NCBI RefSeq assembly: GCF_037902255.1
Contig: NZ_CP147990.1
Location: 2,760,001 to 2,792,000, forward strand
Direction of reading: 5' to 3'
DNA from: Candidatus Electrothrix sp. GW3-4
Lineage (GTDB): Bacteria; Desulfobacterota; Desulfobulbia; Desulfobulbales; Desulfobulbaceae
Length of the DNA stretch: 32,000 bases
Part shown: positions 1-32,000 of the stretch, in pieces
Numbering within the stretch: position 1 is the first letter of the stretch
Layout of the letters: each line of letters begins with the position of its first letter
Position numbers and translations under genes: made by a program
The notes under the pieces: model-generated
Told to the model about the DNA's origin: nothing
What the model saw: only the letters and a program-made list of their open reading frames with translations
Database searches by the model: none

Positions 1-812
1 GAGGTCAAGGAACCTGGTTTTTTAAGAATTGCATCCGGGATACCGACCTTACCGGCATCATGGAGGAGGGCAGCACAACTGAGGAGATCGCAATACTTGG
101 TGATCTCAGCCTGAGGTACTTGCCGTTTTTCAGCCCACCGCTTATAGATCTCAACACTGTAGGCACTGACCCGGTGGACATGTGCTCCGGTCTCTTCAGG
201 ATCATGCAATTCTGCCATTTTTACCATACGCAGAATCAATTCATGGTTCAGTATACTTCGTTCAATAATGGCGGCTGCATTATTGCTGAAGACACGAACC
301 CACATCCTCCCCTGTTCAGAAAACCTTGTTACGCGCCCTTGCTCGTCCTTCGCATTGATAAGCTGCATAACACCAACCAAGCCTTGGTTATCCAAGGAAA
401 CAAGAGGGACTGTTAGAATGGAAGTAGTATGATAACGATTTTTCCTGTCAATAGAGTCATTAAATCGATAGGGCACATCCGAAGAAATATTATAGGCGTC
501 ATCAATAGCCACAATCTCTTTGGTCAGAGCGGAAAAGCCGACAATGGAATCCTCGCTTATGGGGATGCTTATATTTTTGTACTGGGCTGCCCCGGCACCT
601 TTTTCACCGAAAAGCGTGTCATTTTGCACATGACGAAACTCCAGCTTATCTCCGTTGATAAGAAAGATGGAGCCTGCGTCGGCATGGGTCAGGTTCCGTG
701 CTTCGAACAGCGTGGAATCCAAGATTGTACTGACATCCCGCAGCTGATTCAGCGCACTTATTTTGTTAAGAATTAAAGATAATTTAATTTCCTTCTGCTG
801 CCGTCCGCTCAT
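1..812 (-). CDS. GAF + HD-GYP domain protein (putative cyclic-di-GMP phosphodiesterase); C-terminal part lies beyond the left window edge
   Basis: This gene is not in the ORF track because it has no in-window stop. Manual minus-strand translation from the ATG (complement of 810-812) is open down to position 3. It reads MSGRQQKEIKLSLILNKISALNQLRDVSTILDSTLFEARNLTHADAGSIFLING...ILTVPLVSLDNQGLVGVMQLINAKD (GAF-like), then MAELHDPEETGAHVHRVSAYSVEIY...AALLHDAGKVGIPDAILKKPGSLT, which carries the HD and HDxGK motifs of HD-GYP domains. Confidence 0.8.
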   Translation of the reverse strand, partial: MSGRQQKEIKLSLILNKISALNQLRDVSTILDSTLFEARNLTHADAGSIFLINGDKLEFRHVQNDTLFGEKGAGAAQYKNISIPISEDSIVGFSALTKEIVAIDDAYNISSDVPYRFNDSIDRKNRYHTTSILTVPLVSLDNQGLVGVMQLINAKDEQGRVTRFSEQGRMWVRVFSNNAAAIIERSILNHELILRMVKMAELHDPEETGAHVHRVSAYSVEIYKRWAEKRQVPQAEITKYCDLLSCAALLHDAGKVGIPDAILKKPGSLT

Positions 813-1273
813 GTGTTTTTTTATTGATACATCACGTCGAATGCCAGCAGCAGGCACAATGCCATCTCCAGACATCCACCTGCTGCCGCCTTGTACCGGC
901 ACGATTTTTTATAGAGGACAGTATACTCCCCGCTCCTGCGGAAGCGACAGAAAATACTAAAAAACAGCATCATAGACAGAATCACCCTTCCCCTGGTACT
1001 GTCTGGAACAATATCCTGCTTTTTCGATGTTCCGGGCCTCCCTCACCAGGGAGGCTGTGCCGTGGAATATACAGTTAGAAGATAGGGTATAGTTTTAGCA
1101 AGGTTTTTTCAACAATAAAATACCGTTGAGAAAAAACCAGGAGGTAGCCCAGCTCTCTCCATCGAACTGAAGTTCAGTAACATACTGAAAAACACGACGA
1201 GAACAGCGCGGCGTGAGTTTTGCACTGCTTTTTTGCAACAAACCGCCTTGGAAAACCTGAAAAAGTGGCACCC

Positions 1274-1894
1274 CTAGCCAACCATCATACCAACGGTGAA
1301 ATTAATAATCGGCATTATTACCTTACCAATAATCCCCATATAAAAGAGAACCAGCAGGATAAGAAAACCGTAGGGCTCCAGGCGGGCATAGCCCATCGCC
1401 TTATCTGGCGGAAGAACCCCCATCAAAATCTTTGAACCATCCAAAGGGGGGATGGGAAGCATATTGAACACTGCCAGCATAACGTTAATCCATACAGAGG
1501 CCGCGAGCATAGCAAAAACGGGATCTGAGAGAAAAGCAGGAAGCGCAGGCAAAATAATAAGCAGGCGCAGGAGCAGTACACTACACACGGCAAGCAATAT
1601 ATTGGCCACAGGGCCAGCAATGGCCGTGAGCAACATACCTTTCTGAGGATCCTTAAAATATCGGGGATCCACAGGGACAGGTTTTGCCCAGCCTATCTTC
1701 ATGATCAAAAAAGCAAGCACCCCAAAGGGATCAAGATGCTTGAGCGGATTCATTGTCAGCCTGCCCTCCTCTTTGGCAGTAGGGTCTCCCAACTTCCATG
1801 CCACATAACCATGGGCCAGCTCATGAAAGGTCAGGGCAAAGAGAAAAGGAGGGGCGGTAATAATAAGCTGTTGAATGGTGTGATTCAGGGCCAT
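1274..1894 (-). CDS. Site-2 protease family (peptidase M50) membrane zinc metalloprotease
   Basis: 206-aa ORF with the HExxH motif (FHELAHGYVA) in a hydrophobic context and multiple predicted transmembrane stretches. A PIPPLDGSKIL segment is typical of M50. The start lies 7 nt downstream of the preceding gene, which suggests an operon. Confidence 0.85.
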   Translation of the reverse strand: MALNHTIQQLIITAPPFLFALTFHELAHGYVAWKLGDPTAKEEGRLTMNPLKHLDPFGVLAFLIMKIGWAKPVPVDPRYFKDPQKGMLLTAIAGPVANILLAVCSVLLLRLLIILPALPAFLSDPVFAMLAASVWINVMLAVFNMLPIPPLDGSKILMGVLPPDKAMGYARLEPYGFLILLVLFYMGIIGKVIMPIINFTVGMMVG

Positions 1895-1900
1895 AGTTTT

Positions 1901-4636
1901 TCAGTGATCAGAAGGGGAGTTAAAAAAATTCAGAGAGCCCACAGGGTATTTTTGTCGAATCAGGGAAACAGCCTCTTCTTTCCTGGAGACCTCACCGTTG
2001 AGTTGGGCACCCAGGGAGTAATTAATCATAATGCGGAACGAGGTCCCTGGAGTATACCCCAGTTCCATCAGGTCCTGTCCCGTCAACAGAGGCCGAACTC
2101 CACGCAGGTGGGTTACATAATGAGAGACTTTTTGGCGAATATGGTTTTTCCGGGCAATACTCATCAGGTACAAAAGCCCTTCATTCGCCAAGGGTTCCAG
2201 GAGCCAGTAGATCTCAGCAGGCTCCATTTCCGGTCGTCGCAACATATGCTGAGCAATATGATCCGCCTTCCGCTTCTGGCGAAAAAGCCGCTTGCGATGC
2301 TTGGGTGGCAGCTCAAAGCGGTGGCAAAAATTGCGCAGTTCCTGCTCACGGGAACGACTGAATACGGCCAGCAGACAGACCATCCAGGTCTTGCAACGCA
2401 TTGCCCGCTCTCCAACCCCCTCTAAATAGAGGAGTTTAAACCAGGAGATCGTCTTTTCTGCCTGGGTAAGGATATGAATAAAGCGGCGATCTATCTTCAG
2501 GTTGGGACGTAAATCCGGCCAGAGAACAGGAAAGAGGTTAAAGGCGTCCAGTCTGCGCAGAGAGGCCAGGGGATGATCTTCCGAGAAGATCAGCTTCAGC
2601 TCGCTAAAGAAGCGAGGCCCGGAAAATTTCTCATACATATGCATCCGAACAGCGTTCCGCATCAGCTTTTCCGTATGCCTGCTGATCTGAAAATCAAGCC
2701 GCTGCTCAAAGCGAACCGCCCGGAAAATACGGGTGGGATCCTCCACAAAGCTGAGGTTATGCAGGACCCTGATCCGCCGTTCCTTGAGATCATTCTGCGA
2801 GTTGAAAAAATCCACCAGCAGACCAAAGCGCTCTGGATTAAGGTGGATCGCCATGGCATTGATGGTAAAATCACGACGAAAAAGGTCCTGTTTCAGAGAA
2901 CTATGCTCCACTGTGGGCATGGCTGCAGGAAAGGCATAATACTCCAGCCGTGCTGTCGCCACATCAATACGCATGCCGTCAGGCAAGATGACTGTGGCGG
3001 TGGCAAATTTCTCGTGGGTACGAACCGTAGCCTGTTTCTTGGCAGCCAGCTCCTTGGCGAACAGGATACCGTCCCCTTCCACCACAATATCAATATCCAG
3101 ATTCTTGGTCTGCAAAAGCAGATCCCGGGCAAAACCACCCACGGCGTAGACATGCATGGCAACACCATGAGCTATCTCCCCGATTTCCCGCAAGAGAAGA
3201 ATAACATCCCGACGCAGGGTGTCTGTCATCAGCGAGCTGATATTGCGGGTCCGCTCTGTGGATGGATGCTCATCCCCATGAAACAGGTCCCGGGGAAGAT
3301 GTGCCGGATCATTGATCAGCAGATTAAGCAGGTCCGTACGAGTAATAACACCGCAGATAATGCGCTCGTTTTCTTCCCCTGTTGTTTCCCGGACAATAGG
3401 GATGAGCCGCTGTCGGTTTTCTATGATCAGTTCTTGAATATCAGCCTGGGTTGCGGTTTCCGGCAGCGTAGCAAGATCCGTTGTCATATACTCGCTGATC
3501 GGCATTTCACCAAGCCTATGGGCAATGGCCTTGGTAATATCCCGTCGGGAAATGATCCCCAGGAGTCCTGTTGGCTTCTTTCGCTCGAAATTATCACGAA
3601 CCACTGGCAGGACATTAATATTATAACGGGCTAAGAGCGCATTCGCCTCTTTATGGGTAACATCCGGCGTGGCCGTTATGACCGGAGAGGACATCAGCTC
3701 CCCAGCCATAGCCCGGGGTTTCACATGACGGTGCAAGCAAGAGAGCAGCTCCTCCTCAGCCTCAAACAAGGTCTTGTCGCGAATGGTGGCCGAGGCAGCC
3801 GCTGCATGCCCACCACCGCCCATTTCCCGGGCTATAACGCCGACATTGACCTCAGGAATCCTGCTGCGACAGATAAGATAAAGCCGCTCCCCCATACAGA
3901 CCAGGGAGAACACCGCGTCCAAATTTTCCATCACCATCATCCTGCGCACCAGGACCGCAAAATCATCCACATAAGCGGGCAAGGTCAGGCGACTGACCGT
4001 AATCTGCACCGAGTGGACCAAGTAGGTCATAGCGTTTTCCAGGAGAAGGCTGAGCAGGGGGATTTGTTCGGCAGAAAGATCTCTGGTAATAAACTGATTG
4101 ACAATATCCAAATCAGCCCCCTGCTCCAGCAACCAGGCAGCGGCATGTAAATCAGCCGGAGTGGTGGTGGCATAGAGAAAGGATCCGGTATCCTCATGCA
4201 GACCGAGACTGAGCAGGGTGGCCTCATCAGGAAACAGGTTCATTCCCTGTTCTTGCAGCAGCGCAACAAAAATAGCCGTGGTTGAGCCAACCGCTTCAAC
4301 ATGCTCGACAGCACCGTGCATGTCGCCGGGTGCATCAGGATGATGATCATAGAGATGGATCTCAAGGCCCGGATTGTTCAGACAGACCTCTAAGGGCCCC
4401 AGGCGATTGGCCTGGCGGGTATCGACCACAATAAGACGGGTGACAGAGGAGAGATCAACATGTTTGACCTTCTTGAATCCATAGAGATTGCGAATATCCT
4501 GGGAAAGGAAATCACGTAACGGGCGCTCTGTGGAGCCAGCAAAGACCAAGCTTGCCTTGGGATACAGTTTTTTGGCCGCCACCATTGAGGCAAGTCCATC
4601 AAAATCAGCGTTGATGTGGGTTGTGATGATTTCCAT
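1901..4636 (-). CDS. DHH/DHHA1 - tandem CBS - poly(A) polymerase/CCA-adding tRNA nucleotidyltransferase fusion protein
   Basis: 911-aa ORF. The N-terminus reads ITTHINADFDGLASMV...DHH (DHH phosphoesterase) followed by GGGHAAAA (DHHA1). The middle has CBS-like pairs (MSSPVITATPD..., ISEYMTTDLATL...). The C-terminus reads YAVGGFARDLLLQTKNLDIDIVVEG and RRDFTINAM, the nucleotidyltransferase head motifs of the CCA/PAP family. Confidence 0.85.
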   Translation of the reverse strand: MEIITTHINADFDGLASMVAAKKLYPKASLVFAGSTERPLRDFLSQDIRNLYGFKKVKHVDLSSVTRLIVVDTRQANRLGPLEVCLNNPGLEIHLYDHHPDAPGDMHGAVEHVEAVGSTTAIFVALLQEQGMNLFPDEATLLSLGLHEDTGSFLYATTTPADLHAAAWLLEQGADLDIVNQFITRDLSAEQIPLLSLLLENAMTYLVHSVQITVSRLTLPAYVDDFAVLVRRMMVMENLDAVFSLVCMGERLYLICRSRIPEVNVGVIAREMGGGGHAAAASATIRDKTLFEAEEELLSCLHRHVKPRAMAGELMSSPVITATPDVTHKEANALLARYNINVLPVVRDNFERKKPTGLLGIISRRDITKAIAHRLGEMPISEYMTTDLATLPETATQADIQELIIENRQRLIPIVRETTGEENERIICGVITRTDLLNLLINDPAHLPRDLFHGDEHPSTERTRNISSLMTDTLRRDVILLLREIGEIAHGVAMHVYAVGGFARDLLLQTKNLDIDIVVEGDGILFAKELAAKKQATVRTHEKFATATVILPDGMRIDVATARLEYYAFPAAMPTVEHSSLKQDLFRRDFTINAMAIHLNPERFGLLVDFFNSQNDLKERRIRVLHNLSFVEDPTRIFRAVRFEQRLDFQISRHTEKLMRNAVRMHMYEKFSGPRFFSELKLIFSEDHPLASLRRLDAFNLFPVLWPDLRPNLKIDRRFIHILTQAEKTISWFKLLYLEGVGERAMRCKTWMVCLLAVFSRSREQELRNFCHRFELPPKHRKRLFRQKRKADHIAQHMLRRPEMEPAEIYWLLEPLANEGLLYLMSIARKNHIRQKVSHYVTHLRGVRPLLTGQDLMELGYTPGTSFRIMINYSLGAQLNGEVSRKEEAVSLIRQKYPVGSLNFFNSPSDH

Positions 4637-4787
4637 GCCCTTAACCTTACCCCATTCTGTCGAGCAGGTAAAATATTTTCAGGACAGGGAAGAGCGAATG
4701 GCTCCCTGACAGAAAAAATATCATCTTGGCTGGCCTGCCTCCAATGTCCCAAATTCCCCAAAGAACCCCTCTGCAAAACCACACACC

Positions 4788-5390
4788 TTAGCGCTCTCCC
4801 TTCCTGCATTGTCCGAGGACCCATGCCACTGCCTCTGGCAGATCCTCAGCCACCCTGCCAGGTTGCATCTCCTGCTGAGGCCCGATATATTCCAGATCCC
4901 CCCGACCATAGCCAGTAAGCACCAGGATGGAGGTGGCTCCGACCTGGGCCCCGCATCGCAGATCAGACCAACGATCCCCCACCATGAACGAACGAGACAG
5001 ATCAAGCTGGAGCTCTGCGGCAGCCTGTTCCAGCAGGCCCGTCTTGGGCTTGCGGCAATCACAGTCCTTACGGAACTGCTCTTCCTTGGCCTCTGGGTGA
5101 TGGGGACAGATATAGAGGCCATCGATATGGGCCCCTTCTGCGGCTAATTCCCGCTCCATCCGGGCATGCACTTCCTCTAATAAGGAGGGAGGGAAATAGC
5201 CCCGGGCCAGACCGGATTGATTGGTCACCACCACCACGGGAATACCCTGCTCATTCAAGGTCCGGATGGCCTGGGCAGCGCCAGGCAAGAGGATGAATCG
5301 GCTGATATGGTTGATATAGCCCATCTGCTCGTTGATGGTGCCGTCGCGATCCAGGAAGACCGCAGGTCGTTGGGTCATTTTTTTGATCAT
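4788..5390 (-). CDS. gmhB: D-glycero-beta-D-manno-heptose-1,7-bisphosphate 7-phosphatase (HAD-IIIA)
   Basis: 200-aa ORF. It has the FLDRDGTIN HAD motif I, TNQSG motif II, the Zn-loop CPHHP...CDCRKPKTGLL, and MVGDRWSDL motif IV. Confidence 0.85.
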   Translation of the reverse strand: MIKKMTQRPAVFLDRDGTINEQMGYINHISRFILLPGAAQAIRTLNEQGIPVVVVTNQSGLARGYFPPSLLEEVHARMERELAAEGAHIDGLYICPHHPEAKEEQFRKDCDCRKPKTGLLEQAAAELQLDLSRSFMVGDRWSDLRCGAQVGATSILVLTGYGRGDLEYIGPQQEMQPGRVAEDLPEAVAWVLGQCRKGER

Positions 5391-5568
5391 TTTTCACATA
5401 ATACTTTCCTGCCCCAGAGGGACAGGATGGGAGGGATAACGTTGAGAATGCCCTAGGGCGAGCCCCTGTGTTCGCCCTGAACGTCCCGTGCAATATAAAC
5501 GGACAGGCACAGGGACCTGCCCCTACAAGATGTACTGAAAAAAGGAAACTTATTTTCTCAAGAATCCC

Positions 5569-8478
5569 TTACTCTTTTTTAGTCGGCAGCAAAATAACCT
5601 CTGCTGCCTTTTCCGGCTGGAGATATTTGGCCGCAAGGGCAGAGAGCTCCTCAACAGTAATTGCGGCAATATCGCTTAGAATGGTCTTGGGCCATTCTAA
5701 GCGCTCAGGATGGCGGGACGAATCGACTAACACCGAGTCCATCCAGTATCGATTGGTCCGAACCACATCGCGGAGAGAGGTCAGGGTAGGTTCAACGGCC
5801 CGTTCCAGCTCATCTGCACCAATCTTCTTCTTGGTGAGCTGCGCCCCAAGCTGTTTCAGCCTGGCCACCACCATTGCTGCCTGAGGAGGATCAACCACCA
5901 CCACAGTACGTAAGACACCATAGCCGGGATCAACCAGGCTGGAACGGTTATAGGCGTAGGGCGAATAGGCAGCACCCAGTTCCTCCCGGATCAGCTTGCG
6001 CATCCGGTCATCAAGCACTGAGGCCAACATATTCAGTCGCCGGGTACGGGAGATATCCCAGAAATCATCGGTGGGCCAGGCAACAGTGACCATGCCCTTT
6101 TCGCTATGGGTTGTCACAGGCAGGGACAAGGACTGACCAGAGGGAAAGGCGATCTGCTCTCCTTTGAGCTGTTGCACACCCTTTCTCGCCTGCCCAGCAA
6201 AATAGCGCCCGACCAGGTCCACAATCTCCTTCTGCTCAAAATCACCCACCACAGAGATCTCCAGCCCGCTTTGTTGAAACACAGGACGCAGCCAGTGCTC
6301 AATATCAGCAACCGTTATCTTATCCAGCAGCTCTAACGGCACCGCCCCATAACGGAGGTTACCATCGGCGAGAAACCGTTCCCCCTGCAGATGCATCATC
6401 CCTTCCACAGAACTTTCCATCTGGGCATAGGTCTGACGGATCCGCTCCATTCCCCGCGCAAAGGCCTCCTCCCGAAAGGCCGGATCCGCAAGATGGGTAT
6501 AGAGGAGTTGAAAAAGAAGCTCGCTCTCAGACTTCAACCCTTTACCCTGGAACTGAAAGCTATCCGCCTCGATCTGGAAATGTACATGGGCTGAATAGGG
6601 AGCCAGCACCTCCTTGAGTTGCTCCTTGGTCAGCCCCCCCACCCCGCTTTCTGGCAGCAACATTTCAGCCAGCAGGGCCAGACCAGGTTTGGTCTCAGCA
6701 AGCCTGCCATGCCCCAGAACTGCGGTCACCCTGATCTCGTTGGGCTCAAAATCAGTATGCTTTACATTGAGGACCAGGCCATTCTGAAAGACATAGCGTT
6801 CTGCGGCGATATCCTTATAGCTGATATGCTCGGCAACCTCGCCCTGCACCTCCGGGAGGGGGAGATAGGGAAAAACCGCCTCTTTATCCTGTACCCAGGC
6901 CGTAACTTCTGCCTGCCCGGCCTTCTGAAGAGTCTTGAGGATGGTCTCCTCCGGGGAGAGGCCCTCTTCTGTATTCAGCTCTGTGTTCCCCATGACCTTG
7001 ACCAGGCGACGCGCATGCCACATCTCCCCAAAGACCTGGTTGACCTCTGCTAAGGTCATCTTTTCCAAGGCCGGGGCCAGCAGGGCCAGTTCCTGCGCTG
7101 GTGAAAGAAAGACCTCATGATCATTGAGGCTGCGGATAATCCTGGAGACCAGATCCTGACTCTCCCGGCTCTCTGCGACCTGCACCTCCTTCTTTAAGTG
7201 GGTGAGGATCTCTTTTTTGGCCCGGCTCAATTCGGAGGCCACAAAGCCAAAGTCCAGGGCCTGGCGCAAAGCCGTCGTCAGGGTCTCCAAGGTCTGGGCC
7301 CAATTGGCAGGCGATGTCCTGGCATCCAGGGAGGTATAGCCCAGACGACGGAGAAAGACACCACTGGAAAAACCAGCCCTGGTCATAGGGCTCTTGGCTT
7401 GATTGACAAGATGCTGCAAGCGGTTATCCATCATAGCCTGGGCAACATATTTCTTGAGATCAAGGAGGGCCTCTGCCTTGGTGGGTTGTGGCAGCTCAAC
7501 ATTCCAGACAGACTCAAGGGAGACCTGAGTGTAGCCCAGATCGCTCTCAAAGAGATAGATAGGCTCGGTACCGCTTTCTGCGACCCGACCAAAATCCAGA
7601 CAGGGCGGAGCAGGTGCCTTGGCCTGCAGGCTGCTGAACTGCTTTTTGATGAGCTGTTCCAACAGGTCAAGATCCGTATCCCCCACAGCGACCAGGATCA
7701 TATTCTCTGGTCGGTACCAGGTTTCATAATACTGTCTGAGCAGGGCCGAATCAGCCGTCTTCAGGACCTCATCAAGACCGATTATCTCCCGTTGGGCAAT
7801 CAGGGTACCAGCAAGCCCCTGTTCTGTACTCTTCTTCGTGACCCGCCTGGATGCAGAGTCCCTGGTTCGTTTTTCGGCAAGGATAATGCCCCGTTCCTTA
7901 TCCACCTCGTCTTCCAGGAGCAGGGCCCCACCCGCATAATCCATCAAGACCACCAGGCCATCGTGCAGGGTCTTCTCCTTGCCATTGGGCAGGAGCAGCT
8001 TGTACACGGTCTCGTCATAAAAGGTATGGGCATTGGTGTCTCCACCAAAGTCCATGCCGATAGACTGAAAATACTCCACCAAGGCCCCTGGGGGATAATG
8101 GGTGCTGCCGTTAAAGAGCATATGTTCCAGATAATGAGCCAGACCTCGCTGCTCTTCCGTTTCATGGAGGGAACCGGATTGGACATCCAAATACATGGCA
8201 ACCCGGCCCTTGGGCTCGTGATTAGGCATCAACACATAACGCAACCCGTTTTCCAGGGTGCCAAAGATCAAGGAAGGATCAGGCTTGAGATCGCTTTGCG
8301 CATGGGGCCAGCCCTTACTGATACAAAGTTTTGTCGAGATACTTGTTGAACCTTCTGTTGAACCTTGTCTCGACGAAGCTGGGGCTTCCCTGGCCAGAGA
8401 TGCACTGGTGTAACCAAGGGTTGCAAGAACGCAGAAAAATAAAAAGATACGCAGGAAACGAGTACGCTTGAGGTGCAT
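5569..8478 (-). CDS. Secreted M16 (pitrilysin/insulinase) family zinc peptidase, two-unit architecture
   Basis: The inverted zinc motif HxxEH is present (LAHYLEHMLFNGS). At about 970 codons the length fits a tandem M16 active plus inactive unit. I place the start at the internal ATG (complement of 8476-8478), which gives MHLKRTRFLRIFLFFCVLATLGYTSASLA, a signal-peptide-like N-terminus with an AAGGA 8 nt upstream. The track start at 8631 adds a non-homologous leader. Confidence 0.85.
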   Translation of the reverse strand: MHLKRTRFLRIFLFFCVLATLGYTSASLAREAPASSRQGSTEGSTSISTKLCISKGWPHAQSDLKPDPSLIFGTLENGLRYVLMPNHEPKGRVAMYLDVQSGSLHETEEQRGLAHYLEHMLFNGSTHYPPGALVEYFQSIGMDFGGDTNAHTFYDETVYKLLLPNGKEKTLHDGLVVLMDYAGGALLLEDEVDKERGIILAEKRTRDSASRRVTKKSTEQGLAGTLIAQREIIGLDEVLKTADSALLRQYYETWYRPENMILVAVGDTDLDLLEQLIKKQFSSLQAKAPAPPCLDFGRVAESGTEPIYLFESDLGYTQVSLESVWNVELPQPTKAEALLDLKKYVAQAMMDNRLQHLVNQAKSPMTRAGFSSGVFLRRLGYTSLDARTSPANWAQTLETLTTALRQALDFGFVASELSRAKKEILTHLKKEVQVAESRESQDLVSRIIRSLNDHEVFLSPAQELALLAPALEKMTLAEVNQVFGEMWHARRLVKVMGNTELNTEEGLSPEETILKTLQKAGQAEVTAWVQDKEAVFPYLPLPEVQGEVAEHISYKDIAAERYVFQNGLVLNVKHTDFEPNEIRVTAVLGHGRLAETKPGLALLAEMLLPESGVGGLTKEQLKEVLAPYSAHVHFQIEADSFQFQGKGLKSESELLFQLLYTHLADPAFREEAFARGMERIRQTYAQMESSVEGMMHLQGERFLADGNLRYGAVPLELLDKITVADIEHWLRPVFQQSGLEISVVGDFEQKEIVDLVGRYFAGQARKGVQQLKGEQIAFPSGQSLSLPVTTHSEKGMVTVAWPTDDFWDISRTRRLNMLASVLDDRMRKLIREELGAAYSPYAYNRSSLVDPGYGVLRTVVVVDPPQAAMVVARLKQLGAQLTKKKIGADELERAVEPTLTSLRDVVRTNRYWMDSVLVDSSRHPERLEWPKTILSDIAAITVEELSALAAKYLQPEKAAEVILLPTKKE

Positions 8479-8727
8479 AGAACGATCCTTTCTCATAAGG
8501 GTTGGGGTTGACACGATCTTAACATTGAGTTCCAAAAACTGGAAAAAGGATACCATGTTTATCCCTGGAGCCCAAAGAAATAAAGAAAGAAATTTCCTCA
8601 CTTGAAACTCCTCATCTGGAAAAACGCCCATAGAAACCTTTGCCGCAAGCTCAGGATTAGGGTATATTTTTTTAAGAACTCCGCAGCCTCCTCTACAACA
8701 TTCTTGTTCCTCCGTCTCTCAGAGCTT

Positions 8728-9402
8728 ATGAAGATCCTCCTGGTTGAAGATGACCGAAAAATCAAGGCCTTTGTCCAAAAAGGTCTCAAAGAACTGGGCT
8801 TTTATGTCACAGCCTGCGAGGATGGTGATGAAGGCTATTATATTGCCACCAGCCAGTCCTTTGATGCCCTGATCCTGGATATCATGCTCCCTGGACGGGA
8901 CGGCCTCAGCATCCTGCGCAACCTGCGCGAACAGAAAAACACGGTGCCAGTCATCCTGCTCACAGCCCGCTCCGCCCTGAACGAACGCCTGGAAGGCCTG
9001 AACCTGGGCGCAGATGATTATCTCTGCAAACCCTTCTTTATTGAGGAGCTGGCAGCCCGCCTCCATGCCGTCAGCCGCCGGGCCTCAGGCAAGACCCTCA
9101 ATCTCCTCCAATGCGGCGACCTGGTGGTGGACCTGATCAGCCGGGCAGTCAAGATTGGCGAACAGGGCATTGATCTGACAGCCCGAGAATTCACCCTCCT
9201 GGAACTCCTCCTGCGCAGCCCGGACCGGGTCTACACCCGGACCCAGATCCTTGAGCATGTCTGGGGCTATGATTTTGATCCGCAAACCAATGTGGTGGAT
9301 GTCTATATCCGGCGCCTGCGCAATAAGATCAAGGAGTTTTCCAGTGCCCCGGTGATCGAAACGGTCCGCGGGGTGGGTTATCGCCTCAAAGAGCCCGTAT
9401 AG
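8728..9402 (+). CDS. OmpR/PhoB-family response regulator (CusR/CopR-like)
   Basis: MKILLVEDDRKI...ALILDIMLPGRDG...LLTAR...GADDYLCKPF is a receiver domain. The winged-helix output reads LTAREFTLLELLLR...VDVYIRRLRNKI...TVRGVGYRL. I moved the start to the ATG at 8728, the canonical MKILLVEDD N-terminus. Confidence 0.9.
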   Translation: MKILLVEDDRKIKAFVQKGLKELGFYVTACEDGDEGYYIATSQSFDALILDIMLPGRDGLSILRNLREQKNTVPVILLTARSALNERLEGLNLGADDYLCKPFFIEELAARLHAVSRRASGKTLNLLQCGDLVVDLISRAVKIGEQGIDLTAREFTLLELLLRSPDRVYTRTQILEHVWGYDFDPQTNVVDVYIRRLRNKIKEFSSAPVIETVRGVGYRLKEPV

Positions 9403-9417
9403 GCAGCGGAGCAGGCC

Positions 9418-10923
9418 ATGTTCCGCTGCAAGATCGCCCTGTTCTCCGTCCTGATCTCCGGCAGCATCTTGGTCGCATTCGGTCTCCATTTCCTCTCGCT
9501 TATCAGCAAGGTTCAGTTGGCACGACTTGACCGGGAAATCCTCACCCTGGGTGAGAGCCAACTCCATGTGATCCATCCCAAGGGCCATTGGCAAGACTTC
9601 AGCAGCTCCCTGCGCTCCATCTACGGAGAAAAATACCAGAGTGAGCTGATTATCCAGGTCCTCGGAGGTCGGCAGGATGTCCTCTACCAATCCACTGACT
9701 GGCCGAACACAATCTCCCTGGCCTCCTTCCCTGCCTTTACCCAGCAAAAAGTCGAGGAGCAAGCGTCCCGGACAGCAGAGCAAGGAGCGGAAAGACAACT
9801 CCCTCCCCCGCCTCCCAATACACCTCCAGAGGCATATCCCCCTCGCTGGCGTGAACCGGAACCGACCGTCCTGAAACAGCCCTCGTATCAAACCCTGGCA
9901 ACAGACTCAGGTACCTGGCGCGTGGGGATCATGGGTAATCAACGGATCACCATCCTGATCGGCCTGAACATGACGGCATTTTATGAAGATACAGATCATT
10001 ATCGCAACAGCTTTCTCCTTATGGCCCCCCTGGCCCTGCTCCTCATGGCGGGCGGCGGGTGGTGGCTGGCTCAGCGCGCCTTGCGTCCAGTGGGACTCAT
10101 CACCGAGATTGCGGAAAAGATCTCTGCCCAGGGGCTTGATCAACGTATTCCTTCAGACAGGGCGGACACGGAATTTCAGCGCCTGATCACGGTGATTAAT
10201 GCCATGTTAGATCGCCTGGAAGGAGGATTTCAGCAGGCGGTCCGCTTTAGTGCAGATGCCGCCCATGAGCTCCAGACCCCGCTGACCGTCCTGCAAGGCA
10301 TGCTGGATGATGCAGTGCGCCATAGCGAGGCGGGCTCTGCGGAACAGCAACGGAGCAGCGAGCTACTGGAAGAGGTCCAACGGCTCAAGACCATTGTCCG
10401 CAAACTGCTGATCCTTTCCCGGGCCGACGCAGGCAGGTTAGAGCTTTCTCTTGAGCCGGTGAATATGAGTAATATGGTGGCGTCCCTACTGGAGGATGTG
10501 GAGATCATGGCGCCGCAACTGCATATTGATCAGCGCATTCAGTCGGGTTTGCTGGTCAACGCTGATCCTGAGCTGCTTCGGCAGGTGGTGCAGAATATGG
10601 TCTCCAATGCGATGAAATATAACCTTCTGAAGGATGGTATTATTTATTTTCGCCTGGCAGACCGGAAAGGTGTGGTCCATTTTCGGGTGGCGAATACCGG
10701 GCCAGTAATTCCGCCGCAAGATCGGCAACGGATCTTTGACCGATTTTATCGGGTGGATCAATCACGGAATGATCGGGTGCCCGGTTCCGGGCTGGGGTTA
10801 TCCTTGGCCCTTGAGATCACTCGTGCCCATAAGGGCCGCCTGGTGCTTGATCCTCCCAAGAAAGGCATTACCAGCTTTACCCTTTCTCTCCCCCAGCTGC
10901 AGCAGGCTTCCCCTGAAGGATAA
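9418..10923 (+). CDS. Two-component sensor histidine kinase (TM-periplasmic-TM-HAMP-HisKA-HATPase)
   Basis: The H-box is FSADAAHELQTPLT, the N-box VVQNMVSNAMKY and the G-boxes RVDQSRN..PGSGLGLSLA. There are two hydrophobic segments. The periplasmic part contains a proline-rich stretch (QLPPPPPNTPPEAYPPRWREPEP). The gene starts 16 nt after the regulator stop. Confidence 0.9.
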   Translation: MFRCKIALFSVLISGSILVAFGLHFLSLISKVQLARLDREILTLGESQLHVIHPKGHWQDFSSSLRSIYGEKYQSELIIQVLGGRQDVLYQSTDWPNTISLASFPAFTQQKVEEQASRTAEQGAERQLPPPPPNTPPEAYPPRWREPEPTVLKQPSYQTLATDSGTWRVGIMGNQRITILIGLNMTAFYEDTDHYRNSFLLMAPLALLLMAGGGWWLAQRALRPVGLITEIAEKISAQGLDQRIPSDRADTEFQRLITVINAMLDRLEGGFQQAVRFSADAAHELQTPLTVLQGMLDDAVRHSEAGSAEQQRSSELLEEVQRLKTIVRKLLILSRADAGRLELSLEPVNMSNMVASLLEDVEIMAPQLHIDQRIQSGLLVNADPELLRQVVQNMVSNAMKYNLLKDGIIYFRLADRKGVVHFRVANTGPVIPPQDRQRIFDRFYRVDQSRNDRVPGSGLGLSLALEITRAHKGRLVLDPPKKGITSFTLSLPQLQQASPEG

Positions 10924-10953
10924 CCTGCTGTTATCGAACATTTTTATCTTTAC

Positions 10954-11121
10954 ACAAGAAGGTTCACAAGAGCAAACAAAGGGTTGTTGGTTATCAAGAG
11001 AAGGTTGTTTATTACTGACAGAAGGTTCGTGATAGCCAATAAAATGTTGTTTGCTCTTGCAGGAAGGTTGTCATCGATCAACAGAAAGCCTGTTTGAATA
11101 GCAAGGCTTGGGTGTTGTTTT
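10954..11121. repeat. Degenerate tandem array with strict 21-bp phasing (about 8 units), core GAAGGTT(G/C)
   Basis: An exact GAAGGTT occurs at 10958, 11000, 11021 and 11063, offsets of 42, 21 and 42. Degenerate cores sit on the intervening 21-bp lattice points: AAGGGTT at 10979, AAATGTT at 11042, GAAAGCC at 11084 and AAGGCTT at 11103. GTTGTTT often follows the core. Confidence 0.75.
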
Positions 11122-11306
11122 ACGGGGTGTGTTTGATCGTGAAATTTTCCTGTCGCAGAAGGGGAAATGGCTCTATCTCTCTTGTTCCTCTTGATAAATC
11201 CCCTTGATATCCCTTGACAGGCCAGAGAAAAGGGATTAAGCCGGTATATAGGTCCCTCCAACTATCTTTTCTTTCTAACAAAATCCTTTTTAGAGGAGGA
11301 AGTCTC

Positions 11307-11690
11307 ATGGCCTATCAACGCAAATCATCAAAAGTTATCACGGATGCTCAGGAACGCTCCGCCGACCTGCGGGCAATTGATCCCAATCTTGATTTGGGCA
11401 ACGATCTCACTGTTGCTACTTATGAAGCCAAGATCGCGGAAGTGCAAGCAGCTCTAGATGCATATAATGGGTTGCTTGCAAAGGCTGACGCAGCGGGCAA
11501 TATCTTCAGAGCACTGGAAAAAGAGCTTCGTGACCTGTCTTCGTTGATGCTCTCTGGGGTGAAGGTGAAGTACGGCAGGGATAGCAATGAGTATGAGATG
11601 GCTGGGGGAACTCGGCTCAGTGAGCGCAAAAAGCCTAAAAAGAAGGGTGGAGAGGAGCCGGGAGGCGGTGGTGATGGAGATAGCCAGTAA
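11307..11690 (+). CDS. Hypothetical small protein (127 aa), helical with a basic/glycine-rich C-terminal tail
   Basis: The ATG at 11307 is preceded by GGAGGA (agaggaggaagtctcATG). The protein reads MAYQRKSSKVITDAQERS...LSERKKPKKKGGEEPGGGGDGDSQ. I recognise no family. The upstream part of the track ORF from 11214 has no RBS support. Confidence 0.6.
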   Translation: MAYQRKSSKVITDAQERSADLRAIDPNLDLGNDLTVATYEAKIAEVQAALDAYNGLLAKADAAGNIFRALEKELRDLSSLMLSGVKVKYGRDSNEYEMAGGTRLSERKKPKKKGGEEPGGGGDGDSQ

Positions 11691-11755
11691 AGAGCTATCT
11701 GGCAGGTTCTCGTCATATCGGTAGAAAAATTATGCTGTTTGATATGAGATCGAAG

Positions 11756-11799
11756 CAGCCTTTGTTGCCTGCTCAGTAAGACAACAAAGGCTGTTTTAT
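11756..11799 (+). terminator. Rho-independent terminator
   Basis: A perfect 12-bp stem pairs CAGCCTTTGTTG (11756-11767) with CAACAAAGGCTG (11782-11793) around a 14-nt loop, followed by TTTTAT. It lies downstream of the 11307-11690 gene, and its 3' flank overlaps the intI stop codon. Confidence 0.65.
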
Positions 11800-12800
11800 A
11801 TGTTCAACTTCTCCAGCGGACTTGACAGGCGAGAGATGTCTTTATTCATAACATGGGTGTATATTTCAGTGGTTTTCACGTCGGCATGCCCCATCAATTC
11901 CTGAAGCACACGAATGTTTGTACCGTTTTCCAGCATAGCGGTGGCAAAGCTGTGGCGCAGGGTATGACAGGTGACCCGTTTGTCAATTCCGGCCTTATGC
12001 GCAGCCCGTTTGACAGCTTTTTGTAAACCTGACTCCATAACATGATGGCGTCGTATTTTCCCTGAGCGCGGATCAGCAGATCGTTTTCTGGAAGGGAAAA
12101 CATACTGCCAGCGGGTTTCCCGTGCAGCGGCAGGATATTTACGCGCCAACGCCTCCGGGATATACACCTCACCAAAGCCTGTTTCCAGATCGTTGTGGTG
12201 CAAAAGCTTCACACGATCAATATGCTCCCTCAATTCCGCAACGACAGGTTCAGCGAGAATCGTATTACGTTGCTTATCTCCTTTTCCCAAAATACGAATT
12301 CGCTTTCGATCAAAATCAACATCCATAATCCGTAACCGCACACACTCCATAAGACGCAACCCGGAACCGTAGAGGAGTTTGGCCATCAGAGCATGCGTTC
12401 CCTGGATATGCTTGAAAAACCGCTGTATTTCTTCGCCCCCGAGGACGGTGGGCAGGTTGGGCTTTCTTTTTGAGCGGATGGGCTGAATTTTTTCAGCCAA
12501 GGGCATATCAAAAACATCCCGATAAAGAAAAACGAGGGCGTTCAAGGCCTGACGCTGGGTAGATGCGGATACTTTACGTTCCACAGCAAGATGAGAGAGG
12601 AAGCGTTCAACATCGCCAGCCCCGAGTTCGGCAGGATGAATCTTGCACTCAAAAAAATGAATGTAGCGGAGTATCCACTGACTGTATGTCTGCTCTGTCT
12701 TATAGGCATAATGATGATAGCGAAGAACTTCATGAACTTGCTCCATCAATTTAAGCTTCGGATTTGGACGAAATTTTTGTTTACTCTTTTTATTTTCCAT
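11796..12800 (-). CDS. intI: Integron integrase (tyrosine recombinase, IntI family)
   Basis: 334 aa. The sequence includes LRYHHYAYKTEQTYSQWILRYIHFF, ALNALVFLY, LLYGSGLRLMECVRLR (catalytic R), GKGDKQR (K), HTLRHSFAT (H..R) and GHADVKTTEIYTHV (H, Y). The IntI-specific insertion is present: IPEALARKYPAAARETRWQYVFPS...DPRSGKIRRHHV. This matches the ALxRKYP...W.FP...DPRSG..RRHH patch of known integron integrases. Confidence 0.92.
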   Translation of the reverse strand: MENKKSKQKFRPNPKLKLMEQVHEVLRYHHYAYKTEQTYSQWILRYIHFFECKIHPAELGAGDVERFLSHLAVERKVSASTQRQALNALVFLYRDVFDMPLAEKIQPIRSKRKPNLPTVLGGEEIQRFFKHIQGTHALMAKLLYGSGLRLMECVRLRIMDVDFDRKRIRILGKGDKQRNTILAEPVVAELREHIDRVKLLHHNDLETGFGEVYIPEALARKYPAAARETRWQYVFPSRKRSADPRSGKIRRHHVMESGLQKAVKRAAHKAGIDKRVTCHTLRHSFATAMLENGTNIRVLQELMGHADVKTTEIYTHVMNKDISRLSSPLEKLNI

Positions 12801-12961
12801 GTTAGCTACTGTATATCATAATAAGAGGAAAGATGCAGGTGGAAATTGATAAGTGGACAAAAAATCCACTTTTACCGTGTCAATATCTGAATAAGTGGAT
12901 TTCTGCGGTACCTATTACGGTCAATAGCAGGACAAATTTCCATTTATTAATACTGTTAGGC
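12801..12961 (+). other. attI region with crossover site GTTAGGC (12955-12961)
   Basis: GTTAGGC fits GTTRRRY and is the exact complement of the R'' heptamer of cassette 1 (GCCTAAC, 13356-13362). The region also holds ATAAGTGGA direct repeats at 12849 and 12891 and an inverted TCCACTT at 12865. The left limit of attI is not defined by sequence alone. Confidence 0.6.
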
Positions 12962-12980
12962 ATAAAATAAAATCGTCAGT

Positions 12981-13361
12981 ATGCAGACAATTACAGTGCC
13001 AGAATTAATTTTCGCAGAATATATGTTCAGCTTGACAATAGAGCAGTGGGATAACTTACTTATTGACTTTAAAAACCAAGGATTAGAGAACATAACGCCT
13101 ACTTCAAAACAGTATTTAGAAGATTGTAAAACAAATGAAACTCATTTAATCGCCATAACGGGTAACTTAGATTTCAGCGGCATTACTTTCCCATTTACAG
13201 CTCAATTAGATGTGAATGGCTTCATACTTTATATAAATAAGCCGCATAACAAGCGCGGCTTTATAGATAAACTTCTAGGTAAGTCAAATGCGCATAAACT
13301 TGCCTATGAGCAATTGATTGTACGATTATGCGAAACATATAAAACCCTAAAAAATGCCTAA
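12981..13361 (+). CDS. Cassette 1 ORF, hypothetical protein (126 aa)
   Basis: This is the only sizeable ORF in the 492-bp cassette (12956-13447). Its stop codon TAA lies inside the attC R'' box, as is common for cassettes. I see no clear RBS and recognise no family. Confidence 0.5.
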   Translation: MQTITVPELIFAEYMFSLTIEQWDNLLIDFKNQGLENITPTSKQYLEDCKTNETHLIAITGNLDFSGITFPFTAQLDVNGFILYINKPHNKRGFIDKLLGKSNAHKLAYEQLIVRLCETYKTLKNA

Positions 13362-13453
13362 CAAGTGCATAAACACGGACCAACCAAAGCGGTGCGGTTT
13401 CCGCTGCGCTACAACCGCCCCACTTTGGTTGGCCGGTTATGCTGTCGTTATGC
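13356..13453 (+). other. attC site 1 (98 bp)
   Basis: R'' is GCCTAAC (13356-13362) and R' is GTTATGC (13447-13453). The arms form a long imperfect palindrome: AAGTGCATAAACACGGACCAACCAAAGCGGTGCGG against the reverse complement GACAGCATAACCGGCCAACCAAAGTGGGGCGG. Confidence 0.78.
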
Positions 13454-13503
13454 CTCGAAATTATATAAAGCACCGCCAACGCAAAACTTAATAAGGAGAA
13501 AAA

Positions 13504-13695
13504 ATGGACAACAACAGTATTATTCAATACCTAATAGGCATTGCCCTAACTCTTTATCCGACATGGAGAATAGTAAAAAGAACAGGATTAAACCCAAATT
13601 GGTCAGCTCTTCTACTTATTCCAGGTCTTGGGGCTCTCATCGTCACTTGTATGCTTGCCCTCAGCGAATGGCCATTAAACGATAGGAGGGGATAA
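13504..13695 (+). CDS. Cassette 2 ORF a, small membrane protein (63 aa), DUF805-like C-terminal motif
   Basis: Strong RBS (taaggagaaaaaATG). There are two hydrophobic helices. The motif KRTGLNPNWSALLLIPGLGALIV...LSEWP is a paralogue of the next ORF. Confidence 0.6.
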   Translation: MDNNSIIQYLIGIALTLYPTWRIVKRTGLNPNWSALLLIPGLGALIVTCMLALSEWPLNDRRG

Positions 13696-13697
13696 TC

Positions 13698-13895
13698 ATG
13701 TTTGGTTTAGGGTTTCCAGAATTAATCATAATAATCGTAATACTCTGCATCCTTGCTATACCAGTCTGGCTTCTTTCAAAAATATTAGATAAAGCTGGTT
13801 TCTCAGGTTGGTTTTCACTTCTCGGCATTATCCCAATCGTGAACATTATTGCCTTATGGGTATTCGCCTTTATCTCTTGGCCTGCTGAGCAATGA
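13698..13895 (+). CDS. Cassette 2 ORF b, small membrane protein (65 aa), DUF805-like motif
   Basis: Strong RBS (taggaggggataatcATG), starting 3 nt after ORF a. The motif DKAGFSGWFSLLGIIPIVNIIALWVFAFISWP resembles, from my recollection, the GxSGWW..LL..IP signature of DUF805-type inner-membrane proteins. Confidence 0.6.
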   Translation: MFGLGFPELIIIIVILCILAIPVWLLSKILDKAGFSGWFSLLGIIPIVNIIALWVFAFISWPAEQ

Positions 13896-13913
13896 TAAAA
13901 CAATAAAAATCAG

Positions 13914-14033
13914 GCATAACAATTCGCTCAAGCACGACGCGCGAGCACGCCAGTTTTAACGGCTTCGGCCACCTAACTACAACACGAACTTACTCAACCT
14001 CGGCTAGGCGCGCGTCTTAGCTTTGCGTTAGCA
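13914..14033 (+). other. attC site 2 (120 bp)
   Basis: R'' is GCATAAC (13914-13920), the exact complement of GTTATGC at the cassette's 5' end. R' is GTTAGCA (14027-14033). The left arm AATTCGCTCAAGCACGACGCGCG pairs imperfectly with ...GGCGCGCGTCTTAGCTTTGC. The GCATAACAATTCG... start resembles classical attC sites. Confidence 0.7.
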
Positions 14034-14125
14034 ATGAAAGGGTACTTGACCGATAGCATACTCGGTACCGTAGCCAAGTATAAACCTTTCGATAAAGTCG
14101 TTGCTTGATATAAAAGGAGATGCCT

Positions 14126-14737
14126 ATGTCTTACTTTGATAAAAAGCCGCTCACCCACATAACCCTCTTGCCAAGTGAGGTGCATTTGCATTCAGCGGTG
14201 CTAGTAAGAGCAACCTTAAATAAGCTGTTCGGTTTTGTCGGCCCAAAGGTCGCTGGAATTCAGCCTCTTGCTCCACGCTACAGGGCCCATATAACAAACC
14301 AGCGTCTTCTCATGGAGATATATCCGTATTCCGGAACGGAAAAGACTGTTACGAAATGGGGGCTTAAGGGAGTATCGATGCTGATGGGTTCCTTTGTAGA
14401 CACCCCTCAATTACATGCCCAGATAGCTGTGCAAAAAATGATGTACAATGCAGCAATGGATGAAAATCTTGCTGCTGCAGATGATCCAAACGCGCAGTAT
14501 ATTGCAATTCCATATGATACTCTGACCGTGACCACCTATGGAAGTGCACCATCCTATCTCAAACTTGAGATCCCTGGGGTCGAAGAAGAGATAGTCTTTA
14601 TAGCCCAACTTGATACCGAAGGTCGGTTGCTCCCTAAAGGTAATATTATCGACAACGCAAAGGCGGGATGGGGGCTTTCTCGGGAATTCGCAAAGCTATG
14701 TCAGGAAGCGATAGCCAGTTACCGCTCAAGAGCTTAA
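14126..14737 (+). CDS. Cassette 3 ORF, hypothetical protein (203 aa)
   Basis: An AAGGAG lies 7 nt upstream of the ATG at 14126. The track start at 14120 abuts the RBS. This is the only long ORF inside the cassette (14028-14824). I recognise no family. Confidence 0.6.
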   Translation: MSYFDKKPLTHITLLPSEVHLHSAVLVRATLNKLFGFVGPKVAGIQPLAPRYRAHITNQRLLMEIYPYSGTEKTVTKWGLKGVSMLMGSFVDTPQLHAQIAVQKMMYNAAMDENLAAADDPNAQYIAIPYDTLTVTTYGSAPSYLKLEIPGVEEEIVFIAQLDTEGRLLPKGNIIDNAKAGWGLSREFAKLCQEAIASYRSRA

Positions 14738-14770
14738 TTTTAGGACGTCAAAAAAAAGACTGCAATTCAT

Positions 14771-14830
14771 TGCTAACAAGGCTAATTCAGCCGACGCAAA
14801 AAGCCGCGCGGCTGATTAGAAGCGTTGGAT
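14771..14830 (+). other. attC site 3 (60 bp, classical short type)
   Basis: R'' is TGCTAAC (14771-14777), the exact complement of GTTAGCA at 14027. R' is GTTGGAT (14824-14830) and fits GTTRRRY. The arms AAGGCTAATTCAGCCGACGC and GCGCGGCTGATTAGAAGC pair with two unpaired bases, as expected for attC extrahelical bases. Confidence 0.82.
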
Positions 14831-14835
14831 TAGTA

Positions 14836-16080
14836 ATGAGTAAATATTTGACCAATAAAGGCATTATAGTAACTGCTGAAAATAACAATAAATTTACCCT
14901 GGAAGACATTTTAGGTAATAAGGTTGGATATAGAGATGAAGAATCAATTGAAAATATCGTTAATAAATTCAAATTAAAAATTTGTGCCAAAGAAAATACA
15001 AATAATAATGCATTCGTTAACCCATCATTCCCTTTTTCGATAATTATAAATGATGTTAAAGAATACTTGTTACCAGCAAAGATGGGTTTATTGCTCGATT
15101 TGTTGCGTCAAATCGAAGATGTGTCATTTCAATTAGTAATAGGCAGACAATTTGGAAAGGAAGCATTATCAATATATAAACAATACAATCTCATCAAAGT
15201 CGCAATAAAAGAGGGGCATATAGACAGCAATGAGTACGAAAAAATAGTCAATGATCTTCGCAAGCAAGACAACGAGATTGCTAATGCATTGTTAATAATG
15301 GATGAAATAGCAAGGTTAGGAGACCTTATTAGAACAGAAGTTTGCCACTCTGAATTCTGTCTTATAAACGCTATATATTCAATTAGAAAGCATGTTGAGG
15401 TTGAAAACTCAAGATCAATAATAAAGAGTGGAGGCGAAAGAATATGTTATGGTTTTTACATCGACAGTGCCACATGGCATTTTATTGATTCAATAAAATC
15501 TATTTCAACTGCTTTAGACTCCCTGGCAAAACTAGTAAAATTTATTTTTGATATTGATGTAGGTAAGTTACCAAAGAAAAAAAATGTCCTTTTTGGAGAT
15601 ATGAAACATATTAAAAACTGGAATGGTTCATTAACGACAAATTCACTGACATTATTAAATAATCAGTTTGCAAGCCTCAAAGCAGTAATAAATTTTCGCC
15701 ATCATGTAACTCATAACTCAGGGCTTTTCCACAGCCAGAATTCTATTTTTATTGGTCGCAGAACACCAGCCATAAGCAACTTGGATTTAATATATGGTGA
15801 TTTATTAATGTGGGATAGAAATGGTGACGAATTTTTAACCTCGCAAAGAACTGTAGGTTTCTTCTCGCAACAAAATAATGCTATTGAATTTGCTAACGAA
15901 GCTCTTGAACTAACTGTAAAATATACAGAAAACATATTCAGGATTCTAAGAACTAATGTTCTTGATAAGTGTAACGCAGCCAAAATTAGAGAATTGTCGC
16001 TAATCAGGTTCAACCCAAATGAAACAATTACTTTCAGCAGGCATCAAACCAGTGAGCTTCAACAAACTGTAATTGTATAA
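14836..16080 (+). CDS. Cassette 4 ORF, hypothetical 414-aa protein with HEPN-like Rx4H motif (candidate Abi-type effector)
   Basis: I set the start at the first ATG after the cassette boundary (14825). The track start at 14668 would read through attC 3. The gene is very AT-rich. The motif FRHHVTHNSG (RHHVTH at 15697-15714) fits Rx4-6H in a predicted helical C-terminal half, preceded by the helix DSIKSISTALDSLAKLVKFIF. Confidence 0.6.
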   Translation: MSKYLTNKGIIVTAENNNKFTLEDILGNKVGYRDEESIENIVNKFKLKICAKENTNNNAFVNPSFPFSIIINDVKEYLLPAKMGLLLDLLRQIEDVSFQLVIGRQFGKEALSIYKQYNLIKVAIKEGHIDSNEYEKIVNDLRKQDNEIANALLIMDEIARLGDLIRTEVCHSEFCLINAIYSIRKHVEVENSRSIIKSGGERICYGFYIDSATWHFIDSIKSISTALDSLAKLVKFIFDIDVGKLPKKKNVLFGDMKHIKNWNGSLTTNSLTLLNNQFASLKAVINFRHHVTHNSGLFHSQNSIFIGRRTPAISNLDLIYGDLLMWDRNGDEFLTSQRTVGFFSQQNNAIEFANEALELTVKYTENIFRILRTNVLDKCNAAKIRELSLIRFNPNETITFSRHQTSELQQTVIV

Positions 16081-16084
16081 CAAA

Positions 16085-16210
16085 ATCCAACAAATCATTT
16101 CAAGGGACTGCTACCGGTTTGGCTCGTTCAAAGTAATCGGTAAAGCGTAGCTTATACAACGTTCCACCATCTCGGTAATGCGCCGCAGCCCCTGAATTCA
16201 ATCGTTGGAC
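16085..16210 (+). other. attC site 4 (126 bp), last recognisable site of the array
   Basis: R'' is ATCCAAC (16085-16091), the exact complement of GTTGGAT at 14824. R' is GTTGGAC (16204-16210). The arms AAATCATTTCAAGGGACTGC and GCAGCCCCTGAATTCAATC pair imperfectly. Confidence 0.68.
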
Positions 16211-16732
16211 AAGCCCGGCATTATATAGAAAACATCTTTTTGGGCTGAAGGCTGCCTGATCAGACAGATGGATTGAAAGGCTGTTTCGGAGCTGATAAAT
16301 CTGATCTTTGCAATTGATTCACCCTGCTCATAAGGCTTTAGCTGATGAAAAATGGTGTTTTTTGGACATAGGTATCCTTTGCCGGTTGAACCGGTTTTTT
16401 CGAAAACTGACGATGTCGCTTCAGGGTTACATAACCATGCATACCTCCTTTTTTATGCGATGCAAACCGCTGGCCGGAAAGACTATCAGTTGTCCCACAG
16501 AAAAATCATTTTTAGCCTTCTCGTTCTATGTATGAACAACTCACAACGTGAAATTGTCTTGCAACGTGCGGCAGTAATGGGCGTGCCCGACCAGATCGCC
16601 GAAATTGTAGTGTCTCTGTTCTATGACCCAATGTAGGACAATTGGTTCTTTGCACAAATCAGAAACAGACACCGATTAGGCCCTCCATGTTTGCGGGACA
16701 ACTACCGCTATAAAAAAAAACGACAAGAATAT

Positions 16733-18010
16733 ATGAACGAATCAGCAGATGAAACGGCGTGGGAGATGAATCTGAGGATCACCAGGAATGAGGAGTCGCC
16801 AAGCGAACAGACCCTCCTTTTGTTGAGTCACGCTGATCAACAATCACATCAAGACCGGGTGAAGACGGCCTATTACGGGCAAAAGCGTCTTGTGATCAGT
16901 GATGCAGCATCAGGCTCATATCAAGATGTCTCGCTGTTTGCAATAATGAGTTTTCGGTCCGCTGAGCATTGGAACCGTCAAAGTATCAGCAAAGCAATAG
17001 AGGCAGGTGGCGCAGTGCTCCATGAACAGCACGTTACACCGCTGATGTCTCGCCACGATTTGTCTCAGGGAACACAGGAACATCTGAATGAGTTGAAGTG
17101 GCAGGACGACAAGGCAATGGCGGAAGGAGTTGTTTTGTTTGCTGCCAGTGGCGGTGAATGGCCTGTTCCCGGAATAGTCTGTCAGCGTTTTGCACGGTAT
17201 GTGAGAAGGTGCTTTGGGGGGCATCCGGCAATCATCCGTCGTATAGCTACTGCTGAATCATTGCCGAAACGACTTGAGATTATATCCTGGTTTGGAGACA
17301 AACAGGAAAATAATATCATTGAAATCATGCAGAGCACTCAGGCCTCATCTATAAAGTTATCCGAAACTTCTATGCTGTCAAGGGACTTCGGGGATGACCA
17401 ACTTGCCCGATGCATGGAAGCAGCATACCACAGCGGCCCGATCTGCGACGCTGATTTTGAAAAAAATTTGGCCCGTATTCGAGGGGACTTGGAGAAAGAA
17501 CGATGGTTTCCCGCCCTGCTAGGCGTTTTAACCCTCGGATGGTCTCACCCTATAGCAACCATTCCGCAGGATGTGTTCGGTCTTGTGCAGCCGCTCAGTA
17601 GGGCAGATCCTACGGCGGCACAATGTTGTGCAGTACTGGAGAGGGTGCGGCAGGGAGATTTGGATATCACAAAATTGACGGAAGAATTTCAACAAATGCG
17701 ACAAGCTGCTGCCGACCGTGCCTATGTTTTGGATATTTTCCTCGGTACCTTTTTGATAGATGAAGAACCGAGCCAGGCGATCAGCGCATATCTTGCTGGC
17801 CTTCAGGGGGACCCACGCCTTGTGAGCCCTTACCATGACTTGGGCTTGATATTTGAGAGAAAGTATAACCACAATGATGCATATAGATGCTGGGATTTTG
17901 CCAGATGGCTTTCCCCCAACCATCCGATCATGAGCGACGTGGAGGCCTGGGAGCACGATATCCTTGCAGTAGAGGCGGAGGCACCGTTTGGGCAGTTTGT
18001 TTCAATATAG
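16733..18010 (+). CDS. Hypothetical protein (425 aa) with TPR-like C-terminus
   Basis: This is a long ORF. The track start is a TTG at 16691, and I prefer the ATG at 16733 (MNESADETAWEM...). The C-terminal AISAYLAGLQGDPRLVSPYHDLGLIFERKYNHNDAYRCWDFARWLSPNHP looks like TPR repeats. I recognise no other family. Confidence 0.5.
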   Translation: MNESADETAWEMNLRITRNEESPSEQTLLLLSHADQQSHQDRVKTAYYGQKRLVISDAASGSYQDVSLFAIMSFRSAEHWNRQSISKAIEAGGAVLHEQHVTPLMSRHDLSQGTQEHLNELKWQDDKAMAEGVVLFAASGGEWPVPGIVCQRFARYVRRCFGGHPAIIRRIATAESLPKRLEIISWFGDKQENNIIEIMQSTQASSIKLSETSMLSRDFGDDQLARCMEAAYHSGPICDADFEKNLARIRGDLEKERWFPALLGVLTLGWSHPIATIPQDVFGLVQPLSRADPTAAQCCAVLERVRQGDLDITKLTEEFQQMRQAAADRAYVLDIFLGTFLIDEEPSQAISAYLAGLQGDPRLVSPYHDLGLIFERKYNHNDAYRCWDFARWLSPNHPIMSDVEAWEHDILAVEAEAPFGQFVSI

Positions 18011-18351
18011 TCGCGAAGTAACTGGACCGCACGCCGGGCAGGTCTCCCAGGATAAGGACGTGATCTTTCACTACACAACCGTGGCATGTACCCTATCTCC
18101 TAAACCCAGGATTTCGTCATGTTGTGCTGACTTACCCGGAAACTGGGCCTTGTATGCCATTTCTGTTCGTCGGCTCATAGCTTTGCTCCAGGTTTCCTTC
18201 AGACGATTCCTCGCGAAATCGCCCTCGGAATCTGCGCTTACCTGACTTTTACTAGTATTTATGGTCCTGTCTCACGATAGTACCAGGGTTTACGAATAAG
18301 GAAAAAGATCAAACAGGACTTTGTTGAAAATCGTATTGAAGATAAAGTCAA

Positions 18352-19113
18352 ATGAATAATTGGTTTACAATAGATCAGATTGATCAAGCAACTTATATCA
18401 TAAGCGAATACCGCCATTGGGAAGAAACACATTGCTATCTTTTGAATGGCTCTGAACGCAGTTTGCTCATTGATACCGGACTTGGAATCAGTAATATATA
18501 TGATGAAGTCATTAAGCTGACAGACAAGCCAGTCACTGCTGTCGCTACGCACATTCACTGGGATCATATTGGCGGTCATAGATTTTTCCAGGATTTTTAC
18601 GCTCATGGGGCTGAACTGAACTGGCTTAACGGAGAGTTCCCTCTGACAATGGAGCAGATTAAAGGAATGGTCGTTGACCGCTGTGACTTGCCGGAAGATT
18701 TTGATGTAAACAACTATGAGTTCTTTCAGGGCAATCCGACTAGAGTGCTAGAGGATAATGATGTAATTGATATTGGAGACAGATTTGTTCAGATAGTCCA
18801 TACGCCTGGCCATTCGCCCGGGCATATTTGTTTTTGGGAAAAGGAGCGTGGTTATCTTTTTACCGGTGATTTGGTTTATAAAGACACGCTTTTTGCCTTC
18901 TTTCCGTCTACTGATCCAGAAGCGTACCTCAATTCCCTGAAACGGATATCGGCCTTACCGGTGAAGCATGTATTCCCTTCGCATCACACTCTGGATATTC
19001 AGCCTGAAATTCTTGGCAGAATGCGTGATGCCTTTCGGCAATTAAAGGCTGAGGGAAAATTGCATCATGGCAGCGGAACATATGACTACGGCGATTGGGC
19101 TATATGGCTATAA
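18352..19113 (+). CDS. MBL-fold metallo-hydrolase
   Basis: The HxHxDH motif is present (ATHIHWDHIGGH), along with HTPGHSPGHICF and TGDLV downstream, in a 253-aa ORF. Confidence 0.85.
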   Translation: MNNWFTIDQIDQATYIISEYRHWEETHCYLLNGSERSLLIDTGLGISNIYDEVIKLTDKPVTAVATHIHWDHIGGHRFFQDFYAHGAELNWLNGEFPLTMEQIKGMVVDRCDLPEDFDVNNYEFFQGNPTRVLEDNDVIDIGDRFVQIVHTPGHSPGHICFWEKERGYLFTGDLVYKDTLFAFFPSTDPEAYLNSLKRISALPVKHVFPSHHTLDIQPEILGRMRDAFRQLKAEGKLHHGSGTYDYGDWAIWL

Positions 19114-19232
19114 CAGGAAAGACACCGAACAACAATGCGTTCTTCGAACGCTCCTTGCGTCGCACCGCACAGTTTAAACGTTATATGGCAGACATCCCAA
19201 TACGTACCATACCTTGCAAAAGGAGACTCAAT

Positions 19233-19961
19233 ATGACTCGACTGCTCGTTTTATTCATTGTGTTTACGCTTTCTCAGGCTATTTCGCTGGCCGAGGATGC
19301 AACGGCATCCGGCAAGATTATCGTGGATGCGAGCAAGGATGGGGGAGTGTGGTGGTTCCCGCAAGGACAAGACGGCTTTGACCCCGCAAAAGACCACCAA
19401 GGGAAGCGGCTCGCAGACTATCTGAAATCTCGCAGTTGGAAAGTTCAAGAGATTGCTCGCGGTGACGACGTAACAGAACGACTTGAAGGCGCTGACATTG
19501 TGATTCGCGCTGGTCTTTTCGGTAAATACAAGGAGTCCGAAGTGCGTGCCTACCGAGAGTATGTTTCAGGTGGGGGAAACGTACTCCTTCTTCGAGGTTT
19601 CGTGCGCGAAGGCAACATGAGTAGTGACAAGGTTGCCAAAGAGTTTGGTATCGTCTTTTCAGAGACCGTGCGAACGGCAACCATCAAACGTTGGGCACAG
19701 CATCCTCTTGCCAAGAATCTCCAATTATTGCGATACAACATTGGCAGCATCGTCACCGAATCGCCAAATTCGACTATCCCAATCGCTTATTTGGACAACG
19801 ATCAGATCGTTATGGGCATCGTGACAAGCGGCAAAGGGAAAGTCGTCTTCGTCAGCACCATTCTGCCCCTATTACAGGTCCCTCAACCATTTACAAAACG
19901 TGTCCTTGATGAATTGACACGCAAGAACCAGCACCCAAACCAAATGCTATCTAACGAATAA
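19233..19961 (+). CDS. Secreted hypothetical protein (242 aa)
   Basis: The ATG at 19233 is preceded by AAAGGAGA. The N-terminus MTRLLVLFIVFTLSQAISLAEDA looks like a signal peptide. The upstream part of the track ORF from 19095 overlaps the MBL gene and has no support. Any fold assignment, such as GATase1-like or DUF4350-like, is only a guess. Confidence 0.6.
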   Translation: MTRLLVLFIVFTLSQAISLAEDATASGKIIVDASKDGGVWWFPQGQDGFDPAKDHQGKRLADYLKSRSWKVQEIARGDDVTERLEGADIVIRAGLFGKYKESEVRAYREYVSGGGNVLLLRGFVREGNMSSDKVAKEFGIVFSETVRTATIKRWAQHPLAKNLQLLRYNIGSIVTESPNSTIPIAYLDNDQIVMGIVTSGKGKVVFVSTILPLLQVPQPFTKRVLDELTRKNQHPNQMLSNE

Positions 19962-20000
19962 GGTTAGATTGTGCAAGCGCAGCGAGCCACAATCTGAACC
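19962..20000 (+). terminator. Hairpin immediately after the stop codon, possible weak intrinsic terminator
   Basis: GGTTAGATTGTG (19962-19973) pairs with CACAATCTGAACC (19988-20000) with one bulged base and a 14-nt loop, followed by ATTTGTTG, a poor U-tract. Confidence 0.35.
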
Positions 20001-20281
20001 ATTTGTTGAATAAATCGCTCAACCGGAGCGGTGGTTTGGCGCGTGTTTAAGAGAGAATAAGGAACAGCCCCCAATGAGCCGTCATTTTTCAAAACGCTTG
20101 CATCGTTCTGTAGCATCTTATTCTGTTTTGTTGGGTTATAGACTAATGCCTATGAGTTACCTAATTTTGCGCAGATCAAGGCAAACAATGCCCGAACCAA
20201 ACGCTTGAGTGGATGCGAAGAACTCCGGCGGCGTTTACGCGGCAAGTTTTGGAGAACCGCTGCTGAATTCAAACGTATGCT

Positions 20282-20611
20282 ATGAATCCTAAAAAAGTTA
20301 TCAGAAATAACGTTCGCGTTCTCACCGATCTTCCCAATATTGGCAAATCGATGGAAAGAGCTCTGCTATCCATAGACATCCAGCAGCCAAATAATCTGAT
20401 AGGTCAGTCTCCCTCTCAGATGTACGAAGAGCTTTGTCAAAAAACAGCCGCAAAACAAGATCCATGCGTACTGGATGTATTCATTTCCATCACTCGCTTC
20501 ATGGAAGGGGAAGATCCCAAACCTTGGTGGAAATACACGCGGGAAAGGAAAGAATACTTAAAAGAACAAACAGATAACAAAGAGCAAAAAGGGGCGAATT
20601 TATCCTTCTGA
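20282..20611 (+). CDS. Helix-hairpin-helix domain protein (Cdd1/'pathogenicity locus'-like family)
   Basis: 109 aa. LTDLPNIGKSMERALLSIDIQQPNNLIGQSPSQMYEELC...QDPCVLDVFISITRFMEGEDPKPWWKYTRERK matches my recollection of the conserved LPNIG...DPC.LD...PWW.YT.ERK signature. Confidence 0.6.
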   Translation: MNPKKVIRNNVRVLTDLPNIGKSMERALLSIDIQQPNNLIGQSPSQMYEELCQKTAAKQDPCVLDVFISITRFMEGEDPKPWWKYTRERKEYLKEQTDNKEQKGANLSF

Positions 20612-20752
20612 ACTCCCACTGACTTCAAGATATTTTCCTTTTCTCCTCCACCATCCCCCTTGCCCCATCTGCCTGTATCTGGTACCATTCTCTTGAGGAA
20701 AATGAACGCCCCCTGATCATCGCGGCAATACCTGGGCGGCGGGTGAGCTTGG

Positions 20753-20761
20753 TGTTATAAT
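20753..20761 (+). promoter_or_regulatory. Extended -10 promoter element TGTTATAAT
   Basis: TGnTATAAT matches at 20753-20761, about 50 nt upstream of the Uma2 gene start at 20813. There is no good -35 hexamer. Confidence 0.35.
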
Positions 20762-20812
20762 GAAATGCAGGATGGAAAGGCTATGGATACGGAATACTGA
20801 GAAGGGAAGATA

Positions 20813-21364
20813 ATGGGATTACCTCAAAGGAAGTTATTTACAAAAGATGAATATCTGTTATTAGAAGAAAAAGCAGACTCAAAGCATGAGTTGGTTAACG
20901 GTGAAATCTATGCAATGGCCGGTGCTAAAGAAAATCATGTGAAAATAACAGGTAACATATTCAGAAATATTGCCAATCATTTGCTTGAATCCCCATGTGA
21001 TGTTTATTCAAGTGACATGAAATTATCAGCAGGGTTTGATTGTTATTATCCCGATGTTTTTGTCAAATGCGACCCGGACGATAATGACGAATTAGTTAAA
21101 GAAAAACCGATACTCATTGTTGAAGTTCTGTCAGAATCAACGAAACATTTTGATAGAGGAGATAAACTGCAAAATTATCTCAGAATTCCAAGTTTACAAG
21201 AATATGTCCTGGTGAGCCAGAAAGAAATTGAAACTTGGATATACAGGCGAAGAGGAAAAAAGTGGGAGATGGAAATCTTAAAAGATAATGATGAGCTTCA
21301 TTTTATTTCTATTGATTTGAAAATACCAGTTGGAGATTTATACGTAAAAGTGCTCTTTTCCTGA
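20813..21364 (+). CDS. Uma2 family (DUF820) PD-(D/E)XK-type putative endonuclease
   Basis: 183 aa. FTKDEYLLLEE....ELVNGEIYAMAGAKENHVKITGNI...YYPDVFV...PILIVEVLSEST...DRGDKLQNYLRIPSLQEYVLVSQ is the typical Uma2 layout (E..nG, PD, EV.S, K..Y). Confidence 0.8.
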   Translation: MGLPQRKLFTKDEYLLLEEKADSKHELVNGEIYAMAGAKENHVKITGNIFRNIANHLLESPCDVYSSDMKLSAGFDCYYPDVFVKCDPDDNDELVKEKPILIVEVLSESTKHFDRGDKLQNYLRIPSLQEYVLVSQKEIETWIYRRRGKKWEMEILKDNDELHFISIDLKIPVGDLYVKVLFS

Positions 21365-21393
21365 AAAATAGCTGAAAAAATGAGCGGATTGCA

Positions 21394-21840
21394 ATGCGCA
21401 TCGCCAAGCTGATCCTCTCCAAAATCCTTGATCAGGAAATCGAAACCCTGGAGTTCAAACCCACAGAGTTCAGAAAAAAAATCGGCCTGAACCTCACCGT
21501 CTTCCGCATCGACTTCTCCGCTGTGATCCGCCAGGAGGACGGCAGCCGCAAGCTGGTTCTGATCGAAATCCAGAAGGCCAAGCTGCCCACCGACATCATG
21601 CGCTTTCGTAAATATCTCGGCGGCCAGTATCAAGATCCCAACAACGTCTATCCCACAGAGGACGGTGCCAGCGAAAAGGCCCTGAGTAGAGCATGCTCCG
21701 GGACATTTCCCCTTCCTTCTCTCCCCAAAAACACCCGCAAAACCCTCCTCACAAAAATCCACAACCATCCAGCCCACAACTCCCCTACTTTCTCTTTTCA
21801 CTCGACAAATATTTCTTGTCATATTTCAACAATTATGTAA
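21394..21840 (+). pseudogene. Remnant of a PD-(D/E)XK nuclease family (putative transposase-like) gene
   Basis: The first ~85 codons, AKLILSKILDQEIETLEFKPTEF...VFRIDFSAVIRQEDGSRKLVLIEIQKAKLPTDIMRFRKYLGGQY, resemble the N-terminal third of roughly 300-aa PD-(D/E)XK family proteins. That full length is from my recollection. After about 21650 the frame runs into low-complexity CA-rich sequence (PLPSLPKNTRKTLLTKIHNHPAHNSP...) with no protein-like character. Confidence 0.5.
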
Positions 21841-22184
21841 AAAACATCCCGCTCAAGACAGCACCTTACAAAAACTCAATCTATCCAAAAAGATAACCTA
21901 TCACCACAAAAACAATTCTGTAAAAACAACGTAACATATTCATTTTATAGAATTAACAAAATAGAGATGCTTCCTATTAGCTTTCTCCCTTGCAATAAAA
22001 TTCGATCGCGCTAGGGTGACAAAAAAGAGCAATCTTTACAAAAACAAGCCTGCACTTCTCCACACAGAACGAACGAGTTCCCTCGCAAAGTCCTCACGCA
22101 GAAAAGCAGCATCCAAAAACACCATGAGTAAAGTTAAATTGAGTAGTTACTCATAACAGCAATCCAAAGCGGAGTATAGACACT

Positions 22185-23357
22185 ATGAACTCTCCAAAAA
22201 TAATCTCAAAAATAGAAGACTTACCTGAGACATTATGGTATCCACAAAAGGGATCAAAAAATATCACGGACCTCTACCGGGGCCAACCTGTTGCCGAAAG
22301 CATTGCTCCCAAGGATATCCGCCCTGAAAAGCTGGTCTGCATGCTGGAGGACTTAAACAAAGAAGAAACCCCGCTCTACGAGCGCCTCCCTGGAGTCAAT
22401 GGAGCAAGCCTGGAACACTGGCAACAAATTCTGATACGTTTGCAGCAAACAGACATTGCTCAGGATGCAGATCTTGATGGGCAACCCCATGCATTCCGTA
22501 AACGGTATTTCCTCAAGATGGCCCAAGCCCCTGGCCTCCCTGACTTTCATTATACCAACGAGACCCGAATCAGAGAAAACGCCTTGAAGGGAGCAGAAAA
22601 TTCGCTCACGGAACGAATGCGAATCGAAACCGCAGAACGTGATATTGAATATCTGGCAACAAAGATATTTGGAGCTCTTGAAGGTGAGATCGGAAAACAG
22701 GATATACGAAAGGTCATAACGGCCCTGATCAACCAATCACCTTCCATCGGGCAGGTTTATAAAGAGCTCCTGCCTAAGCTCGTCGAGAATCGAGCAATGA
22801 TTGGCTGTGAAATTATTGCTCCAGGAGAAATAGCCTCCCAAGCCGGGCAGGATTCCAAACTCACAGCCAAGGAAACAGAAAAAAACGAGCCCCTTAAACG
22901 AGCAGAAACAGCTGAGGAAAAAAGACAGGCAAAGATCGTCTCGTTACAGAATAAATTAAAAAAAATACAAAATAAAGACACGCCCAAACGAGAAGAAAGA
23001 GCAGAAGCAGAGCAACAAAGGCAGACAAAGATCGCCTCTGTCCAGAGTATTATCCGTCGTCTCAGCGAGATGAGCTTCCAGCAAGCAGAGGTGCTTGTTT
23101 ACGGTGACTTTTTCATCAACAAAAATGCCAGTGGGGCCTTTGTTCTCTCCTACAAACATCCCTTATCCGACTATGTTGATCAACCCGTTCGGATCGTAAC
23201 CATGGGGATCAAAGGACTCTCCCCCTCTTATAAAGGTGAATATGAGAAAAATATTGGAAGGTTTAAGTCCCTGAACATCTATGGTCAAGTTACGCAGCGA
23301 TTAAACCTTGATAAGGGGATATATGATATTGTGATTAATCCGTACGCGATTTACTGA
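22185..23357 (+). CDS. Hypothetical protein (390 aa) with charged coiled-coil middle and internal 32-aa duplication
   Basis: The ATG at 22185 has a GGAG 11 nt upstream. The middle region contains ...AEEKRQAKIVSLQ... and ...AEQQRQTKIASVQ..., encoded by near-identical DNA at 22924-22950 and 23020-23046. I recognise no family. Confidence 0.6.
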   Translation: MNSPKIISKIEDLPETLWYPQKGSKNITDLYRGQPVAESIAPKDIRPEKLVCMLEDLNKEETPLYERLPGVNGASLEHWQQILIRLQQTDIAQDADLDGQPHAFRKRYFLKMAQAPGLPDFHYTNETRIRENALKGAENSLTERMRIETAERDIEYLATKIFGALEGEIGKQDIRKVITALINQSPSIGQVYKELLPKLVENRAMIGCEIIAPGEIASQAGQDSKLTAKETEKNEPLKRAETAEEKRQAKIVSLQNKLKKIQNKDTPKREERAEAEQQRQTKIASVQSIIRRLSEMSFQQAEVLVYGDFFINKNASGAFVLSYKHPLSDYVDQPVRIVTMGIKGLSPSYKGEYEKNIGRFKSLNIYGQVTQRLNLDKGIYDIVINPYAIY

Positions 23358-23468
23358 GAATACAAAGTCGTTTTGCCGCGTTGATGCTGTATCAGAATCT
23401 CATATTCTTGTACAGGAAGAGTTGGCCTTTCCTCACTCCATTTCATCATGATGTAACAGGTGCCGACC

Positions 23469-24953
23469 ATGCCAAAACAACCTATCTACGAGGAACTGGA
23501 AAACAGGATCCAGCAGTTAGAACAGGAAAAATCAGAGTATGAAGAAACACAGAATGAATTGGGCAAGTCTATAAACAATTATCGCACCATCTTCAACGCG
23601 GTAAACGATGCTATTTTGATTCACAACATACAGGACGGTAGCTTTCTCGACGTCAACCAAAAGGCGTCAGAGCTCTATGGCTATACCAAAGAGGAGATCC
23701 TTCAGCTGGATGTCAATGCCCTCAGCGTGGGCATCCCACCTTATACCCAGGCTGAAGCCAAGGCCTATATCCTGAAGGCAATGCAGGACGGACCGCAGAT
23801 ATTCGAATGGCAGGGCAAGAAAAAAAACGGGGCACTTTTTTGGGTTGAGGTGAATCTCAAAAAATCCCTTCTTGATGGCAAGGAATGTATCATTGCGGTG
23901 GTACGGGATATCAGCGAGCGCAAGCAAAACGAGGAGGCCCTGCGGAGGGAAGGGAAAAAGTACCGGACAATCATTCAAACCGCCACGGATGGCTTCTGGC
24001 TGGCAGATATGCAGGGGAAAATTTTAGAAAGTAACGATGCCTATTGCCGCATGAGCGGATACAGTCAAGAAGAATTGCGCTCTATGTGCATTCCAGAATT
24101 AGATGGTTTGGAGAAACCGGATGTAGTTGCGACAAAAATACAAAAAATTTTCCAAACAGGCTATGATCGCTTCGAGACAAAACATCGGCGTAAGGACGGG
24201 ACGTTGTATGATGTGGAAGTCAGTACGCAATACCTGGCAATTGAGGAGGGATACTTTGTTGTTTTTTTACGTGACATTACTGCCCGAAAAGAAGCAGAGG
24301 ACAAACTAAAATCCTCCATTGAAGAAAAAAACATCCTCTTGCGCGAACTCTATCATCGCACCAAAAACACCCTCCAGGTGATTCGTTCAATGCTCGTCCT
24401 GCAGGCGGCCACCATGCCGGACAATGTCCAGGTCCAGAAACTGGTCACCGATACCGAGCAAAGGATCTTGACCATCTCCTTGGTCCATCAGAAATTGTAT
24501 CAATCACAGGACCTTTCTCGCATTGCCCTTCAGGATTATCTCCAGGAACTGGCAGACCTCATCATTCAGAGTTACTTACCCGCAGCTCAGAACATCTCGC
24601 TCAGCTTTGAGAGTGAACCGCTGTTCTTGTTGCTTGACACGGCAATCCCCTGCGGGCTCGTTGTTAACGAACTGCTCTCAAATGCTCTGAAATACGCCTT
24701 TCCAAACAACCAATCAGGACAAATCGTAATACGGGTATCTCGAAATGAGGCAGCAAACATCGAGGTCTCAGTGAGTGATACGGGTATAGGTGTGTCGCCG
24801 GGATTTGATTTTGAAGCGCAGACCACCTTAGGGCTTCAAACCGTGTTTGCGATTGCGGAAAAGCAACTCCAGGGGAAAGTACGCTTTCTCACGCAAAAGG
24901 GCGTGACGTGCATTTTTGAATTTCCTGACACCCTGTATTCCCAACGGGTGTAA
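23469..24953 (+). CDS. PAS-PAS-HisKA_2-HATPase cytoplasmic sensor histidine kinase
   Basis: There are two PAS-like modules (YRTIFNAVNDAILIH...; YRTIIQTATDGFWLAD...HRRKDG). The H-box ELYHRTKNTLQVI is of the HisKA_2 type, and the ATPase boxes are ELLSNALKYAF and DTGIG. The start is either the ATG at 23469 or the GTG at 23460. Confidence 0.85.
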   Translation: MPKQPIYEELENRIQQLEQEKSEYEETQNELGKSINNYRTIFNAVNDAILIHNIQDGSFLDVNQKASELYGYTKEEILQLDVNALSVGIPPYTQAEAKAYILKAMQDGPQIFEWQGKKKNGALFWVEVNLKKSLLDGKECIIAVVRDISERKQNEEALRREGKKYRTIIQTATDGFWLADMQGKILESNDAYCRMSGYSQEELRSMCIPELDGLEKPDVVATKIQKIFQTGYDRFETKHRRKDGTLYDVEVSTQYLAIEEGYFVVFLRDITARKEAEDKLKSSIEEKNILLRELYHRTKNTLQVIRSMLVLQAATMPDNVQVQKLVTDTEQRILTISLVHQKLYQSQDLSRIALQDYLQELADLIIQSYLPAAQNISLSFESEPLFLLLDTAIPCGLVVNELLSNALKYAFPNNQSGQIVIRVSRNEAANIEVSVSDTGIGVSPGFDFEAQTTLGLQTVFAIAEKQLQGKVRFLTQKGVTCIFEFPDTLYSQRV

Positions 24954-24964
24954 GGGGACACATC

Positions 24965-26920
24965 TCAGAGATGATCAGTAACCCATTCCATGACTGCGGC
25001 AAAGGGATACTGTTCCAACCGCCCGAACAGTTCATGCCTGCTCAGCTTATTCCTGGTCAGACCAGGAGATGACAGACCACAGAGCAACCGGGTAATCTGA
25101 CGTGGGCTCGCCAGGGCCTGCGGGTATTCTCTTTGTACTCGTTGCAGCTTTTCCGTCAGGTTATCCTGCTCCGACACAGGCGTGTTGGCTCTCCCATTGA
25201 TCAGCGTATTATTCTTTTCCTCCAAACAGAAAGAACAATGGCCGCAGTTGGCTGGGCGTTCCTCGCCAAAATAGCGGAGCAGGAAGCCGGTCTTGCACCC
25301 CGGATGATTCACCAAATCCACCACCAGTCCCAACCGATCCAGGTCACTCTGCTCCCGTTGAGCAAAGCGCTTGACCAACTCGTCCTTAAGGGCGACAATA
25401 TCCAGATGATCAGCAGCAAGCCTTCTGAAACCAAGACGTGCTCCGCTGACCTTGAGCACCAGATCCCCCTGCTGTTCCAGATAATCCAGAGCCGCGATCA
25501 CCCGTTTCCTCGGACTGCCCGTCCGTTGTGCCGCCTCATCAAGATCAATACTGAACCAGATCTTCTGCTTGACTGCGCAGGAAAGAAGCCTCTTAAGAAA
25601 TGCCTGATGTTCTGCATCAAAGCGGGGTAGGATCTCCACAGACGGCCGTAAGGGTTTAAAGGAGTAGCTGCTATAAAACGGGCCCGTGGATGCAAGCAGC
25701 CCCTCAAGCTCCAGATAGGTGAGCAGGGTCTTCACCACCAGCGGCCGCATATCAAACTGTCCTGAAAGATCATAAATGGAACAGGAAAACACCGCCTCCT
25801 GGCCAAGGATATGATCGACAAACGCCTGCACCTGCTCAGGCTCCGGGGTATCGCCGTAGACAAAATTCTCCAGCACATGCAGATCATTACCATTGCCGAG
25901 CATAATGCAGACCGCAGGCAGACCGTCCCGCCCTGCCCTGCCGATCTCCTGGGCATAGTTTTCCAGGCTCTTTGGCAAGTTATAATGAAAGACCGCCCGG
26001 ATATTACTCTTATCAATCCCCATACCAAAAGCAATGGTGGCAACCACCACTGCCTCGTCCGAGGCCATAAACCAATCCTGAACCTCTTGGCGTTGTTCAT
26101 CCTTCATGCCAGCATGATAGGGCCGGGCCGCAAAGCCTGCCTTGGCCAGCAAACCAGCCACCTGCATCGCTGTTTGCTGCAGGGTCACATAGACAATGGT
26201 CGGTCCTGAGCTCCCGCTTTCCTGCTGCTCAGTCAATCGACGCACCAAGGCCTGATCCGGCTCATCATTGGGCTCAAAGAGCAGACTCAGGTTGGGGCGA
26301 TAGAATCCGGTCTGGATGCAGTCCGATTCAGCAACAGAAAAACTCTGGCGGATATCCGCTGCCACCTGAGGCGTTGCCGTGGCCGTCAGACCCAACACCG
26401 CAGGCACGGCAAAGCCCTTGGCCAGTTCTGCCAGCTTGAGATAATCAGGACGAAAATTATGGCCCCATTCGGAAATACAATGGGCCTCATCAATGACCAT
26501 GAGGGAAAGTCGGAGCCGGGACACCAGGCCCACAAAGCGCTCATTGGCAAAGCGTTCCGGAGCCACATAGAGCAGCTTCAGTTCATTACCTTGCAGTTGC
26601 CCATACACTGCATTGACCTGATTGAAATCCAGAGAGGAATCCAGGCGGGCTGCTGCGATCCCTTTGCCGATCAGGAAATCCACCTGATCCTTCATCAGGG
26701 CCATGAGCGGGGAGATCACCAGGGTCAAGCCAGGAAGATGGAGGGCGGGCAGCTGATAACAGAGGCTCTTGCCCTGGCCAGTGGGAAAGATTGCCAAGGC
26801 AGAACGACCCGCCAACACGGCAGATATTACCACCTCTTGGCCAGGCAGAAAGGCGTCAAAGCCAAAGACCTGTTGCAGGGTTTCTCCGGGCGTACTCGTT
26901 ATACTCGTCAATGCGGTCAT
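24965..26920 (-). CDS. recQ: RecQ-family ATP-dependent DNA helicase
   Basis: FGFDAFLPGQEEV...TGQGKSLCYQLPAL (motifs 0/I), VIDEAHCISEWGHNFRPDY (DEAH, motif II), LTATAT, IAFGMGIDKSNIR and QEIGRAGRDG. A cysteine cluster CGHCSFC sits near the C-terminus. A strong RBS GGGAGGAGG lies upstream. Confidence 0.9.
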   Translation of the reverse strand: MTALTSITSTPGETLQQVFGFDAFLPGQEVVISAVLAGRSALAIFPTGQGKSLCYQLPALHLPGLTLVISPLMALMKDQVDFLIGKGIAAARLDSSLDFNQVNAVYGQLQGNELKLLYVAPERFANERFVGLVSRLRLSLMVIDEAHCISEWGHNFRPDYLKLAELAKGFAVPAVLGLTATATPQVAADIRQSFSVAESDCIQTGFYRPNLSLLFEPNDEPDQALVRRLTEQQESGSSGPTIVYVTLQQTAMQVAGLLAKAGFAARPYHAGMKDEQRQEVQDWFMASDEAVVVATIAFGMGIDKSNIRAVFHYNLPKSLENYAQEIGRAGRDGLPAVCIMLGNGNDLHVLENFVYGDTPEPEQVQAFVDHILGQEAVFSCSIYDLSGQFDMRPLVVKTLLTYLELEGLLASTGPFYSSYSFKPLRPSVEILPRFDAEHQAFLKRLLSCAVKQKIWFSIDLDEAAQRTGSPRKRVIAALDYLEQQGDLVLKVSGARLGFRRLAADHLDIVALKDELVKRFAQREQSDLDRLGLVVDLVNHPGCKTGFLLRYFGEERPANCGHCSFCLEEKNNTLINGRANTPVSEQDNLTEKLQRVQREYPQALASPRQITRLLCGLSSPGLTRNKLSRHELFGRLEQYPFAAVMEWVTDHL

Positions 26921-27064
26921 GCCTCCTCCCTTGCTGTGGCATTAGGCAACCCTTATCCCCCTCCAGGGCTATGGGGTTGAAAAAATAGCTTCTCTTCTCA
27001 AAAAGCAGGGGCTACTGTGGGGATATCCCTGAGAACACTCCCGAAAAACACATGCTCTCGCATA

Positions 27065-30000
27065 TTACCCCGACGTGCCGGTCAGTTGCATAAAATGAAG
27101 GAGATACTCCTCCGGCATTTTTTCAGGATGAATTTCAGACGTACGCTTATTTCCACAGGAAGCCCATATAACACCATGCTGCCCATGTGCTATCTTCCGG
27201 ATTTTCTCACCCTGCTCACTGACACTATGATACTCAAAATATACGGTAAACCCTTCCACAAAAACTTTACAAAGATACATTGAGACCTCTATAATCTCAA
27301 AAGGCATAGCCTCTTGCAGATGATGTACCTCTGCATGCACACAGACAAAATCACCGTTAAGATCCTGAGAAGATATATCTGAAAACTTTGTGGCAAGATA
27401 ATAATCACGTACCCGTGCCTGCCAGTTATAATACTTGGAGAAATAGATATTACCAACCAAATTTGAATCCTCTCGGGATGTGAGAAATTGCTGCTGGTAC
27501 AACATATATTGTTTTCTTTTGGAAATACCTGCTAAAAACAGAGGTGCAGCTTTTGAGAAGAACGGATGTCTATTCTTGCCCGGCGGCTCAGAATCATCTT
27601 GAGAGCGAGAAAGCTTCTCAAGATATGCTCTAAAATACTCAGGCAGAACAGCTGGCTGAACATTGCCATGTCCCTCAACTTTGACCCAGGTGGTTGCAAG
27701 CCTCCCTGAGACAGCCCGAACCAAGCTACCATCCTCCTGTTTTTTAAACCACTTAAATGCCAAGGACAGAAAAGATCGGGCAAGATCGGTATCCTCCAGC
27801 AAACGGACCTCGCCGATTACAGTATCATAGCTATCCAACAGCCGCTCGACAGAAAAAAAAGACCTGTTCGTCACCATCCCCCATTGACGACTTTTCATAT
27901 CTTGCACGAGAAGATCGGCTATGGGCAACAGGGCTAATTCCCTAAGTTCCCCCATCCATACCGGGATATTGGTGAAATAAACCTTTCCCCTTGGCCCCCT
28001 GCCCTCTAAAAAGGTCGTGGTAAATTCGTGGGTAAAACTGCCTACCTTATTCGGCCAACTCTCCGTATTTCCAGACACAGGTACCTGCTCAGGACGGGTT
28101 GCCTTACGACATTTTTCTGGCACAACCATGGCCAGCATCCGTTCGCCTCTCAGGGTAAACCTGACCGGAAAGGTGAGAACACAACAATCACCGTATATAA
28201 ACAACACGGTATCGTCTTTTTTCTCGGAAAGGCGGAGCAGGCTCGTATCAGGCCAGATTTCCAAGGCCTTAAAAACAGCCTCAAAGGCTGTCCATAATCT
28301 GGTTCCGGCCCGAGCCAGGCTGTCTCCCTGTTCGAGCAGACGGGTAAGCACGACCTCACTCCCCTCCCCCAGCAAACCTTGCCATTCCTCTCTTGTCCGG
28401 CTGGCTATGATTTCAAGATCGCAGCCCTGGGATTCTTGCCCCGCTGTACAGACAATGGTCCCCTCATTATGTGTCAGAGAAAAATGCACCCCAGCATCAG
28501 TGGGAATAGCAAGGGAAGGTTTCCCCTCCTGTGACCAGGAAATTTCGATACGAGTGTCTGAGGCGTCCAAAAGAGGCGCCAGGGCCTTCCTGATGAAGGG
28601 CAGCTCTTTTTTCCGCCGCCCCTCTTTACCAAGATGTTGGAGAGAGCAAATAAAGTCTGAACTGACTTCTGGGAGCATACAATGGGCAGGCAAAAATGTT
28701 TCTCGTTGTTTTAATTCGCTCAGCAGAATTTCTTGGTCGCGATAGCCGGGAGCCACCAAGTCCTCTGCGGTTGGATTGCCCTGCTTGTATTCGATAATCT
28801 GCGCCCGATAACCTGTTATCCGTTCAATAACCTGCCCCTGTTTATTAAAGGCGGTCACCGTGCCGAAAATATATTTTTCCGTATGGTCTTCGATACAGGT
28901 TTCTCCCCACACAGGTTCCTCAGGACTGATCGCTACAGGAAAGCGCTCAATACGTTGAATACGGGCAGGCAAACAGAGGTCCCTGGGAACCGGGAGCTGC
29001 CCTGACTGCAGGAGTGCATCCCGCAGAAAAGGATCTCCAAGCACCCATGTTCCCCCAAAACGTTCTGCGGAATCAAGCAAAGGGGCAACGGTAAAGAGAC
29101 AGCTCTCAGAACTGAGCTGGAAGACCTGTTCAATTCTCTGATACAATGGCCCCTGAAAAAGCAATTCTTCTGTATAGAGATCCGTCTCAGGAATAAGACC
29201 AAGGGGGGAGGGCTGCTCCAGCACATCGTGCCGGAGAGGCGGGGTATCCTCTTTCAACACAAAGGTCGCTGTAAAATGATCAACACGGAACTCGGTCTGT
29301 TCTGTGCGTATCTGCACCTGAACCTGGGGTTCGCTATCCAGATCATCCTGCTCAAGAACTAAGGCATGGATCTCAATTTCCGCTCCGCTCTCCTCAGGCA
29401 CAATAATTGGGCGTGCCAATTCAATATCCTCAATACACACCGCATCAAAGCAGCTTTTCCCGGTAACCGTCCATACCACCTGGGCCATCGCCTCAAGCCC
29501 GAACACCAGAGGAAAAAGATAGGTACCACGCCAGCAATGCTCTTTGATATAAGGATCATCTGCTAAGGTCAGTTGTGTTCTGGAGATAATCTCAATCCCT
29601 GGTTGATAATTACGCACCCTGTCAATAAAACGCAATCCTGACGGAAGTGCTGGTCCATGAGCAGCAAAGGTGTCCAAACCAGAGGTTCGAGCAGTGACAA
29701 TGACTTGGTCCGCAACAGGATCATGGGTGGCAAGTTGGAGAAACCGGGAAGTTCCCTGCTGAATGGATAAGGCCTCCACCCCTATTTGGCTCAACCACGA
29801 GGTACTACCCATCCGAACACCCATCCCCACCTCGTCCCAAATGCTGAAGGCGACACAGAGGGTGCGAGTACGAGGCTCGGTTTCCCCATACTGGCGCAGA
29901 AAAAGATGCAGGGCCTCATTGGAAAAGCCATACCAACCGTTCTTCTTCATTCCAGATATTCCCACAAGAGACGAAAAGGCCATAAACAGCTGGGGAGGGT

Positions 30001-32000
30001 GATCGTGCAACGCCGTGCAGAGATTCATGGCCCCGATTATTTTAGGCTGGATCTCCTCCAGGGCCTGCCCGACAGATACATGACAAAGCTCACCAGGTCG
30101 ATTCAGAGCACTGCCATGAATAACGCCGCTAATGGTTCCCTGTTCATTCTCTACCTGACGAACGAGCCGCTTCACGGCCTCAGTATCTGTGACATCGCAT
30201 TGATAATAATGTGCTGAAAGACCGGCCTCGTTGGCACGCTTCAGGGTAGAGAGGATCTCATCCTGCTGTTCATTGCGCATTGCTGGTGAAGAACTGCCCA
30301 CCAAGGCCAGCTGTACCCCGGTAGCACGAGCAAAGGCCAACACGCATTCCGCAGTAATGCCTTTTGCCCCACCAGTAGCAAGAATCACATCTTTTGACGA
30401 CCATGGTATGGGCCGCGCTTGATCAGCAGCAATATTCCTTACAACAGGCCGGGGAACCCGACGAATCTGATCGGCCGCATAACCAACAGCTGCATAGTGC
30501 TCAGCAGTGCCCAGTTCCAGCAGTATATATTCACAAAGCTTATCAGCTGCAATCTGCGGCGAAAAATCAAGCACCCTCACCTTAAGATCAGGTTGTTCAA
30601 GATGATAGCTGGCAGCCAAGGCCTTTGCTGAACAGCGGCGAATATTCACCTTCAGCGGCCCATCACCGAAAAATCCATCCCCAATTTGCACCACAGCAAG
30701 CATCTGATTTGCCCCCCCGGTTCGGTGAAAAGAGGGTGAGAAGATGGTATGCAGCCTGATGACCTGGTCAGCCAGAGCTTGCTGATCAAGAGATTCATCA
30801 GATTCCTGCTGCGGCAGCAGGGCAATGACATAGGTAAACCTGGTCAGCAGGGAAGCGATCGTTTGGCGCGCATCTAGAAAAGGGATGAGTTCCACCTTGA
30901 CTGTAAAACGATGTAATACCCCCTCAAGCTGTTCTGCAAGAGGCCGTTCAGTTGGCTCAAAAAGGATCAGGACCTCCTCTTCCCAAGGCAACAGGTCATG
31001 TCCAGCTACATCTTCTGGAAGCGCCTCAGGAAGGTATTGCAGGATAAAATCACGGACCCAGCCAGGATACCTCGGAGAATTATTCTCAGCAATGTCCTCC
31101 AAGGGTTGCTCTGGTTCCCTGTCAAGGAGTTCAGTCAGTTCCTGCAGGGTGGCGTTGGCGTATTCGAAAACATTCAGTTTGGCGGCAGCCACCCCTGCCT
31201 GGCTTGCAGCTTCGAAAAGCAACTCAGAGGCCTTGATGGAATCAAGATTCAGGTCATCCAGGAGGCGAAGATCCATAGAAAGGCTTTCCGGTGGAAAGCC
31301 GGTTCGTTCTGCAATCAGGGTAACCAGTAAGTCAGCACAGGATATCTTCTCTCCCTCAGCTCTCTCATCGACACCGGGTACCTTTTTCTCGGATAAAGCA
31401 GGCAGGGGATGGATGGGGATCAGCTTCCGGGGGGAATCAGAGGGGACGGGCACGGGCCCCAAAGAGACCAGATTATCAAGATCTACCCTGATAAGATCCC
31501 CGAGAAATCGGCTACGCTGCCCCAGATAAGCAGCCAATTTTTCCTGTGAAATACCAGCGGATTCAGCAAGGAGACGATCTGTCTCGCCAAAGTTACCCTG
31601 CTCTGACAAAGGGACCGTTGCTGAAGGAGATGCCTCATCTTTTTGCTCTGCAAAAGGCAGTTCGCAGGGGTTGCTCAAAAAAACACGTTCATCCACCGGG
31701 GTAAAGGGACGAATAAGACGGTCTGCATACAGGGCATGCCAGTTGATTGTTCCGCCACGGACAAAATAGTTTGCCAAAAAGAGATTCAGGTCCCTGTCCT
31801 GTTCCGGTTCTGTTTCAAGAGGGAAACAGGACGGAACCAGGCCTTCATCGTTTATTGCAAGGGTCTTGTGGGCAAGCCCCGTCAACACCCGCCCCGGCCC
31901 CACCTCTAATAGCAGATCGCATTCCTTGCCCATCTCCTGAACCAAGGCCATAAAATCGACCGGAGAGGTCACCTGTGCTGAAAAATGTCTCCTCAGATCG
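27065..32000 (-). CDS. Iterative type I polyketide synthase, 5'-partial: ...AT(C-term)-ACP-KR-DH-PPTase-tandem hot-dog (thioesterase-like)
   Basis: The frame stays open upstream of the GTG at 31972 to the window edge (..DLRRHFSAQVTSPVDF..EVGPGRVLTGL, the end of an acyltransferase domain).
- ACP: LDDLNLDSIKASEL, with Ser at 31238-31240.
- KR: ILATGGAKGIT Rossmann motif at 30353-30376.
- DH: HCWRGTYLFP (HxxxGxxxxP), with His at 29537-29539.
- PPTase: VHFSLTHNEG, GCDLE at 28412-28426, and WTAFEAVFKAL.
- Two C-terminal hot-dog-like units follow (..KVYFTNIPVWMGELRE..; ..NLVGNIYFSKYYNWQARVRDYYL..). Confidence 0.88.
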   Translation of the reverse strand, partial: DLRRHFSAQVTSPVDFMALVQEMGKECDLLLEVGPGRVLTGLAHKTLAINDEGLVPSCFPLETEPEQDRDLNLFLANYFVRGGTINWHALYADRLIRPFTPVDERVFLSNPCELPFAEQKDEASPSATVPLSEQGNFGETDRLLAESAGISQEKLAAYLGQRSRFLGDLIRVDLDNLVSLGPVPVPSDSPRKLIPIHPLPALSEKKVPGVDERAEGEKISCADLLVTLIAERTGFPPESLSMDLRLLDDLNLDSIKASELLFEAASQAGVAAAKLNVFEYANATLQELTELLDREPEQPLEDIAENNSPRYPGWVRDFILQYLPEALPEDVAGHDLLPWEEEVLILFEPTERPLAEQLEGVLHRFTVKVELIPFLDARQTIASLLTRFTYVIALLPQQESDESLDQQALADQVIRLHTIFSPSFHRTGGANQMLAVVQIGDGFFGDGPLKVNIRRCSAKALAASYHLEQPDLKVRVLDFSPQIAADKLCEYILLELGTAEHYAAVGYAADQIRRVPRPVVRNIAADQARPIPWSSKDVILATGGAKGITAECVLAFARATGVQLALVGSSSPAMRNEQQDEILSTLKRANEAGLSAHYYQCDVTDTEAVKRLVRQVENEQGTISGVIHGSALNRPGELCHVSVGQALEEIQPKIIGAMNLCTALHDHPPQLFMAFSSLVGISGMKKNGWYGFSNEALHLFLRQYGETEPRTRTLCVAFSIWDEVGMGVRMGSTSWLSQIGVEALSIQQGTSRFLQLATHDPVADQVIVTARTSGLDTFAAHGPALPSGLRFIDRVRNYQPGIEIISRTQLTLADDPYIKEHCWRGTYLFPLVFGLEAMAQVVWTVTGKSCFDAVCIEDIELARPIIVPEESGAEIEIHALVLEQDDLDSEPQVQVQIRTEQTEFRVDHFTATFVLKEDTPPLRHDVLEQPSPLGLIPETDLYTEELLFQGPLYQRIEQVFQLSSESCLFTVAPLLDSAERFGGTWVLGDPFLRDALLQSGQLPVPRDLCLPARIQRIERFPVAISPEEPVWGETCIEDHTEKYIFGTVTAFNKQGQVIERITGYRAQIIEYKQGNPTAEDLVAPGYRDQEILLSELKQRETFLPAHCMLPEVSSDFICSLQHLGKEGRRKKELPFIRKALAPLLDASDTRIEISWSQEGKPSLAIPTDAGVHFSLTHNEGTIVCTAGQESQGCDLEIIASRTREEWQGLLGEGSEVVLTRLLEQGDSLARAGTRLWTAFEAVFKALEIWPDTSLLRLSEKKDDTVLFIYGDCCVLTFPVRFTLRGERMLAMVVPEKCRKATRPEQVPVSGNTESWPNKVGSFTHEFTTTFLEGRGPRGKVYFTNIPVWMGELRELALLPIADLLVQDMKSRQWGMVTNRSFFSVERLLDSYDTVIGEVRLLEDTDLARSFLSLAFKWFKKQEDGSLVRAVSGRLATTWVKVEGHGNVQPAVLPEYFRAYLEKLSRSQDDSEPPGKNRHPFFSKAAPLFLAGISKRKQYMLYQQQFLTSREDSNLVGNIYFSKYYNWQARVRDYYLATKFSDISSQDLNGDFVCVHAEVHHLQEAMPFEIIEVSMYLCKVFVEGFTVYFEYHSVSEQGEKIRKIAHGQHGVIWASCGNKRTSEIHPEKMPEEYLLHFMQLTGTSG

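Follow-up and report, generated by a model that had tools for sequence, protein, structure and literature searches.

A chromosomal integron with rare cassette genes in Candidatus Electrothrix antwerpensis GW3-4, a cable bacterium

Introduction

Integrons are gene-capture platforms in which an integrase is combined with an array of mobile cassettes. They are a textbook system, routinely picked up by IntegronFinder, and their mechanism is not new. Here we report a region of Candidatus Electrothrix antwerpensis GW3-4 which we take, with a probability of about 93%, to be a complete chromosomal integron with an intI gene, an attI site and cassettes bounded by attC sites. All positions given below are counted within the analysed window, a stretch of 32,000 nucleotides. 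An earlier note on this window had already called the integron complete. Checked directly or by surrogate, this claim stands: integrase, attI and attC sites are all found, and none of the findings that the note had named as contrary to it. The integron is a well-formed but ordinary case of a well-known system, while its cargo is rare and of unknown function.

Strain GW3-4 is represented by a closed cable-bacterium genome of 4.7 Mb (PMC11247825). The protein records place the cassette proteins on the 4,642,691-bp contig of this strain, which makes the location chromosomal, and the flanks of the integron are chromosomal genes. Integron reports from cable bacteria are absent from the literature that we searched, including that on the GW3-4 genome, and as far as this literature shows the present integron is the first described in this group. 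Since the genome is closed and the culture is a clonal enrichment, the dynamics of the cassettes could be tracked experimentally.

Integrase and attI site

The integrase gene intI lies at 11796..12800 on the minus strand, is transcribed divergently from the cassette array and forms an intact ORF of 334 amino acids. Its product scores 433 bits against TIGR02249, the integron-integrase-specific NCBIfam model with a cutoff of 265, whereas the XerC and XerD models give 151-156 bits, far under their own cutoffs. The Pfam models Phage_int_SAM_4 and Phage_integrase match as well. An end-to-end alignment with VchIntIA (PDB entry 2A3V) covers residues 21-332 with an E value of 3.7e-93. According to this alignment the RKHRHY catalytic set is intact (R149, K173, H279, R282, H305 and Y314), and residues ~217-253, which form the IntI-specific insertion, align with the insertion of VchIntIA. 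Both the profile score and the residues placed on 2A3V bear out the earlier description of an intact integrase with the full catalytic set and the IntI insertion.

The attI region (12801..12961, plus strand) contains four clustered copies of the repeat TAAGTGGA at 12850, 12865, 12892 and 12939. Five attI sequences, four from related contigs and that of the window, are ~95% identical through ...ACTGTT and unrelated beyond. Because the homology among relatives stops at ACTGTT, the crossover G^TT is placed at 12955/12956, in the core GTTAGGC. Candidate promoter hexamers are present at 12794-12822 on the plus strand; sigma-70-like matches are as frequent in shuffled sequence, so that the cassette promoter Pc could not be located among them. 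A LexA-type regulatory site was likewise not identified.

A comparison with related genomes shows what happens beyond the crossover. Relatives whose IntI differs by only 2-4% in protein (96-98% identity) lose their homology to the window at the G|TT of attI, and wholly different first cassettes follow there. The gene order is not conserved; conservation as core genome is what the note had named as contrary to its claim. None of the cassette genes of the window is found in 76 related integron loci. Across Electrothrix species the third-codon identity is 0.89-0.92 in the intI-attI platform and 0.60 in a gene located 3 kb from it; it seems that the platform has recently been exchanged between these species. 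The cassettes have the features expected of mobile units, being variable among relatives and, in the case of cassettes 3 and 4, having homologues in other arrays.

attC sites and cassette junctions

The attC sites were searched with a covariance model (R1) trained on 13 attC sites, all from other genomes. Over the 32-kb window its four best matches, all on the plus strand, are attC1 to attC4, with E values from 8e-10 to about 0.03 and with boundaries identical to those predicted in the earlier note. The highest score belongs to attC1 (13356..13453, 98 bp, R'' GCCTAAC, R' GTTATGC; 41.4 bits, E 8e-10), followed by attC4 (16085..16210, 126 bp, R'' ATCCAAC, R' GTTGGAC; 29.2 bits, E 3e-6) and attC3 (14771..14830, 60 bp, R'' TGCTAAC, R' GTTGGAT; 25.7 bits). 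The weakest of the four is attC2 (13914..14033, 120 bp, R'' GCATAAC, R' GTTAGCA; 15.0 bits, E 0.034). A second model (R2), from whose training set attC2 was absent, gives the four sites 33-53 bits, with 33.2 bits and an E value of 5e-6 for attC2. The pairs of the attC alignment covary: 83% of the cells form pairs, a share that drops to 24-46% in slid controls. All four sites are also picked up by a heuristic hairpin finder, with scores of 8-14.5; shuffled windows yield 0-4 matches each at the threshold of 8. The sequence of attC3 shares 94% identity with a site from a Desulfobacula integron and 86% with an attC of the IncP plasmid pLNU-11.

Folding of the bottom strands, which had been proposed as a check for extrahelical bases, gives a clear picture for two of the sites. 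The attC1 bottom strand folds with -31.2 kcal/mol (z -5.8) and has three single-base bulges, each a T, on the '' half, and in attC3 the bases T37 and A44 of the same half are extrahelical. The minimum-energy folds of attC2 and attC4 are ambiguous in this respect, and that of attC2 is no improvement over shuffled sequences.

The junctions between the cassettes follow one rule. The nine heptamers on which the earlier note had built its argument are all present exactly where it had placed them; two of them, GTTAGGC and GCCTAAC, are single-copy in the 32 kb. The lengths given there for the cassettes (492, 580, 797 and 1380 bp) are also correct. The 5' end of each cassette complements its own R'' exactly over 7 nt in four out of four cases, as had been noticed, and we find that the complementarity extends to 9, 9, 12 and 8 nt in cassettes 1 to 4. 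This is because the 5' TTNNNN completes the cassette's own attC in the circular form. Only one of the 24 possible pairings yields four matches, with off-diagonal pairs sharing 0-3 of the 4 variable bases. In other arrays the rule is obeyed by 13 of 20 adjacent attC pairs, and also by the first cassettes of two further loci, the related integron L004 and L034. The last R' of the window remains without a partner, as had been stated, since GTCCAAC does not occur beyond 16204.

Cassettes and their products

All four cassettes lie on the plus strand. Cassette 1 (12956..13447, 492 bp) carries an ORF at 12981-13361 for a protein of 126 amino acids. A comparison with 5.8 billion proteins retrieves no homologue apart from its own record in GW3-4 (WGN25_12300), and by this measure it is an orphan confined to the GW3-4 genome. 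Cassette 2 (13448..14027, 580 bp) contains two small membrane-protein ORFs, 13504-13695 (63 amino acids) and 13698-13895 (65 amino acids); the second shows a weak sub-threshold match to DUF805 and a weak match to phrog_32536. Cassette 3 (14028..14824, 797 bp) encodes a protein of 203 amino acids (14126-14737) from a rare family, for which six homologues were found in all. One of them, 86% identical, sits between strong attC matches in two other loci with the same 5' junction, GTTAGCAATGA, and has different neighbours there, for example DarT/NADAR.

The G+C content of cassettes 1 to 4 is 0.38, 0.417, 0.458 and 0.333; the values of intI and the left flank are 0.473 and 0.523. The earlier statement that the cassette DNA is far more AT-rich thus applies to cassettes 1 and 4, while cassettes 2 and 3 do not differ markedly. 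That none of the cassette proteins belongs to a recognised family holds at first pass, because Pfam, NCBIfam, PADLOC and PHROGs give no significant match for any of them. A possible exception is cassette 4, which probably has a remote relationship to Cthe_2314-like HEPN proteins.

Cassette 4 (14825..16204, 1380 bp) contains an ORF at 14836-16080 for a protein of 414 amino acids, a putative Cthe_2314-like HEPN protein. A direct match to Pfam is absent, and Foldseek finds no match in the PDB. The link to HEPN is transitive: hhalign gives a probability of 95.5% to the protein P0050, which in turn exceeds the PF18730 cutoff of 27.1 bits with a score of 31.3. The motif R288-H-x-x-T-H293, of which R288-x4-H293 is invariant in nine homologues, aligns with the RNxxxH in a family member with a score above the Pfam threshold. 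The protein differs from the Cthe_2314-like family (PF18730) by having R-H-x-x-T-H in place of R-N-x-x-x-H and by an extra N-terminal beta-rich domain. Because of this remote relationship, the product is a putative HEPN-type RNase.

A set of 1.84 billion proteins contains 46 representatives of the cassette 4 family. In four loci its homologues are directly followed by attC matches, and other homologues are found in defence-type neighbourhoods. Cassette 4 is possibly a defence gene of an RNase type as in phage defence or toxin systems. A more far-reaching proposal, that it stands for a small and so far undescribed family of HEPN-type proteins, each a single-gene system of defence or abortive infection and passed between sediment bacteria as an integron cassette, is rather unlikely in our estimate. 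If true, the Electrothrix integron would be a small bank of defence genes, and the GmrSD-like first cassette of L004 counts in favour of such a bank. In any case, functional screens could draw on a few rare cassette genes from this array, among them one for a likely HEPN nuclease.

Distal region

Beyond attC4 follows an interval of 3.7 kb without an intact attC (16211..19948, plus strand), for which no homology to relatives is found. It contains an ORF of 439 amino acids (16691-18010), a gene with a metallo-beta-lactamase fold according to Pfam (18352-19113) and, also according to Pfam, an IFT52-GIFT-like secreted protein (about 19233-19961), all on the plus strand. These genes may be decayed or fused cassettes; the junction rule fails in the interval, so that their cassette origin is inferred. 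At 19124-19186 there is a marginal attC-like site, which reaches 13.5 bits with R1 but only 9.7 with R2 and forms no hairpin.

A remnant of a group II intron, the D1-D4 segment, is located at 18027..18225 on the minus strand (RF02001, 132 bits), antisense to the cassettes. Domain V was not found with RF00029 at E values up to 5, nor was an ORF for a reverse transcriptase. The remnant is homologous to the intron of pLNU-11, which directly adjoins an oppositely oriented attC. Group IIC-attC introns enter the attC bottom strand, antisense to the cassettes and mostly in last cassettes (PMC3001079). Like introns of this kind (S.ma.I2 lineage; PMC3001079), the remnant is antisense and distal, sits between an ORF and the expected position of an attC and has an attC-abutting homologue; unlike them, it is reduced to ~200 nt and is without domain V, reverse transcriptase and a recognisable adjacent attC. 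Its orientation and homology fit a remnant of a putative group IIC-attC intron.

A fifth attC is found at 19949..20011 on the plus strand (63 bp, R'' ATCTAAC, R' GTTGAAT). It is 82-84% identical to two sites within arrays of Ca. Scalindua, both of which obey the junction rule on the plus strand, and the homology ends at TAAC and GTTG. The site itself scores weakly, with the minus strand preferred (R1 11.2 bits; R2 16.8 bits, E 0.05). Its strand is structurally ambiguous, with a bulge on the half opposite to that in attC1 and attC3, and its partner GTTAGAT is not found upstream. The earlier claim that the recognisable array ends at 16210 is right in so far as 16211-19948 has no intact attC and has to be extended by the fifth attC. 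On its far side the variable region is probably bounded by a shortened ORF at 21394..21840 (plus strand), 87% identical to positions 906-1196 of L004, which are ~2.9 kb past the last attC of that integron. Between the two edges, which are common to both genomes, 12956-21393 is entirely non-homologous to L004.

Proposed mechanism and alternative readings

In the proposed mechanism, IntI, a tyrosine recombinase with an integron-specific extra domain, would recombine attI as double-stranded DNA with the bottom strand of an attC folded into a hairpin. The exchange would occur at G^TT, and incoming cassettes would be inserted at 12955/12956 and read on the plus strand, divergent from intI. The four intact cassettes have each kept at the 5' end the TTNNNN of their own attC, and the array would run on in decayed form to the fifth attC at 19949-20011, with attC sites lost in between. 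One of these was probably destroyed following the invasion of an intron of the group IIC-attC type, of which the 200-nt remnant is left.

The distal extension is where the most serious competing reading arises: the integron may have four cassettes and end at 16210, followed by ordinary chromosome with an unrelated hairpin at 19949-20011. The failure of the junction rule past 16204, with both GTCCAAC and the upstream GTTAGAT absent, speaks for it, as do the mere 11-17 bits of the fifth site and the lack of an intact attC before it. An unrelated hairpin, however, is hard to reconcile with the identity to two Scalindua array sites that stops at R'' and R', or an ordinary chromosome with the loss of homology to L004 up to a common edge and with the antisense intron remnant between two ORFs, exactly where an attC is expected. 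We regard the early end as doubtful, though with a real chance of being right, and prefer an array that continues to the fifth attC.

The decay of this distal part, with its lost attC sites and intron remnant, the short array and the missing Pc or LexA-type site would also suit a fossil integron, whose platform is still recognisable but whose recombination has ceased, the cassette differences among relatives being old. The full-length intI with all catalytic residues, the other first cassettes at the same G|TT next to an integrase only 2-4% different, and the four proximal junctions, mutation-free across 8-12 nt, make this improbable. As for the palindromes, they could in principle be REP-like elements or intrinsic terminators among ordinary genes beside a Xer-like recombinase. 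In favour of it, genes are often followed by hairpins, and what attC1 and attC3 match weakly in Rfam are generic hairpins. This reading is refuted by the integrase profile (integron over XerC/XerD), by the fit of the sites to the R1 sequence and structure model from other integrons, by the divergence of the flanks at the G|TT of attI and by the exact junction complementarity; in addition, T-tracts are absent after the sites.

Comparison with known integrons

The GW3-4 integron is similar to the environmental chromosomal integrons of Desulfobacterota, Nitrospira, Kiritimatiellales and Ca. Scalindua that turned up among its relatives, complete integrons in the sense of IntegronFinder. It shares with them the extra domain of IntI, the G|TT in attI, the R''-L''...L'-R' organisation of attC, one or two ORFs per cassette with mostly unknown functions, and a divergent intI as in the majority group. 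It differs from them in its host, a cable bacterium, and in a short array with a decayed distal part.

The closest solved integrase, VchIntIA, comes from the Vibrio cholerae superintegron, and GW3-4 has kept both the catalytic residues and the insertion that binds the extrahelical bases of attC. While that superintegron has about 180 attC sites, only five are present here, and in place of a homogeneous VCR family they are heterogeneous in sequence and in length (60-126 bp). A sedentary superintegron, with ~20 or more homogeneous species-specific attC sites, is therefore rejected; the five sites are dissimilar and the closest matches of attC3 and of the fifth attC are in other phyla. The heterogeneous sites suggest that the cassettes stem from a shared pool.

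A class 1 mobile integron is also rejected, as IntI scores 302 bits on NF011946 against a cutoff of 435 and the flanks are chromosomal. Such integrons resemble the present one in the 86% identity between attC3 and the pLNU-11 attC; in contrast to them, it is chromosomal, without Tn402 or plasmid context and without resistance genes. The array shows that cassettes and attC sites are shared among Desulfobacterota, Planctomycetota (Scalindua) and the integrons that Gammaproteobacteria carry on plasmids.

Cassette junctions and attC sites

The element is a complete integron by definition, and the earlier note on this sequence was correct in both its observation and its interpretation. The four cassettes lie at 12956–13447, 13448–14027, 14028–14824 and 14825–16204, and the sizes first proposed for them (492, 580, 797 and 1380 bp) are the spacings between successive G^TT points. 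All nine heptamers quoted for the junctions are found at exactly the coordinates assigned to them; GTTAGGC and its complement GCCTAAC occur as a single copy each in the 32 kb. In every cassette, the four variable bases that follow the GTT are complementary to those just ahead of AAC in its own R'' box, and this complementarity extends to 9, 9, 12 and 8 nt for cassettes 1–4. Among the 24 possible pairings of 5' ends with R'' boxes, the collinear one alone yields four matches, and mismatched pairs have 0–3 of the four bases in common. The same junction rule is satisfied by 13 of 20 adjacent, independently defined attC pairs in other integron arrays. Thus, it is a genuine array property rather than a chance feature of the window. 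The first cassettes of two related loci, L004 and L034, also obey it (GTTCGCT/AGCGAAC and GTTCGGC/GCCGAAC).

A surrogate attC model was built because the attC family is absent from Rfam; the Rfam scan of the whole window returned a group II intron match alone. A permissive Rfam scan gave nothing beyond miRNA-like hairpin matches on attC1 and attC3, which we judged meaningless. The covariance model R1 was built from an alignment of 13 attC sites, all from other genomes. Covariation is seen in the R and L boxes of these sites, with 83% of cells paired versus 24–46% for slid partners and double changes in 11 of 16 pairs. When every window position was scored with this independent model, the top four matches were the four sites of the earlier note, on the + strand and with exact boundaries: attC1 (13356–13453, 41.4 bits, E = 8e-10), attC4 (16085–16210, 29.2 bits), attC3 (14771–14830, 25.7 bits) and attC2 (13914–14033, 15.0 bits, E = 0.034). 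The second model, R2, built from 45 sites, takes in three of the window sites and leaves out attC2; its scores for the four are 53, 42, 36 and 33 bits. They are also recovered by a heuristic finder of AAC...GTT ends with paired inner arms, which at its score threshold of 8 gives 0–4 matches in each shuffled window and, in related loci, also detects sites that lie upstream of intI. For attC1 and attC3, the folded bottom strand is a hairpin of the expected form, in which single-base bulges occupy the '' half; the folds of attC2 and attC4 are less clear-cut.

The assembly of SRR28154588 breaks inside attC2, with contig L001 stopping at 13955 and contig L087 beginning at 14001, and that of SRR28154589 is contiguous across the site. 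The break could reflect population heterogeneity at the junction or a hairpin-related drop in coverage.

Integrase and attI platform

The intI ORF (334 aa, 11796–12800, − strand) matches the integron-specific profile TIGR02249 'integron integrase' of NCBIfam with 433 bits versus a cutoff of 265. On the XerC/XerD models it reaches 151–156 bits versus cutoffs of about 330. Pfam finds a SAM-like N-domain and the catalytic domain. The nearest solved structure is VchIntIA (2A3V, E = 3.7e-93, aligned residues 21–332), and this alignment bears out what had been read from the sequence: the catalytic residues R149, K173, H279, R282, H305 and Y314 are intact and the IntI-specific insertion ALARKYP...WQYVFPS...DPRSGKIRRHH is present within it. 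The integrase is not class-1-type, since it scores 302 bits on NF011946 versus a cutoff of 435. Its sequence is present on two Logan contigs.

Among 185,579 species genomes scanned, 76 related loci were identified, none of which contains a homologue of the window's cassette proteins. IntI is closest to the proteins of Ca. Electrothrix marina (98%) and then to those of Desulfobulbaceae S24.Bin023 and a further Electrothrix MAG (both 96%). On the contigs of these closest relatives, DNA homology to the window ends at 12957–12969. The aligned attI regions (12801–12961, + strand, in the window) are about 95% identical through ...TTATTAATACTGTT and unrelated from the following base, which places the crossover at 12955/12956. 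Genomes with near-identical integrases hold different first cassettes.

A cluster of TAAGTGGA-type repeats is observed in attI at 12822–12946, and its copies are conserved in the attI of relatives. The 32 kb contain two exact copies, at 12850 and 12892 (+); one-mismatch copies are found inverted at 12865 and 12939 (−), and another at 12822 (+). These repeats may be accessory binding sites for IntI or a regulator.

In the comparison of Electrothrix species (contigs L003, L004 and L005), third-codon identity is 0.89–0.92 for intI versus 0.60 for an M16 peptidase gene 3 kb away, and nucleotide identity is 96% versus 78% (window 11775–12957 versus 5569–8631). Because intI-attI is far more alike than a neighboring core gene on the same contigs, the comparison suggests that the platform was recently exchanged between Electrothrix species.

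Several differences between relatives are found around the platform. In L004 it lies in another chromosomal context, adjoining a cmoB-like methyltransferase and a betaine ABC transporter. In the window, the M16 peptidase gene and intI are separated by a response regulator and a HAMP/HisKA kinase forming a two-component system (8602–10923), which is missing from the syntenic contigs L003 and L005 and is thus an interspecies indel. L034, from the same MAG as L004, carries at 9838–10282 a second attI together with an intI that breaks off after residue 94; two attC sites, both obeying the junction rule, come next. That relative therefore has two integron platforms, one without a working integrase. 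The first cassette of L004 (6726–8687, −), in the position that is best expressed, carries a defence gene, whose 653-aa product is a GmrSD-like type IV restriction enzyme (Pfam GmrSD_N, 103 bits).

Cassette proteins

The five cassette proteins had been said to belong to no recognized family, and we likewise obtained no significant match in Pfam, NCBIfam, PADLOC or PHROGs. The sole trace is a sub-threshold DUF805 match in the second of the two small membrane proteins that cassette 2 encodes. The claim that the cassettes are far more AT-rich than their surroundings stands for cassettes 1 and 4 (G+C 0.38 and 0.333) and does not for cassettes 2 and 3 (0.417 and 0.458), with nearby values of 0.47–0.52.

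The cassette 1 protein (WGN25_12300 on the 4,642,691-bp GW3-4 contig) is an orphan, present in this genome only among 5.8 billion proteins. The cassette 3 protein (WGN25_12315) has six homologues; its structure model was unusable (pLDDT 51). A homologue of cassette 3 with 86% identity lies between strong attC matches (27–33 bits) in two metagenome contigs, L088 and L089, in one of which a DarT/NADAR cassette adjoins it. This homologue and cassette 3 are the same over their initial 11 nt (GTTAGCAATGA) and have different attC sites. At 3014–3122 of L088 and 1583–1691 of L089, the homologue retains a mutated form of the window's R'', TGCTATC versus TGCTAAC, and a different attC of 86 bp is found 14 nt after it. 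This suggests replacement or fusion of the attC on an otherwise conserved cassette.

Nine close homologues of cassette 4 were found, and its family counts 46 representatives in 1.84 billion proteins. An attC match directly follows the homologue in four loci (L079–L082) and lies just upstream of it in another (L085). Other homologues neighbor genes for ORC-CDC6-like, HD-CE, PRTase-CE, NACHT, PLD, UvrD, DEAD/MZB helicase and CARF proteins, which are typical of conflict systems. The motif R288-H-x-x-T-H293 is invariant in the family. A distant member, P0050, matches Pfam HEPN_Cthe2314 (31.3 bits versus 27.1), and hhalign connects the family to it with 95.5% probability, aligning FRHHVTHNSGL with VRNTIIHNSFL. 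Based on the R288/H293 motif, the Pfam match of P0050, the hhalign link and the conflict-gene neighbors, we hypothesize that the product of cassette 4 is an RNase of the HEPN type, which may serve in defence or as a toxin. Its structural model (pLDDT 69) found no match in the PDB, and for this reason the assignment is kept as putative. It agrees with recent reports of phage defence encoded by cassettes of unknown function (bioRxiv 10.1101/2024.07.02.601719).

The distal array

The earlier note had ended the recognizable array at attC4. Its observation that the last R' (GTTGGAC, 16204) has no complement GTCCAAC downstream of 16204 is right; the end itself is to be amended, as a further 63-bp attC with the ends ATCTAAC...GTTGAAT is detected by the heuristic finder at 19949–20011. 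It is also the fifth-best R2 match (16.8 bits, E = 0.05, − strand). The site could be read as an inverted attC, since the − strand is preferred by R1 and R2 and also fits its sequence features, and the one bulge it has is on the half where bulges are unusual. It is 82–84% identical, from TAAC to GTTG, to sites in two Ca. Scalindua cassette arrays, and both of these obey the junction rule on the + strand (GTTATGC at 4110 with GCATAAC at 4848 in L021; GTTATGT at 2489, the sole copy in the locus, with ACATAAC in L053). We therefore count 19949–20011 as the fifth attC on the + strand; by this sequence comparison the array orientation is more likely and the inverted reading less so. Its expected partner, GTTAGAT, has no copy upstream; thus, the 3.7 kb between attC4 and attC5 are not one intact cassette. 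A candidate sixth, decayed attC at 19124–19186 (+), with the ends ACCGAAC...GTTATAT, was rejected: it has no L-box hairpin and falls from 13.5 bits with R1 to 9.7 bits with R2 (E = 2.4). It follows the metallo-beta-lactamase-fold gene of the interval, its R' is one mismatch from the expected partner of attC5, and either decay of a former attC or chance may account for it.

The interval between attC4 and attC5 holds a 439-aa ORF given no family and, by Pfam, genes for a metallo-beta-lactamase-fold protein and an IFT52-GIFT-like secreted protein. Between the first two sits a 200-nt group II intron D1–D4 segment (18027–18225, −; RF02001, 132 bits), with which no domain V or reverse transcriptase ORF was found. 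It is about 67% identical to the intron carried by plasmid pLNU-11, directly next to which an attC (42 bits) lies in the opposite orientation. Group IIC-attC introns insert in the attC bottom strand, antisense to the cassettes, split a gene from its attC and reside mostly in distal cassettes (PMC3001079). It is reasonable that a decayed insertion of this type would have led to the loss of one attC in the interval.

The promoter and terminator scan of the window returned nothing exceeding chance. A terminator-like hairpin, GCCGGTTGAACCGGT followed by TTTTTT, is observed at 16381–16395 (+), 170 bp past attC4, and could end transcription of the proximal array.

Further downstream, the truncated ORF that begins at 21394 shows 87% identity with an L004 gene located 2.9 kb past the last attC of that locus, and everything from attI to this gene differs between the window and L004. 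The variable region thus probably extends to about 21.4 kb. The homology to the L004 gene (294 aa) covers the first 101 residues only, after which the ORF passes into low-complexity sequence rich in A and C (GC skew −0.46 at 21601–22000); the region 21394–22180 looks like a truncated gene beside unusual sequence. Beyond attC5, Cdd1-family (PF11731) and Uma2-family (PF05685) genes are found at 20282–21364, and the non-coding stretch 20608–20737 is 77–81% identical to two places in L034, just past the last attC of that array.

Relation to known integrons

The paper on the closed GW3-4 genome makes no mention of integrases or mobile elements (PMC11247825), and the literature searched contained no paper on Electrothrix or cable bacteria together with integrons. 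A Desulfobacula site and a plasmid attC share 94% and 86% identity, respectively, with attC3. The resemblance of attC3 and attC5 to sites of distant hosts points to a shared cassette pool. The interest of the element is modest and lies in its host, the cross-phylum cassette exchange, a cassette that may encode a HEPN protein and an intI-attI block that looks unexpectedly young. It is neither a superintegron, since it has just five heterogeneous attC sites, nor a class 1 element. It is a standard integron, which IntegronFinder would be expected to report.

Follow-up and report, generated by a model that had tools for sequence, protein, structure and literature searches.

The polyketide synthase gene and its homologues

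The window, that is, the whole 32,000-nucleotide stretch of DNA analysed here, ends within a type I polyketide synthase (PKS) gene on the minus strand. The reading frame is intact and open throughout its visible part (27065-31999), and its 5′ end lies beyond the window; judged from homologues, about 880 N-terminal codons, covering the KS and most of the acyltransferase (AT), lie past position 32000. A cyanobacterial origin, which the Uma2 gene and the DHH-CBS-CCA enzyme might suggest, was rejected, as best homologues and synteny both lead to Candidatus Electrothrix, in which the full-length proteins have about 2520 aa, are 62-69% identical and cover 100% of the visible part. The closest of these from a named organism, P0002 of Ca. 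Electrothrix scaldis, carries the KS-AT. A RecQ-like helicase gene is the downstream neighbour of the PKS gene, as a sequence-only reading of the window had noted. The region between the two genes was scanned for terminators and promoters and yielded nothing usable, the sole stem-loop being inside the coding region. A literature search combining cable bacteria or Electrothrix with PKS or enediyne found no reports. The features of the gene are as follows.

27065-32000, minus strand: iterative type I PKS gene, 3′ 4.9 kb, with 1644 codons visible and a TAA stop at 27065-27067
31610-31999, minus strand: C-terminal end of the acyltransferase, aa 1-130 (alignment to homologues)
31103-31345, minus strand: single ACP, aa 219-299 (Pfam PP-binding, 224-292)
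29630-31102, minus strand: ketoreductase, structural subdomain aa 300-529 and catalytic subdomain aa 530-790
28745-29617, minus strand: PKS dehydratase, double hotdog, aa 795-1085 (Pfam PKS_DH_N, 803-880; PS-DH, 945-1070)
28112-28702, minus strand: internal 4′-phosphopantetheinyl transferase, Sfp type, aa 1100-1296 (family profile, motifs, RerB alignment)
27596-28042, minus strand: first hotdog domain (HD1), aa 1320-1468 (AF2 model, Foldseek, SgcE10 tblastn)
27068-27517, minus strand: second hotdog domain (HD2), enediyne E7/E10-type thioesterase, aa 1495-1644 (phmmer; Pfam 4HBT_2, 1513-1626)

Domains of the visible part

The end of an AT, an ACP, a ketoreductase (KR), a dehydratase (DH) and a phosphopantetheinyl transferase (PPTase) had already been recognised by the sequence-only reading, and alignments, motifs, Pfam and a family profile confirmed all five where it had placed them. 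The AT end aligned with 120 of 120 AT-bearing homologues, including P0002 (residues 856-981, 69% identity). In the ACP, the phosphopantetheine attachment site is Ser254 (codon 31238-31240) in the LDSI motif reported earlier (aa 252-255), and the domain matched the CalE8 ACP structure 2l9f over aa 219-299 (phmmer, 5.9e-8). The catalytic subdomain of the KR contains the motifs TGGAKGIT (aa 542-549, as first read) and YGFSN (690-694); Pfam KR was found at aa 539-722 (E 6.7e-24), and PDB domains of PksJ, MlnE and EryAI were matched over aa 455-783. The DH, for which the Pfam PS-DH span is also given as aa 803-1070 for the whole region, has its His821 (codon 29537-29539) in the HxxxGxxxxP motif HCWRGTYLFP (821-830) and a DALLQ motif at aa 994-998. 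These DH motifs are nearly invariant among homologues (alignment A2).

The PPTase was assigned from a family profile and from the comparison with RerB described below, as the single window sequence was not called by Pfam or NCBIfam (E 0.002, below cut-off). A profile of 21 family sequences matched Sfp (1qr0, E 3.3e-5, Sfp residues 50-193), in register at the GKP, SxSH, GxDxE and WxxxExxxK motifs. In the window protein these correspond to GKP 1159-1161, SLTH 1174-1177 (within FSLTHNEG, 1173-1180), QGCDLE 1191-1196 (with GCDLE at 1192-1196) and WTAFEAVFK 1236-1244, so that the PPTase motifs named in the first reading are in place as well. Pfam ACPS was the only family matched, in 10 of the 21 members, with every match below the gathering score. 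The membership of 28118-28675 (aa 1109-1294) in the ACPS/4′-PPTase superfamily, on which the sequence-only reading had staked its assignment, is thus supported by both the Sfp profile and the ACPS matches, and by sequence the domain is a diverged superfamily member of the Sfp type. The Mg-binding pair is D1194 (codon 28418-28420) and E1196 (codon 28412-28414). Across the family, the residues R, G-P, S..H, G.D and W...E...K of the PPTase are invariant. The PPTase D and the R of the thioesterase (TE) are invariant or nearly so, and the equivalent of E1196 is variable.

A tandem hotdog thioesterase

The earlier description ended the chain with a C-terminal PPTase, in the order KS-AT-ACP-KR-DH-PPTase. 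However, the protein runs on for 348 further residues that had gone undescribed (aa 1297-1644, 27068-28111) and that make up two fused hotdog domains, HD1 and HD2. The PPTase is therefore internal rather than C-terminal, because a double-hotdog thioesterase comes after it. HD2 matched thioesterase structures by phmmer, namely 5vpj (5e-10), CalE7 (2w3x, 1.8e-8), DynE7 (2e-8) and 4i4j, annotated as "ACP-polyene thioesterase" (1.4e-6). Its residues N1513, Y1525 and R1531 (codon 27407-27409) correspond to N19, Y29 and R37 of CalE7. HD1 keeps the equivalent of R37 (in WMGELRE), and equivalents of N19 and Y29 are absent from it. By tblastn, SgcE10 matched HD1 of the window protein at E 0.004 and that of relatives at values as low as 5e-6. 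Among the three closest homologues of the Electrothrix clade, no other domain is as well conserved as HD1 (87-90%). An AlphaFold (AF2) model of the region (pLDDT 86.5) showed hotdog secondary structure, and its best Foldseek matches were the double-hotdog acyl-ACP thioesterases FatA and FatB. HD1 is the counterpart of the "unknown domain Y" of RerB, a degenerate SgcE10-like half. A fold can now be assigned to domain Y as a degenerate second hotdog, which makes the TE a FatA/B-like pseudo-dimer.

Relationship to RerA/RerB and to enediyne synthases

RerA and RerB of Rhodococcus erythropolis PR4 form a characterised synthase with the domains KS-AT-ACP-ACP-KR-DH and PPTase-"domain Y"-TE, whose products, both in vitro and in E. 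coli, are polyenes from hexaene to nonaene. Colour is lost in its KS and PPTase mutants, and the TE mutant retains enzyme-bound pigment (Prasongpholchai et al., Chem Commun 2024, PMC11563203). Against the RerA and RerB sequences in the supplement of that paper, a machine-read text with small errors, window aa 224-1633 aligned in a single HSP to residues 1136-2552 of concatenated RerA+RerB (34.6% identity, 1471 columns, 661 bits). RerB 7-515 aligned to aa 1153-1633 (E 3e-65), and the AT end to RerA 842-1084. The PPTase residues D48 and E50 and the TE residue R415 of RerB, all three tested in that work, are conserved as D1194, E1196 and R1531. In a protein database searched for a Rhodococcus RerB homologue, no match was named as Rhodococcus.

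The sequence-only reading had placed the protein in the SgcE/CalE8 family of enediyne PKSs. Homology to that family holds: with authentic SgcE from the S. globisporus plasmid SGLP1 as reference, window aa 200-1245 aligned in one piece to SgcE 920-1878 (29% identity, E 4e-97), and the KS-AT of P0002 (residues 4-969) aligned to SgcE 2-907 (40.7% identity). The closest characterised relative, however, is on alignment evidence the RerA/RerB polyene synthase, which is nearer than SgcE.

The reading had also proposed a search for the enediyne minimal cassette. Queries for SgcE3 (DUF1702), SgcE4 (CRTAC1) and SgcE5 (RnfD-like) were taken from one of the related loci (L008). By tblastn, no homologue was found in the window's 27 kb, nor in 88 related loci (1.56 Mb, about 4-10 kb on each side) except for one weak E4-like match, in L047. 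To our knowledge, none of the organisms whose related loci were examined is a known enediyne producer. The E3/E4/E5/E/E10 cassette is reported to be shared by all known enediyne clusters (PMC5181780), and the lack of E3, E4 and E5 in the window and, bar the weak match, in the 88 loci therefore argues against an enediyne cluster. The gene could still be central to a true enediyne pathway, or to a related one for cyclised polyynes, if E3, E4, E5 and the tailoring genes lay elsewhere in the genome or past position 32000, since the window ends there and the upstream side is outside it. Such a pathway would agree with the homology and collinearity with SgcE, with CalE8, CalE7 and DynE7 as best matches of the ACP and TE, with the name "enediyne polyketide synthase" given to relatives by JGI pipelines, and with the placement of "enediyne" KS clades from marine sediments near Deltaproteobacteria (PMC10308959). 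We nevertheless consider it very unlikely, given the cassette result, the greater closeness of the protein to RerAB, and the transporters and CbiG that lie upstream of the gene in close relatives. For the relatives, the question left undecided by the first reading, enediyne as against polyene or lipid pathway, is therefore answerable, with an enediyne cluster disfavoured.

With the P0002 KS as query, SgcE scored 494 bits, the best solved PKS KS 310 and chain 6riw (ORF10) 186; the last we take to be the KS of a PUFA synthase, and the comparison was of single sequences. The DynE8 KS-AT structure was not among the PDB matches of the KS. These scores bear on a further explanation, in which the protein is a PfaA-like subunit of a secondary-lipid or PUFA synthase that makes polyunsaturated fatty acids for membranes. 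The P0002 KS does align end to end with 6riw, and PUFA KSs are abundant in deltaproteobacterial sediments. PUFA and enediyne KSs form a single superclade (PMC4247773). A partial match of NCBIfam omega_3_PfaA was found on the KR-DH, but its 100 bits are one tenth of the TIGR02813 cut-off of 1010. Moreover, the KS score with 6riw is well below that with SgcE, the ACP is single instead of a tandem repeat, there is no ER domain, no PfaB/C/D-like neighbour was found in the neighbourhoods of any relative, and the in-cis PPTase and E10-type TE present here are both missing from PfaA. A PUFA synthase is therefore highly improbable.

Proposed function

We consider it probable (roughly 0.7) that the gene product is an iterative polyene synthase of the PKSE/RerAB kind and is self-sufficient, with KS-AT, ACP, KR, DH, PPTase and tandem hotdog TE joined in one chain. 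This is supported by the identities of the domains, the conserved catalytic residues and the collinear homology to enzymes with demonstrated activities. Most likely, it is a maker of a pigment or lipid-type polyene and not an antibiotic gene.

From homology with SgcE/SgcE10, CalE8/CalE7 and RerA/RerB, the following mechanism is inferred. Phosphopantetheine would be loaded onto Ser254 of the protein's own ACP by the internal PPTase (D1194, E1196). The KS, AT, KR and DH would then carry out repeated malonyl extension, each followed by reduction and dehydration with no enoyl reduction, and the cycles would yield an ACP-bound conjugated polyenoyl or 3-hydroxy-polyenoyl thioester. This thioester may be hydrolysed by the E7/E10-type HD2 (N1513, Y1525, R1531) in a pseudo-dimer with HD1, and decarboxylation and dehydration would give a linear C15-C19 heptaene to nonaene hydrocarbon or a polyenone. 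What is made, how long its chain is and what becomes of it are predictions from sequence. The characterised enzymes are no more than 29-37% identical, and the chain length and release chemistry could therefore differ.

Gene neighbourhood and possible destination of the polyene

The upstream side of the gene is outside the window, and its neighbours there are known from the loci of relatives. In six of seven genomes of the Electrothrix clade (L001, L002, L014, L015, L091 and L092), a trio of RND transporter, LolA-like and porin-like genes lies directly upstream of the PKS gene, with gaps of 14-209 bp. The RND member belongs to MMPL/HAE3 (TIGR00921, 1e-52) and the LolA-like member to LolA_like (PF17131, 1e-64). 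The porin-like protein has 400 aa and a C-terminal YFF, bears the UniRef name "phosphate-selective porin", and shows PF06980 in some homologues. In Ca. Electrothrix sp. AX1, the trio is missing and CbiG is followed directly by the PKS gene. As a constant companion of the PKS gene, the trio is ruled out by its absence from AX1 and from loci outside the Electrothrix clade. There, neighbours are not conserved and the PKS gene often stands alone. No neighbour is conserved family-wide, and those found are specific to lineages. They comprise ABC transporters, HD-GYP regulators, a penicillin amidase and CrtI-like oxidases; the oxidases lie next to the gene or, in some relatives, are fused to the TE. 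The Gloeothece locus has halogenases and a carotenoid oxygenase. Polyene-modifying enzymes near the relatives' genes would be a functional link in support of the polyene synthase reading.

Since the trio lies upstream in most relatives of the Electrothrix clade, the polyene may be sent to the cell envelope, a weaker inference than that of the synthase itself. The RecQ-like gene is nearly as syntenic as the trio, so that a gene order shared by close relatives may not reflect any functional link. In aryl polyene clusters, a thioesterase is paired with an RND transporter and Lol-like proteins (ApeL/ApeM/ApeN), which have been proposed to insert the pigment, a polyene lipid, into the outer membrane (PMC8253772). 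By analogy, the RND/LolA-like/porin-like system may deliver the polyene to the envelope.

This likeness also allows that the enzymology is as proposed, but that a polyenoic acid or keto-acid becomes lipid-anchored or otherwise modified into an envelope pigment resembling aryl polyenes or carotenoids; the fusion of CrtI-like enzymes to the TE in some relatives would fit such a modification. Alternatively, the product might stay in the cytoplasmic membrane and the trio be unrelated to it, which would suit the AX1 locus and the wide spread of the porin-like protein, whose homologues (1720 matches) occur mostly in organisms not known to carry the PKS. Either variant appears unlikely: no acyltransferase or glycosyltransferase adjoins the PKS gene in the Electrothrix loci, and, where E7/E10-type thioesterases and RerB have been tested, their products were polyenones and decarboxylated hydrocarbons (PMC11563203). 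A far bolder idea is that in cable bacteria the trio sends a conjugated C15-C19 polyene to the periplasm or to the shared outer membrane, the compartment of the conductive fibres, as an electronic, insulating or redox-protective part of the filament envelope and not as an ordinary pigment; we hold this to be extremely doubtful.

Distribution of the family

Among 185,579 species genomes, tblastn confirmed 536 stretches, a number to be read as an upper bound, since some may be E10-type thioesterases encoded on their own. Desulfobulbaceae, Bacteroidales, Nitrospiraceae, cyanobacteria, Thermoactinomycetaceae and further groups are represented in the 80 loci retained. The gene is most likely one of a large group of self-contained polyene synthases that has hardly been studied. 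Genes of this group may make up most of what sediment surveys tally as "enediyne KS" and take for drug leads (PMC10308959). For cable bacteria, the gene points to a conjugated hydrocarbon or lipid so far undescribed in them, possibly directed to the envelope.

Comparison with known systems

The window protein and RerA/RerB share an identical set and order of domains, KS-AT-ACP-KR-DH followed by PPTase, "domain Y" and TE, with the KS-AT here deduced from homologues, and in both polyene formation would need no enediyne cassette. However, the protein is a single polypeptide here, whereas in Rhodococcus the chain is divided within the PPTase region, and the authors joined the two proteins artificially. 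It has one ACP (aa 219-299), which aligns to both ACP regions of RerA, where two stand in tandem. The host is a Gram-negative, sulfide-oxidising relative of cable bacteria, and the gene neighbourhood also differs, with the RND/LolA-like/porin-like genes upstream in relatives of the Electrothrix clade. At about 35% identity, the chain length may therefore differ from that of the RerA/RerB products.

With SgcE, CalE8 and DynE8 the protein is collinear from the KS (KS-AT through P0002) to the third PPTase motif and shares the self-phosphopantetheinylating architecture, and its TE is of the same hotdog type as CalE7, DynE7 and SgcE10, with the three CalE7 residues kept. SgcE, in contrast, ends about 60 residues past the PPTase motif and its TE is a separate protein of 156 aa; where enediyne clusters have a separate E10/E7 gene, a duplicated TE is fused in cis here.

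The resemblance of HD1-HD2 to FatA/FatB is one of fold (Foldseek E 4e-15, TM 0.66-0.78 over about 300 columns), with two hotdog halves per chain and an ACP-bound acyl chain as substrate. Sequence identity is only 12-15%, and here it is the C-terminal half that is active, with enediyne-TE residues instead of the Fat catalytic residues.

Finally, the aryl polyene clusters, with their thioesterase ApeK, are comparable in function only, as polyene systems next to RND and LolA-like genes. They use discrete type II FAS-like enzymes and an aryl starter and have no homology to the PKS described here, whose putative export genes are known only from the loci of relatives.

Domain organization of the PKS

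The PKS gene runs off the window at 32000; on the minus strand its visible reading frame spans 1644 codons without interruption and closes with a TAA at 27067-27065. All motifs quoted in an earlier sequence-only reading of this gene were found at their expected places, and Pfam recovered the following (amino acid positions of the visible part).

aa 224-292 (-), PP-binding (Pfam)
aa 252-255 (-), motif LDSI
aa 539-722 (-), KR (Pfam)
aa 542-549 (-), motif TGGAKGIT
aa 803-1070 (-), PKS_DH_N/PS-DH (Pfam)
aa 821-830 (-), motif HCWRGTYLFP
aa 1173-1180 (-), motif FSLTHNEG
aa 1192-1196 (-), motif GCDLE
aa 1236-1244 (-), motif WTAFEAVFK
aa 1513-1626 (-), thioesterase-like 4HBT_2 (Pfam)

In a search against solved structures, the ACP matched that of the enediyne PKS CalE8 (2l9f), and the final 140 residues matched the thioesterases CalE7 and DynE7, 4i4j (“ACP-polyene thioesterase”) and 5vpj. 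The domains named earlier (AT, ACP, KR, DH and PPTase) were therefore correct, but the list ended too soon, since 348 residues including a C-terminal thioesterase follow the PPTase. The earlier observation is thus real and incomplete.

The window sequence alone gave a sub-threshold ACPS match to the PPTase region (E = 0.002). An alignment of this region from 21 homologues revealed invariant R, G-P (GKP), S..H (SxSH), G.D (QGCD) and W...E...K, and its profile matched Sfp (1qr0; E = 3.3e-5; Sfp residues 50-193), each motif falling on its counterpart. ACPS was the sole Pfam family matched, in 10 of the 21 members. The profile match and the ACPS hits thus uphold the placement of window 28118-28675 in the PPTase superfamily.

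A tandem hotdog thioesterase follows the PPTase

An AlphaFold model of aa 1085-1644 (alignment of 32 sequences, mean pLDDT 86.5) shows a PPTase fold joined by a disordered linker to two hotdog units, here called HD1 and HD2. The PPTase is consequently not C-terminal, contrary to the signature proposed from sequence. The top Foldseek matches of the model were FatA/FatB acyl-ACP thioesterases (about 300 columns, TM 0.66-0.78), which are double hotdogs like the C-terminus of this PKS. HD2 (aa 1495-1644) aligns to CalE7, with N1513, Y1525 and R1531 at the positions of CalE7 N19, Y29 and R37. HD1 (aa 1320-1468) is recognisably similar to the thioesterase SgcE10 (tblastn E = 0.004 in the window, down to 5e-6 in relatives) and has lost the equivalents of CalE7 N19 and Y29. 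“Unknown domain Y” of RerB, from the characterised polyene synthase RerA/RerB, is this degenerate hotdog. Identity of HD1 (window 27596-28042, minus strand) to the three closest Electrothrix-clade homologues reaches 87-90%, compared with 53-76% for the other domains, the catalytic ones included; no other part of the PKS is as well conserved among them.

Comparison with enediyne genes

Window aa 200-1245 align to residues 920-1878 of the enediyne PKS SgcE (29% identity, E = 4e-97), and KS-AT of P0002, the full-length homologue from Ca. Electrothrix scaldis, is 40.7% identical to SgcE. These alignments bear out the proposed assignment to the SgcE/CalE8 family (PKSE). The KS of P0002 scored 494 bits against SgcE, compared with 310 for the best solved PKS KS and 186 for chain 6riw (ORF10), taken here to be a PUFA-synthase KS. 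The SgcE chain stops shortly after its PPTase, whereas the window PKS runs 348 residues further.

Using the C-1027 locus recovered from plasmid SGLP1, no tblastn match to SgcE3 (DUF1702), SgcE4 (CRTAC1) or SgcE5 (RnfD-like) was obtained in the window, nor in 88 related loci (1.56 Mb) save one weak E4-like match. The E3/E4/E5 cassette is reported to be shared by every known enediyne cluster (PMC5181780). Therefore, the gene belongs to the PKSE family but its genomic setting is unlike that of an enediyne pathway, and a true enediyne cluster, a possibility previously left open, is not supported. “Enediyne” KS clades near Deltaproteobacteria have been noted in marine sediments without knowledge of their products (PMC10308959); we found no literature on such PKS genes in cable bacteria.

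Distribution and forms of the family

The closest homologues (2456-2607 aa, 62-69% identity, 100% of the visible part covered) are from Candidatus Electrothrix and related Desulfobulbaceae. Gene order in the window matches that of Ca. E. scaldis over the PKS, a RecQ-like gene, a PAS histidine kinase, a 386-aa protein, Uma2 and Cdd1. The consensus of full-length proteins has intact KS (DGACSSS, HGTGT, GHTKAASG) and AT (GHSLGE), and the PPTase and both hotdogs were present in 93 of the 120 best homologues. When one genome per species was scanned, 536 tblastn-confirmed stretches were obtained, which is an upper limit, as some could be stand-alone E10-type thioesterases. The 80 loci retained from the scan fall in Desulfobulbaceae and Desulfobacterales, Bacteroidales, Nitrospiraceae, cyanobacteria and Melainabacteria, Thermoactinomycetaceae, Omnitrophota, Bryobacterales, Burkholderiales and Methylococcales. 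Split forms include KS-AT / ACP...TE in cyanobacteria, KS...DH / PPT-Y-TE in a Gaiellaceae MAG, DH-PPT-Y-TE, and PPT-Y-TE fused to a CrtI-like oxidase. The PKS of the Ca. Electrothrix aarhusensis MCF draft (L014 3995-11659) is split into four ORFs (324, 416, 1122 and 808 aa), reflecting either assembly frameshifts or a pseudogene.

Neighbouring genes and possible export

Three same-strand genes lie directly upstream of the PKS, with gaps of 14-209 bp, in six of the seven Electrothrix-clade genomes in which this side is visible (L001, L002, L014, L015, L091, L092); in the window this side is out of view.

Upstream of PKS, same strand, HAE3/MMPL RND transporter (TIGR00921, 1e-52)
Upstream of PKS, same strand, LolA_like protein (PF17131, 1e-64)
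Upstream of PKS, same strand, 400-aa protein with a signal-like N-terminus and C-terminal YFF

Homologues of the 400-aa protein bear the UniRef name “phosphate-selective porin” or contain DUF1302. Even the two most divergent genomes (YB6 and S24.Bin023) keep the trio, while not keeping the RecQ-like gene downstream of the PKS. In Ca. Electrothrix sp. AX1 (L090 5550-14824) there is no trio between cbiG and the PKS, with flanking genes as in other strains; either AX1 cleanly lost the trio or its arrangement is ancestral. The RND/LolA-like/porin-like arrangement resembles ApeL/ApeM/ApeN of aryl polyene clusters (PMC8253772). Delivery of the polyene to the envelope may be suggested with no more than moderate confidence, from trio genes known in relatives.

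Elsewhere in the family the neighbours vary and include ABC transporters and large kinase/HD-GYP regulators; in Laceyella the gene stands alone. A CrtI/carotenoid-isomerase-like FAD oxidase adjoins the PKS in seven loci and elsewhere forms a fusion with the PKS or with PPT-Y-TE. On a plasmid of Gloeothece verrucosa, the PKS is followed by three flavin halogenases and a carotenoid oxygenase. Polyene-modifying enzymes are recurrent companions of this family (e.g. L003 14143-15606; P0014, P0020, P0305, P0313; L009 18232-25522). In five loci of Desulfobacterales-type relatives (e.g. L005 4145-9787; L006 4018-9600), a protein of about 1870 aa with Ser/Thr kinase, AAA, GAF, PAS and HD-GYP domains is encoded divergently beside the PKS, and response-regulator/HD-GYP or HDOD genes lie downstream of it in other relatives. 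These are hints of cyclic-di-GMP-linked control in relatives.

Other features of the window

24965-26920 (-), RecQ-like helicase with DEAD, Helicase_C and RecQ zinc-binding domains, downstream of the PKS
18057-18220 (-), strong match to the group II intron D1-D4-3 RNA model (RF02001, 132 bits, full model length)
11796-12800 (-), tyrosine integrase, with a low-GC stretch after it

The RecQ-like helicase lacks RQC and HRDC domains, and its zinc-binding domain lies unusually far along the protein. In several Electrothrix genomes its gene comes after the PKS; the stop and start overlap in E. scaldis, and 22 bp separate the two genes in L092. Two Rhodoferax/Albidiferax MAGs (L055, L062) also have a canonical RecQ 2.7 kb downstream of their PKS, which may be coincidence. 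The RF02001 element is probably an intron remnant, since no reverse-transcriptase ORF or D5/D6 match was found nearby; the adjoining 439-aa ORF (16691-18010, plus strand) had no family match. In the stretch after the integrase, GC is 38-42%, against about 50% elsewhere, and its ORFs at 12981-13361, 13365-13685, 14120-14737 and 14668-16080 had no Pfam match; 11796-16080 is probably an integrated mobile element. A 390-aa ORF (22185-23357, plus strand) next to the PAS histidine kinase had no family match, and its position is conserved in Ca. E. scaldis (386 aa). No tRNA gene was found within the window.

Relation to RerA/RerB

RerA (KS-AT-ACP-ACP-KR-DH) and RerB (PPTase, domain Y, TE; 61.5 kDa) of Rhodococcus erythropolis PR4 produce yellow polyenes, hexaene to nonaene, both in vitro and in E. 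coli; colour is lost in the KS and PPTase mutants, and in the TE mutant orange species stay bound to the enzyme (PMC11563203). Using the sequences printed in the supplement of that paper, window aa 224-1633 matched concatenated RerA+RerB in a single HSP (34.6% identity over 1471 columns, 661 bits), clearly above the SgcE match (335 bits). RerB alone matched aa 1153-1633 (E = 3e-65), with RerB D48, E50 and R415 corresponding to D1194, E1196 and R1531. The single HSP and the matched residues make the window gene a natural single-chain counterpart of RerAB, although RerA has two ACPs and the window PKS one. We estimate a probability of about 0.7 that the PKS is an iterative polyene synthase of the RerAB/PKSE kind, which would prime itself and release its own product, probably a heptaene to nonaene hydrocarbon or polyenone. 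Synthases of this kind are already known, and barely studied.
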